Assembly (NCBI RefSeq): GCF_019249215.1
Contig: NZ_JAESDI010000001.1
Coordinates: forward strand, 282,728-314,727
Length of the DNA stretch: 32,000 nucleotides
From: Alteromonas lipotrueae
Lineage (GTDB): Bacteria; Pseudomonadota; Gammaproteobacteria; Enterobacterales; Alteromonadaceae
Direction: 5' to 3'
In this document: positions 1 through 32,000 of the stretch, piece by piece
Numbering within the stretch: position 1 is the first letter of the stretch
Layout of the letters: every line of letters begins with the position of its first letter
The notes under the pieces: generated by a model
Told to the model about the DNA's origin: nothing
The model's input: only the letters and a program-made list of their open reading frames with translations
Database searches by the model: none
Position numbers and translations under genes: made by a program

Positions 1-8
1 TTTAATGT

Positions 9-833
9 TTAACTGAGCAGTGCCAAAACCTGCCCTTGCTGCTGATTCGCTTGGGCTTGAACCGTTAAAGCCGCTTGCCCTTGGACATTATTTGCCGCTT
101 GTTGAGAGCTTGCTTGAGCGTAATCTAAATCTTGAATTCGACTACGTGCTTCTGCCGTGTTCACATTGGATTGGGTTAAATTTCGAGCAGTACTAGCCAA
201 ACTATTTTGCGTAGCACCTAAATCGCCACGTGCGCCACCTAAAATTTCAATCGCTTCGTCGGTAGCATTTAACGCATCATCAATACTGCTACCAGAAGTT
301 AAATCGATAGAAAGTACGTCAGATAGTTGGCTACCAATATCTTGGGTTTTAACATCAACTGAGTTGCCACCATTCGCCCCAACTTGAAAACTCAACGCGC
401 CATTGTCAGACAACAAAGGTTTACCAGCAAAATTGGTTTGCTCAATGGTAAAGCTGATATTCTCTTGAAGCTGTGATATTTCAGATTGCAGCGCTTGACG
501 GTCGCCGTCGCTTAACACACCGTTACCAGACTGAATAGTAAGCTCGCGTATACGATTTACATCATCGTTAATGTTGCTTAAACCGCCTTCAGCGACTTGA
601 GCTAACGAAATGCCATCATAAACGTTGTTCACAGCCTGACGATTGCCTTCAACCTCAGACGTTAAACGGTCAATAATCTGCTGGGCCGCTGCGCCGTCTG
701 AAGCATTATTGACCTTTTTGCCAGACGCTAACTTTTCAAACAGATCAGTCTGTTTATCTTGAATTTGATTGAATAAGGATGATGTGCTGCTGTTATTTAC
801 CTGCATAATTGCCACCATTTTAAACTTTTCCAT
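9..833 (-). CDS. Divergent flagellin-family protein (atypical fourth paralogue)
   Basis: Flagellin N-terminal helix pattern (DGAAAQQIIDRLTSEVEGNRQAVNNVYDGISLAQVAEGGL...IRELTIQSGNG) and C-terminal pattern (GARGDLGATQNSL...ARSRIQDLDYAQASSQ...LALLS). Clearly more diverged than the three flagellins at 25.9-29.9 kb. True start may be the internal ATG at 818 or 806 (MVAIMQVNN), not 833. Confidence 0.7.
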   Translation of the reverse strand: MEKFKMVAIMQVNNSSTSSLFNQIQDKQTDLFEKLASGKKVNNASDGAAAQQIIDRLTSEVEGNRQAVNNVYDGISLAQVAEGGLSNINDDVNRIRELTIQSGNGVLSDGDRQALQSEISQLQENISFTIEQTNFAGKPLLSDNGALSFQVGANGGNSVDVKTQDIGSQLSDVLSIDLTSGSSIDDALNATDEAIEILGGARGDLGATQNSLASTARNLTQSNVNTAEARSRIQDLDYAQASSQQAANNVQGQAALTVQAQANQQQGQVLALLS

Positions 834-1060
834 GATGTATTATAGCATGATACTGCTCAACATCTAACCAGTTAAGCGTATAAACCGACATACCTTGATA
901 TCACTTTCTATAAACCTGCCTTTTACCTAGGATTTATTGATAAAATATTTGCCAATGAATCACGAGAAGTGCAGGAAATAAAGGCGTTCGTAATGAAAAG
1001 TAGGACACCACCACGCCGCTATAATTATTATTCTGTTCACAGATAGTTGTATAGTTAATA

Positions 1061-2197
1061 ATGAAGGATTTTTGGCGGTTTTTATCAGTCGTCGAGCGTG
1101 TTCTGAAAAGACCTTCTAAGTCACACTATAAATATACGAAAGGTAAAATACTGATGGCACGCACTGCCCTATTTTTAGTTCAAACTCCGCTACATGTTAT
1201 TAATGCGCTAGAAGCAATAACAGAGTTTAATATTGAACAAAGTACCTTTTTTATCGTGGCAAGCGATCACAACCCTAAGTGGCGGTTAATGATAAAACAA
1301 CTTTTGCCTCCCCATGCAAAAACTATATTTTGTACTCGTAATGATCACGATATTGAAGAAGGTACTAAGGCATATGCTCAACATTTAGATACGTTGAAAG
1401 CAGAGTCTTTAGACTTTGTCTTTTTTGCTGATGCACGCCTCTACATTTTTGTGGATATCGTCAACTCTCTTCAAAATCCCTCGACCATCCTCATGGATGA
1501 TGGCACTGGAACATTATTAGCAATTCACAGTTTAACGAGGTATGGCCTCTATTATGACATGTCAGTTAGCCGCAACATTGAAAGGCAACGCACTATTGAA
1601 GCTGTTAAAATAAAATATGGTCTATGGAACTTAAAGCCCGTTAGATATGACCTCTTTACCGTGTTTGATTATGAAGCTTGTGATTATTTTAACGTCGTGA
1701 ACAACCCGATGAAGCAACTGTGTTTTACCCATGATGACCAGAAATCTGATTCCGTTCTTTTTTTGGGTCAACCGTTTGTAAAAATAAATCACATGACCGC
1801 TAGCGATTACGAAATATGTTTAAATGAGATTTGTGACCAGTTCAAAGGTAAGCGAATGCTCTACCTGCCACACCCGAGAGAAGATCATACTTTGATCGAA
1901 TCACTTGCAGCAACGGGAAAAATTACGATTATACACACTGAACTAACAGCCGAGAATTTCCTTATAAGTCAAACCCACGCGCCTAAAACAGTGTGTGGTT
2001 TTTTATCTACGTCGCTTTGGAATATTGTTAAATTTCAGAAAGGGATAGACGTTCATGCTTTCAAAATACCAGCACATAGATTTAACGAAAAACTGGCAAA
2101 AAATCGTTCGAGAAGCAGTCATGTAACAGATTTAGAATTTATTAATCTTATTTACGACTATTACGAAAAACGCTTGCCAGTACATTTATTGAAATAA
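1061..2197 (+). CDS. GT52-like nonulosonic-acid (sialyl-type) transferase
   Basis: N-terminus LFLVQTPLHVINALEAI resembles the GT52 family start. D-D-G motif (MDDGTG, nt 1496-1504) and HP motif (YLPHPRE, nt 1871-1876) match the two motifs shared by bacterial GT38/GT52/GT80 sialyltransferases. FLGQPF lies between them. An alternative start ATG at 1154 (MARTALF) is more likely than 1061. Confidence 0.55.
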   Translation: MKDFWRFLSVVERVLKRPSKSHYKYTKGKILMARTALFLVQTPLHVINALEAITEFNIEQSTFFIVASDHNPKWRLMIKQLLPPHAKTIFCTRNDHDIEEGTKAYAQHLDTLKAESLDFVFFADARLYIFVDIVNSLQNPSTILMDDGTGTLLAIHSLTRYGLYYDMSVSRNIERQRTIEAVKIKYGLWNLKPVRYDLFTVFDYEACDYFNVVNNPMKQLCFTHDDQKSDSVLFLGQPFVKINHMTASDYEICLNEICDQFKGKRMLYLPHPREDHTLIESLAATGKITIIHTELTAENFLISQTHAPKTVCGFLSTSLWNIVKFQKGIDVHAFKIPAHRFNEKLAKNRSRSSHVTDLEFINLIYDYYEKRLPVHLLK

Positions 2198-2216
2198 AGC
2201 TGCAAAACAACAGAAA

Positions 2217-3020
2217 TTATGCGCGTTTATAAAGCCTGGTCATCATAGATCCCCAATAAGCGTGTCGCTTTTGTGAATCTCGTTTGTGCACGGAAGATAA
2301 CCAGTTTTCATTGTCCTGATCTGAACGGTAGACAGAGTCTCGATAGAGATCCACATGATCAGCAAGTACAAAATTTAGCTCAGCAAACAATTCATCAACC
2401 AATGCCGCTGAAAAATGTTGAAAATGGCTAGGATAATGATGTTGAACCCATTCATCCCGATACAAATTGGCGACCGTAGAGCTCGAATCTGGTGTTGCAG
2501 TGATAAAGAAATATCCCTCTTCTGACACTAAATCCGTAAGCTGTTTTAATAACGCCCTAAAGTCCACCAAGTGCTCTAACACTCCTCGCAGAACGACAAG
2601 GTTCATCGTCCCCTTTCCTACTTTATCAACACTCAAGTGATATCCTTTCTGTGTCAATGTCTCTACCGCGCCAATGGATAAGTCATCTCCAAAGGCCCGT
2701 ACGTTTTTAATTCCACCGTGTTCAACCAAGGCATCTAGGAAGTAGCCACCAGAGGCACCATAGTCAAATACAGGCCCTTCTAATGGATCGGTAATTTGGC
2801 TTTTAATCCAATCCACTTCTTGTATGTAAGATACTGCGCGCGCCTTATTTTTTACTTCCGAAGCCTGATGATTTTTTTCATGGTAATGCGCGTAATGGTT
2901 ACTAATTTCAGTTGGCGTTGGTACAGGTACCGTGCAAATATACAGGCAGTCATTACACCGATAATAATTACCCGTCCAAATTTTCAAATCACTACCCTGA
3001 CAGAAGCGGCATATTTTCAT
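2217..3020 (-). CDS. Class I SAM-dependent methyltransferase with N-terminal Cys4 zinc-ribbon
   Basis: N-terminal CRFC...CNDC zinc-ribbon. Glycine-rich SAM motif I (VFDYGASGGYFLDAL) followed by VVLRGVLEHL. Convergent with the GT52-like gene (19-bp gap) and 2 bp downstream of the preceding minus-strand gene. Confidence 0.65.
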   Translation of the reverse strand: MKICRFCQGSDLKIWTGNYYRCNDCLYICTVPVPTPTEISNHYAHYHEKNHQASEVKNKARAVSYIQEVDWIKSQITDPLEGPVFDYGASGGYFLDALVEHGGIKNVRAFGDDLSIGAVETLTQKGYHLSVDKVGKGTMNLVVLRGVLEHLVDFRALLKQLTDLVSEEGYFFITATPDSSSTVANLYRDEWVQHHYPSHFQHFSAALVDELFAELNFVLADHVDLYRDSVYRSDQDNENWLSSVHKRDSQKRHAYWGSMMTRLYKRA

Positions 3021-3022
3021 AA

Positions 3023-3955
3023 TTAATTACTCATCAGTCTATTGGTTAACGAGAACCAAAACGATTTATCTACGTGTGTGTTAAGCGATTTACCCGCCAA
3101 CGACATACGCTGACGCAATTGAGGGTCATCGGCAATTTTCTCAATAGCATTTATCAGCGATGGAATAGTATTTTCTGTTGATGGCAGTGCACACCCATAT
3201 GAATACAAAAAGCGATATGCCTCACTAAAGTTTGTTCGCCGACGAATCACGGTCGGCATTCCCATTAACGCTAATTCAACAGCACTAAGACCACCTTGAC
3301 ATATAACTGCGTTGCACGCCTTTAGGTCACTATAGGAGAAAGCTTGCGATTCTTTATCTTTCAGCTTACGGTGTAAAAACTCGTTAAGCGATAGCGATTT
3401 ATTTTTCTGAGGTGGATAAACAAGTGGCTCATATCCTTGCTCAGCTAACGCATCAACGATAGAAGGCGCCACTCCATCTGCATCACCTCCCCCCATACAA
3501 ACACCTATCAGTCGTGTATTACGGGCTTTGATAGGCTTCGAAGCACTTTCCATCCATTTCGACGAAGGGATGTTGCATAGCACAGCAGACAAATCCGTGA
3601 GAAAGTGAGCTGGTGCAGTCATCCCATTTAAGCTAGGTGCAACAACGTAATCGACATCTTCATTAACATCTGAAATATAAGACAGCGATATCTTCTTCGG
3701 CGCCCTTACGTAGCATTCAGTTTCTTTCTTTAGAGATAATCCATCGAGAAAAACGATATCGGCATCAACAATATTGCGCAGAGCGTACTCATCTTCGAGC
3801 AAGGGATCACCCCACGGCTCTCGATTAACGACTTTTAACGTTACAGCCATTTTAGGCGAAAGTATTTCTCTCAAAAGTTGAGCGCGAGCAACATGGCCCC
3901 ACCCCACATTTTTTCCTATTTCGGCAACGATGAGTACGCTTGCAACAATGTTCAT
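3023..3955 (-). CDS. PseG/SpsG-like UDP-sugar hydrolase (GT28-type fold), second copy
   Basis: N-terminal IGKNVGWGHVARAQLL parallels the G-x-GH-x-x-R motif of PseG (compare GLGHLMRCLAL in the 18067-19119 copy). C-terminal GGLSAVELALMGMPTV is GT28 C-domain-like. 4-bp overlap with the upstream NeuB-like gene. Confidence 0.55.
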   Translation of the reverse strand: MNIVASVLIVAEIGKNVGWGHVARAQLLREILSPKMAVTLKVVNREPWGDPLLEDEYALRNIVDADIVFLDGLSLKKETECYVRAPKKISLSYISDVNEDVDYVVAPSLNGMTAPAHFLTDLSAVLCNIPSSKWMESASKPIKARNTRLIGVCMGGGDADGVAPSIVDALAEQGYEPLVYPPQKNKSLSLNEFLHRKLKDKESQAFSYSDLKACNAVICQGGLSAVELALMGMPTVIRRRTNFSEAYRFLYSYGCALPSTENTIPSLINAIEKIADDPQLRQRMSLAGKSLNTHVDKSFWFSLTNRLMSN

Positions 3956-4941
3956 TTAATATCTGTTTTGTCTATAGGCTTACCTGCAGTGGCATCAGTA
4001 AGCAGAGTCTGACCAACAACCACATCTAATGACTCCAGAGGAAAGTCCCTTTCTGGACGCAAATAAGCTATATCCTCTTTGGTAATAACGTGACCTTTAG
4101 GCAGTGCGTGCCTGAAGTAAAGTCCTCTGCGCGCTCTTTTTGCGGTATAAAGTTCCGCTTCAGTTGGCTCTGAGCGTACACTTTGCATCGCACTTTGGGT
4201 ATCTTTTACCATTTTACAAAACACAGCGAGCGCTTCCCCGTCTAGGGAGTGCTTTACATCAAGACCGCCATTTGCGGGTGATAATGAAAAATGCTTTTCT
4301 ATCCATTCCACCCCTAAAGAAGCCGCTAAAACTGCGGCGGCGTAACCGTCAGAGTGGTCAGAGAAACCAATAGGAATACCGTATCGATTTTGTAACCAAG
4401 GAATAGTGCCCAACATGGCGTTAGACAAATCATGGGGGTATTCCGCCACACAGTGCATGAGAACGATATTGGAAGTATGACTCAATAACCGTTCGACCGA
4501 TTGATCTATTTGCTCAATGGTTGACATACCGGTGGAGAGAATTACTGGAAAGCCACTGGATCCAGCAGCATCAAGAAGATCATTGTAATTGTTATCACCG
4601 CTCGCAATCTTTATGAATGGAGGTTCTGTTTCGATAAGCTCTTCAAGCGATAACAAATCGAAAGGGGTTGATGTAACACAGCGATATCCCCTTTTAGTGG
4701 ATGCACGCTCTACAATACTTTTATATTGTTCATGAGGAATTCGAGAGTGGTGCCTTAACCAACGAACATCATCAATATCGTAGGTGCCATATTCGTAATC
4801 ACCTGGGGCATATAGGGTTTCATCGCGTATTAGTTGAAATTTTACGTAATCAGCACCAGCATTTAACGCAACCTCTGTATTGGTCCACAGCAAAGGAACT
4901 GAACCAAAGTGATTCATGGCCGCTTCAGCAATTATTTTCAT
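3952..4941 (-). CDS. Divergent NeuB-family nonulosonic-acid synthase (second copy) with C-terminal SAF-like domain
   Basis: NeuB landmarks in order: IIAEAAMNH, GADYVKFQ, FIKIASGD, ILSTGMST, LMHCVAEYP, GFSDHS, IEKHF, then a SAF-like tail (RRGLYFRHALPKGHVITKEDI). The first motif departs from the usual NHNGD-type sequence seen in the pseI copy. Confidence 0.7.
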   Translation of the reverse strand: MKIIAEAAMNHFGSVPLLWTNTEVALNAGADYVKFQLIRDETLYAPGDYEYGTYDIDDVRWLRHHSRIPHEQYKSIVERASTKRGYRCVTSTPFDLLSLEELIETEPPFIKIASGDNNYNDLLDAAGSSGFPVILSTGMSTIEQIDQSVERLLSHTSNIVLMHCVAEYPHDLSNAMLGTIPWLQNRYGIPIGFSDHSDGYAAAVLAASLGVEWIEKHFSLSPANGGLDVKHSLDGEALAVFCKMVKDTQSAMQSVRSEPTEAELYTAKRARRGLYFRHALPKGHVITKEDIAYLRPERDFPLESLDVVVGQTLLTDATAGKPIDKTDIK

Positions 4942-6005
4942 TTTACCGGCCTCAATTTAGTCAAGAAACGATTGATTCCTTCGACTTGAATATCATGAAG
5001 GGTATCCCAACAAGGGGGGATCGCGACAGATTCTGGCATATTCTCAACATGATTTTTTAAATCTTCGAAGATTGTTTCTCGGCGCTCAATAATATTTAAG
5101 TCGCACGCTTCCATTCCCAGTGTGTTAATCAGGCTTTCCGAACGTTCATCATAAGAAAGGTTTAGAGTAGGTCTTCTAAGCGACCAAAGCGGTAGACTTG
5201 TATGTACACGAAATGAGATAGCGGCTTCAACGCTATTTAAAATATTGAAGTATTCATACACGTCGCTTGTGTATAGGATATCTCGTCCAAACGACATAGC
5301 ATATTCAATATCTCTTTGATCGTTGCACAGTACGCGCGCCGGTTTATTGGTTCGTGATTCAAGTAAATCAAGACACCGCTCTGACAGATGGTGCATCTTC
5401 ATTTTTTGAGATAGGGGAATATTCATCTGATCGGGATTACGTACCGCAAGCAACGGGAAACGCGCTTCTTGCTGACCATCTTTTGAAAATTCTCTGTTAG
5501 CTAAATCAGAAATGTAGACTGAAGGACACCCACCGACAAGATGATCGGGATGGCGCATGAGCGATTCGATATGATTATACGTTGCTGCATCTCTTGAGAG
5601 AACGACATCAGCATGCTCCAACAGCGTCACCAAGTCGCCGTCATTGATTGCATCTGTTCGCCTTACATACGATAAATCTGAACCGTAAATATTTCCGTAA
5701 GACGTTGAGTAAACCATCATAGGCTTTCTCAGCGCTCTTAATGCCCCTTTATCAAATTCTATTTCGCCATTTTCAAAGAGGTTGCCGCCACCGATAATGA
5801 CGCCTGATGCCGTTTGATTTATATCGTATATTGTTTTTTTGGTTAGGCCTGACTTTGCACCAAACCCCGCAGCAGGTATGGTAATGAAATTCACCGCGCC
5901 GTTACATTGTCGCTCCACCATTCGTCGAACCGCCTGCTGAATCAGGAAGTTACCTATATTAAAGCCATGTCCAAATGGACAAATGTGGTAAATATTATAT
6001 CTCAT
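4938..6005 (-). CDS. Polysaccharide pyruvyl-transferase-family protein (CsaB/WcaK-like)
   Basis: Pattern IGNFLIQQAVRRM ... VIIGGGNLFENG ... VLSRDAATY ... ISFRVHTSL is reminiscent of the PS_pyruv_trans family. Recognised by eye only. 4-bp overlaps with both neighbours. Confidence 0.4.
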   Translation of the reverse strand: MRYNIYHICPFGHGFNIGNFLIQQAVRRMVERQCNGAVNFITIPAAGFGAKSGLTKKTIYDINQTASGVIIGGGNLFENGEIEFDKGALRALRKPMMVYSTSYGNIYGSDLSYVRRTDAINDGDLVTLLEHADVVLSRDAATYNHIESLMRHPDHLVGGCPSVYISDLANREFSKDGQQEARFPLLAVRNPDQMNIPLSQKMKMHHLSERCLDLLESRTNKPARVLCNDQRDIEYAMSFGRDILYTSDVYEYFNILNSVEAAISFRVHTSLPLWSLRRPTLNLSYDERSESLINTLGMEACDLNIIERRETIFEDLKNHVENMPESVAIPPCWDTLHDIQVEGINRFLTKLRPVK

Positions 6006-6724
6006 AATTTAATTCGTTCTTTGTATGCCATAGTAATTCGCTCAATACTTCCAACCTCAGTACTATCAAATACTGGATGTAGCCAGAGCGAACCAAAAAA
6101 GTCGGCGTCTTCTTCATAGTCAATGGTTAAGCGTACGGTTGAGTCAAAATCTGGAATGCTTAAATCATTGGCCTCGATGTTACAAATATTGTCGTTATTT
6201 AGCCTCTTACAAATTGGCGTAATATGTTCTCTTTCTTCTTCTGTATGGCTGCTGTTAACTATTTCACGTAGCCATCGTGAACGATACATTTCTAAAGAGA
6301 TCCCATAAGGGAATGTCCTCTTATTCAAGTTAGTGATCAATTGCGTGGCGTCATCCATATCGCTCAATTTTGAAACGATGTGCTTAATGAGAGGGAATAA
6401 AATGAGCGGACTATCTGCATTAAGCCGCCATAGCCACGCATCCACATTTGCACTCGCTAACTCACACAACCTAAGCATGGGCGACAAGGCGCCTCTATAA
6501 ACTTGCACACCCTTGCCTTCTCCATATCGTGCAATACTATCATCCACAGAGCGAGTTGATGTGGCTATTACTGGCTCTGCTATTGCACTCTCTTCATAGG
6601 CCAGAGCGCGAACTTGCGTAATAATACAATCAATGACGGAATGACTGCCTAAAATTGGCGATAATACCTTTCCAGGAAGCCGGCTAGAGTCGGCTCTAGC
6701 AAATACGACTGGCAGTATTCTCAT
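6002..6724 (-). CDS. SpsF-type cytidylyltransferase-family protein
   Basis: N-terminal ARADSSRLPGKVLSPILG (R-x-x-S-x-RLP-x-K), ATSTRSVDDSI, VYRGAL, RLNADSPL, FPYGISLEMY, EREHITP and RLTIDYEEDADFF follow the SpsF/CTP_transf_3 layout. Confidence 0.6.
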   Translation of the reverse strand: MRILPVVFARADSSRLPGKVLSPILGSHSVIDCIITQVRALAYEESAIAEPVIATSTRSVDDSIARYGEGKGVQVYRGALSPMLRLCELASANVDAWLWRLNADSPLILFPLIKHIVSKLSDMDDATQLITNLNKRTFPYGISLEMYRSRWLREIVNSSHTEEEREHITPICKRLNNDNICNIEANDLSIPDFDSTVRLTIDYEEDADFFGSLWLHPVFDSTEVGSIERITMAYKERIKL

Positions 6725-6949
6725 ATTTTTGACGCCTTATTTTTCATAATCGACTTCAGCAAAAGTTATGCCAGCAACTTTAGGGCTTCGTAAAGTTCGT
6801 TTCTAAATGAAAGTGACTTTTGGAATACATCCCCCCTAAAACGCGTTCAATTGTTTTATTATATCGACAGCTTTTTAAAATTCTTTTGCTTTAAATGCGA
6901 GGACGAATTTTGGGCTTCGGATGAGGTGGCAGGTAAGGTAAACAGAATT

Positions 6950-7891
6950 TTATTTTGACACAAGCGACATATCTATTTTTTTGTCCGACTCCACTCTTAA
7001 TCCTGCGTCTTTAAACTCACTAAATTCAACAACCTGTGTATTTGCATAATCCGTAAACGTGATATTTTTCTTCGGTACATTCCAGTCTGAACCATACAAA
7101 AAGGCTAAATATTCACTGGATTGCACTGGCGTTTGAACTTGGCAAGTGTTCCAGTTGACCAATGCCGTACCGTTAAAATGCTTTTCTGGCGCAAACCACA
7201 TCCCCAAGCTAGGAAGGTGGATAGATTTACCATCTTTGACTTCTCGCGCACTAAACGTTGTTTTGAACTGAGCTAGATTATTAAGGGGGTCGTCAAACTC
7301 CAATACAATACCAATACCTCTATTCTTTTTATCTAGGGTTTTTGAGACTTTCCAGGTTAAGTTACTTACGTTATTTTCGACAAATGCCTCGATAACATTC
7401 AGTACACTCTGGAAATAATGTGTGGGCATTGAAAAGTCGATATCGTCATCCCACTCGATAATATCTTTGTCTCGAATGATACCCAGCAATGTTCCAAAAT
7501 CGAGCACAAGAGGAACACTCTCATTTATGGCTATTGAAGATAGCTCGCTAATAATGTTGCGACCCAATTGTCGGCTTGCGGCATTATAAAATGGTGGAGT
7601 TTGTTTTTTTAAGTGACTTTTAGGTGGCACAACGATTTTTTGATGCGGGACATTGAGTTCATTGAGTAACTGCGCTTCAACTTCTACTGCCCACTGGGTG
7701 GTTATTACTATTTCATCGAATACTAAGTGTCCAATAGCGGCAGGGCTAATAACTGGCACGCCTTCGATAAGTAACCCTTCTTTCTGTTTATCGTTATCAA
7801 CAATACCAATAAACTCTCGGGACGTTTCATTATTAGAGATATACGTTTTTGAGCTTTCGCCTGCCCCAAATAATAGCGTTTTTGTTTTCAT
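6950..7891 (-). CDS. LicD-family phospho(no)-group transferase with N-terminal small Rossmann-like domain
   Basis: LicD signature LLGIIRDKDIIEWDDDIDF (DDDID at nt 7436-7450). The N-terminal ~90 aa (LLFGAGESSK...GIVDNDKQKEG..IEGVPVISP) resembles the small nucleotide-binding domain found on NeuD/PglD-type and sugar-transferase proteins. Confidence 0.7.
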   Translation of the reverse strand: MKTKTLLFGAGESSKTYISNNETSREFIGIVDNDKQKEGLLIEGVPVISPAAIGHLVFDEIVITTQWAVEVEAQLLNELNVPHQKIVVPPKSHLKKQTPPFYNAASRQLGRNIISELSSIAINESVPLVLDFGTLLGIIRDKDIIEWDDDIDFSMPTHYFQSVLNVIEAFVENNVSNLTWKVSKTLDKKNRGIGIVLEFDDPLNNLAQFKTTFSAREVKDGKSIHLPSLGMWFAPEKHFNGTALVNWNTCQVQTPVQSSEYLAFLYGSDWNVPKKNITFTDYANTQVVEFSEFKDAGLRVESDKKIDMSLVSK

Positions 7892-7918
7892 GGCCGAAAA
7901 TGCCTATTTTTCTCGTAG

Positions 7919-9019
7919 TTAAGACAAACTCTCTTTAATGATGGCTTTAACTAAATCTGGCGTGACTGCCGTTGTAAAATTACCCGCCCGGGAAGGATCG
8001 AGTTCGCGGTCAACAGCTTTAAGCATTTGCGGTAATTCTGCAAACTTCTTCATTTCGTCGTTGAGGCGTAATGCATCCAAGAGATTAATTATCCTATCGA
8101 CCATGTCTTGGGATAACTTTAATCTGTTTGCCCCTACAACCTTTAACATTGCCGCCAAAGTAAAACTACAGGCTAAACCGTGGGGTACCTTAAATTCAAT
8201 GGTCAAAGGATATGAGATTGCGTGGGCAAGTGCAGTTTTAGTTTCTGAAATCGCAAGACCTGATAAAAATGCCGCGAATTGCAGAGCCGCTCGGCCTTCA
8301 ATGTTCTTAGGTTTTTTAAGCACGGGCCGCAAATGCTCACAAATTAGTGCTATGGCTTGCACTGCATAGCGCTCAGAAGTGTTCGACCGCCTTACATTCC
8401 ATAATGATTCGATAGCATGGGACAAAGCATCTAATGCTGTCACCATGGTTTCATAAGGCGGTAATCCTACCGTTAAATTCGGATCTAAAACAACCTTATC
8501 GCTTTCAGCATGGTCAATAGAATATTTCTTTTTATCACCCGTATCCCATACTGTAGCAAATGGGGTGATTTCAGCCCCTGTTCCCGAGGTGGTGGGGATG
8601 GCGATTAACGCCACAGAATTTGACACTGCTTTTCGTGCAGCCATAAGTTGGTGTAGGCCGCCGCTTTGTGTTTGCAACATAACCCGAAGTACTTTAGAGG
8701 TGTCTAACACGCTACCACCGCCTAGCGCGATAATATGAGTGACTTTACTTGTTTTAAATCGCGCATAAAGTCCATCGATATAGGTTAACTCTGGATTAGG
8801 GGTTACATCATCAATCACGCGAAAACGTTCACATTTCAGTTTGGCTTTGAATGCATCCACAACACCACGCTTAACAAACCCCTGACTTGTAACAAGTAGA
8901 ACCTCATGGTTGGCTTCTATCAGTTTACTCACACTAGATAAGTAATCATCTGATTGAATTAACCGCTCGTTTAAGGCTTTAGTTAGCATGGGCGGCATGA
9001 AACTCATATCATTCGCCAT
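7919..9019 (-). CDS. Group III iron-containing alcohol dehydrogenase; predicted phosphonoacetaldehyde reductase
   Basis: Fe-ADH motifs GGGSVLDTSK, DALSHAIESLW and ALAHAISYPLT...PHG. Overlaps the 3' end of the phosphonopyruvate decarboxylase gene by 11 bp (start could instead be an internal Met a few codons in). The phosphonate-specific role is inferred from context. Confidence 0.65.
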   Translation of the reverse strand: MANDMSFMPPMLTKALNERLIQSDDYLSSVSKLIEANHEVLLVTSQGFVKRGVVDAFKAKLKCERFRVIDDVTPNPELTYIDGLYARFKTSKVTHIIALGGGSVLDTSKVLRVMLQTQSGGLHQLMAARKAVSNSVALIAIPTTSGTGAEITPFATVWDTGDKKKYSIDHAESDKVVLDPNLTVGLPPYETMVTALDALSHAIESLWNVRRSNTSERYAVQAIALICEHLRPVLKKPKNIEGRAALQFAAFLSGLAISETKTALAHAISYPLTIEFKVPHGLACSFTLAAMLKVVGANRLKLSQDMVDRIINLLDALRLNDEMKKFAELPQMLKAVDRELDPSRAGNFTTAVTPDLVKAIIKESLS

Positions 9020-10151
9020 GACTGTGCTGCATAAATGCTAATTTATTCTCGATGGGGGTAGACGTAGGACGTCCCAAATCACTTCTTGCACCTTGTTTAA
9101 TTTTAACTTCAAACAAAATTGGACCTTTACATTGAGGCATTGCAGCAATAATCTTTGACCACGCTTCAGTAAGTGAGTCACTATCATCACAACAATAATA
9201 CGCGTCGTATTTGCATCCTAATGCAATGCTTTCTATGTCAATACCTCCAGCTACAGTAGGCTGCCCACCCACCGAGTCATGGCATTGATTATTGAGTACC
9301 ACATGGATCAAGTTGTCAAGGTTACTTGCTCCAGCAATAGCTAGTGCCCCCATGTGCATTAGCATCGAACCGTCACCATCAAGCGCTATCACTTGACGGT
9401 TTGGTTTTACACGGGCTACTCCCATCGCAATGGATAAGGTATGTCCCATTCCACCAACGGTAAGGAAATCTGTATTATCTTGGTTATTTGTTTGTCTAAT
9501 TTCAAACAATTCCCTTGATGTTTTCCCAGTGGTTGAGATGATTAACTCTGCACCAGACATGTTTCCCAGCAAAAGAGACAGGGCTTCCTCTCTGCTCATC
9601 TCACATCGGTTTTCAACTGACTTACTGCTAGCCGAGTCCGTAGCTGAAAAGGTGTCTTTTCTAACCAAAATGGCTACAGGACATGTATTGGTTTTCATGG
9701 TTTCTAGTAATGGTGGCAAAGCATCTTCTAGAATCGAACCCGAATCTATCGTGATATAAGGGATTCCTAGCACATCCAACTGCTGCTGCGTTATTTGACC
9801 TTGTTTTACATGCTGTGGTTCGTCTTTAACATTAGGCTCACCTCGCCATCCAATCACCATCAACATTGGAATCCCGTAAACCTCTGGATCAGCAAGTGAC
9901 GTGAGTGGATTTATCGTGTTTCCCAATCCAGAGTTCTGCATATATACGACAGCGGGTTGCCCTGCCCCTAAGTAATGACCTGTCGCCATTCCAATAGCAT
10001 TGCCCTCATTAGCGGTAATCACATGCGCGTTAGATTCAAACGTAGAATCGATATAAGCACACAAATTTTTCAGTAGCGAGTCTGGTACACCGTAATAGTT
10101 GCTCAAGCCATGTTGGGCGAGTAAGTGACAAAACAATTCAGGGGATACCAT
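9009..10151 (-). CDS. ppd: Phosphonopyruvate decarboxylase (thiamine-diphosphate dependent)
   Basis: N-terminus GVPDSLLK, mid-region IPMLMVIGWRGEP, and the TPP-binding GDGSMLMHMG...VVLNN motif. ~380 aa, typical Ppd size. Sits immediately downstream (4-bp gap) of PEP mutase. Confidence 0.85.
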   Translation of the reverse strand: MVSPELFCHLLAQHGLSNYYGVPDSLLKNLCAYIDSTFESNAHVITANEGNAIGMATGHYLGAGQPAVVYMQNSGLGNTINPLTSLADPEVYGIPMLMVIGWRGEPNVKDEPQHVKQGQITQQQLDVLGIPYITIDSGSILEDALPPLLETMKTNTCPVAILVRKDTFSATDSASSKSVENRCEMSREEALSLLLGNMSGAELIISTTGKTSRELFEIRQTNNQDNTDFLTVGGMGHTLSIAMGVARVKPNRQVIALDGDGSMLMHMGALAIAGASNLDNLIHVVLNNQCHDSVGGQPTVAGGIDIESIALGCKYDAYYCCDDSDSLTEAWSKIIAAMPQCKGPILFEVKIKQGARSDLGRPTSTPIENKLAFMQHSHGE

Positions 10152-10155
10152 AGTG

Positions 10156-11457
10156 CTACTTACCGCCCGGTATCAATTCTAGAATTTGTTTAATAGGCAT
10201 CATTTGGGCATCAACTTCTGAACTTCGCCCATGGCGTAAAATAGACTCTGCAGTGTTGCACATTGCTGGGTATGCGCTTCGCAGTAATTGATTAGCATAA
10301 ATAACTACATTCACACCCCGCGCTTGAAGCTCATGTTCAAAGACGGTGTTATAACTAGAAGGCACCACTACCAACGTCTTTTTGTTTTCGAATTTTGCAT
10401 AACGGTCACAAAATTCAAATATTTCATCTGGTGATTTTTCTCGGCTATGGATCATAATGCCATCAGCCCCAGCCTCTAAAAATGCTTTAGCTCGCTCGAG
10501 AGCATCATCTATACCTTTGCCTAATATTAAGCTTTCAATACGGGCAATAATCATAAAGTCATTGGTAGCTTGAGCACTTTTACCCGCTGATATTTTTTGG
10601 CTAAAAGCTTCAATTGTATCTTGAGTTTGCGCTACATCAGTGCCGAATAAAGAGTTCTTTTTAAGTCCGGTTTTATCTTCAATAATAACCGCAGACACAC
10701 CCAGCCTTTCTAAGGTCTTCACCGTGAAAGTGAAATGCTCTGTTTTTCCGCCCGTATCGGCGTCATAAATAATCGGTTTTGTAGTAACTTCTAGCACTTC
10801 ATTTAAGGTGCTCATACGAGAAGATACATCTACGGCTTCAATATCGGGTTTTCCCTTTGCTGTTGAATCTGTAAGGCTACTTCCCCACATCCCATCAAAC
10901 TCTTTAACCCCAGTATCCGTTTCTATCTTTGTATTCTCGATTATCAACCCTGACAAGGCGTTGTGAATATCCAAAAAGCGAACCAGAGGCTTAGCAGCCA
11001 TTAATCGTTTTAAGGATTTCAATCGAATGGCAGGCGTGGTCCCCACTTCTTTCATCGCTTGGTGTAATTGTGAAGAAGAAATACCTTGGGTATAAGGCAC
11101 TTCTATGAGCTTCCCTCCCCATTGGGCCAAGCAATCGATAACCCGCTGTCGAGTTTTCTGCTGAACACCCGTTTTCCAATCATCACCATGCACGACATAA
11201 TCAGGTTTCAATGTCTCTAGATTAGGAACATAGTCTAATGTAGTTTGAGGTATTACAGCATCCACACCTTTTATATTTTCAATTACAACTTTCCGTTGCT
11301 CAAACTCCATAAAAGGCACTCGCTTATAACTCGCGATTGCAGCGTCGGTTAAAAGCCCGACGGTGACGTCGCCTAATTTGGCGGCGCTCTTGAGAACATT
11401 AAGATGGCCAGGATGAACCAAATCGGCACTCATTCCTACATAAACACTCTTTGTCAT
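10156..11457 (-). CDS. pepM: Bifunctional cytidylyltransferase / phosphoenolpyruvate phosphomutase fusion
   Basis: N-terminal ~130 aa carry the HxGH cytidylyltransferase motif ([13 protein letters not shown]). The C-terminal domain has PEP mutase landmarks [28 protein letters not shown] and ANQLLRSA. The PepM-diagnostic EDKX5NS motif ([10 protein letters not shown]) was verified at nt 10651-10680. Confidence 0.9.
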
Positions 11458-11505
11458 AATAATTTTTCCATACCTCTATCGCAAAGTCTTCTGGTGACGA
11501 GTTAA

Positions 11506-11531
11506 TATCGGCACAAAAAATAAAACTTTAA
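11506..11531 (-). promoter_or_regulatory. Sigma-28 (FliA)-type promoter candidate upstream of the pepM fusion gene
   Basis: Minus strand reads TAAAGTTT-N10-GCCGATAT. The enterobacterial consensus is TAAAGTTT-N11-GCCGATAA: the -35 half is identical, the -10 matches 7 of 8, and the spacer is one nt short. Lies in the 117-bp maf/pepM gap, about 50 nt upstream of the ATG. Confidence 0.45.
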
Positions 11532-11574
11532 ATTTAAGTGTATTGGCAAAGTGGACTGTATTGAGTTAACGACA

Positions 11575-14500
11575 CTAAGCATTAATATCAGATATCATGT
11601 TTTTCACACGGGTTTCATTTGCGTCTTCTAAAAGTAATGAATCTATCTGTATATTTCCTCTGCACACCTTACCTCTATTTCCAATATTATCGCATGCTAA
11701 GCTAGAAGCTAGAACGCCTTTACGAGGGATAGCAATATACCTTGCATATTCTATATATTCTTCAACCCATGAGAGAGATTCAAGTAATGGTGCTAAGTAG
11801 CGTTGCTTTTGAATTGCACTGCTGTTCGTGAACTCATATTTAGGCAAGAACATGAACACATCTTCTTGATTACAGAGAAAACCTGGCACAAAATGTTGCT
11901 TAGCAGTGTGCACAAAAGGTCTATCTCCAGCTTCAAATGAAGGAATATCTAGCGCATTCGGCGAATACCAAATATAAATGCTAACCTTACTCTTAAGTTC
12001 GAATAATCGTGTAACAACACTTTCTTCAACAAGACTGAAGGTTCCAACGAGGCTGTTTATTTCGCTACCAATATTGCTCAATAAACTATCCAGAGCAGTT
12101 ACCTTGCGCCTAAAATGTATATGATAAGCATCACATTCACTACTTTTTGGGGTCTTAGCTAACGATAGTGCCGAGTCAATTGTTTCCACTAATTTCTTAT
12201 CTGTCTCTTCAATATCTAGGCTGAAAGTTTTATCTCCAGATGTTATCCACGCTTTTATAAACACAGATTCTCTTAAAAATACGCAAGAGCTGGTAGTATC
12301 GAATGCCGAAGCATCGCCGATGTAGCTAATTGATACTTTCTCTAATGTATCTAGCCATTGCAAACGCGCTTCATCAAGCGCCGTCAAACTATCCGTTGTG
12401 GAGGATAATTTGCTGAAGACTGCATTGGCATAGTTGATAGTTCCATACAGCAAATAAAATAAGAGTGATTTCTTCATTTGATACGACTCGAATATCATCT
12501 CCTTTTGAACCTTAATAAACTCATCTGCTTCGTCATTTGATGAGAAGGGTACTTTTACTTTTTCCATGAAGATAGAAAGCTCGTCTTTCAGTGCATCAAC
12601 ATCGAATCTCGCATTAAATAGAGAGGGATATTCATCAGGTTTTTCAATTGGTTGAAACGCATTATTTTTTATAACATCTAGTGCAGCATCTCTTTGACTA
12701 GATGATGCAGAAATTAATACCATATCTAAAGGTAAAGGCGTTGCACCGGCTATTTTTGCACCATCGCTGCAGTTGAAACATGTAAGCCCATTTTGCGCTA
12801 AGGACTGCTCGATGATCGTTTTGGAAAGTTTAAACTCGTACTTCGTGAACACAGTGGCTCTGAAATTACCAGGCACAACAATTGATGTATTATTGCTGGC
12901 CTCATAGTCATAAACCTCTTTACCGTTGACATAGTAGGAAGATTCTTTCGAGTGGTGTTTAGTCTTGTCATAAAAGCCTAAATCTACGCCAAATAAGTAA
13001 ATCTGATCCATCCCAATTTTTGAAAACAGATTGATAGCTAAATTTGATACCGTCGGGAATGCGAAACGTAACTCTTCATAGTTAGCCCGTCCTAAAACTT
13101 CTAAGGCTGAAACGGTGGACGACTCGCCATCTTTAAATGCTATATAAACATCGTTGAAAAGGTCACAAGTGTCAGGGTGAATACCATTAACTGAGATTAA
13201 GTTTATTTGTTTGAGATAATTAAAATCATCGACTCGACTACACCAATCAAAGGTAGAGCGATTTTGCTCAATTTCAGCATGAAAATCTGGCGTAATATCG
13301 TGTTTATACAATGCTGAAAGCGCAGTTCCGCAAGAGACAACAATTGCATTCTCTCGGTACTCCAAAATGGTTTCTATCGCCGAATCTAAAGACGGGCCAT
13401 TCCCTACGATAAAAACAGGAACTTCTTTGTTTTCAAAAGATAAATATTGCGCAGGCTTATTACGCAGAAGTGGAAAGCCTCTTTTTAATGCCTCAGTAGT
13501 GTGAGAGATACCATACCTTGCATGGTCAAAATATTCCCCCATAGAAATAACGACCTGAAGTTGTTCCCTCAATTGAGCAATTGCCGACACTAATGCTGAA
13601 TTGTAATAGCTCTGATAGAAATAGGTATTCGCAAGTATATAGGGGCCAATAGAATAAAACTGATTTAGCAAATCTTTAAATAAATTAGTGCCATCGTCAC
13701 CGATGTTAATGTACAAACGCCCTTCTTTTTCATCAATACCAGATAAAATTTCATCCCACTTTATGGCAAATAAAGATGCGTAAAAAAAATCTTTATTAGG
13801 TTCGCATACAAATAACTTTTCTACGTCGTGATTATTGAACAAACGCTCTATTTGGTAACCCACTCCAACGCCAAAAAGAATCATGGACTTCAGCGTATCT
13901 GGCAATTGTCCTTCATCTTGCTCTACTTGTTTTAAGAGCGATTCTGTTTTATTGACAAATTGATAGTGGATATATTTCTTAAGCTTTTTCCCTTTATAGC
14001 CAAGTATTAGTCCGTCTTTATTCGGCTGATCACTAAAACTGTCAAAATTTAGCGCGCATTCCTGTTTGGGTGATTCTCCATACCAAGAAACAAGGGAGTC
14101 CTTCTTCACTAAATTGATTTCACCATTGCTGTCTTCTACAGGCAACCATGTTTGCGGTTCGTAATGACTAAAACTGTTAAAAATATCGGGAAAATATTTT
14201 TTGAAGGCAGCGAGGTTACTTTTCAGTCTACCTTGTGCTTCTGCACTAGGATCCTGGTAATTTTCTAATTGTATTGATTGCGTCCAAGGTGGCACGTATT
14301 CTGTTGGACTTCTTAGTTTATATGAAGTAATACCAGTACTCTTAAGCCGAGCCCAACCGCCCTGAATACATGTTTTTTCTATGGTATCGAAAATAGGAGA
14401 ATTGTAATGTTTGTATAAATAAAATCCCCCTATGTCGAAATGCTGTCTAAGCTCTTCAATATCGCTAACAATATTTCGGCCATCTTTTTCGAGTTGAAAA

Positions 14501-15108
14501 AATAACCGCGTACCTTTGTCGTTAGCTTCTGCCAAAACGTCGTTCCATTTTGAGCAAAATACCGAGCATTTGAAATATTGTGCTTCAGGCTCGTAAATAA
14601 CTAAGTTGGTTATAGAGTGTTTTTTTATTAACTCAACAATATGGAAGCCTAATCCAACCCCTAACACTACAAGAGTATCTATGGTCTCGGGTAAGGCACT
14701 TCGTTGTATATAATGTTGATATGAAAAAGTATTCGCTAAAGATCCCTCTAAACTTTCATTAGTTTCGACCTCTGCCGGATTAGTTTCATCGCATTGCTTA
14801 AGGTCGACAAAAATCGAGTGGGTACTATTTACCAAATATTGTTTACTGATTTCCGCTTCAGGATCTAGCCCATAAAGCGTTCGCCCGATGCCATAGTCGA
14901 CTAAGTTAAACTGCCCGTTTTTGTTGCAGATAATAGAAATATTGTCATTGTTTATTTTTTGTATATTAGCTATTAGTGACGGTATAAATTGTCTAAAAGC
15001 AAACAGGTTTTTCTTATACTGTCGATCGATTAGCTCGGCGGTATACTTTTCGATTTGCGCTTGTTTCTCTTCATCTTTAAAAATATGCAATCGAACATTT
15101 TTAAGCAT
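11575..15108 (-). CDS. maf: Motility accessory factor (Maf, DUF115/MAF_flag10) flagellin nonulosonate transferase, oversized 1177 aa
   Basis: Core Maf motif VFIVGNGPSLD (GNGPS verified at nt 13390-13404), followed by VVSCGTA ... HAEIEQN ... IYLFGVDLGF. Located between pseH and the phosphonate genes. The N-terminal domain is present twice (see repeat feature). Confidence 0.8.
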   Translation of the reverse strand: MLKNVRLHIFKDEEKQAQIEKYTAELIDRQYKKNLFAFRQFIPSLIANIQKINNDNISIICNKNGQFNLVDYGIGRTLYGLDPEAEISKQYLVNSTHSIFVDLKQCDETNPAEVETNESLEGSLANTFSYQHYIQRSALPETIDTLVVLGVGLGFHIVELIKKHSITNLVIYEPEAQYFKCSVFCSKWNDVLAEANDKGTRLFFQLEKDGRNIVSDIEELRQHFDIGGFYLYKHYNSPIFDTIEKTCIQGGWARLKSTGITSYKLRSPTEYVPPWTQSIQLENYQDPSAEAQGRLKSNLAAFKKYFPDIFNSFSHYEPQTWLPVEDSNGEINLVKKDSLVSWYGESPKQECALNFDSFSDQPNKDGLILGYKGKKLKKYIHYQFVNKTESLLKQVEQDEGQLPDTLKSMILFGVGVGYQIERLFNNHDVEKLFVCEPNKDFFYASLFAIKWDEILSGIDEKEGRLYINIGDDGTNLFKDLLNQFYSIGPYILANTYFYQSYYNSALVSAIAQLREQLQVVISMGEYFDHARYGISHTTEALKRGFPLLRNKPAQYLSFENKEVPVFIVGNGPSLDSAIETILEYRENAIVVSCGTALSALYKHDITPDFHAEIEQNRSTFDWCSRVDDFNYLKQINLISVNGIHPDTCDLFNDVYIAFKDGESSTVSALEVLGRANYEELRFAFPTVSNLAINLFSKIGMDQIYLFGVDLGFYDKTKHHSKESSYYVNGKEVYDYEASNNTSIVVPGNFRATVFTKYEFKLSKTIIEQSLAQNGLTCFNCSDGAKIAGATPLPLDMVLISASSSQRDAALDVIKNNAFQPIEKPDEYPSLFNARFDVDALKDELSIFMEKVKVPFSSNDEADEFIKVQKEMIFESYQMKKSLLFYLLYGTINYANAVFSKLSSTTDSLTALDEARLQWLDTLEKVSISYIGDASAFDTTSSCVFLRESVFIKAWITSGDKTFSLDIEETDKKLVETIDSALSLAKTPKSSECDAYHIHFRRKVTALDSLLSNIGSEINSLVGTFSLVEESVVTRLFELKSKVSIYIWYSPNALDIPSFEAGDRPFVHTAKQHFVPGFLCNQEDVFMFLPKYEFTNSSAIQKQRYLAPLLESLSWVEEYIEYARYIAIPRKGVLASSLACDNIGNRGKVCRGNIQIDSLLLEDANETRVKNMISDINA
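13579..15018 (-). repeat. Internal tandem duplication of the Maf N-terminal domain (copy 1 about aa 31-245, copy 2 about aa 295-510)
   Basis: Collinear matches at a constant offset of about 263 aa: KKNLFAFRQFIPSL / LKSNLAAFKKYFPDI; LVVLGVGLGFHIVEL / MILFGVGVGYQIERL; VIYEPEAQYFKCSVFCSKWNDVL / FVCEPNKDFFYASLFAIKWDEIL; GTRLFFQLEKDG / GRLYINIGDDG. Confidence 0.75.
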
Positions 15109-15146
15109 TTTTGGCGATTATCCTTTGTAGAATTTTGAGGTATGGC

Positions 15147-15680
15147 CTACTCAAAGTCAGCCAAAAATGAAGAAAAGCGTTTCTTTTGCAACCAGTCTTC
15201 TTTGTGAAGTTCAAATAGATGTAAATCATACCACTCGTCGTTTTTATAAATATGTGATTGATATACACCTACATCTCGATAAGCATGTAACCTGTGTAAC
15301 TTCATTACTTTTTCGTTATTGCTCAAAACTTCAGCTGTAATTTTGTTAATATTTTCACTCGCAAAAACATAGTTGTAGAAATAAGGAGGGATTAATCCGC
15401 CTAACTGTTTTAAATTTGGATCTCCAATATAAAACCCCCAACTACATCTTTTGTGTTCTACGCTAATTTCAGATTGATTAAGCACACCAATAGACTGATG
15501 GTTGTACTCAATAATCCAATACCCACTTTTACGATCAGACTGAATGGCTTGGAACCATTTCTTTTGCTGTTCAAGATCATAGCTCACGTCACTTAGCATA
15601 AACTTATTCACATCATCGCTTGTTCGCCATTTTAAAATAATAGCTAAATCATCGGGAGTTATATGGCGAAACTTAAACAC
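15147..15680 (-). CDS. pseH: GNAT N-acetyltransferase, PseH-like
   Basis: 177 aa. N-terminus FRHITPDDLAIILKWRTSDDVNKFM follows the PseH pattern (L-x-W-R-x-x-x-x-V). GNAT-like core. Apparent GTG start with AAGG 8 nt upstream. Completes the pse gene set in this island. Confidence 0.6.
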   Translation of the reverse strand: MFKFRHITPDDLAIILKWRTSDDVNKFMLSDVSYDLEQQKKWFQAIQSDRKSGYWIIEYNHQSIGVLNQSEISVEHKRCSWGFYIGDPNLKQLGGLIPPYFYNYVFASENINKITAEVLSNNEKVMKLHRLHAYRDVGVYQSHIYKNDEWYDLHLFELHKEDWLQKKRFSSFLADFE

Positions 15681-15691
15681 TAAAGTACCTT

Positions 15692-17056
15692 TTATAGAGA
15701 ACGTTGTTTTTTAAACCTTGGGCTAAATTGCACATTATCATCGAAGATAAACTTAGCGGGTACTTGGAAGTTTTCTAGGTGCGCTTTACAAAAGCGTTTA
15801 ATCGCCGCCTTGAGCTCTTTTTTATTTTCATGCAGTGATCCTTCGGTGCTATCAACCAGCCTAATTTTGCTATATACCACATTACCCAACAGAGCATTTG
15901 GTTCGCCATACACTTCAGCTTCAGCGATATAGTCAAGTTGTTGTAATACACTTTCTACTTCCGCAGGGTATACCTTTTGACCACCAACATTGATTATTTC
16001 TGAGTCTCGCCCTAGCACCTTGATATATTCACCATTCACCTCGACCTTATCGCCGGTATGAAACCACCCATCAGGGGTATAAGGGCTAGGCGCATTCAAA
16101 TAACCTAACATACCCGAATATGCCTTCACCTCTAAAATATTATCGGTGGTTATTCTCGTCTGGAAACCTTCCCCTCCTACTTTCATCCAAAGTGAAGATG
16201 ACGACTTAGATTTAGAGCGTAAGATGCCAATCTCGGATAGGCCGTAGGTTTGGAGCAATTTGATGTCAGGAAATAACTGATTAAACCTAAGTAAAACTGA
16301 TTCAGGCATGGGTTCGGTGCCGTATGTAACAGTACTTAATGAGCTAAGATCGTAACGCTTGTAGGCTTCACTAATGAGGATTAAGTTGATAAAGGTTGGT
16401 GATGTAGGTAGGAGTTCGGCTCTAAACTTGTCAACGGCTTCAAGAACGGTGTCAGGTTTACGATCTGTTACGGTAATAACGCATCCGGCGTTAGACAAGG
16501 TATACAATAAAGTATTAACCCCACCTATATGGTCATACAACAAAAAAGTGATTGCACGTAATGCATGCCGGCCGACTTTAAACTTTTCGAGTAACTTTGC
16601 CATGTCATGAACAGCAGCTTTACTTTTGCCTGTCGACCCAGATGAAAATAACACAAGACCCGGTATTTTTTGCCCGCGTAAGTCAGCTATGAGTTCATGA
16701 GAAGCCTTCGTTGATAACGTATCGATTTCATACTCATCGTTATCTTTAATTGTCACCACAACTTCGACCTGTGCAGTTTCAATAAACTCATCCCTCTTAT
16801 GCGCTACAGAGGTAGTGGTTGGAACTAATATAGTGGCTCTTTCAATAAGTGCCAGCAGTAACGCCACCGAGCTTGGAGAATAGTCAGCGTCTACCATCAC
16901 CACAGTCCCTTCGGTAACGCCATAGTTGGCTAAAACATCTTGCCAAAACTGCGTTTTTTCTAGGAGCCATCCGTATGAATATGCCTGATCTCGCCAAACA
17001 ATAGCATCGCTATTCTTATTCTTTTCAAATATTTCCAGAAAAAAATCAATAAACAT
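15692..17056 (-). CDS. Adenylate-forming enzyme (acyl-CoA/acyl-ACP ligase family)
   Basis: AMP-binding core motifs LFSSGSTGKSKAA, YGLSE, GWFHTGDKVEV and GRDSEIINVGGQKVYPAEVE. The start codon overlaps the SDR stop (ATGA-type, 1 nt). Confidence 0.8.
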   Translation of the reverse strand: MFIDFFLEIFEKNKNSDAIVWRDQAYSYGWLLEKTQFWQDVLANYGVTEGTVVMVDADYSPSSVALLLALIERATILVPTTTSVAHKRDEFIETAQVEVVVTIKDNDEYEIDTLSTKASHELIADLRGQKIPGLVLFSSGSTGKSKAAVHDMAKLLEKFKVGRHALRAITFLLYDHIGGVNTLLYTLSNAGCVITVTDRKPDTVLEAVDKFRAELLPTSPTFINLILISEAYKRYDLSSLSTVTYGTEPMPESVLLRFNQLFPDIKLLQTYGLSEIGILRSKSKSSSSLWMKVGGEGFQTRITTDNILEVKAYSGMLGYLNAPSPYTPDGWFHTGDKVEVNGEYIKVLGRDSEIINVGGQKVYPAEVESVLQQLDYIAEAEVYGEPNALLGNVVYSKIRLVDSTEGSLHENKKELKAAIKRFCKAHLENFQVPAKFIFDDNVQFSPRFKKQRSL

Positions 17057-17766
17057 CAGGCTCCCCCTAAATATAAAATTTGTCCTGTAATGAAACTGCT
17101 TTCTGGTTTGATATAAAAATCGATGACATTAGACACATCCGCCATTTCGCCGAATCTCTTTATACTCTGCTTTTCGAGCAGTTTATTTAACTTATCATCA
17201 GGAACATTTTTAATTAGATCCGTTTGAATTGGCGTTGGGCCAATGGCGTTCACAGTAACGCCAAATTCTGAAAATTCTTTCGCCAATGTTTGTGTCAGGC
17301 TTTCTACAGCAGATTTTGACGCGGCATAAATGGCTTCGCCTTCTAAAGCAAAAGGCACGGCAACTGTAGAGAAGTTAACAATTCGCCCATATTGATTTTT
17401 ACGCATTAGCTTGACCGCTTCGCGGCAAAATAAGAAACTCGCAAATACATTAGTTGAGAAAATTTTCTCTACCGTAGATAGGGGCGTCAACATCGCGTGA
17501 TTCATAGCCGCTATGCCAGCATTGTTGATAAGTACATCGAGCCGCTTATGACGCTTACGAATTGACGAGAAAAGAGATTTGACGTCAATTTCACTTGCCA
17601 CATCTAAACTAAAATGTTGGTAATTTTGGTGTTCAATTGATAATTCCGAACGGCTACACCCAATAACAATATGACCTGCATTTAAATAGTAATGAGTTAG
17701 GTATAACCCTATTCCCCTGCTTGATCCGGTTATCAAAATGACTTGTTGAGTATGTGACGTATCCAT
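17056..17766 (-). CDS. Short-chain dehydrogenase/reductase (3-oxoacyl-ACP reductase-like)
   Basis: TGSSRGIG cofactor motif, NNAG, and the catalytic YAASKSAV (Y-x-x-x-K). 1-nt overlap with the ACP gene upstream. Confidence 0.8.
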   Translation of the reverse strand: MDTSHTQQVILITGSSRGIGLYLTHYYLNAGHIVIGCSRSELSIEHQNYQHFSLDVASEIDVKSLFSSIRKRHKRLDVLINNAGIAAMNHAMLTPLSTVEKIFSTNVFASFLFCREAVKLMRKNQYGRIVNFSTVAVPFALEGEAIYAASKSAVESLTQTLAKEFSEFGVTVNAIGPTPIQTDLIKNVPDDKLNKLLEKQSIKRFGEMADVSNVIDFYIKPESSFITGQILYLGGA

Positions 17767-18062
17767 TACTGTTCATTCAACGCATTAGTTAAATACGTCG
17801 CCAGCGTATCAATCGTTTTAAATGGGCTATTTTTTTGAGACAACGCTTTTTCATTCGCAATGACATATTCAACCTCTAACTCATCTTCAAGCAACTCCTC
17901 AAGTGTCAGAAGAAGGTTAACCAAATCAACGGAGTCTAATAGACTAGCAGAGCCATACAGCGCTGTGTTTTCGTCTTTCACTACTTGTTCACCTTCCCGA
18001 GTAGCATTAAGCTCATCGATTGCAGAATAAATTAACGCGATAATTTGCTGATTAGTGATCAT
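17766..18062 (-). CDS. Acyl carrier protein
   Basis: 98 aa, acidic and helical, with the phosphopantetheine attachment-type motif LLDSVDLVNLL. Confidence 0.7.
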   Translation of the reverse strand: MITNQQIIALIYSAIDELNATREGEQVVKDENTALYGSASLLDSVDLVNLLLTLEELLEDELEVEYVIANEKALSQKNSPFKTIDTLATYLTNALNEQ

Positions 18063-18066
18063 TAGT

Positions 18067-19119
18067 TTATTTTTCCAACGAAGTTACTAGTTTGGTAAGG
18101 GTACTGATAATATTATCGGCACCATTAATGGTGGCTTGAGACATATTGGCCTTTATCATGTCCATTAGCTTCTCGTCATTGTGCCATACTTTACACGCCT
18201 GTCTCACAAACTCATCAATATCAAACTCTTCTCTAACATCAAAAATTTGAGCCCTACCTTGACGCTGACTTTGCAGACTGGCTTGTTGCTGGTTCTGAGC
18301 AACCACTAACAATAATGCCGGCGTATAAGTTGCCTGTAATTCGTATTGTGTGGAACCTGCGGCAGAGATAACCATACGAGAATTCAGAAATAGATTTGAA
18401 ACCAATTGAGCGTTATGCCAATGACGAATACGGGGATTGCTAACAGAGAATTGATCAACGTCTTTAACATACTGGAATGCACTTCCCGTGATGATATTGA
18501 TTGGCGTGTTATCGAGTGTTTCGCTGAATTTAACCGCCAGTTGAAGGGATATATTAGCAGTATCTGCACCACCTAGAATAATGGTTAACGCTTCTCTATT
18601 GCTTAATGACGAGGCTAGATTTAATTGATAGGGCTGAAGCAAAAATTCTGAACGTAAAATACGATAGTTTTCACCCAAACAACAATAAGCCTGAGGTTCA
18701 GTCACTGAGTACTCTAGCTGCTCCGCATGACTATTTTGATTAATGATGCAATCTGCATAGAGCATGCCTGAATCATTGTTATCATCAATGATCGCAAAAA
18801 TCTTGTTTTCACTTTTTAAGAACTGCGAAAGCTGATAACGATAAGACGTATCAAACTGATAGCCATCTATTAGTAAACAATCGACGTGTTCATCTCGGCA
18901 AAACGTGGCTATTGTATCAAGCTCTTTGCTATTGCTTTGGATCGGAAAAATATCTCCCACCCAATCACTCCTGCTTTGCGCTAGGGAAGAAGAAATATCG
19001 CTCATCAAAAATGAGACACGAATCTTTTGAGCATGTGCAAATTGGCTTAGCGCTAAACAACGCATTAAATGCCCTAACCCAATTTGACTATTTCCTTCAA
19101 CTCGAAAGGCTATGTGCAT
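18067..19119 (-). CDS. pseG: UDP-2,4-diacetamido-2,4,6-trideoxy-beta-L-altropyranose hydrolase
   Basis: N-terminus FRVEGNSQIGLGHLMRCLALSQ is the classic PseG motif. ~350 aa. Sits directly downstream of pseI. Confidence 0.75.
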   Translation of the reverse strand: MHIAFRVEGNSQIGLGHLMRCLALSQFAHAQKIRVSFLMSDISSSLAQSRSDWVGDIFPIQSNSKELDTIATFCRDEHVDCLLIDGYQFDTSYRYQLSQFLKSENKIFAIIDDNNDSGMLYADCIINQNSHAEQLEYSVTEPQAYCCLGENYRILRSEFLLQPYQLNLASSLSNREALTIILGGADTANISLQLAVKFSETLDNTPINIITGSAFQYVKDVDQFSVSNPRIRHWHNAQLVSNLFLNSRMVISAAGSTQYELQATYTPALLLVVAQNQQQASLQSQRQGRAQIFDVREEFDIDEFVRQACKVWHNDEKLMDMIKANMSQATINGADNIISTLTKLVTSLEK

Positions 19120-19125
19120 TAGAGG

Positions 19126-20181
19126 TTAACTCAAATGCTCTTCAAAAATAGCATCTCCAGGTTCGAGGTTGACGCTAGCTATGTTTGAAAGAACCCGTTT
19201 ATAGTGCTTCGGCGCTAGGCCTATGGCGGGGCGGACGATTTGAGTATTATCTTTGGTAAATGCTTCACCAGCTTTTATGGGCTTGGTAACAAAAATAGAG
19301 CGTCTATAGTATTTCGATTTTTCTTCCGCCTTTGTTCCCCCATAAACTATGGTGCCTAGGGCTTGGTGAGCTAAACCAACGCTATCAACAAGTGCTTTAA
19401 ATTCTTGTGGCTCCAATGAAAAATCAGCGTCTACACCACCCGCATGTCTGTCTAGCACAAAGTGCTTTTCAATAACGCATGCGCCTAATGCAACTGAGAC
19501 AACTGAAACACCTATCCCTTGGGTGTGGTCAGATAATCCCACCATACATCCAAACTTTTCAGCCATGTCTGTCAAGGTCACCAAATTGCTATTTTCAGGT
19601 TTTGCAGGGTATGTACTTGTACATTTCAGTAAAACAATTTCACTTGCACCAGCTGACTTCGCCGTGTTTACAGCTTCATAGATTTCCGCTTCCGACGCCA
19701 TCCCGGTAGACATAATCATAGGTTTTCCAGTGCTCGCTACCTTTTCTATCAAAGGTAGATCAGTCAACTCGAAAGACGCAATTTTATAGGCTGGAACATC
19801 GAGTGTTTCTAGAAAATCGACAGCACCTTCATCAAAAGGCGAACTAAACGCGATTAAACCCAATTCCTGCGCATAATCAAATAATGCTTTGTGCCACTCG
19901 TATGGCGTACTAGCCTGTTGATAAAGCTCATGTAGATGCCTTTTATACCAAAGAGAATTTTCCTCCATAATGCGGAAATTATCGGAGTCGATATTCAACG
20001 TCATAGTATCAGCGGTATAAGTCTGCAATTTAACTGCGTCTACGCCTGCTTGTGCTGCAGCTTTTATCATCGCCTTAGCTAAGTCAAAATCTTGGTTATG
20101 GTTACCTGATAGCTCAGCAATGATAAAGGGGGGATCTGAAGGTGATATTTGTCTATTTGCAATTTTCATATCTATGATCAC
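19126..20181 (-). CDS. pseI: Pseudaminic acid synthase
   Basis: PPFIIAELSGNHNQDFDLAKAMIKAAAQAGVDAVKLQTYT, PAYKIASFE, MSTGM, LLKCTSTYPA, GLSDHT, IEKHF and a C-terminal SAF domain. 4-bp overlap with pseF. Confidence 0.85.
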   Translation of the reverse strand: MIIDMKIANRQISPSDPPFIIAELSGNHNQDFDLAKAMIKAAAQAGVDAVKLQTYTADTMTLNIDSDNFRIMEENSLWYKRHLHELYQQASTPYEWHKALFDYAQELGLIAFSSPFDEGAVDFLETLDVPAYKIASFELTDLPLIEKVASTGKPMIMSTGMASEAEIYEAVNTAKSAGASEIVLLKCTSTYPAKPENSNLVTLTDMAEKFGCMVGLSDHTQGIGVSVVSVALGACVIEKHFVLDRHAGGVDADFSLEPQEFKALVDSVGLAHQALGTIVYGGTKAEEKSKYYRRSIFVTKPIKAGEAFTKDNTQIVRPAIGLAPKHYKRVLSNIASVNLEPGDAIFEEHLS

Positions 20182-20890
20182 GTTTCTCTTTCAAATTTGT
20201 CCGCTTCTTGGCCGTAAGCGTTAAACATTAGTTCCGCCCGTTCCCAATCTTCGAAGGTATCGATATCTTGCACTAAATGCCGAGGAAGAATGATGGGATA
20301 GCTATGATGAGAAAACATAGATTTTTGACCACTAAGGTAATCTTGCGTTCTTCCCCAGTAGAACTGGCCTGCATCATGGTACGCCTCGGGTAAATCCTGT
20401 GAGCGCTTAGACATGTTGCCCGGAAACATCACCTCAACACCTTTTTCGGAGACGGTGATCGCGCGCTGTATAGGAAAAGCAAAGCTTGTCGCTGAAAATG
20501 CAAACGCTTTGGATTTATCATTGAGCAACGTTGTTAACCCCTGCTGTATAAACTTCGGCTTCAAAAAAGGCGCCGTAGCATAAATACAGCAAGCAAACTC
20601 GTAGTTATAACCTAAACCTTCCATCGCTTTGATACCGTGGCGAGTGACAGCCGTTGTCCCCACAAAATCATCGGAAAGCGCTTCAGGGCGAATAAAAGGA
20701 ACTTCAGCACCATACTCTACCGCAATCGCGGCAACCGACTCTGAGTCTGTGCTTACTATGACTTTATCAAAACAATTGGATGCCAACGCCGCTTGAATAG
20801 AATAAGCAATGAGTGGTTTTCCAGAAAATAACCGAATATTTTTTTTCGGAATTCTTTTGCTACCTCCCCTAGCAGGTATTATTGCGAGGT

Positions 20891-20894
<4 letters not shown>
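20178..20894 (-). CDS. pseF: Pseudaminic acid cytidylyltransferase
   Basis: N-terminus AIIPARGGSKRIPKKNIRLFSGKPLIAYSI and AEVPFIRPEALSDD are typical of the CMP-nonulosonate synthetase family. 4-bp overlap with pseC. Confidence 0.8.
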
Positions 20895-23055
<2,161 letters not shown>

Positions 23056-23136
23056 TTATGTGGCATGACTTAACTGAGTCGCCTTTTCACTTCTAACTCA
23101 CCTACCCCCATCTTGACTGCACAAAATACTAAACGT

Positions 23137-23448
23137 TTATTTGTATTTTTTTACGGCAGACCTGCTACGAACAAATCGAGTTATGTCATCTTTGGCTTCT
23201 TCAAGCAAGCTCTGCGCCATCTCTTTTAGTCTATTATTAACATCAAGCTCGAGATTTGCAAATTCTTGTTTATTCTCAGGTGCTAAGGTTTCCAAGTGTT
23301 CTTTAATTACGGAGTCCCGCCGTACTAACAGCGCCTTGAGTTCGGAAAAATCAGATTCTGAAGAACTTTCGAATTGCGCCGCTATTTGCTCGTTTATTTC
23401 ACGCAGCGCAATTGGTGTTTGAGAATGGTCTAAATCGTTTTTATTCAC
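23137..23448 (-). CDS. Small helical protein, FliT-like flagellar chaperone candidate
   Basis: 103 aa, charged and predicted helical. Its GTG start overlaps the fliS stop (GTGA), so it is probably translationally coupled. The position after fliS matches fliT-type genes. No diagnostic motif recognised. Confidence 0.35.
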   Translation of the reverse strand: MNKNDLDHSQTPIALREINEQIAAQFESSSESDFSELKALLVRRDSVIKEHLETLAPENKQEFANLELDVNNRLKEMAQSLLEEAKDDITRFVRSRSAVKKYK

Positions 23449-23873
23449 ACAGCTTGTCGTTTCTGACGCTGAGCTTCAAAGGCCTCTTGCTTTGCAGTTT
23501 CAGGAATTTGTACCCACGCGTCTCGAATAGGTGTTAATAGGCTAGACACTTCATCAAGTAACTTCAAGTCGTTATTTACATGTGCATCATTTAAACGCTG
23601 AATCATGTAGTCATATAGATTAAACATGTTCTGCGCTACTTCACCGCCAATTTCGATGTCTAACGTATCTCGTAAGTGCATGAGGATAGCACTTGTCTTA
23701 GAGATAAAATCTGCTTTGGTGATAAGATCTTTTCTTTCCATTGCACCTTTGGCGTAGGCGATACGATCCAACGCGCCCTGAAGCAGCATGAGTGTCAACT
23801 TATGCGGATCCGCAGACGCTATATCTTGTTTTAAGTTACCTTTGCGGTAAGCGTTAATGCCTTTAAGTGCCAT
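23445..23873 (-). CDS. fliS: Flagellin-specific export chaperone FliS
   Basis: 142 aa. AYRKG...ADPHKLTLMLLQGALDRIAYAKGAMERKD...IEIGGEVAQNMFNLYDYMIQRL is typical FliS sequence. GGAG Shine-Dalgarno. Confidence 0.9.
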   Translation of the reverse strand: MALKGINAYRKGNLKQDIASADPHKLTLMLLQGALDRIAYAKGAMERKDLITKADFISKTSAILMHLRDTLDIEIGGEVAQNMFNLYDYMIQRLNDAHVNNDLKLLDEVSSLLTPIRDAWVQIPETAKQEAFEAQRQKRQAV

Positions 23874-23891
23874 AATATCTCCGAAAACTTC

Positions 23892-25325
23892 TTAGCCTAG
23901 CGACGCAAGTAATGCTGAACTAGTCTGGTTTAGCTGAGCAACAGTTTGGTCTAAATTCAGATACTTATCACGAAGAATTTCTTCATAGCTAAGCATTCTC
24001 ATTTCCAACGTCTCTCGCTCGTCGTACAAATCATCTCTATCATCTTTGGCTGACCGTTCGCGTAAACTAATCAACCCGCTGTATGAGGTGTATTGATTGG
24101 CAAATTCATAAAGCCTAACCGCAACACCTTCATCATCATCAGTAAATAGCGTTGCTATTTCATCAAAATTGTCTTCAAGAGCATCTGCGAGACGATCTTC
24201 GCCTGACCCCAACCCATAGTCGGTGGTGCCAATTTCTAATTTACCATCGTCATCAAATTCAATACCTAATTGGAACAGGCCGCCAAGTTCAGATGCGCTA
24301 TTGCTGTCACCCACAATGCTGGCTAAACCCGATTGAATACCACGAAGTAGCGAATCTCCCGCCAATGCGCCATCATCTTCTAGTTCCGACTCACCGTATT
24401 TAGTTAACAGGCCTATTTCGTCAATCAAACTATTATAGTTATCTACGAAATCACGAATTTTTTTATCGAGGCCTTCTTTGTCGTAACCAATCTCTAATTT
24501 TGTAGAAAGGAATTCGCCTACAGCGTCTTTGGGCGAAATTTCATTAACTTCAAAAGACACGTTTTGAATCGTATTTTCAAACTCATTCGATTCACTTTCA
24601 ACCGCGATACCGTCTATATAGGCAATCGCATTTTGTGCAGATTCGATGTTCGCAGGGTCGATGCTACCTGTGCCTCCAGTAGTGGAAAGCCTATCCAACT
24701 CAGCGTTACCATTATCATTGGTAATAACTAAGTCGTTACCAGTCCCCGTTTCGCTAGAACTAAACACCAAACGAGGGCCAGCAGCTGTGCCGGTATCGAT
24801 AATGTTGGCAGTTACACCGAAGTTATCATCTGCGTTATTAATTTTTTCTCTGAGCGCTGTTAATGAGGTACCCGCAGTGATATCAATCGTGAAGCTGTCG
24901 CTTCCGCCTACATCAAACGTAAGAGAGCCAGTACCCGATGTGAGTACTGGATCAGAACTGGCGGTAAATGCCCCATCGTCAGTAGTAATTCGGCTTCCCT
25001 GCGCGAGCTGTTCTACAACAATATCGTAGGAACCACGAAGTGCAGAATTAGATGCTTCTGCAGAAAGTACGTCATCGTCTTCGGAAGGATTAGTAATCGT
25101 CGGTTCACGACCATTGATGTCGTTATCGCTACGCAGGTCATCAACCGCGTCTTTAAAATCAGAAAATTTGGATTTTATCTGACCTAACCCTGAGATTTCC
25201 GCTTCAATCTGTTCTTCTTTCGCATTCAACCGATCTTCTTTCGGCTGACGTTCAGCGGTAAGAAGCTGTTGAACTAGGTCGTCAAGTGCTAAACCTGAAC
25301 CTACACCTAATGATTGAATTGTCAT
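23892..25325 (-). CDS. fliD: Flagellar filament cap protein FliD
   Basis: N-terminus SLGVGSGLALDDLVQQLLTAERQP...RL is the FliD signature. Conserved C-terminal coil (LRDKYLNLDQTVAQLNQTSSAL). Positioned flaG-fliD-fliS. Confidence 0.9.
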   Translation of the reverse strand: MTIQSLGVGSGLALDDLVQQLLTAERQPKEDRLNAKEEQIEAEISGLGQIKSKFSDFKDAVDDLRSDNDINGREPTITNPSEDDDVLSAEASNSALRGSYDIVVEQLAQGSRITTDDGAFTASSDPVLTSGTGSLTFDVGGSDSFTIDITAGTSLTALREKINNADDNFGVTANIIDTGTAAGPRLVFSSSETGTGNDLVITNDNGNAELDRLSTTGGTGSIDPANIESAQNAIAYIDGIAVESESNEFENTIQNVSFEVNEISPKDAVGEFLSTKLEIGYDKEGLDKKIRDFVDNYNSLIDEIGLLTKYGESELEDDGALAGDSLLRGIQSGLASIVGDSNSASELGGLFQLGIEFDDDGKLEIGTTDYGLGSGEDRLADALEDNFDEIATLFTDDDEGVAVRLYEFANQYTSYSGLISLRERSAKDDRDDLYDERETLEMRMLSYEEILRDKYLNLDQTVAQLNQTSSALLASLG

Positions 25326-25349
25326 ACTTTACCTCGTTAAACACGGTTG

Positions 25350-25838
25350 TTAGACGCGATTGTTAATAAACACCCCAACACTGTCACCTACGTCTTGCTG
25401 CAAATCTTGAATGCGTTCAGCAAGCGCTAATACTTCTTCAGAGGGTATTTGTCTTATTACATCACCAGACTCAGAATCTTTTACCGTAACAACCGAGCGC
25501 TTAGTTTCGTCATCAATAGAAAACGCCAAATTCCTATTTTGCGTTTGCAAGAATGATTCAACTTCTTGAACTGCATTCTCTAGCGAGACTTGATTCTCTT
25601 TTACTGACTCTTTATCGGCTAACGCGTTAGAACCTTGAGCCAAATTTTGCACATTAGACACATCATTTTTAAGTGCGGTATTTGTTCCACTACGGTTCGC
25701 TTGCTGTTGACCCGTATTGTCGCTTCCACTGTCGTTTTCCGCTTTAGCTGAGCTTTCATTTGGCGCCACTTTAGAAACAGGTACGGATGTAGATACTGAT
25801 GCAAAAGCCTGACCAGTTTGATTATTTACAATTTCCAC
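25350..25838 (-). CDS. flaG: FlaG family protein
   Basis: C-terminal FlaG domain (LAFSIDDETKRSVVTVKDSESGDVIRQIPSEEVLALAERI). Lies between the flagellins and fliD. Apparent GTG start preceded by GGGGGTGA. Confidence 0.8.
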   Translation of the reverse strand: MEIVNNQTGQAFASVSTSVPVSKVAPNESSAKAENDSGSDNTGQQQANRSGTNTALKNDVSNVQNLAQGSNALADKESVKENQVSLENAVQEVESFLQTQNRNLAFSIDDETKRSVVTVKDSESGDVIRQIPSEEVLALAERIQDLQQDVGDSVGVFINNRV

Positions 25839-25857
25839 TTATTTCACCCCCCTTTTG

Positions 25858-25898
25858 AAACGACAAAACGGGCCCTTGCAAGTAAGCAAGCACCCGTT
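25858..25898 (-). terminator. Probable intrinsic terminator after flagellin gene 25928-26767
   Basis: Interrupted hairpin AACGGG-CC-CTTGC / GCAAG-CA-CCCGTT (25867-25898), followed on the minus strand by TTTTGTCGTTTC. Confidence 0.4.
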
Positions 25899-25927
25899 AC
25901 ATTCCAACTAAGGTATTAAATTATAGC

Positions 25928-26767
25928 TTACCCGAGCAAAGATAGCGCAGTTTGAGGGCGCTGATTTGCTTGACTTAGTACAGAAATAGATGCCTGCTGA
26001 ATAATCTGATTACGTGTTAACTCTGCAGTTTCAGATGCAAAATCTGTATCACGAATCTGAGAACGTGCAGATGACAGGTTCTCACTGATATTGCTTAAGT
26101 TACGAATAGTTGACTGGAAACGGTTTTGAAGCGCACCCAGGTCAGCTCGAACCGCCCCAATACCTGATATCGCTGCGTCTACATCAGACAGAAGTGCTGA
26201 GGCACCTTTGGCTGTGGCGACACTCTCGCTGGTAATACCTAACCCAGTGGCACTAAAGCCACTGATAGAACCAAGGTTAGTTGAAGATAAGTTCACAGAA
26301 ATGGTTTGGCCTGCGTTTGCACCTACTAAGAACTTAGCAGAGAAGTTGCCGTCCAAAATTTTCACACTTCCGAATTGCGTATCTGTCGCAATGCGTGAAA
26401 TTTCAGTTCTAAGCGCTGATACTTCTTTTTGAAGTGCCAAGCGGTCAGCTGAAGAGTTAATTCCATTCTGCGATTGTACCGCTAGTTGGCGAATACGCTG
26501 CAAGCTAGATGTTACTTCGCTAAGCGCCCCTTCAGCAGTTTGTGACAATGAGATAGCATCGTTTGCGTTACGAACAGCTTGGTTTAACCCTTCAACTTGA
26601 GACGTTAGACGGTCAGAAATTTGAAGACCAGCAGCATCATCAGCCGCACTGTTGATACGAAACCCAGATGACAATCTTTCAAACGACGTGTTCAACTTAT
26701 CACTTACGTCAAAAAGCTGACGTTGAGCGTTCAATGAAGACACATTAGTATTTACAAATAAAGACAT
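25928..26767 (-). CDS. fliC: Flagellin (short, 279 aa, D0/D1-only type)
   Basis: MSLFVNTNVSSLNAQRQL...INSAADDAAGLQISDRLTSQVEGLNQAVRNANDAISL...LGALQNRFQSTIRNL...SVLSQANQRPQTALSLLG. AGGAGGTAA Shine-Dalgarno. Confidence 0.95.
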   Translation of the reverse strand: MSLFVNTNVSSLNAQRQLFDVSDKLNTSFERLSSGFRINSAADDAAGLQISDRLTSQVEGLNQAVRNANDAISLSQTAEGALSEVTSSLQRIRQLAVQSQNGINSSADRLALQKEVSALRTEISRIATDTQFGSVKILDGNFSAKFLVGANAGQTISVNLSSTNLGSISGFSATGLGITSESVATAKGASALLSDVDAAISGIGAVRADLGALQNRFQSTIRNLSNISENLSSARSQIRDTDFASETAELTRNQIIQQASISVLSQANQRPQTALSLLG

Positions 26768-26895
26768 TAGATTACCTCCTAGGGATTCAATGACGCCTGT
26801 GCTATCATTAAACCCTTCCAGTTCAAATTAGCAGGGTCACTACTCCCGACTAACTTCCTCTTGCAAAGTAAATTACATTACCCCTCAACAATAGG

Positions 26896-26922
26896 TATCG
26901 GCCAAGTCTTTAGCTTCTTTAG
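26896..26922 (-). promoter_or_regulatory. Sigma-28 promoter of flagellin 25928-26767
   Basis: Minus strand reads TAAAGAAG-N11-GCCGATAC, with an A/T-tract block immediately upstream (26923-26950). About 120 nt upstream of the start codon. Confidence 0.65.
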
Positions 26923-27246
26923 TTTTTTTTTGCTTTTTTTTGAAAAAAAGTTAAATTTAAATATAACTATCTGATTATTAAGTATTAAAAATTATAATTT
27001 TTTTGTGTCTTTTATCTTTTCAGCCACTCAAAAGACACGAATACTAATCTATTTGTGGTAAATCGATGCGCATTCTGACTAACAATTTTTACTTTTAAGG
27101 GTATCGCGGCATCATTAGGTCTAACAATGATTCGTAAATTTGACACATTAAGTGAATGCACTTGGCATGGAAGGTGCATTTATATTTGTGAACCATTAAT
27201 TTTGCTCAAGTTAATGATTTCAGTTTGGCAGGGTGTTTTGGCTTAG

Positions 27247-27280
27247 AATAAAAAAAAGGCCGAGACATTAAATCTCGGCC
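27247..27280 (-). terminator. Rho-independent terminator of flagellin 27490-28341
   Basis: Perfect 8-bp stem GGCCGAGA / TCTCGGCC (27258-27265 and 27273-27280) with a 7-nt loop, followed on the minus strand by TTTTTTTATT. Confidence 0.8.
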
Positions 27281-27489
27281 AATCTGCTCACGTTAGGAGA
27301 TTGAGCAAATACTGTTTCAGTCGGCTGGCAGGGTTTTAGTAGGATAAACTGGCCTCTCAACCAACACTTCTACACTCTCAGTCCTGTTAGTCGGCGCTTT
27401 CTCAAAGGGGGCGGCCTTAAATGGCCGCCATTCCTTCATTAGGGGATGGCCTCTCAACTCCTTCCCAATTAAAACGCCTTATATACTCC

Positions 27490-28341
27490 CTACCCTAGTA
27501 GTGACAATGCCGCTTGTGGACGCTGGTTTGCCTGGGCAAGAATAGTGGTACTTGCTTGCTGAAGAATCTGGTTACGGCTCAACTCTGCCGTTTCGGTGGC
27601 AAAATCTGTATCTTTGATTCGTGATCTTGCCGCAGATACATTCTCAGAAATATTACTTAGGTTTCTGATGGTAGATTGGAAGCGATTTTGAAGCGCACCT
27701 AGGTCTGCACGTAAACCACCTATTGCAGATATTGCTGAGTCTACCGACCCAAGTAGTGCTGAAGCATTAGTTTCTGTTAATACGTTATTGTTTCCACCCG
27801 TTATCCCCAAACCTGTTGCACTAAATCCGTTAATACCTGCACGGTTCAACGCTTGTGAAGATAAGTTAACAGAAATGGTTTGCCCAGCGTTGGCGCCCAC
27901 TAAGAAGCGAGCTGAAAATGCGCCAGTTAGTACGTCTACACCAGCAAACTGAGTGGTAGTCGCAATACGTGATATTTCTGTGCGAAGCGCTGACACTTCT
28001 TTTTGAAGCGCTAATCTATCCGCAGAAGAGTTAATACCATTTTGCGATTGGATAGCAAGAGTACGAATTCGCTGCAGTGACGTCGTTGTTTCTTGCATTG
28101 CACCTTCAGCGGTTTGCGATAATGAAATCGCATCGTTTGCATTACGTACCGCTTGGTTTAGACCTTGAACTTGCGAGGTCATACGGTCAGTAATTTGCAG
28201 GCCTGCAGCATCATCAGCGGCACTGTTAATTCTAAAGCCAGATGATAAACGTTCAAATGCCGTATCTAAATTATTGCCTGTTGAAAACAACTGGCGCTGC
28301 GCATTAAGCGATGACACATTAGTATTTACGAATAGACTCAT
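27490..28341 (-). CDS. fliC: Flagellin (283 aa)
   Basis: Full-length canonical flagellin termini. Very similar to the 29005-29856 copy. AGGAGA Shine-Dalgarno. Confidence 0.95.
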   Translation of the reverse strand: MSLFVNTNVSSLNAQRQLFSTGNNLDTAFERLSSGFRINSAADDAAGLQITDRMTSQVQGLNQAVRNANDAISLSQTAEGAMQETTTSLQRIRTLAIQSQNGINSSADRLALQKEVSALRTEISRIATTTQFAGVDVLTGAFSARFLVGANAGQTISVNLSSQALNRAGINGFSATGLGITGGNNNVLTETNASALLGSVDSAISAIGGLRADLGALQNRFQSTIRNLSNISENVSAARSRIKDTDFATETAELSRNQILQQASTTILAQANQRPQAALSLLG

Positions 28342-28610
28342 GAGAGGTCTCCTAACAGTTTAAGTTTTGCGCTATTGATTTTATTATTTGCGCGAGTTAA
28401 TTAAATATTTTGGCATAGCTTGTGCTTCACATAATTGTCAGGATTTTTATTCTGACGCTTTAGCGGGTCACTCCCGGTGAAGCTTGTTACATAGAGAAGA
28501 AAACTTCTCTTTTGCTGACTGTCGGGTTTGTTGTTCCAGACCTCAAACCTCTCACTACCTCCTGGCTTCATTCTCGCCAGTCAGCAGCCCAATCAGCAAA
28601 CTTAACTCTT

Positions 28611-28638
28611 TATCGACTTACCTCACCATTTCCTTTAG
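28611..28638 (-). promoter_or_regulatory. Sigma-28-type promoter (proximal) of flagellin 27490-28341
   Basis: Minus strand reads TAAAGGAA-N12-GTCGATAA. It would give a 5' UTR of roughly 260 nt. Confidence 0.5.
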
Positions 28639-28804
28639 AACTTTATGAAAATGATTTTTCTGATTTTAAGCTATTGATCTCCTGACAATATCTAAAACCA
28701 AGCAGTCAATTAACACTCATTAAAACACCATAAACATATTGCTTTTATTATTCGTTATAGGCTTTAAAGAGAGGAAGTAATGTTTACCTTCCCTTTGTTA
28801 TAGT

Positions 28805-28832
28805 TATCGTACCGGCAAGCCATTTACTTTAG
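28805..28832 (-). promoter_or_regulatory. Second (distal) sigma-28-like promoter candidate upstream of flagellin 27490-28341
   Basis: Minus strand reads TAAAGTAA-N12-TACGATAA. The flanking T/A-tract block (28833-28857) is visibly homologous to the block upstream of the 26896-26922 promoter. Confidence 0.35.
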
Positions 28833-28884
28833 GTTTTTTTGATCTTTTTGAAAAAGCCTTTTAGTTCAATAATTTAATTCGCAG

Positions 28885-28920
28885 AAATAAAAAAAGGCCG
28901 ATTGAAAAATCGGCCTTTTT
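28885..28920 (-). terminator. Rho-independent (bidirectional-looking) terminator of flagellin 29005-29856
   Basis: 7-bp stem GGCCGAT / ATCGGCC (28896-28902 and 28909-28915) with a 6-nt loop. Flanked by an A-run on one side and a T-run on the other; the minus strand reads TTTTTTTATTT after the stem. Confidence 0.8.
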
Positions 28921-29004
28921 GAATTTAAATCACTGTGGAACAGCTGAGGTTAAAGGTTCACTACCTCCTGGCCCCATTCTCTCACTATTAACGACTTGGC
29001 GTTA

Positions 29005-29856
29005 TTAACCTAGAAGCTGTAGTGCTGCTTGTGGACGCTGATTCGCCTGAGACAACACGGTAGTGCTCGCCTGCTGTAGAATCTGGTTACGGGTCAAGTT
29101 AGCAGTCTCTGTTGCAAAATCAGTATCTTTGATTTGCGAGCGTGCCGCAGATACGTTTTCAGAGATGTTACTTAGGTTACGAATCGTTGACTGGAAACGG
29201 TTTTGAAGCGCACCTAGGTCAGCGCGAAGTCCACCTACCGCTGAAATAGCCGTATCTACGCTAGCTAACATACTTGATGCGTTTTCACTGGTAAGTACGT
29301 TATTAGTGCCACCTGTAATTCCCAAGCCTGTCGCACTGAAACCGTTAACACCAGCATTTGCCAATGGTTGCGTTGAGAGGTTTACAGAAATCGTTTGGCC
29401 AGCGTTTGCACCTACTAAGAATTTAGCAGAGAAGTCACCTGATAATATATTTACACCAGCGAATTGCGTCGTTGTTGAAATACGCGATATTTCAGTTCTA
29501 AGTGCTGACACCTCTTTTTGAAGTGCTACACGGTCAGCTGAACTGTTGATACCGTTTTGTGATTGAATTGCTAGTGTACGAATACGTTGAAGAGAAGTCG
29601 TCGTTTCTGACAACGCACCTTCAGCAGTTTGCGATAGTGAAATCGCATCATTAGCGTTACGTACCGCTTGGTTAAGACCTTGAACTTGTGAAGTCATTCG
29701 GTCGGTGATTTGTAGACCTGCGGCGTCATCTGCAGCACTGTTTATACGGAAACCCGAAGACAGGCGCTCAAAAGACGTACCCAAAGAATTGCTTACATCA
29801 TACAATTGACGCTGAGCATTCAATGAGGAAACATTGGTATTGACGAACATAGACAT
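29005..29856 (-). CDS. fliC: Flagellin (283 aa)
   Basis: MSMFVNTNVSSLNAQRQL... canonical flagellin N- and C-termini (…QANQRPQAALQLLG). AGGAGA Shine-Dalgarno. Confidence 0.95.
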   Translation of the reverse strand: MSMFVNTNVSSLNAQRQLYDVSNSLGTSFERLSSGFRINSAADDAAGLQITDRMTSQVQGLNQAVRNANDAISLSQTAEGALSETTTSLQRIRTLAIQSQNGINSSADRVALQKEVSALRTEISRISTTTQFAGVNILSGDFSAKFLVGANAGQTISVNLSTQPLANAGVNGFSATGLGITGGTNNVLTSENASSMLASVDTAISAVGGLRADLGALQNRFQSTIRNLSNISENVSAARSQIKDTDFATETANLTRNQILQQASTTVLSQANQRPQAALQLLG

Positions 29857-29973
29857 AAAGTCTCTCCTACACTCTCAGTCCAGCGTGAGCTGGCTGCCGG
29901 GGATCCGGCTATTACAATTTTAATAGTCACCAATACCTGAGGGGTAATGATGAACTGGCTCTCTCAGTGTTTG

Positions 29974-30000
29974 TATCGACATATCAGCAGTTCCCTTTAG
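29974..30000 (-). promoter_or_regulatory. Sigma-28-type promoter of flagellin 29005-29856
   Basis: Minus strand reads TAAAGGGA-N11-GTCGATAC, about 110 nt upstream of the start codon. Confidence 0.6.
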
Positions 30001-30005
30001 AATTA

Positions 30006-30035
30006 TTTACAAAATTTGCCGTTGTGCGGTATAAA
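30006..30035 (+). promoter_or_regulatory. Possible sigma-70 promoter for the plus-strand propeller-like ORF
   Basis: TTTACA-N18-TATAAA, about 50 nt upstream of the GTG start. The octamer TTGCCGTT occurs twice (around 30016 and 30037), about two helical turns apart, spanning the -10 element. Confidence 0.25.
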
Positions 30036-30083
30036 ATTGCCGTTTACGATTACATAACAGTCGGTTTTTAAAAGGGTATTAGC

Positions 30084-31070
30084 GTGAATATAAATTTGAA
30101 GATTAACGCGGTTGAGCAAATTTCATCGGAAGGTGAGCACTGCGCATTCACTGATTTAATCGAAAATCCCTTCGACAATAGTCGTAAATCACTACTTTGC
30201 TGCTATCGACGAGGCGTTAACCATATAAGCCCAGATGGCGTTGTAATTGTCTGCAAAGTGAATGTTGATTCGGGGGCAAAAACTTATCAGCGACTGACAC
30301 TACCCTCTTGGGATTTACGCGATCCAAAATTTTGTTTTGATGGACGAAAGTTAATCATCACAGCCTACGCTAAGCACAAAGACGCAAATACGGGTGCGAT
30401 AACCACTAAAATGGTGAGTTACTTTTCTACCACCGGGGATTCTTGGTCAAGCCCCCACTTTTTTGGGCACTCGGGTTGGTGGCTGTGGCGGGTAACGTGG
30501 AACAAGGATAAAGCTTACGGTTTTGCCTATAATCGTAAAAATCAAAGAATTGATTTGTATGCAGGCGACCCACGCAAACAACTTTACCTTCAAAAGAAAG
30601 GCGCTATTTCTTTTGAGAAACACACATTTGGCTACCCGAATGAAAGCCATATATTGTTTGATGATGCTGATAAAGCGACGGCGATTGTGCGCCGCGACGC
30701 AGATAGCTTCAGCGCCAAACTAGGTTTCTCCTCCCCGCCCTATACCAATTGGATATGGCACGACTTGAAACACTACGTAGGTGGACCGGTAATGTTATCT
30801 CTTACAGACAATATGTATATGGTTGCAGGCAGAAACTGGGATGGGAGAAATCTGACAACGGCAATTTGGTTACTTTCATCGACTGATTATTCGCTGAAAC
30901 TTCTGATTACCTTACCTAGTAAAGGGGACAATAGTTACCCGGGCTTGGTATGGCAAGGCGACACGTTATATGTCTCTTATTACTCAGATCATATCGATAA
31001 CAAAACCCGAGTATACCTTGCCACATTGTCAGGGATGAATGGCCTATTAAATGAAGTTGAACAGGGATAA
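30084..31070 (+). CDS. BNR/sialidase-like beta-propeller-type protein, no signal peptide (function unknown)
   Basis: Degenerate Asp-box-like segment YFSTTGDSWSSP. LRDP resembles the sialidase RIP-type motif. The C-terminal blade-like segment DNSYPGLVWQGDTLYVSYYSD resembles the last blade of BNR-repeat-like proteins. The N-terminus is not hydrophobic. GTG start with AAAGGG upstream. The 3' end overlaps flgL convergently by 24 bp. Confidence 0.35.
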   Translation: MNINLKINAVEQISSEGEHCAFTDLIENPFDNSRKSLLCCYRRGVNHISPDGVVIVCKVNVDSGAKTYQRLTLPSWDLRDPKFCFDGRKLIITAYAKHKDANTGAITTKMVSYFSTTGDSWSSPHFFGHSGWWLWRVTWNKDKAYGFAYNRKNQRIDLYAGDPRKQLYLQKKGAISFEKHTFGYPNESHILFDDADKATAIVRRDADSFSAKLGFSSPPYTNWIWHDLKHYVGGPVMLSLTDNMYMVAGRNWDGRNLTTAIWLLSSTDYSLKLLITLPSKGDNSYPGLVWQGDTLYVSYYSDHIDNKTRVYLATLSGMNGLLNEVEQG

Positions 31071-32000
31071 GTTAGACACTTGCGGAAAAGTAGCTAATGC
31101 CGCATTGAGTGCCGTTTCTTGTTTGGCAAATTCCGTAGAGGCCTCTGCATAATCAACATCTTGGATTGATGAACGGGATGCCTTTGCCGCAATTTCCATA
31201 TCAAGGTTACTTTCGTAAGTAGATTCAGCGATGTTTAGACGGCTACCGATTGACGCACGTTCTAAAGATATTTTTTCTAACCCATTATCTAACCCAACTA
31301 ATGTGTCGGCAATAGCCTCTTGCAGCGCACTATCATCAATGGTGCTATCCATGAGTATGGTTTGAATTTCGTGAAGCGATTGGGCCATACTTTTTTTCTC
31401 CGGCGCATCCAAAGAAAAGTTAATGGTATCACCAACGGCAGCGGAAGCTTCAAACTGCATGCCTTTGATAGTAAATGGGCTACCGGAAGTATAACCAACT
31501 GTTCCCACAATAGCGCCAGTGCCAGTATTAGTTAGCTGTGCTTCACCCGATGCCAAAAACTCTACTTCATAGTTGTTATTAGCACTGGTCACTGGGTCAT
31601 AATTGTTGTTGAAGAAGGTATCAAACGTGCCTTGTTCTTTAACTACTGTGTTTTGTAAATCAGCAACTGTACTGCCGGCTACTGAGAAATCAAAACGGGA
31701 TAGTACGTTCTCAAAAACTTCATAACCGTTACTCGTAGATTGTATTTTTGAGCTAGACGATAGCTGAATAAAACTTACGCCTGCATCACCTGAAAATGTG
31801 ATGGCATTCCCTGTTGATGCGGGGTTGTAGGTAAAGGCTTGGTTTGCAGACTGGTAGCCTGCATACATGTAATTCCCATCGGCGTCTTGCGTATTCATCA
31901 AGTCGAAGATTTCCAACTTAATTTGTTCTAACTCAGCCCCGATAGCGCGTTTATCAGGATCATCAAGAATACCCGAGCCTGCTTGAACGACTAGTGTCCT
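31047..32000 (-). CDS. flgL: Flagellar hook-associated protein 3, FlgL (5'-truncated by window edge)
   Basis: C-terminus SRLNIAES...DVDYAEASTEFAKQETALNAALATFPQVSNLSLFNFI is typical FlgL. The reading frame stays open upstream of the listed TTG at 31916, through to position 32000 (…GSGILDDPDKRAIGAELEQIKLEIFDL…). Confidence 0.85.
   Translation of the reverse strand, partial: RTLVVQAGSGILDDPDKRAIGAELEQIKLEIFDLMNTQDADGNYMYAGYQSANQAFTYNPASTGNAITFSGDAGVSFIQLSSSSKIQSTSNGYEVFENVLSRFDFSVAGSTVADLQNTVVKEQGTFDTFFNNNYDPVTSANNNYEVEFLASGEAQLTNTGTGAIVGTVGYTSGSPFTIKGMQFEASAAVGDTINFSLDAPEKKSMAQSLHEIQTILMDSTIDDSALQEAIADTLVGLDNGLEKISLERASIGSRLNIAESTYESNLDMEIAAKASRSSIQDVDYAEASTEFAKQETALNAALATFPQVSNLSLFNFI

Follow-up and report, generated by a model that had tools for sequence, protein, structure and literature searches.

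A Candidate Hydroxyethylphosphonate Tailoring Cassette within a Flagellin Glycosylation Island of Alteromonas lipotrueae

Introduction

A phosphonate on a flagellin O-glycan was reported in 2022 for Clostridioides difficile, where 2-aminoethylphosphonate (2-AEP) was found by MS, as a minor species, on the type A glycan of FliC; it sits on GlcNAc, and the organism lacks pepM (PMC8861647). The activation of phosphonates for transfer has been treated by Rice et al., who cited the cytidylyltransferase (CyTase) domain of Fom1 as the enzyme converting CTP and 2-hydroxyethylphosphonate (HEP) to CMP-HEP, and fusions between Ppm and cytidylyltransferases are common, PF01467 being present in 23.6% of Ppm proteins (PMC6697681). 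[quoted passage not shown] A flagellar context for phosphonyl tailoring is mentioned neither in that work, where the string "flagell" does not occur, nor in a 2022 inventory (PMC8942020). Marine high-molecular-weight dissolved organic phosphorus (HMW-DOP) has HEP and methylphosphonate as its principal phosphonates, and it has been proposed that glycoproteins carry them (PMC8931226).

Here we describe a four-gene phosphonate cassette from the genome of the marine bacterium Alteromonas lipotrueae, for which a stretch of 32 kb (the window) was analysed. The enzyme identities, the genomic context, a promoter-like site and the linkage in other genomes were established by sequence or structure comparison.

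Gene Content of the Cassette and the Island

The cassette comprises four co-directional genes, pepM, ppd, adh and licD, extending over positions 6950-11457 on the minus strand:

6950-7891, minus strand: LicD/FKRP-fold phosphotransferase, predicted HEP (phosphonyl) transferase (PF04991; N-terminal Rossmann-like PF22674 C2185-like_N)
7919-9019, minus strand: Fe-dependent alcohol dehydrogenase (Fe-ADH), predicted phosphonoacetaldehyde reductase in the PhpC/FomC role (PF00465 and PF25137)
9009-10151, minus strand: phosphonopyruvate decarboxylase, Ppd (TIGR03297, TPP_enzyme_N, TPP_enzyme_C, GDG-X24-NN)
10156-11457, minus strand: bifunctional cytidylyltransferase-PEP mutase, Fom1-like (TIGR02320, PF13714, PF01467 and motifs)

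The genes are closely packed, with 4 nt between pepM and ppd, an 11-nt overlap of ppd and adh and 27 nt between adh and licD, while 117 nt separate maf from pepM. On one side the cassette adjoins maf and a complete pseBCHGIF set, on the other a second sugar-acid gene set, and flagellin genes occur at both ends of the island:

9-833, minus strand: flagellin, divergent copy, at the island boundary (PF00669 and PF00700)
1061-6724, mixed strands: distal part of the island, six genes including the second sugar-acid set
1061-2197, plus strand: polysialyltransferase/GT52-like
2217-3020, minus strand: methyltransferase
3023-3955, minus strand: weakly PseG-like
3952-4941, minus strand: NeuB-like
4938-6005, minus strand: pyruvyltransferase-like
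6002-6724, minus strand: CMP-sugar-synthetase-like
11575-15108, minus strand: Maf (motility accessory factor, flagellin nonulosonate glycosyltransferase family; PF20157 Maf_flag10_N in two stretches, E 1e-120, and PF01973 MptE-like)
15147-23037, minus strand: the whole pse block, its six Pse enzymes above the NCBIfam equivalog cutoffs
15147-15680, minus strand: PseH (above cutoff)
15692-17056, minus strand: AMP-ligase
17056-17766, minus strand: FabG-like SDR
17766-18062, minus strand: ACP-like ORF of 98 aa (LDSVDL motif; no Pfam match)
18067-19119, minus strand: PseG (above cutoff)
19126-20181, minus strand: PseI (above cutoff)
20178-20894, minus strand: PseF (above cutoff)
20891-22036, minus strand: PseC (above cutoff)
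22033-23037, minus strand: PseB (above cutoff)
23445-29856, minus strand: FliS, FliD, FlaG and three flagellins, at the opposite island boundary (Pfam matches)
25928-26767, 27490-28341 and 29005-29856, minus strand: the three flagellins (Pfam matches)

With Maf, PseB, C, H, G, I and F, four flagellins, FlaG, FliD and FliS, the locus is a flagellin glycosylation island of the Maf/Pse type. FlgL is also present among the flagellar genes of the window (Pfam), and FleQ, FleS and FleR lie beyond it, past the flagellin at 9-833, as seen from the genome context in locus L085. The cassette, maf, the complete pse set and the bounding flagellins occupy one strand, and no terminator-like sites were found in the gaps. 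Among the related loci compared, the distal gene set (1061-6724) is kept only in Alteromonas sp. BMJM2 (locus L001) and it is, therefore, placed outside the conserved phosphonate core.

Enzymes of the Cassette

The pepM product carries a CyTase domain at approximately aa 1-138 (nt 11044-11457) and a PEP mutase domain at approximately aa 149-431. Against TIGR02320 PEP_mutase the ORF reaches 401 bits, where the cutoff is 319.55, and EDKX5NS is found at aa 260-269 (nt 10651-10680). PF01467 covers aa 10-131 of the N-terminal domain, where the HxGH motif, as HPGH, lies at aa 15-18 (nt 11404-11415). In an ungapped alignment with the Fom1 CyTase domain (PDB 5x3d), 93 of 134 residues are identical (69%, E 1.3e-65), and the domain is predicted to catalyse the conversion of CTP and HEP to CMP-HEP and PPi.

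Ppd scores 440 bits against TIGR03297 (cutoff 312.5), and its TPP-binding GDG-X24-NN at aa 259-288 (nt 9288-9377) falls within the family pattern GDG-X(24-27)-NN; the PDB entries that match best in sequence were deposited under the name of putative phosphonopyruvate decarboxylase subunits (9iz3). The top NCBIfam match of the Fe-ADH is TIGR03405 Phn_Fe-ADH (E 1.6e-88) at 297 bits, which is under the cutoff of 423.7, with the next family at 157. A gene of this kind follows pepM-ppd in most of 80 PepM-seeded loci, and its substrate is probably phosphonoacetaldehyde.

The LicD protein matches PF04991 with 42.5 bits (gathering score 22.6), over aa 126-188 only, and carries DDDID at nt 7436-7450. 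Residues D131, GTLLG, R140 and WDDDxD (D148-D150, D152) are invariant across 26 homologues. Its AF2 model has a pLDDT of 91.9, with no membrane segment predicted, and the top 13 PDB fold matches of the model are all to FKRP (probability 1.00, E 1e-7 to 2e-6, about 180-190 aligned columns), a CDP-ribitol phosphotransferase. Sequence and model suggest that the protein moves a phosphono-substituent, its presumed substrate, from a cytidine nucleotide to a glycan hydroxyl.

The initial annotation had recognised, from motifs, a PEP mutase fused to an N-terminal HxGH cytidylyltransferase, a decarboxylase with GDG...NN, an Fe-alcohol dehydrogenase and a LicD protein with DDDID, and these identities are confirmed by the Pfam and NCBIfam matches and the motif positions. 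Its description of four co-directional genes with overlaps or short gaps, directly downstream of maf and a complete pse pathway and flanked on both sides by flagellins, also agrees with the measured spacings and the Maf, Pse and flagellin assignments. At such scores and with the genes so arranged, a chance resemblance need not be considered.

A Sigma-28-Type Promoter-Like Site

The following site precedes the cassette:

11506-11530, minus strand: sigma-28 (FliA)-type promoter-like site TAAAGTTTTATTTTTTGTGCCGATA; the pepM ATG follows 49 nt downstream

The sigma-28/FliA promoter type used as the criterion was TAAAG-N(13-15)-GCCGATAA, and the window was searched for exact matches to TAAAG-N12-16-GCCGATA. 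Two occur in the 32 kb, where 0.01 were expected, and the only other one, at 26896-26921 (minus strand), lies upstream of the flagellin gene at 25928-26767. The -10 element GCCGATA recurs at the equivalent place in two of the three other Alteromonas-type loci (L001 and L051) and is absent in the third (L086). As a consensus match, the pepM site fits the late flagellar (sigma-28/FliA) regulon, with a putative dependence on FliA. The pepM ORF ends at 11457; the boundary drawn initially, 11531, happens to take in this site.

Related Loci

A check proposed with the initial annotation was to search other genomes for PepM genes near maf, pse or flagellin genes. In the Alteromonadaceae, all 15 PepM-seeded loci carry pepM-ppd-adh-licD adjoining pse genes. 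Loci seeded with LicD show other arrangements: pseBCFI..SDR-ligase-licD-pepM-ppd-adh in Aliarcobacter, flaG-fliD-fliS-flagellin-maf..neuB-licD-maf..adh-ppd-pepM in Nitrincola and, in Shewanella baltica, a locus adjoining flgT, flgO and flgP. The LicD clade of the window occurs, in differing gene orders, in the Pse/flagellar islands of members of the Alteromonadaceae, of Shewanella and Nitrincola and of Campylobacterota, and it is tied to such islands, together with the phosphonate genes, in several orders and a second phylum. This clade shows coupling to pepM: pepM/ppd were present in nine of nine of its LicD-seeded loci (flanks of at least 6 kb) and in none of 12 loci of sister LicD clades, nine of which still adjoin Pse or flagellar genes.

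Proposed Pathway and Alternative Readings

In the pathway that we propose, PepM would convert PEP to phosphonopyruvate, Ppd would decarboxylate this to phosphonoacetaldehyde, the Fe-ADH would reduce the aldehyde to HEP, and the Fom1-like N-terminal domain of the PepM protein would join HEP with CTP to form CMP-HEP. The LicD/FKRP-type enzyme, acting in the cytoplasm, would then transfer the hydroxyethylphosphonyl group to a hydroxyl of the Maf-attached, pseudaminic-acid-type flagellin glycan, with release of CMP; this hydroxyl could belong to the sugar or to a hydroxyacyl group provided by the adjacent ACP, AMP-ligase and SDR genes. The end product would be a phosphonate monoester at the filament surface, and the cassette would be transcribed alongside the late flagellar genes via the sigma-28-type promoter. 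Both this acceptor and the idea that flagellin bears HEP are inferences on our part. The reading we favour, with moderate confidence, is that the four genes serve the flagellin glycosylation island as a cassette for phosphonyl tailoring, leading via HEP to the flagellin glycan. Both the order of steps from PepM to LicD-type transfer and the flagellin glycan as likely target had been put forward in the initial annotation; the former is upheld by the family scores, motifs and fold match, and the latter is strengthened by the sigma-28-type site before pepM and by the linkage of the LicD clade and phosphonate genes to Pse/flagellar islands.

The phosphonate, which the initial annotation had left unnamed, is predicted to be HEP, with CMP-HEP as the product, and not an aminoethylphosphonate, because of the extent of identity with the HEP cytidylyltransferase domain of Fom1 and because the window lacks an AEP transaminase, no class-V aminotransferase (AEPT) having been found among its scanned ORFs of at least 150 aa. 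Such a transaminase could sit elsewhere in the genome, and among surface phosphonates AEP is much the most frequent, accounting for 56% of ppm neighbourhoods (PMC8942020), as well as the one seen on C. difficile flagellin (PMC8861647). Nevertheless, we consider transfer of 2-AEP or another derivative very improbable, since ppd is followed by an Fe-ADH and not by AEPT, here and in all related loci, and since the cassette carries a Fom1-type (HEP) cytidylyltransferase, PF01467, while characterised AEP-specific enzymes are of the PF12804 PntC type (PMC6697681). The resemblance to Fom1, an enzyme of an antibiotic pathway (PMC6697681), could also indicate a diffusible phosphonate natural product, made with CMP-HEP as a short-lived carrier in the manner of fosfomycin, or a methylphosphonate precursor. 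We give this scarcely any credence: the window contains no radical-SAM/B12 methyltransferase (Fom3), epoxidase, MpnS/HEPD-like protein, ATP-grasp protein or exporter, and the cassette comes in strict coupling with a LicD transferase. Each window ORF of at least 150 aa was assigned to a glycan or flagellar function or had no match.

Since pseudaminic acid also occurs in the LPS and capsules of marine bacteria, LicD could use CMP-HEP to decorate a surface glycan other than that of the flagellum (LPS O-antigen, capsule or exopolysaccharide) which draws on the island's nonulosonate, so that the location would reflect only a shared precursor supply. The CT-PepM/Ppd/Fe-ADH trio is found in dozens of settings that are not flagellar, archaea and Stackebrandtia among them, and many related loci carry pse genes but no flagellar structural gene within their 10-kb flanks; HEP is, moreover, known on the exopolysaccharide of Stackebrandtia nassauensis (PMC8942020). 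We judge this unlikely on account of the sigma-28-type promoter common to pepM and a flagellin gene, the position of Maf immediately upstream of the cassette and the many loci in which the LicD family, including its pepM-less sister clades, adjoins flagellin, FlaG, FliD, FliS or Maf; family searches of the window also yielded no Wzx/Wzy, ABC-exporter or polyprenyl-phosphate transferase genes. Still less probable, in our estimate, is that LicD phosphonylates Ser/Thr of flagellin directly, or acts on the CMP-nonulosonate before Maf transfer, in place of the protein-bound glycan. No single acceptor is dictated by the sequence, the modelled protein is soluble with an extra N-terminal domain, and the genes that adjoin it most tightly in Campylobacterota and in several loci from metagenomes are those for SDR and AMP-ligase. 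Against this, the LicD/FKRP enzymes that have been characterised use hydroxyls of sugars or alditols as acceptors, FKRP was co-crystallised with a sugar acceptor, and the LicD clade strictly co-occurs with nonulosonate synthesis genes.

Implications

The initial annotation knew of no characterised phosphonylated flagellin glycan and hence proposed a new class of modification; this was out of date, given the 2-AEP on C. difficile FliC (PMC8861647). To speak of a new class overstates the case. At the level of genomics, the proposal is well supported. A four-gene set within such an island, behind a flagellin-type promoter and predicted to produce activated HEP and join it to the flagellin sugar, has not previously been reported; the evidence for it is so far that of sequence. 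More broadly, we see about an even chance that pseudaminic-acid-type O-glycans bearing HEP esters decorate the polar flagella of marine Alteromonadaceae, Shewanella and Oceanospirillales and of some Campylobacterota, the HEP being supplied by a FliA-controlled, Fom1-like CMP-HEP pathway and attached by a dedicated LicD/FKRP clade. If true, phosphonylation of a flagellin glycan would have been defined genetically for the first time, and shed flagella would constitute a concrete glycoprotein source of the HEP accumulating in marine HMW-DOP.

Comparison with Known Systems

The early fosfomycin pathway of Streptomyces wedmorensis (Fom1 CyTase-PepM, Fom2 Ppd and FomC Fe-ADH) resembles the cassette in its three proteins, in the fusion and in the predicted product, CMP-HEP (PMC6697681). 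It differs in that the cassette lacks Fom3, Fom4 and FomD and adds a LicD-type transferase, and CMP-HEP is, therefore, predicted to be a donor for glycan tailoring and not a carrier for methylation. The Pnt pathway proposed by Rice et al. in 2019 (Ppm, PntC and a LicD-like phosphotransferase) shares the cytidylyl activation and the LicD-like transfer to a surface glycan (PMC6697681). However, the PntC enzymes so far characterised are of the PF12804 type and specific for AEP, with wall glycans or lipids as presumed targets, whereas the cassette carries PF01467, is predicted to use HEP and lies in a maf/pse flagellin island.

The Lic pathway (LicC/LicD, phosphocholine) and FKRP/fukutin (CDP-ribitol transferases) have in common with the LicD of the window the LicD Pfam domain, a DxD-type motif and an FKRP-like fold, and they transfer a phospho-substituent from a cytidine nucleotide, as is predicted here. 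The LicD of the window differs in its added Rossmann-like PF22674 domain, in its predicted phosphonate donor in place of a phosphodiester, and in belonging to a distinct clade confined to nonulosonate/flagellar islands.

HEP is likewise esterified to a glycan in the Stackebrandtia nassauensis exopolysaccharide (PMC8942020), and a Stackebrandtia MAG (locus L027) carries the same CT-PepM/Ppd/Fe-ADH trio. There, and in marine HMW-DOP, the carriers are exopolysaccharides or unidentified glycoproteins for which no flagellar link has been proposed. The 2-AEP of C. difficile is also a phosphonate on a flagellin O-glycan, so that such modification exists (PMC8861647); what sets the Alteromonas locus apart is a dedicated module for synthesis, activation and transfer, placed inside a Pse/Maf-type island and with HEP as the predicted phosphonate.

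The four-gene phosphonate cassette

The genes of the cassette are separated, in the direction of transcription, by a gap of 4 nt, an overlap of 11 nt and a gap of 27 nt:

10156-11457 (-): pepM, PEP mutase with an N-terminal cytidylyltransferase domain (CT-PepM)
9009-10151 (-): ppd, phosphonopyruvate decarboxylase
7919-9019 (-): adh, Fe-alcohol dehydrogenase (Fe-ADH)
6950-7891 (-): licD, LicD-family transferase

When the motif positions were re-derived, the motifs and coordinates of the initial annotation all proved correct: a ten-residue motif at 10651-10680 and HPGH at 11404-11415 in PepM, GDG...NN at 9288-9377 in Ppd and DDDID at 7436-7450 in LicD. Scores of 401 bits for PepM (TIGR02320) and 440 bits for Ppd (TIGR03297) are above the curated family cutoffs. 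The Fe-ADH has the phosphonate-cluster model TIGR03405 as its top family by a wide margin, with a score of 297 bits that lies under the cutoff of 423.7, and LicD exceeds the Pfam gathering score with a partial match.

Comparison of the region 6950-15108 with three related loci, L001 (Alteromonas sp. BMJM2), L051 and L086, revealed that CT-PepM is 89-91% identical among Alteromonas species while the flanking Maf, Ppd, Fe-ADH and LicD proteins are only 56-69% identical. Identity of CT-PepM amounts to 80-85% across genera of the Alteromonadaceae and 67-70% in Campylobacterota and, judged from these alignments, its conservation is unusually strong for a single gene of an operon. Horizontal acquisition of the module was considered and rejected, the composition not being foreign (G+C 0.40-0.44 in the module against 0.36-0.45 elsewhere in the window).

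Predicted identity of the activated phosphonate

Over its first 138 residues the PepM protein gives a gap-free alignment with the solved Fom1 cytidylyltransferase domain (PDB 5x3d; 93/134 identical, E 1e-65). The Fom1 domain transfers CMP from CTP to 2-hydroxyethylphosphonate (HEP), yielding CMP-HEP, and a PF01467 domain is fused to 23.6% of all PepM proteins (Rice et al., PMC6697681). PepM, Ppd and Fe-ADH together constitute a known route to HEP (PMC8942020). Among window ORFs of at least 150 aa, no class-V aminotransferase corresponding to a 2-aminoethylphosphonate (AEP) transaminase was found, nor any protein resembling Fom3, Fom4, MpnS or HEPD. Because the Fom1-like domain and the HEP route occur together, and none of these other enzymes was found among those ORFs, the activated product is predicted by homology to be CMP-HEP rather than CMP-AEP, and formation of CMP-HEP by the module is considered very probable.

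The LicD transferase

An AlphaFold2 model of LicD (mean pLDDT 91.9) was built from an alignment of 26 homologues in which D131, G133-G137 (GTLLG), R140, W147, D148-D150 and D152 are invariant. The 13 best PDB matches to the model are all FKRP (probability 1.00, E 1e-7 to 2e-6), a CDP-ribitol ribitol-phosphate transferase of the LicD/fukutin family. LicD is predicted to use a cytidine-nucleotide donor with release of CMP and, with CMP-HEP as donor, the product would be the ester glycan-O-P(O)(OH)-CH2CH2OH. LicD-type transfer to a glycan is considered likely.

Residues 1-100 fold as a Rossmann-like domain of their own, assigned to PF22674 (C2185-like_N) in precomputed annotation. This domain is also found fused to GT2 glycosyltransferases, and standing alone as an ORF, in related islands, and it may serve enzymes that tailor flagellin glycans as a common module for docking or nucleotide binding. 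Its occurrences in these islands are:

L081, 16281-17387
L082, 3404-5149, 10914-11315 and 12620-14068
L083, 20074-20936

The flagellin glycosylation island

Between nt 9 and 29856 almost every gene lies on the minus strand, and the locus has the canonical layout of a Maf/Pse flagellin glycosylation island, in which the cassette is located directly downstream of maf on the same strand. The order of transcription is as follows:

three flagellins, FlaG, FliD, FliS
PseB, PseC, PseF, PseI, PseG
ACP-like ORF (98 aa, LDSVDL motif), FabG-like SDR, AMP-ligase
PseH, Maf (1177 aa; 11575-15108, minus strand), four-gene phosphonate module
CMP-sugar-synthetase-like, pyruvyltransferase-like, NeuB-like, weak PseG-like, methyltransferase
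polysialyltransferase/GT52-like gene (plus strand), then a fourth, divergent flagellin

PseB, C, F, I, G and H all exceed the NCBIfam equivalog cutoffs (6/6), and beyond the fourth flagellin the A. lipotrueae genome continues with FleQ, FleS and FleR. A 100% identical LicD, with the same gene order, is present in A. lipotrueae GCA_019249255.1 (contig JAESDJ010000001.1). A 328-aa ORF at 30084-31070 (+), which is on the opposite strand and has a flagellin gene and flgL as neighbours, yielded no Pfam match.

Distal to licD, the region 1061-6724 carries a second, atypical sugar-acid gene set. Its NeuB-like synthase scores under both the NeuB and PseI cutoffs, and it is accompanied by KdsB-like cytidylyltransferase, pyruvyltransferase-like, weak PseG-like and Zn-ribbon methyltransferase genes, with the polysialyltransferase/GT52-like gene on the strand opposite to the set. 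Taken together, these genes suggest that the flagellin glycan also receives an unusual second ulosonic acid. Conservation of the set is limited to Alteromonas sp. BMJM2 (L001).

Candidate promoter and transcription signals

A sigma-28-type promoter-like site, TAAAGTTTTATTTTTTGTGCCGATA, occurs at 11506-11530 (-) within the 117-nt gap between maf and pepM, 49 nt upstream of the pepM ATG. Across the 32-kb window, TAAAG-N12-16-GCCGATA is matched exactly at this site and at one other, 26896-26921 (-), upstream of the flagellin gene 25928-26767; shuffled sequences predict 0.01 matches. The pepM site was detected with a variable spacer and not when the spacer was fixed at 15 nt. GCCGATA is found at the same position in L001 and L051 and is absent from L086, the intergenic regions of all three being otherwise poorly conserved. 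As a match to the consensus pattern, the site is a candidate promoter, for which the predicted FliA-dependent transcription start is near nt 11499, some 7 nt past GCCGATAT in the downstream direction.

Scans for sigma-70 promoters and terminators across 6000-16000 gave counts no higher than expected from shuffles, and no terminator-like site was found in the gaps from maf to licD. For the sigma-54 consensus, with up to two mismatches, there were 24 matches in the window against 15.9 expected, which is not significant; two sites, each with one mismatch, are well placed and are recorded as leads only:

6758-6773 (-): TGGCATAACTTTTGCT, 34 nt upstream of the gene 6002-6724
23204-23219 (-): TGGCGCAGAGCTTGCT, about 167 nt upstream of pseB

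A sigma-28-like motif, TAAAC/GTT...GCCGATA, also recurs within the 3' coding part of the Fe-ADH gene, about 180-195 nt upstream of licD, and could be either an internal licD promoter or merely conserved coding sequence. The copy in the window carries two mismatches and encodes ...KLSQDMVDR.... Positions of the motif, in the window and in other loci, are:

window, 8094-8121 (-)
L004, 13297-13323
L005, 13294-13320
L007, 13310-13336
L014, 13299-13325
L093, 9784-9810

Linkage in other genomes

A PepM-seeded scan, using one genome per species and yielding at least 80 loci with flanks of up to 10 kb, showed a wide distribution of the CT-PepM/Ppd/Fe-ADH trio, which is present in archaea, Planctomycetota, Spirochaetota, Bacillota and Stackebrandtia. 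Among the matches listed, all 15 Alteromonadaceae loci (from Alteromonas, Paraglaciecola, Aliiglaciecola and Catenovulum) carry both a LicD of the window's type and adjoining pse genes. LicD-seeded searches revealed the same association, with different gene orders, in Aliarcobacter skirrowii (Campylobacterota), in Nitrincola alkalilacustris, where the module has flaG-fliD-fliS-flagellin-maf on one side and a second maf on the other, and in Shewanella baltica, where it lies beside flgT, flgO and flgP.

A LicD-seeded metagenome scan (at least 80 loci listed, flanks of up to 10 kb) was analysed by tblastn and by a simple neighbour-joining tree, without support values, in which the window LicD falls within a coherent clade. 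Genes for PepM and Ppd are present in 9/9 of the listed LicD-seeded loci of this clade that extend at least 6 kb in both directions; L001-L014 and L051 were left out of the count since they had been found through PepM, which would render it circular. In sister clades (26-33% identity) pepM occurs in none of the 12 matches listed, yet nine of these lie beside Pse or flagellar genes, so that the LicD family as a whole appears to consist of tailoring enzymes of flagellar islands, with one clade that may be specialised for the phosphonate donor. Sister-clade LicDs with the same N-terminal domain, located in Pse/flagellin islands with no pepM within 10 kb, occur in loci L120, L122, L126, L130, L132, L134, L136, L140 and L144 (at about 10001 in most). 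Among the neighbours read for the LicD of L134, no cytidylyltransferase was found as a donor source.

The genes accompanying the module are diverse. In Aliiglaciecola litoralis (L002, 6164-9947) the three genes upstream of pepM encode an AMP-ligase, a LuxE-like acyl-protein synthetase and a LuxC-like acyl-CoA reductase, and the gene directly upstream is not maf; thus acyl-modification genes beside the module vary between genera. Enzymes for anionic groups include an APS kinase in Nitrincola and a sulfotransferase and a TagF-like glycerophosphotransferase in Shewanella baltica, with these coordinates:

L083, 12505-13098
L082, 5223-6062 and 11283-12533

Proposed pathway and alternatives

In the proposed pathway, for which functional statements rest on sequence, predicted structure and context, PepM would convert PEP to phosphonopyruvate, Ppd would decarboxylate this to phosphonoacetaldehyde, Fe-ADH would reduce the latter to HEP and the Fom1-like domain would generate CMP-HEP. 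LicD would then place HEP on a hydroxyl of the flagellin Pse-type glycan, in the cytoplasm prior to export, with the module genes co-expressed with late flagellar genes. A plausible, if speculative, acceptor is a 3-hydroxyacyl substituent of the nonulosonate, given that SDR and AMP-ligase genes directly adjoin licD in Campylobacterota and several metagenome loci.

Three independent lines, position, promoter and comparative linkage, point to a flagellar target, and we judge the flagellin glycan to be the probable one; the full chain, from PEP to HEP on the flagellin Pse-type glycan, is given somewhat better than an even chance. It is rather unlikely that HEP is destined for a different Pse-containing surface glycan, considering the sigma-28-type promoter-like site, the adjacency of Maf and the absence of polysaccharide export and polymerisation genes from the window. 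Nothing in the sequence fixes the acceptor, which leaves some room for direct phosphonylation of protein, or for modification at the nucleotide-sugar stage, although both are distinctly improbable. A diffusible phosphonate product, for which the window contains no tailoring or export genes, is highly improbable, as is AEP in place of HEP, against which both the Fe-ADH in the pathway and the Fom1 type of the cytidylyltransferase argue.

Significance and relation to known systems

Surface phosphonates are genetically widespread, but few of their macromolecular carriers are known. With a pepM cassette behind a candidate flagellar promoter inside a maf/pse island, one particular protein that can be purified is named as the carrier, together with a transferase, so that the tailoring step (CMP-phosphonate plus LicD) can be tested directly. 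Nonulosonate decorations influence filament assembly, phage adsorption and grazing, and a charged, phosphatase-resistant group would be added to their repertoire. In marine HMW-DOP, HEP and methylphosphonate are the main phosphonates, and glycoprotein carriers have been proposed without a candidate (PMC8931226); flagellin would provide a concrete one.

The initial annotation held that no phosphonylated flagellin glycan had been characterised, a statement outdated by the detection, by MS, of 2-AEP on GlcNAc in the type A modification of Clostridioides difficile FliC (PMC8861647). This was a minor variant, the organism lacks pepM and the source of the AEP is unexplained. In a Roseburia MAG (L074, 1978-18049; also L061) an AEP transaminase-PntC fusion, Ppd and CT-PepM constitute an AEP pathway, and genes for a GT2-TPR glycosyltransferase and a flagellin of 595 aa are no more than about 5 kb away. 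This gene content hints that Lachnospiraceae flagellin glycans are AEP-modified, which would be relevant to the C. difficile AEP, and the two cases suggest that the flagellin-phosphonate theme may be broader.

A 2025 review mentions "phosphonate moieties" on flagellin glycans, and two of the three sources cited for the statement were traced, to papers on C. difficile type A and P. aeruginosa b-type flagellins. The modifications in these papers are reportedly phosphate-linked and not phosphonates.

A full-text literature search yielded no report on pepM within maf/pse islands, on flagellin bearing HEP or on the window's LicD clade, and two surveys of phosphonate gene neighbourhoods do not mention flagella (PMC8942020, PMC6697681). 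HEP is known on glycans from the Stackebrandtia exopolysaccharide (PMC8942020). In terms of known pathways, the module combines early fosfomycin biosynthesis (Fom1, Fom2, FomC) with the LicD step of the Pnt/Lic logic (PMC6697681).

Follow-up and report, generated by a model that had tools for sequence, protein, structure and literature searches.

A predicted 2-hydroxyethylphosphonate operon in a flagellin glycosylation island of Alteromonas lipotrueae

Analysis of a 32,000-nucleotide stretch of Alteromonas lipotrueae DNA (GCF_019249215.1, NZ_JAESDI010000001.1:282728-314727; hereafter, the window) indicates that positions 6950-11457, on the minus strand, probably constitute one four-gene operon for making and transferring 2-hydroxyethylphosphonate (2-HEP). 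Every catalytic step of the pathway is predicted from homology, as are the specificity of its cytidylyltransferase (CyTase) and the donor of its LicD-like transferase. A sequence-only reading of the window had proposed 2-HEP rather than 2-aminoethylphosphonate (2-AEP) as the transferred headgroup, and this proposal is supported by the residues that the reductase shares with PhpC, by the Fom1-like CyTase, by the lack of an AEP transaminase (AEPT) over family cut-offs in the locus and in the genome, and by the pattern of co-occurrence of these genes among other genomes.

The operon and its flagellar surroundings

The window is a flagellar region, with flagellin genes, flaG, fliD and fliS. It also holds a pseB-C-F-I-G set, a gene for a 1177-aa Maf protein, acyl-modification genes and a second nonulosonate module of the NeuB type. 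The four minus-strand genes lie between maf and this second module, with 117 bp separating them from their upstream neighbor and 225 bp from the downstream one. Within the block the spacing is tight, in 5′ to 3′ order 4 nt (fusion/ppd), −11 nt (ppd/alcohol dehydrogenase) and 27 nt (alcohol dehydrogenase/licD). The features are as follows.

11575-15108, minus strand: Maf flagellin glycosyltransferase (PF20157, 401 bits, and PF01973), directly upstream of the module
11506-11531, minus strand: sigma-28 (FliA)-like promoter motif, TAAAGTTT-N10-GCCGATAT, within the 117 bp that separate maf from the fusion gene
11041-11457, minus strand: Fom1-type CyTase domain, predicted CTP:2-HEP cytidylyltransferase (residues 1-139 of the fusion; PF01467, 50 bits)
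10156-11025, minus strand: PEP mutase domain, for C-P bond formation (residues ~145-433 of the same 433-aa protein; PF13714, 186 bits)
9009-10151, minus strand: phosphonopyruvate decarboxylase (Ppd/AepY/Fom2-like), yielding phosphonoacetaldehyde (TIGR03297, 440 bits; cut-off, 312.5)
7919-9019, minus strand: PhpC/FomC-type phosphonoacetaldehyde reductase, predicted to form 2-HEP (PF00465 and PF25137)
6950-7891, minus strand: LicD-like phosphotransferase, predicted to transfer HEP to a glycan hydroxyl (PF04991, 42.5 bits)

The first gene of the block (10156-11457) encodes a 433-aa fusion in which the CyTase (PF01467 at residues 10-131) precedes the PEP mutase (PF13714 at residues 149-407). The mutase part scores 401 bits against TIGR02320, above the cut-off of 319.55, and displays the Ppm-specific EDKxxxxxNS motif. 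The ppd gene starts 4 nt past the stop codon of the fusion gene. Its overlap with the alcohol dehydrogenase (ADH) gene, ATGGCGAATGA, requires the first ATG (9019) as the ADH start; the in-frame alternatives at 9007, 8998 and 8989 would leave a gap of 1 to 19 nt. The two genes are thus tightly coupled either way, as first described, and only the exact 11-bp figure depends on choosing the first of four close ATGs.

The sigma-28 pattern TAAAG-N12-16-CCGATA has two matches in the window against 0.15 expected, one before the operon and one upstream of the flagellin gene at 25928-26767, and none elsewhere. Because a regex search found no sigma-28-like motif upstream of the fusion genes of the relatives described below, we regard this promoter as weak, window-specific support.

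We propose the following pathway. The PEP mutase domain would convert PEP to phosphonopyruvate, which Ppd would decarboxylate to phosphonoacetaldehyde. A PhpC-type, metal-dependent ADH would reduce the aldehyde to 2-HEP with NAD(P)H, and the mutase-fused Fom1-type CyTase would use CTP to activate 2-HEP as CMP-2-HEP. Transfer of the hydroxyethylphosphonyl group by the LicD-like enzyme to the hydroxyl of a sugar would then produce a phosphonate monoester. Judging from gene position only, the likeliest acceptor would be the nonulosonate glycan that Maf places on flagellin.

Family and substrate of the alcohol dehydrogenase

The 366-aa ADH matches PF00465 (Fe-ADH, 119 bits) and PF25137 (ADH_Fe_C, 86 bits) and carries GGGSVLDTSK at residues 100-109 (GGGS, 100-103). 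An alignment of homologues showed conservation of D197, H201, H266 and H280, which we take to be the positions of the Fe-ADH metal ligands. The domain matches, the glycine-rich motif and the conserved Asp/His/His/His set bear out the initial assignment of the protein to the group III Fe-ADHs. Among NCBIfam models it matches by far best the phosphonate-associated TIGR03405 (Phn_Fe-ADH/PsrA; 1.6e-88), with a score of 296.9 bits that falls short of the cut-off of 423.7 bits. That cut-off was reached by none of 300 sampled genomes of the class, and the model therefore appears narrow. Many homologues, at 42 to 48% identity, bear the NCBI name “phosphonoacetaldehyde reductase.”

In PhpC of P. fungorum, Lys157, Thr256, Tyr264 and Arg349 are predicted to bind HEP (Piazza et al. 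2026, PMC13576164). These residues align to K165, T262, Y270 and R344 of the window ADH; the mapping was made from the alignment together with an orphan ADH (L019) that bears exactly K157, T256, Y264 and R349 in those columns. None of the four varies among the other ADHs of loci with a fused Fom1-like CyTase-PepM protein (25/25; 31 to 48% identical), and the R344 column holds Gln in both standalone-CyTase loci, L129 and L130. More distant, out-group Fe-ADHs are devoid of T262, Y270 and/or R344, the out-groups L051 and L057 having L/H/T-or-N at the HEP-binding positions. A FastTree tree placed the window ADH inside a clade of pepM-linked ADHs, among which the orphan (non-pepM), presumably catabolic ADHs form a nested sub-clade. 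Most of the 80 related loci retrieved represented AdhE proteins of ~870 aa and were discarded. Being coupled to ppd and downstream of the pepM fusion, the window ADH is linked to both pepM and ppd, which is the synteny criterion used in PMC9381506.

We thus predict that the enzyme is a PhpC-type phosphonoacetaldehyde reductase making 2-HEP. It shares with the HEP dehydrogenases of this type (EC 1.1.1.309; PhpC, FomC, DhpG and AglG) the Fe-ADH fold, the metal ligands, the HEP residues and the pepM/ppd linkage, the comparison being based on the published PhpC residue positions. PhpC enzymes act on phosphonoacetaldehyde with kcat/KM values of about 10^3 to 10^4 M-1 s-1 (PMC13576164). A second Fe-ADH of the genome (G000:C22, L138), considered as a catabolic HEP dehydrogenase, was rejected: this 29% identical protein resembles ErcA/lactaldehyde reductase and has Gly at the position of T262.

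The island is rich in nonulosonate genes, and KdnB (PDB 5K8C), an octulosonate 8-oxidase of the Fe-ADH family, is a detectable relative of the ADH (2.2e-18). The enzyme might then serve the sugar metabolism of the island, for instance in a KdnB-like oxidation of an ulosonic acid, instead of acting on phosphonoacetaldehyde. However, the match to TIGR03405 is far stronger than that to KdnB, and the HEP-binding residues are conserved. In addition, across several phyla and one archaeon, the ADH gene always directly adjoins ppd, or the CyTase gene beside ppd, whatever the nearby sugar genes. A role in sugar oxidation is scarcely credible in light of these data.

Cytidylyltransferase, transaminases and choice of headgroup

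Residues 5-138 of the fusion align with the CyTase domain of Streptomyces Fom1 (PDB 5X3D) with a score of 219 bits (E 7.6e-64) and 93 identical positions out of 134 (~69%). Fom1 is the one enzyme shown to turn HEP and CTP into CMP-HEP (Cho 2017, as cited in PMC6697681 and PMC9088020). The AEP-specific PntC belongs to a different family, PF12804 (PMC6697681), for which a Pfam search found no match in the window fusion. PF01467-Ppm fusions that adjoin an AEPT gene do exist (GCF 743; PMC8942020), so that the specificity of a CyTase cannot be read from its domain type alone. The fused CyTase is of the Fom1 type, and we predict 2-HEP rather than 2-AEP as its substrate. The idea that the PepM-fused CyTase activates 2-HEP was already part of the sequence-only reading, and it gains from the ~69% identity to Fom1, a direct biochemical precedent that had been missed.

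The sole aminotransferase gene in the window, at 20891-22036, is of the DegT/PseC type, as had been noted. A cytidylyltransferase preference for 2-AEP supplied by a transaminase encoded elsewhere had been named beforehand as a finding against 2-HEP. A search of the 100%-complete genome for such a transaminase yielded nothing over the cut-off of TIGR02326 or TIGR03301. The best match was an unlinked, 378-aa class-V aminotransferase (G000:C18:3958-5028), with 191 bits to TIGR03301 versus a cut-off of 360.8. This protein scores 199 bits to BhcA and comparably to pyridoxamine-pyruvate transaminase. None of the 10 other module-bearing genomes has an AEPT over the cut-off, and five of them give no match whatsoever at E≤1e-40. 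By tblastn with two class-V aminotransferase queries, no such gene was detected in any of 30 Fom1-like/ADH loci, and no hidden aminotransferase was found among the unannotated genes flanking the modules of the relatives. Those flanking genes encode Capsule_synth-like, TagF-like, pirin, LuxC, LuxE, AMP-ligase and B12-radical-SAM proteins, and four others have no Pfam match.

The linkage of these genes was analyzed in 400 evenly drawn Pseudomonadota genomes; as related genomes are not independent, the counts describe a pattern and not a statistical test. All seven loci with a Fom1-like CyTase (four fused and three stand-alone; at least 50% identical) have adjacent ppd and ADH genes and no transaminase gene. 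In the same 400 genomes, the PepM-PF12804 fusions without a nearby Fom1-like CyTase, in which PF12804 is C-terminal to PepM, are accompanied in 6/6 cases by Ppd and a true AEPT (364 to 454 bits), whose gene directly adjoins ppd, and by no ADH; these six loci serve as a positive control for the transaminase searches. The stand-alone-CyTase locus L129 also has a PepM-PF12804 fusion, L130 has the same gene layout, and both have the reductase. One genome (G338) harbors both kinds of clusters on different contigs.

These results bear on the possibility that the headgroup is 2-AEP, supplied by a transaminase encoded elsewhere in the genome, such as the class-V protein, with the ADH providing a side or salvage activity. 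2-AEP is the commonest phosphonate decoration and is found on the flagellin glycan of C. difficile (PMC8861647), and a score of 191 bits to TIGR03301 is a point for the class-V candidate. Nevertheless, the latter is far under every AEPT cut-off and scores equally to BhcA and pyridoxamine-pyruvate transaminase, half of the other module-bearing genomes lack any such match, the CyTase is Fom1-like and not of the AEP-specific PF12804 type, and true AEPT genes, where found, directly adjoin ppd. A 2-AEP headgroup is thus very improbable, and 2-HEP is the favored product.

A further alternative is that the pathway does not end at 2-HEP or CMP-HEP and that tailoring by C-methylation, by oxidation to hydroxymethyl- or methylphosphonate or by O-methylation, either ahead of the transfer or following it, yields a final group other than plain HEP. 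During fosfomycin biosynthesis HEP-CMP is methylated by Fom3, a B12-radical-SAM methyltransferase (PMC9088020), and a B12-radical-SAM gene adjoins the ADH gene in L129 and L130 and lies two genes upstream in L101; the window itself encodes a SAM methyltransferase at 2217-3020. The latter, however, is part of the separate downstream nonulosonate module, and Pfam and NCBIfam searches of the window detected no radical-SAM, cupin, HepD, MpnS or 2OG-oxygenase family match. The earlier statement that no cupin or oxygenase ORF is present thus holds among the family matches in the window, whereas three ORFs that match no family (30084-31070, 23137-23448 and 17766-18062) fall outside that test. Moreover, the core retained in the relatives is limited to the fusion, Ppd and the ADH, usually with LicD. 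We consider further tailoring improbable, and 2-HEP itself is our preferred headgroup.

Glycan acceptor, known systems and significance

The fusion is present in 9 of 200 other Alteromonadaceae genomes, belonging to eight genera (nine with that of the window), and in none of five genomes of the window's own genus. The trio of fusion, Ppd and ADH is kept in all nine relatives. A LicD homologue (26 to 50% identity) directly adjoins the ADH in seven of them and is located 4 kb away in an eighth (L105). TagF-like transferase genes occur at the module in L105 and L109, where they replace or accompany licD. Outside the family, the trio was found in Stutzerimonas, Xanthomonas, Planctomycetota, Bacillota, Verrucomicrobiota and one Woesearchaeota MAG. 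With the fusion protein as the query (E≤1e-60), no Fom1-like fusion was detected in 401 sampled Streptomyces genomes.

The LicD-like protein matches PF04991 with 42.5 bits against a cut-off of 22.6, aligned over residues 126-188 alone (~60 residues). Its score to the cholinephosphotransferase model NF045866, 55.6 bits, is under the cut-off, and a sequence search of the PDB returned no relative. We tentatively propose, at somewhat short of even odds, that this enzyme esterifies 2-HEP onto a pseudaminic-acid-type glycan attached by Maf to flagellin. The surroundings of the module in the family are consistent with such a target: it is found beside Pse genes in 9/9 relatives and, in 8/9, on the same contig as the genome's only maf matches, 14 to 36 kb from them.

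The 2-HEP headgroup could also be right and the acceptor of the LicD-like enzyme be non-flagellar, i.e., LPS, capsule or a glycolipid, with the module as a passenger in a variable flagellar island. Related cassettes do exist outside flagellar loci. In addition, two genomes (G454 and G107) have the module and maf on different contigs, and the L128 cassette adjoins wecB/wecC-type and CDP-alcohol phosphatidyltransferase-like genes. In contrast, the operon of the window is flanked directly by maf and by the second nonulosonate module and is preceded by the sigma-28-like promoter, and the proximity of the module to maf and to Pse genes in the relatives also argues against a non-flagellar acceptor. 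We find such an acceptor unlikely and retain the flagellin glycan as the preferred target. A bolder and far less probable idea is that bound HEP could be extended at its free hydroxyl, by the TagF-like transferases of L105 and L109 or by the second nonulosonate module of the window.

The cassette combines features of two known systems, the early fosfomycin steps (Fom1/Fom2/FomC) and the LicD logic of Pnt clusters. The fosfomycin enzymes Fom1, Fom2 and FomC of Streptomyces wedmorensis have the same three activities, with a PF01467 CyTase N-terminal to the PEP mutase, alongside a Ppd and a reductase of the Fe-ADH family. FomC produces the HEP there, and Fom1 cytidylylates it (PMC6697681, PMC9088020). 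The resulting CMP-HEP is short-lived, however, being C-methylated by Fom3 en route to fosfomycin, whereas the window has no Fom3-, Fom4- or FomD-type gene. A LicD-like transferase is found in their place, and we therefore predict that CMP-HEP acts here as the donor with which a glycan is decorated. The Pnt clusters of Treponema denticola (Tde1415) and Atopobium rimae (PMC6697681) follow the same logic, with a Ppm-cytidylyltransferase fusion, a CMP-phosphonate donor and LicD-like decoration of surface glycans. Unlike the window, which has PF01467, a reductase and no transaminase, they use an AEP-preferring PntC of the PF12804 (LicC-like) type and an AEP transaminase. The HEP-type clusters of Stackebrandtia nassauensis/Glycomyces and the marine pepM-aepY-phpC clusters with LicD likewise associate pepM-ppd-phpC with glycan-transfer genes.

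The chemistry and enzymology of the cassette are thus already known and expected, and PhpC-type HEP neighborhoods, some with LicD, have been inventoried. The PhpC branch accounts for 8.5% of ppm neighborhoods (Li and Horsman, PMC8942020), and in ocean metagenomes the abundance of phpC is 64 to 76% of that of pepM (PMC9381506). Marine pepM-aepY-phpC neighborhoods with LPS cholinephosphotransferase genes have been described (Lockwood et al., PMC9381506). HEP polysaccharide esters have been shown chemically in actinomycetes and in marine high-molecular-weight (HMW) dissolved organic matter (PMC8942020, PMC9381506, PMC13576164), and HEP conjugates are known from the exopolysaccharide of Stackebrandtia and from the same marine HMW fraction (PMC8942020, PMC13576164). 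Glycan-bound 2-HEP is therefore less unusual than the sequence-only reading had held.

What may be new is the flagellar setting. In the literature searched, the sole phosphonate reported on a flagellin glycan was that of C. difficile type A, in which a minor species carries 2-AEP on GlcNAc and pepM is absent from the genome (PMC8861647). In contrast, the window encodes a phosphonate pathway inside the island and predicts HEP. We found no paper in that literature on an HEP-modified flagellin glycan or on an HEP module in a Maf/Pse flagellin glycosylation island.

If the proposed target is correct, the flagella of the module-bearing Alteromonadaceae genera would carry C-P bonds, giving the first phosphonylated glycan of flagella with a defined genetic basis. 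Esters of HEP and methylphosphonate account for a large part of the phosphonate in marine dissolved organic matter, and to our knowledge few cultured producers of HEP-glycoconjugates have been described. As heterotrophs that can be cultivated, the organisms considered here would then be a source of the HEP esters observed in the high-molecular-weight fraction of marine dissolved organic phosphorus. If the cassette is complete in the flagellin glycosylation island, a fast-growing, genetically tractable host of the Alteromonas family would make a convenient model, which could show where CMP-HEP is attached and how LicD-like enzymes act on phosphonate donors. Such a model could also serve to probe the effects of C-P decoration on flagellar function, phage recognition and resistance to enzymatic degradation. 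The flagellar target is thus the part of the finding that is worth an experiment.

Conservation of the fusion gene and its operon partners

The cytidylyltransferase (CyTase)-PepM fusion (window 10156-11457) was compared with its counterparts in loci L011-L023, L040, L101-L109 and L125-L128. Identity was 77-87% inside the family and 64-83% across phyla, a Woesearchaeota MAG included, whereas in the same loci the operon partners were much less conserved, at 44-61% for Ppd and 31-48% for the Fe-alcohol dehydrogenase (ADH). This difference in sequence identity suggests that the fusion is either under strong constraint or has recently spread as a gene.

The genome carries a second Fe-ADH, which adjoins a glyoxalase-III-like gene:

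G000:C22:130430-131239 (L138:1414-2562), second Fe-ADH, 382 aa, ErcA/lactaldehyde-reductase-like

This protein shares 29% identity with the module ADH and is not PhpC-type.

Genes flanking the module

The surroundings of the module differ between the window and its relatives. In four of them the gene immediately after LicD is of the Capsule_synth type; the window lacks it and has the second nonulosonate module in that place. Just upstream of the module, relatives carry LuxC-like, LuxE-like and AMP-ligase genes; in the window, maf occupies this flank, with a different AMP-ligase/SDR/ACP set beyond it. Two relatives have TagF-like genes downstream of the ADH.

L101:5061-6257, L103:5482-6693, L104:5426-6631, L108:5176-6438, Capsule_synth (KpsC/KpsS-like, PF05159), ~400 aa
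L103:11163-14768, L107:10867-14484, L106:7978-9360, LuxC-like acyl-CoA reductase, LuxE-like acyl-protein synthetase and AMP-ligase genes
L105:14475-15806, TagF-like CDP-glycerol glycerophosphotransferase (PF04464), ~1.4 kb downstream of the ADH
L109:13093-14544, TagF-like CDP-glycerol glycerophosphotransferase (PF04464), about 90 nt downstream of the ADH

LicD-like ORFs adjoin the TagF-like gene in L105, and a search of L109 found no LicD homologue. Because CMP-HEP bears a free hydroxyl, a polymerizing transfer is conceivable.

In the window, one ORF between the flagellin genes and the flgL-like gene had no match in Pfam or NCBIfam:

30084-31070, + strand, ORF, 328 aa

Radical-SAM genes near phosphonate genes

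Two Pseudomonadota loci have a fosfomycin-like gene layout:

L129:7216-13200 (genome G346)
L130:7241-13221 (genome G338)

Both contain a PepM-PF12804 fusion, Ppd, a stand-alone Fom1-like CyTase (51% identical), an ADH and an adjoining B12-binding radical-SAM enzyme. The matches of the radical-SAM gene include the PhpK family of P-methyltransferases (95 bits); like Fom3, the enzyme may methylate CMP-HEP.

One Alteromonadaceae relative (G034) has a B12-binding radical-SAM gene two genes upstream of the module (L101:13323-15029). With such a gene nearby, the phosphonate may undergo further tailoring in some strains.

Follow-up and report, generated by a model that had tools for sequence, protein, structure and literature searches.

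A standard Maf of marine Alteromonadaceae with a doubled N-terminal domain and an exchangeable, island-linked C-terminal cassette

How Maf enzymes choose their donor sugars and acceptor sites is an open question. To our knowledge, the Maf of Magnetospirillum magneticum AMB-1 (5MU5, 666 aa) is the sole one with a solved structure. What the N and C domains of Mafs do is unclear according to PMC11339370. Specificity modules, namely TPR and GlfM, were identified only recently, in Shewanella. A 32,000-nt stretch of the Alteromonas lipotrueae genome (hereinafter the window) poses this question in a particular form, as it codes for a Maf of 1177 aa, 511 aa longer than 5MU5: what are the additional parts of this enzyme, and with what do they co-segregate in evolution? 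A preliminary description of the locus had pointed to an uninterrupted ORF far longer than characterized Mafs which does not simply result from the joining of two maf genes. The ORF indeed lacks internal stops (Table 1), and as the duplication in it is limited to the N domain, a fusion of two complete maf genes does not account for its length.

Table 1. Features of the maf gene and its island (window coordinates; strand in parentheses)
Feature	Protein (aa)	Nucleotides	Strand	Remark
Flagellin glycosylation island, approximate extent		834..23372	(.)	contains maf
maf, complete ORF	1-1177	11575..15108	(-)	1177 aa; stop codon 11575-11577
N1	1-275	14284..15108	(-)	faster-evolving copy of the putatively Rossmann-like Maf N domain
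N1 GVGLG	150-154	14647-14661	(-)	
N1 YEPE	172-175	14584-14595	(-)	
N1-N2 linker	276-293	14230..14283	(-)	poorly conserved; mean pairwise identity 0.28
N2	294-522	13543..14229	(-)	canonical Maf N domain; PF20157, 287.5 bits
N2 GVGVG	413-417			
N2 CEPN	435-438			
MAF_flag10/MptE-like GT-A-type core	546-800	12709..13473	(-)	PF01973
Helical C domain, conserved part	801-901	12406..12708	(-)	aligns with 5MU5 C-terminal helical domain
Junction helix SLLFYLLYGTINYANAVFSKL	881-901	12406-12468	(-)	end of conserved part
Variable cassette	902-1177	11578..12405	(-)	two variable helices + alpha/beta tail
Two variable helices	902-956	12241-12405	(-)	
Alpha/beta tail	957-1177	11578-12240	(-)	
Near-invariant cassette residues	R946-E947, G1061..P1064, P1089-K1090			
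Near-invariant D1140..G1143-N-R1145-G1146	1140-1146	11671-11691	(-)	

The product, which is identical to a protein in public data (P0001), comprises two Maf_flag10_N domains followed by one MptE-like/DUF115 core and a further ~375 aa. With its full-length AF2 model (pLDDT 85.7, pTM 0.73) Foldseek recovers 5MU5 at E = 1.6e-31 (TMt 0.69), and phmmer aligns 5MU5 with aa 296–895 of the protein (E = 9.4e-44); both thus detect the three-domain fold of the solved Maf. Hence, ~aa 285–956 constitute a complete canonical Maf unit, with N2, the GT-A-like core and the helical C domain in the same order as in the Magnetospirillum enzyme. Since residues ~285–960 align with the 666-aa protein, the true extras are N1 and the α/β tail, 5MU5 having a single N domain and no such tail.

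The core is likewise comparable to that of 5MU5, with which it aligns by both phmmer and Foldseek, and it matches PF01973 (DUF115) at aa 552–714 with 104.2 bits against a cut-off of 34.6 bits. As first described, it is present once, with the GNGPS motif exactly at nt 13390–13404 (aa 569–573). Columns invariant across 44 homologs include G569–S573, D608, H610, E612, E614, D709 and H718–S720; these invariant positions, which comprise GNGPS, a P-D-F motif at D608 and numerous acidic and histidine residues, align with 5MU5, although ambiguously with respect to the published Asp324/Glu415 numbering. Helices are modeled across aa 803–904 of the helical C domain, and conservation reaches 0.76 in the 871–900 block. 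The region behind the core had been considered an extra, ending in ~240 aa with no recognizable relatives. Indeed, the last ~220–240 aa match nothing known; however, aa 801 to ~956 are the canonical Maf helical domain.

The duplication of the N domain is recovered by several approaches. Scored individually, N1 matches PF20157 with 128.4 bits (E = 3.6e-37, aa 31–244) and N2 with E = 9e-86 over its full extent, so that this Pfam family is found twice ahead of the Maf core, both times above its cut-off of 23.5 bits. BLASTP aligns the copies at 26% identity across 244 columns (E = 2e-21), and profile–profile comparison relates them with a probability of 99.7% (E = 2.2e-26). In a self-comparison the best diagonal lies at an offset of 263 aa, where a 40-aa window scores 90 versus a maximum of 47 in 20 shuffles, in agreement with the tandem repeat at ~263 aa noted at the outset. 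N2, with a mean pairwise identity of 0.63, aligns with the N domain of 5MU5. N1 is mostly modeled at pLDDT 80–94, with a dip around aa 260–270 near the linker, and is devoid of a conserved 20-residue segment that N2 carries (aa 362–381). A tree of 79 proteins, rooted on the N domain of 5MU5, unites the N1 copies in one clade and the N2 copies in another, so that the duplication was a single old event; N1 arose once, before the sampled Alteromonadaceae genera diverged.

Both copies invariantly display a G-x-G-x-G...E-P signature, which is also shared by 5MU5 (G-x-G-x-G...E-P-N). The dN/dS values, at 0.06–0.16 for N1 and 0.03–0.07 for N2 and the core, show that N1 is kept under purifying selection, and its divergence correlates with that of the conserved N2 and core (Spearman 0.76 and 0.65) rather than with that of the variable region of the protein. 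Given the retained signature, N1 probably shares the role of the canonical N domain in binding a ligand or partner, and because both copies conserve what they share with 5MU5, two ligand or partner sites on N1 and N2 are plausible.

This architecture is no peculiarity of one genome: long double-N Mafs are common, and the window protein is a Maf of the standard form in marine Alteromonadaceae. The closest 120 protein clusters share it and are all 1036–1213 aa in length. Relatives are encoded in 242 matched stretches of species-representative genomes, and among the best 80 of these loci, nearly all from Alteromonadaceae, 78 have ORFs of 1146–1304 aa with the same architecture, the match lists of both clusters and loci being saturated by the Alteromonadaceae family. 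It had been asked whether Mafs of this length and architecture might be both common and already characterized. They are common, but our literature search on PF20157, the Alteromonadaceae Mafs and this architecture found no paper on them. Such constancy effectively refutes the view that N1, the tail or both have become non-functional remnants, or that the ORF is an assembly or frameshift artifact fusing neighboring genes. The faster evolution of N1 relative to N2 and the loss of its 20-residue segment would fit decay, but the same length recurs in more than 100 protein clusters and in 78 independent genomes. Moreover, all domains have dN/dS values far under 1, AF2 confidently folds both N1 and the tail, and N1 contains invariant residues. 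We consider this view extremely improbable.

The distribution also bears on the proposal in the preliminary description that the doubled N domain offers two binding sites, for two flagellin/FliS partners or two CMP-sugars, in keeping with the pair of nonulosonate branches that the island encodes. The signature in both N copies is compatible with this, as are the two NeuB homologs and two CMP-transferase homologs in the island. However, each of the 78 intact loci examined has N1-N2 although their islands differ greatly in content, and among these loci an ortholog of the second NeuB was found only in L001. Moreover, N1 co-varies with the conserved scaffold rather than the island-linked part, and a literature summary of 5MU5 locates the CMP-sugar site of Mafs in the core. 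So weakened, the match between doubled N and doubled pathway is quite unlikely.

In contrast to the constant scaffold, the C-terminal part is highly variable. On its own the tail yields an AF2 model with pLDDT 91.9 and pTM 0.89, and is thus predicted with confidence to form a folded α/β domain. Yet aa ~957–1177 have no match in Pfam (E up to 10) or NCBIfam, and a sequence-profile search of the PDB returned a chance match alone (E = 0.15). Foldseek of the tail against the PDB and BFVD found nothing at E ≤ 1e-3; its weak matches are to MnmM (E = 0.055, TM ~0.3) and viral methyltransferases (E ~0.007, TM ~0.2), and those of the full model to BioC, PMT and spermine synthase (E = 0.004–0.04), so that a class I SAM-methyltransferase/Rossmann-like fold is no more than a possibility for the N domains and the tail. 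A phmmer search with aa 951–1177 against 1.84 billion representatives gave 0 matches, a null that we view with caution and from which we do not claim absence elsewhere. The null of the tail profile in a collection of 5.8 billion clusters is a technical false negative, as in a local search, with an equal database size set, this profile recognizes 97 of 200 proteins of the family. As a further copy of a Maf domain the tail was rejected, profile–profile comparison with N1, N2, the core and the helical domain giving at most 0.3% probability.

The transition between the two parts is abrupt. Mean pairwise identity is 0.63–0.66 in N2 and the core versus 0.15 in the tail, whose length is nevertheless conserved, and among pairs with equally similar cores the tail identities are distributed bimodally. 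Among 34 pairs of relatives, 22 have the breakpoint of DNA similarity at codons 890–904, just after the conserved helix. In the clearest example (L039/L048), the DNA is 93% identical for 12.7 kb and unalignable from codon ~903, with protein identity falling from 96% at aa 877–901 to 16% at aa 902–922. Thus, the Maf is a genetic mosaic of a conserved scaffold (aa 1 to ~901) and a cassette (aa ~902–1177) swapped by recombination after the conserved helix. In inheritance, the cassette accompanies the island genes that lie downstream of it: downstream DNA is common to all 28 tail-similar pairs but to only 4 of the 63 tail-dissimilar ones (59 without), these pair counts, like those of the breakpoints, being non-independent observations. 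Four pairs contradict a simple coupling of tail and downstream genes, and in L033/L061 the tails differ between flanks that are both 83–87% identical. The new point is hence a genetic one, namely a sharp end of DNA similarity inside maf with the tail going with the downstream island genes. With core divergence controlled, the partial correlations of the tail with N1 and the helical domain are near zero (-0.10 and 0.09), offering no evidence of N1–tail co-evolution. Whole-domain dN/dS of the tail is 0.02–0.32, and positive selection was not detected in any domain by this whole-domain measure (all below 1), so that the tail has no direct sign of diversifying selection.

The surrounding locus explains which genes accompany the cassette. 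The window maf lies beside four flagellin genes, flaG-fliD-fliS and a full Pse pathway, and so adjoins both flagellin genes and a CMP-nonulosonate pathway. The island, bordered by fliS and a small ORF on one side and by a flagellin gene on the other, codes for pseB/C/F/I/G/H (PseG and PseH above their NCBIfam cut-offs), an AMP-ligase, an SDR, a phosphonate branch, a LicD-family gene, the second NeuB and CMP-transferase, a methyltransferase and a GT52-like gene. In the Alteromonas gracilis loci L016 and L020, the flagellar genes are 72–80% identical to the window DNA up to ~23372, where similarity ends, and within the island it returns only in the maf core. In L016, three GT2 genes and a 6-deoxyhexose pathway adjoin maf, with no pse genes within 10 kb. 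Close relatives thus hold unrelated content at the same position, and sharp borders are seen in many pairs. The phosphonate module was considered as a correlate of tail type and discarded: L034 and L055 have it, with tails lacking BLAST-detectable similarity to that of the window, which also weighs against a cassette fitted to the island content.

Flagellin sequence, on the other hand, does not predict the cassette. The L016 flagellins are 90–95% identical to those of the window, central region included, yet the Mafs are ~45% identical overall, and in the tail BLAST aligns a mere 57 residues (33% identity). The same flagellin conservation, with tails almost without detectable similarity, holds for L018. 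This argues against the tail as an acceptor-recognition module that co-evolves with flagellins in the manner of the TPR of Shewanella oneidensis Maf-1. The tail comes after the helical domain, and the C-terminal extension of Maf-1 binds flagellin, as that proposal would have it, but the tail is an α/β domain rather than a helical bundle. We regard such a module as improbable.

Taken as a whole, the observations are best explained by an Alteromonadaceae-type Maf in which a double-N scaffold and an island-linked exchangeable cassette serve flagellin sugar transfer, an account that we consider fairly probable. Going by sequence and fold, the cytoplasmic Maf would transfer a CMP-activated nonulosonic acid to Ser/Thr of flagellin before export, the donor here presumably being a pseudaminic-acid derivative from the adjacent pseBCHGIF genes. 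N2, the core and the helical domain would provide catalysis and flagellin binding as in other Mafs, while the cassette could fit this constant catalytic scaffold to the island-specific sugar, possibly by selecting a modified donor or by docking island-encoded tailoring enzymes. We infer the roles of N1 and the tail from conservation and linkage. Tentatively, then, the cassette might be a plug-in specificity module that matches the scaffold to the nonulosonate or tailoring enzymes of the island, with N1 as a second retained ligand or partner site. If so, replacement of the island would re-program the glycosyltransferase in a single recombination event.

Linkage of tail and island is, however, expected for any island-side sequence at a recombination junction, functionally matched or not. 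Alternatively, the conserved 5′ part of maf might act only as the anchor for homologous recombination by which the glycosylation island is replaced. The tail would then be carried along passively by ancient island lineages of deep divergence, doing the same structural or regulatory job in all alleles. The clustering of junctions right behind the most conserved helix is what an anchor would produce, and passages of PMC4033161 document that replacement islands are more divergent at their borders. The tail dN/dS below 1 is in line with this, and the near-invariant R946, P1089–K1090, G1143 and R1145 point to a shared function. Conversely, whole-island hitch-hiking leaves unexplained the exchange of the tail alone in L033/L061, and a domain of constant role is not expected at noise-level identity (0.15–0.22) with length and fold kept. 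Such passive diversity is possible, if somewhat doubtful. Should the cassette have no specificity role, what remains is ordinary: one more copy of a domain in a common Maf subfamily that databases already annotate.

Modular specificity has precedence in other Mafs. In Shewanella oneidensis, Maf-1 (822 aa) has a C-terminal TPR and Maf-2 (441 aa) works with GlfM, and these C-terminal modules set binding specificity (bioRxiv 10.1101/2023.12.03.569772). As in the window Maf, a common MAF_flag10 unit is combined in principle with an appended or separate specificity module, which can be fused or split in evolution. However, neither Shewanella enzyme has two N domains and their modules are helical and flagellin-binding, whereas that of the window Maf is α/β, hypervariable and goes with the island rather than the flagellin. 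Assignment to the Maf-1 type was rejected, as aa 801–1177, a 5MU5-like helical domain plus the α/β tail, have no match to a TPR family in Pfam at E up to 10. So was the tripartite Maf-2/GlfM type: ~375 aa follow the core, and next to maf the window has no small ORF of the GlfM kind, the flanking gaps of 118 and 39 nt being without an ORF of at least 100 aa. The PseD/PseE-type Mafs of Campylobacter jejuni (NCBIfam NF050051) match N2 and the core weakly (aa 409–793), and with 65.1 bits against a cut-off of 670 the window Maf is not a PseD/PseE ortholog.

The flagellum glycosylation island of Alteromonas is described as a replacement flexible genomic island by Lopez-Perez and Rodriguez-Valera (PMC4033161, PMC3698932). 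As in passages of PMC4033161, the same locus has differing gene sets in close relatives, with homologous recombination at its borders. Those passages mention neither maf nor a border inside it; here, one island border falls within a coding sequence, at the position of a specific conserved helix, and thus splits the enzyme into a constant and a replaceable part. The Alteromonadaceae Mafs thereby resemble a natural domain-swap series, with unrelated cassettes on near-identical scaffolds (N2 and core up to 92% identical) adjoining sugar gene sets that differ, whereas the flagellins hardly change. Chimeras between them would allow a direct test of donor and adaptor specificity.

In genetic architecture only, and with no claim of membership, maf recalls CdiA-CT, Rhs-CT and the target-recognition domains of HsdS, in which, too, the bulk of the protein on the N-terminal side is conserved, similarity breaks off sharply behind a conserved motif, and the C-terminus varies and goes with the downstream genes. 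Unlike in those systems, the maf tails are mutually homologous, with PK and GNRG motifs in common, they belong to a glycosyltransferase of the cytoplasm, and downstream of maf lie genes for sugar-biosynthesis enzymes instead of immunity genes.

The maf gene of the flagellin glycosylation island codes for a protein of 1177 aa, and the single stop-free reading frame claimed for it in the preliminary description was confirmed (see table), as was the placement of its GNGPS motif at nt 13390-13404. Pfam recovers the tandem N-terminal module proposed there, with two matches to the Maf N-terminal domain (PF20157) and a lone match to the MptE-like/DUF115 catalytic core (PF01973). The internal repeat is far above chance level. 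Scored alone, the first copy (N1, aa 1-275) attains 128 bits over aa 31-244 and the second (N2) 288 bits over aa 294-522, against a PF20157 cut-off of 23.5 bits; the two match each other in BLASTP (E = 2e-21) and in profile-profile comparison (99.7% probability, E = 2e-26). The best self-diagonal lies at 263, in agreement with the constant offset of about 263 aa previously read from the sequence, and scores 90 as compared to a shuffle maximum of 47.

The sole solved relative, the 666-aa Maf of Magnetospirillum magneticum AMB-1 (5MU5), covers aa 296-895 of the protein (E = 9.4e-44), and a full-length AlphaFold2 model (44 homologues; mean pLDDT 85.7, pTM 0.73) matches it in Foldseek with E = 1.6e-31 and TMt 0.69. 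Given this match in both sequence and fold, the entire canonical Maf, i.e., an N domain, a GT-A-like core and a helical C domain, maps to aa ~285-956; the catalytic core is conserved. The additions relative to it are N1 and an α/β tail (aa 957-1177). 5MU5 has a single N domain and the 1177-aa protein has two; Maf-1 (822 aa) and Maf-2 (441 aa) of Shewanella oneidensis are likewise shorter, with one N domain. PMC11339370 presents the canonical Maf N domain as a degenerate Rossmann-like fold that has no assigned function and a weak resemblance to methyltransferase motifs, and the weak methyltransferase matches of our full model in Foldseek are consistent with the view of the domain given there.

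The best 120 protein clusters are all 1036-1213 aa long with both Pfam families present; their named sources are Alteromonas, Paraglaciecola, Catenovulum, Neptunicella, Bowmanella and relatives, and their automatic names are 'motility associated factor glycosyltransferase family protein' or 'MptE-like'. Screening of a single genome for each species yielded 242 matching stretches. Among the best 80 of these (loci numbered with L), which by name belong to Alteromonadaceae or close relatives except for one record titled Flavobacterium, the match starts at residue 1 in 79 (L063, the exception, starts at a contig edge) and the ORF spans 1146-1304 aa in 78. Hence, this architecture is a family norm, not peculiar to the A. 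lipotrueae genome. The literature searched contains no description of the long two-N architecture, and none that covers PF20157 or a Maf from Alteromonadaceae. The protein represents a genuine, widespread and uncharacterised Maf subfamily, whose doubled N domain is detectable already with existing Pfam models.

Three departures were observed among these loci. The Glaciecola and Brumicola loci (L067-L070, L073, L074, L077-L079) have longer tails, with 303-363 aa after aa ~941 and totals of 1253-1304 aa, which implies an insertion or extra element within the variable C-terminal part. The record titled Flavobacterium sp. W21_SRS_FM6 (L037, NZ_JBGQOM010000004.1) carries an Alteromonadaceae-type long Maf, 51% identical and adjoining a matching flagellin, and the assembly has probably been mislabelled or contaminated. 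In the complete genome of Catenovulum sp. SX2 (L066), tblastn covers residues 1-1171, yet the frame from the start stops after 768 codons, reflecting a frameshift, pseudogene or sequencing error.

In a domain tree comprising 79 sequences each of N1 and N2, with the N domain of 5MU5 as root, each copy is monophyletic, which implies a single duplication that predates the divergence of the sampled genera. N1 evolves faster (mean pairwise identity 0.44 as compared to 0.63 for N2) and lacks a 20-residue segment that N2 conserves at aa 362-381. In both copies and in 5MU5, the G-x-G-x-G and E-P motifs are invariant, and purifying selection acts on N1 (dN/dS 0.06-0.16 as compared to 0.03-0.07 for N2 and the core). 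The retention of the motifs together with this selection shows that N1 is functional. Its divergence follows that of N2 (Spearman 0.76) and of the core (0.65), and not that of the tail (0.09). The earlier proposal that the doubled N domain serves two nonulosonate branches is unsupported, as the doubling is universal and the second NeuB branch is common only to L001.

The tail bears out the impression of a C-terminal stretch resembling nothing recognised: its sequence has no match in Pfam, NCBIfam or PDB and, by profile-profile comparison, no likeness to any other part of the same protein. Modeled alone it is predicted with very high confidence (pLDDT 91.9, pTM 0.89), with no significant structural neighbor in PDB or BFVD by Foldseek; the best matches (E = 0.055 and 0.007, TM 0.2-0.3) are all to generic Rossmann or methyltransferase-like folds. 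Near-invariant positions in the otherwise unalignable tails are R946-E947, G1061, P1064, P1089-K1090, D1140, G1143, R1145 and G1146. A 29-tail profile detects just 97 of 200 family members in a local hmmsearch, with best scores up to 288 bits; tail-only searches of two large protein collections returned 0 matches but also missed the profile's own members, and are not evidence of absence.

Across the 44 homologues the tail keeps a length of 210-259 aa at a mean pairwise identity of 0.15, as compared to 0.63-0.66 in N2 and the core. At equal core identity the tail identity is bimodal: at a core identity of 0.92, the L069/L078 tails are 0.78 identical and those of L039/L048 0.22. The latter two loci are collinear over 12.7 kb at 93% DNA identity and become unalignable from maf codon ~903, including the 9 kb downstream; at the protein level they are 96% identical in aa 877-901 and 16% in aa 902-922, the drop coming directly after a conserved helix, SLLFY..YGT.NYANA..KL. 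In 34 pairs with similar cores and unrelated tails, the breakpoints fall at codons 890-904 (22 pairs), 788-800 (8) or 919-939 (4). Downstream DNA is shared within 28/28 tail-similar pairs and not shared within 59/63 tail-dissimilar pairs, while upstream DNA is still shared within 44/63 of the latter, these counts being descriptive only as the pairs are not independent. One border of the flagellum glycosylation island, which PMC4033161 presents for Alteromonas as a replacement flexible genomic island with homologous recombination at its borders, falls within maf, separating a scaffold (aa 1-~901) from a cassette of two variable helices plus the tail (aa ~902-1177). Even in L001 and L002, which have the window's island type, DNA similarity is lost from codon ~900 or 771, respectively, until codons 1055-1060. 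Tail dN/dS is 0.02-0.32 (0.10-0.32 in pairs without saturated dS); the tail is constrained, its diversity reflecting old alleles and replacement rather than detectable positive selection.

The cassette does not follow the acceptor flagellin. In two Alteromonas gracilis loci (L016, L018) the flagellins are 90-95% identical to the window's, central region included, and the Maf is ~45% identical overall (N1 39%, N2 59%, core 66%); in the tail, BLAST could align only 57 residues, at ~33% identity. Their island has three GT2 enzymes and a 6-deoxyhexose pathway in place of the pse and phosphonate genes. The island around the window's Maf encodes the whole Pse pathway (PseB/C/H/G/I/F). We propose that N2, the core and the helical unit work as in other Mafs, the helical domain being the likely flagellin-binding element by analogy to the Maf-1 TPR and GlfM of the S. 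oneidensis system; N1 would still supply the N-domain function a second time as part of the constant scaffold, and the cassette may match this scaffold to the specific sugar, or the tailoring enzymes, of its island. The chief rival explanation is that the cassette simply hitch-hikes across a recombination anchor. Its coupling to island content is imperfect: in L033/L061 the tail alone differs, with both flanks 83-87% identical, and L034 and L055 have the window's phosphonate module yet tails without BLAST-detectable similarity to the window's. The organisation proposed here, a constant scaffold with a swappable cassette, is new as far as the literature search showed, and this organisation makes Maf specificity directly accessible to experiment.

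Positions of maf and other genes of interest in the window
Feature	Position	Strand	Remark
maf ORF	11575-15108	-	1177 aa, uninterrupted
Phosphonate branch	6950-11457	-	within the island
AMP-binding enzyme + SDR	15692-17766	-	between pseG and pseH
Conserved 103-105 aa ORF	23137-23448	-	after fliS
GT52/polysialyltransferase-like gene	1061-2197		strand opposite to rest of 1061-6724 set
SAM methyltransferase	2217-3020
PseG-like gene	3023-3955		weak match
Second NeuB	3952-4941
Pyruvyl-transferase-like gene	4938-6005
Second CMP-transferase-like gene	6002-6724
Five flagellin-type genes	9-833, 25928-29856, 31047-31916

The phosphonate branch comprises a cytidylyltransferase-PEP mutase fusion (TIGR02320, 401 bits, above cut-off), a phosphonopyruvate decarboxylase-like TPP enzyme, a phosphonate-type Fe-ADH and a LicD-family transferase, suggesting a phosphonate-decorated flagellin glycan; this module also adjoins maf in L001, L002, L005, L034 and L055. 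The genes at 1061-6724 possibly form a second nonulosonate-type branch, and point to a glycan of more than one sugar; the whole set is common only to L001. The acyl-adenylate-forming AMP-binding enzyme and SDR, common to L001, L002, L006 and L009, may place an acyl substituent onto a Pse derivative.

The ORF after fliS has no Pfam or NCBIfam match and is found in many relatives at 33-63% identity; the L016 copy (9509-9826) lies directly upstream of maf, and the flagellar-side island border relative to A. gracilis (~window 23372) falls within this ORF. The flagellin-type genes include three tandem paralogues 81-87% identical among themselves, a divergent flagellin (41-44% identical) at the island's far end, and a 289-aa ORF matching the flagellin C-terminal domain only.
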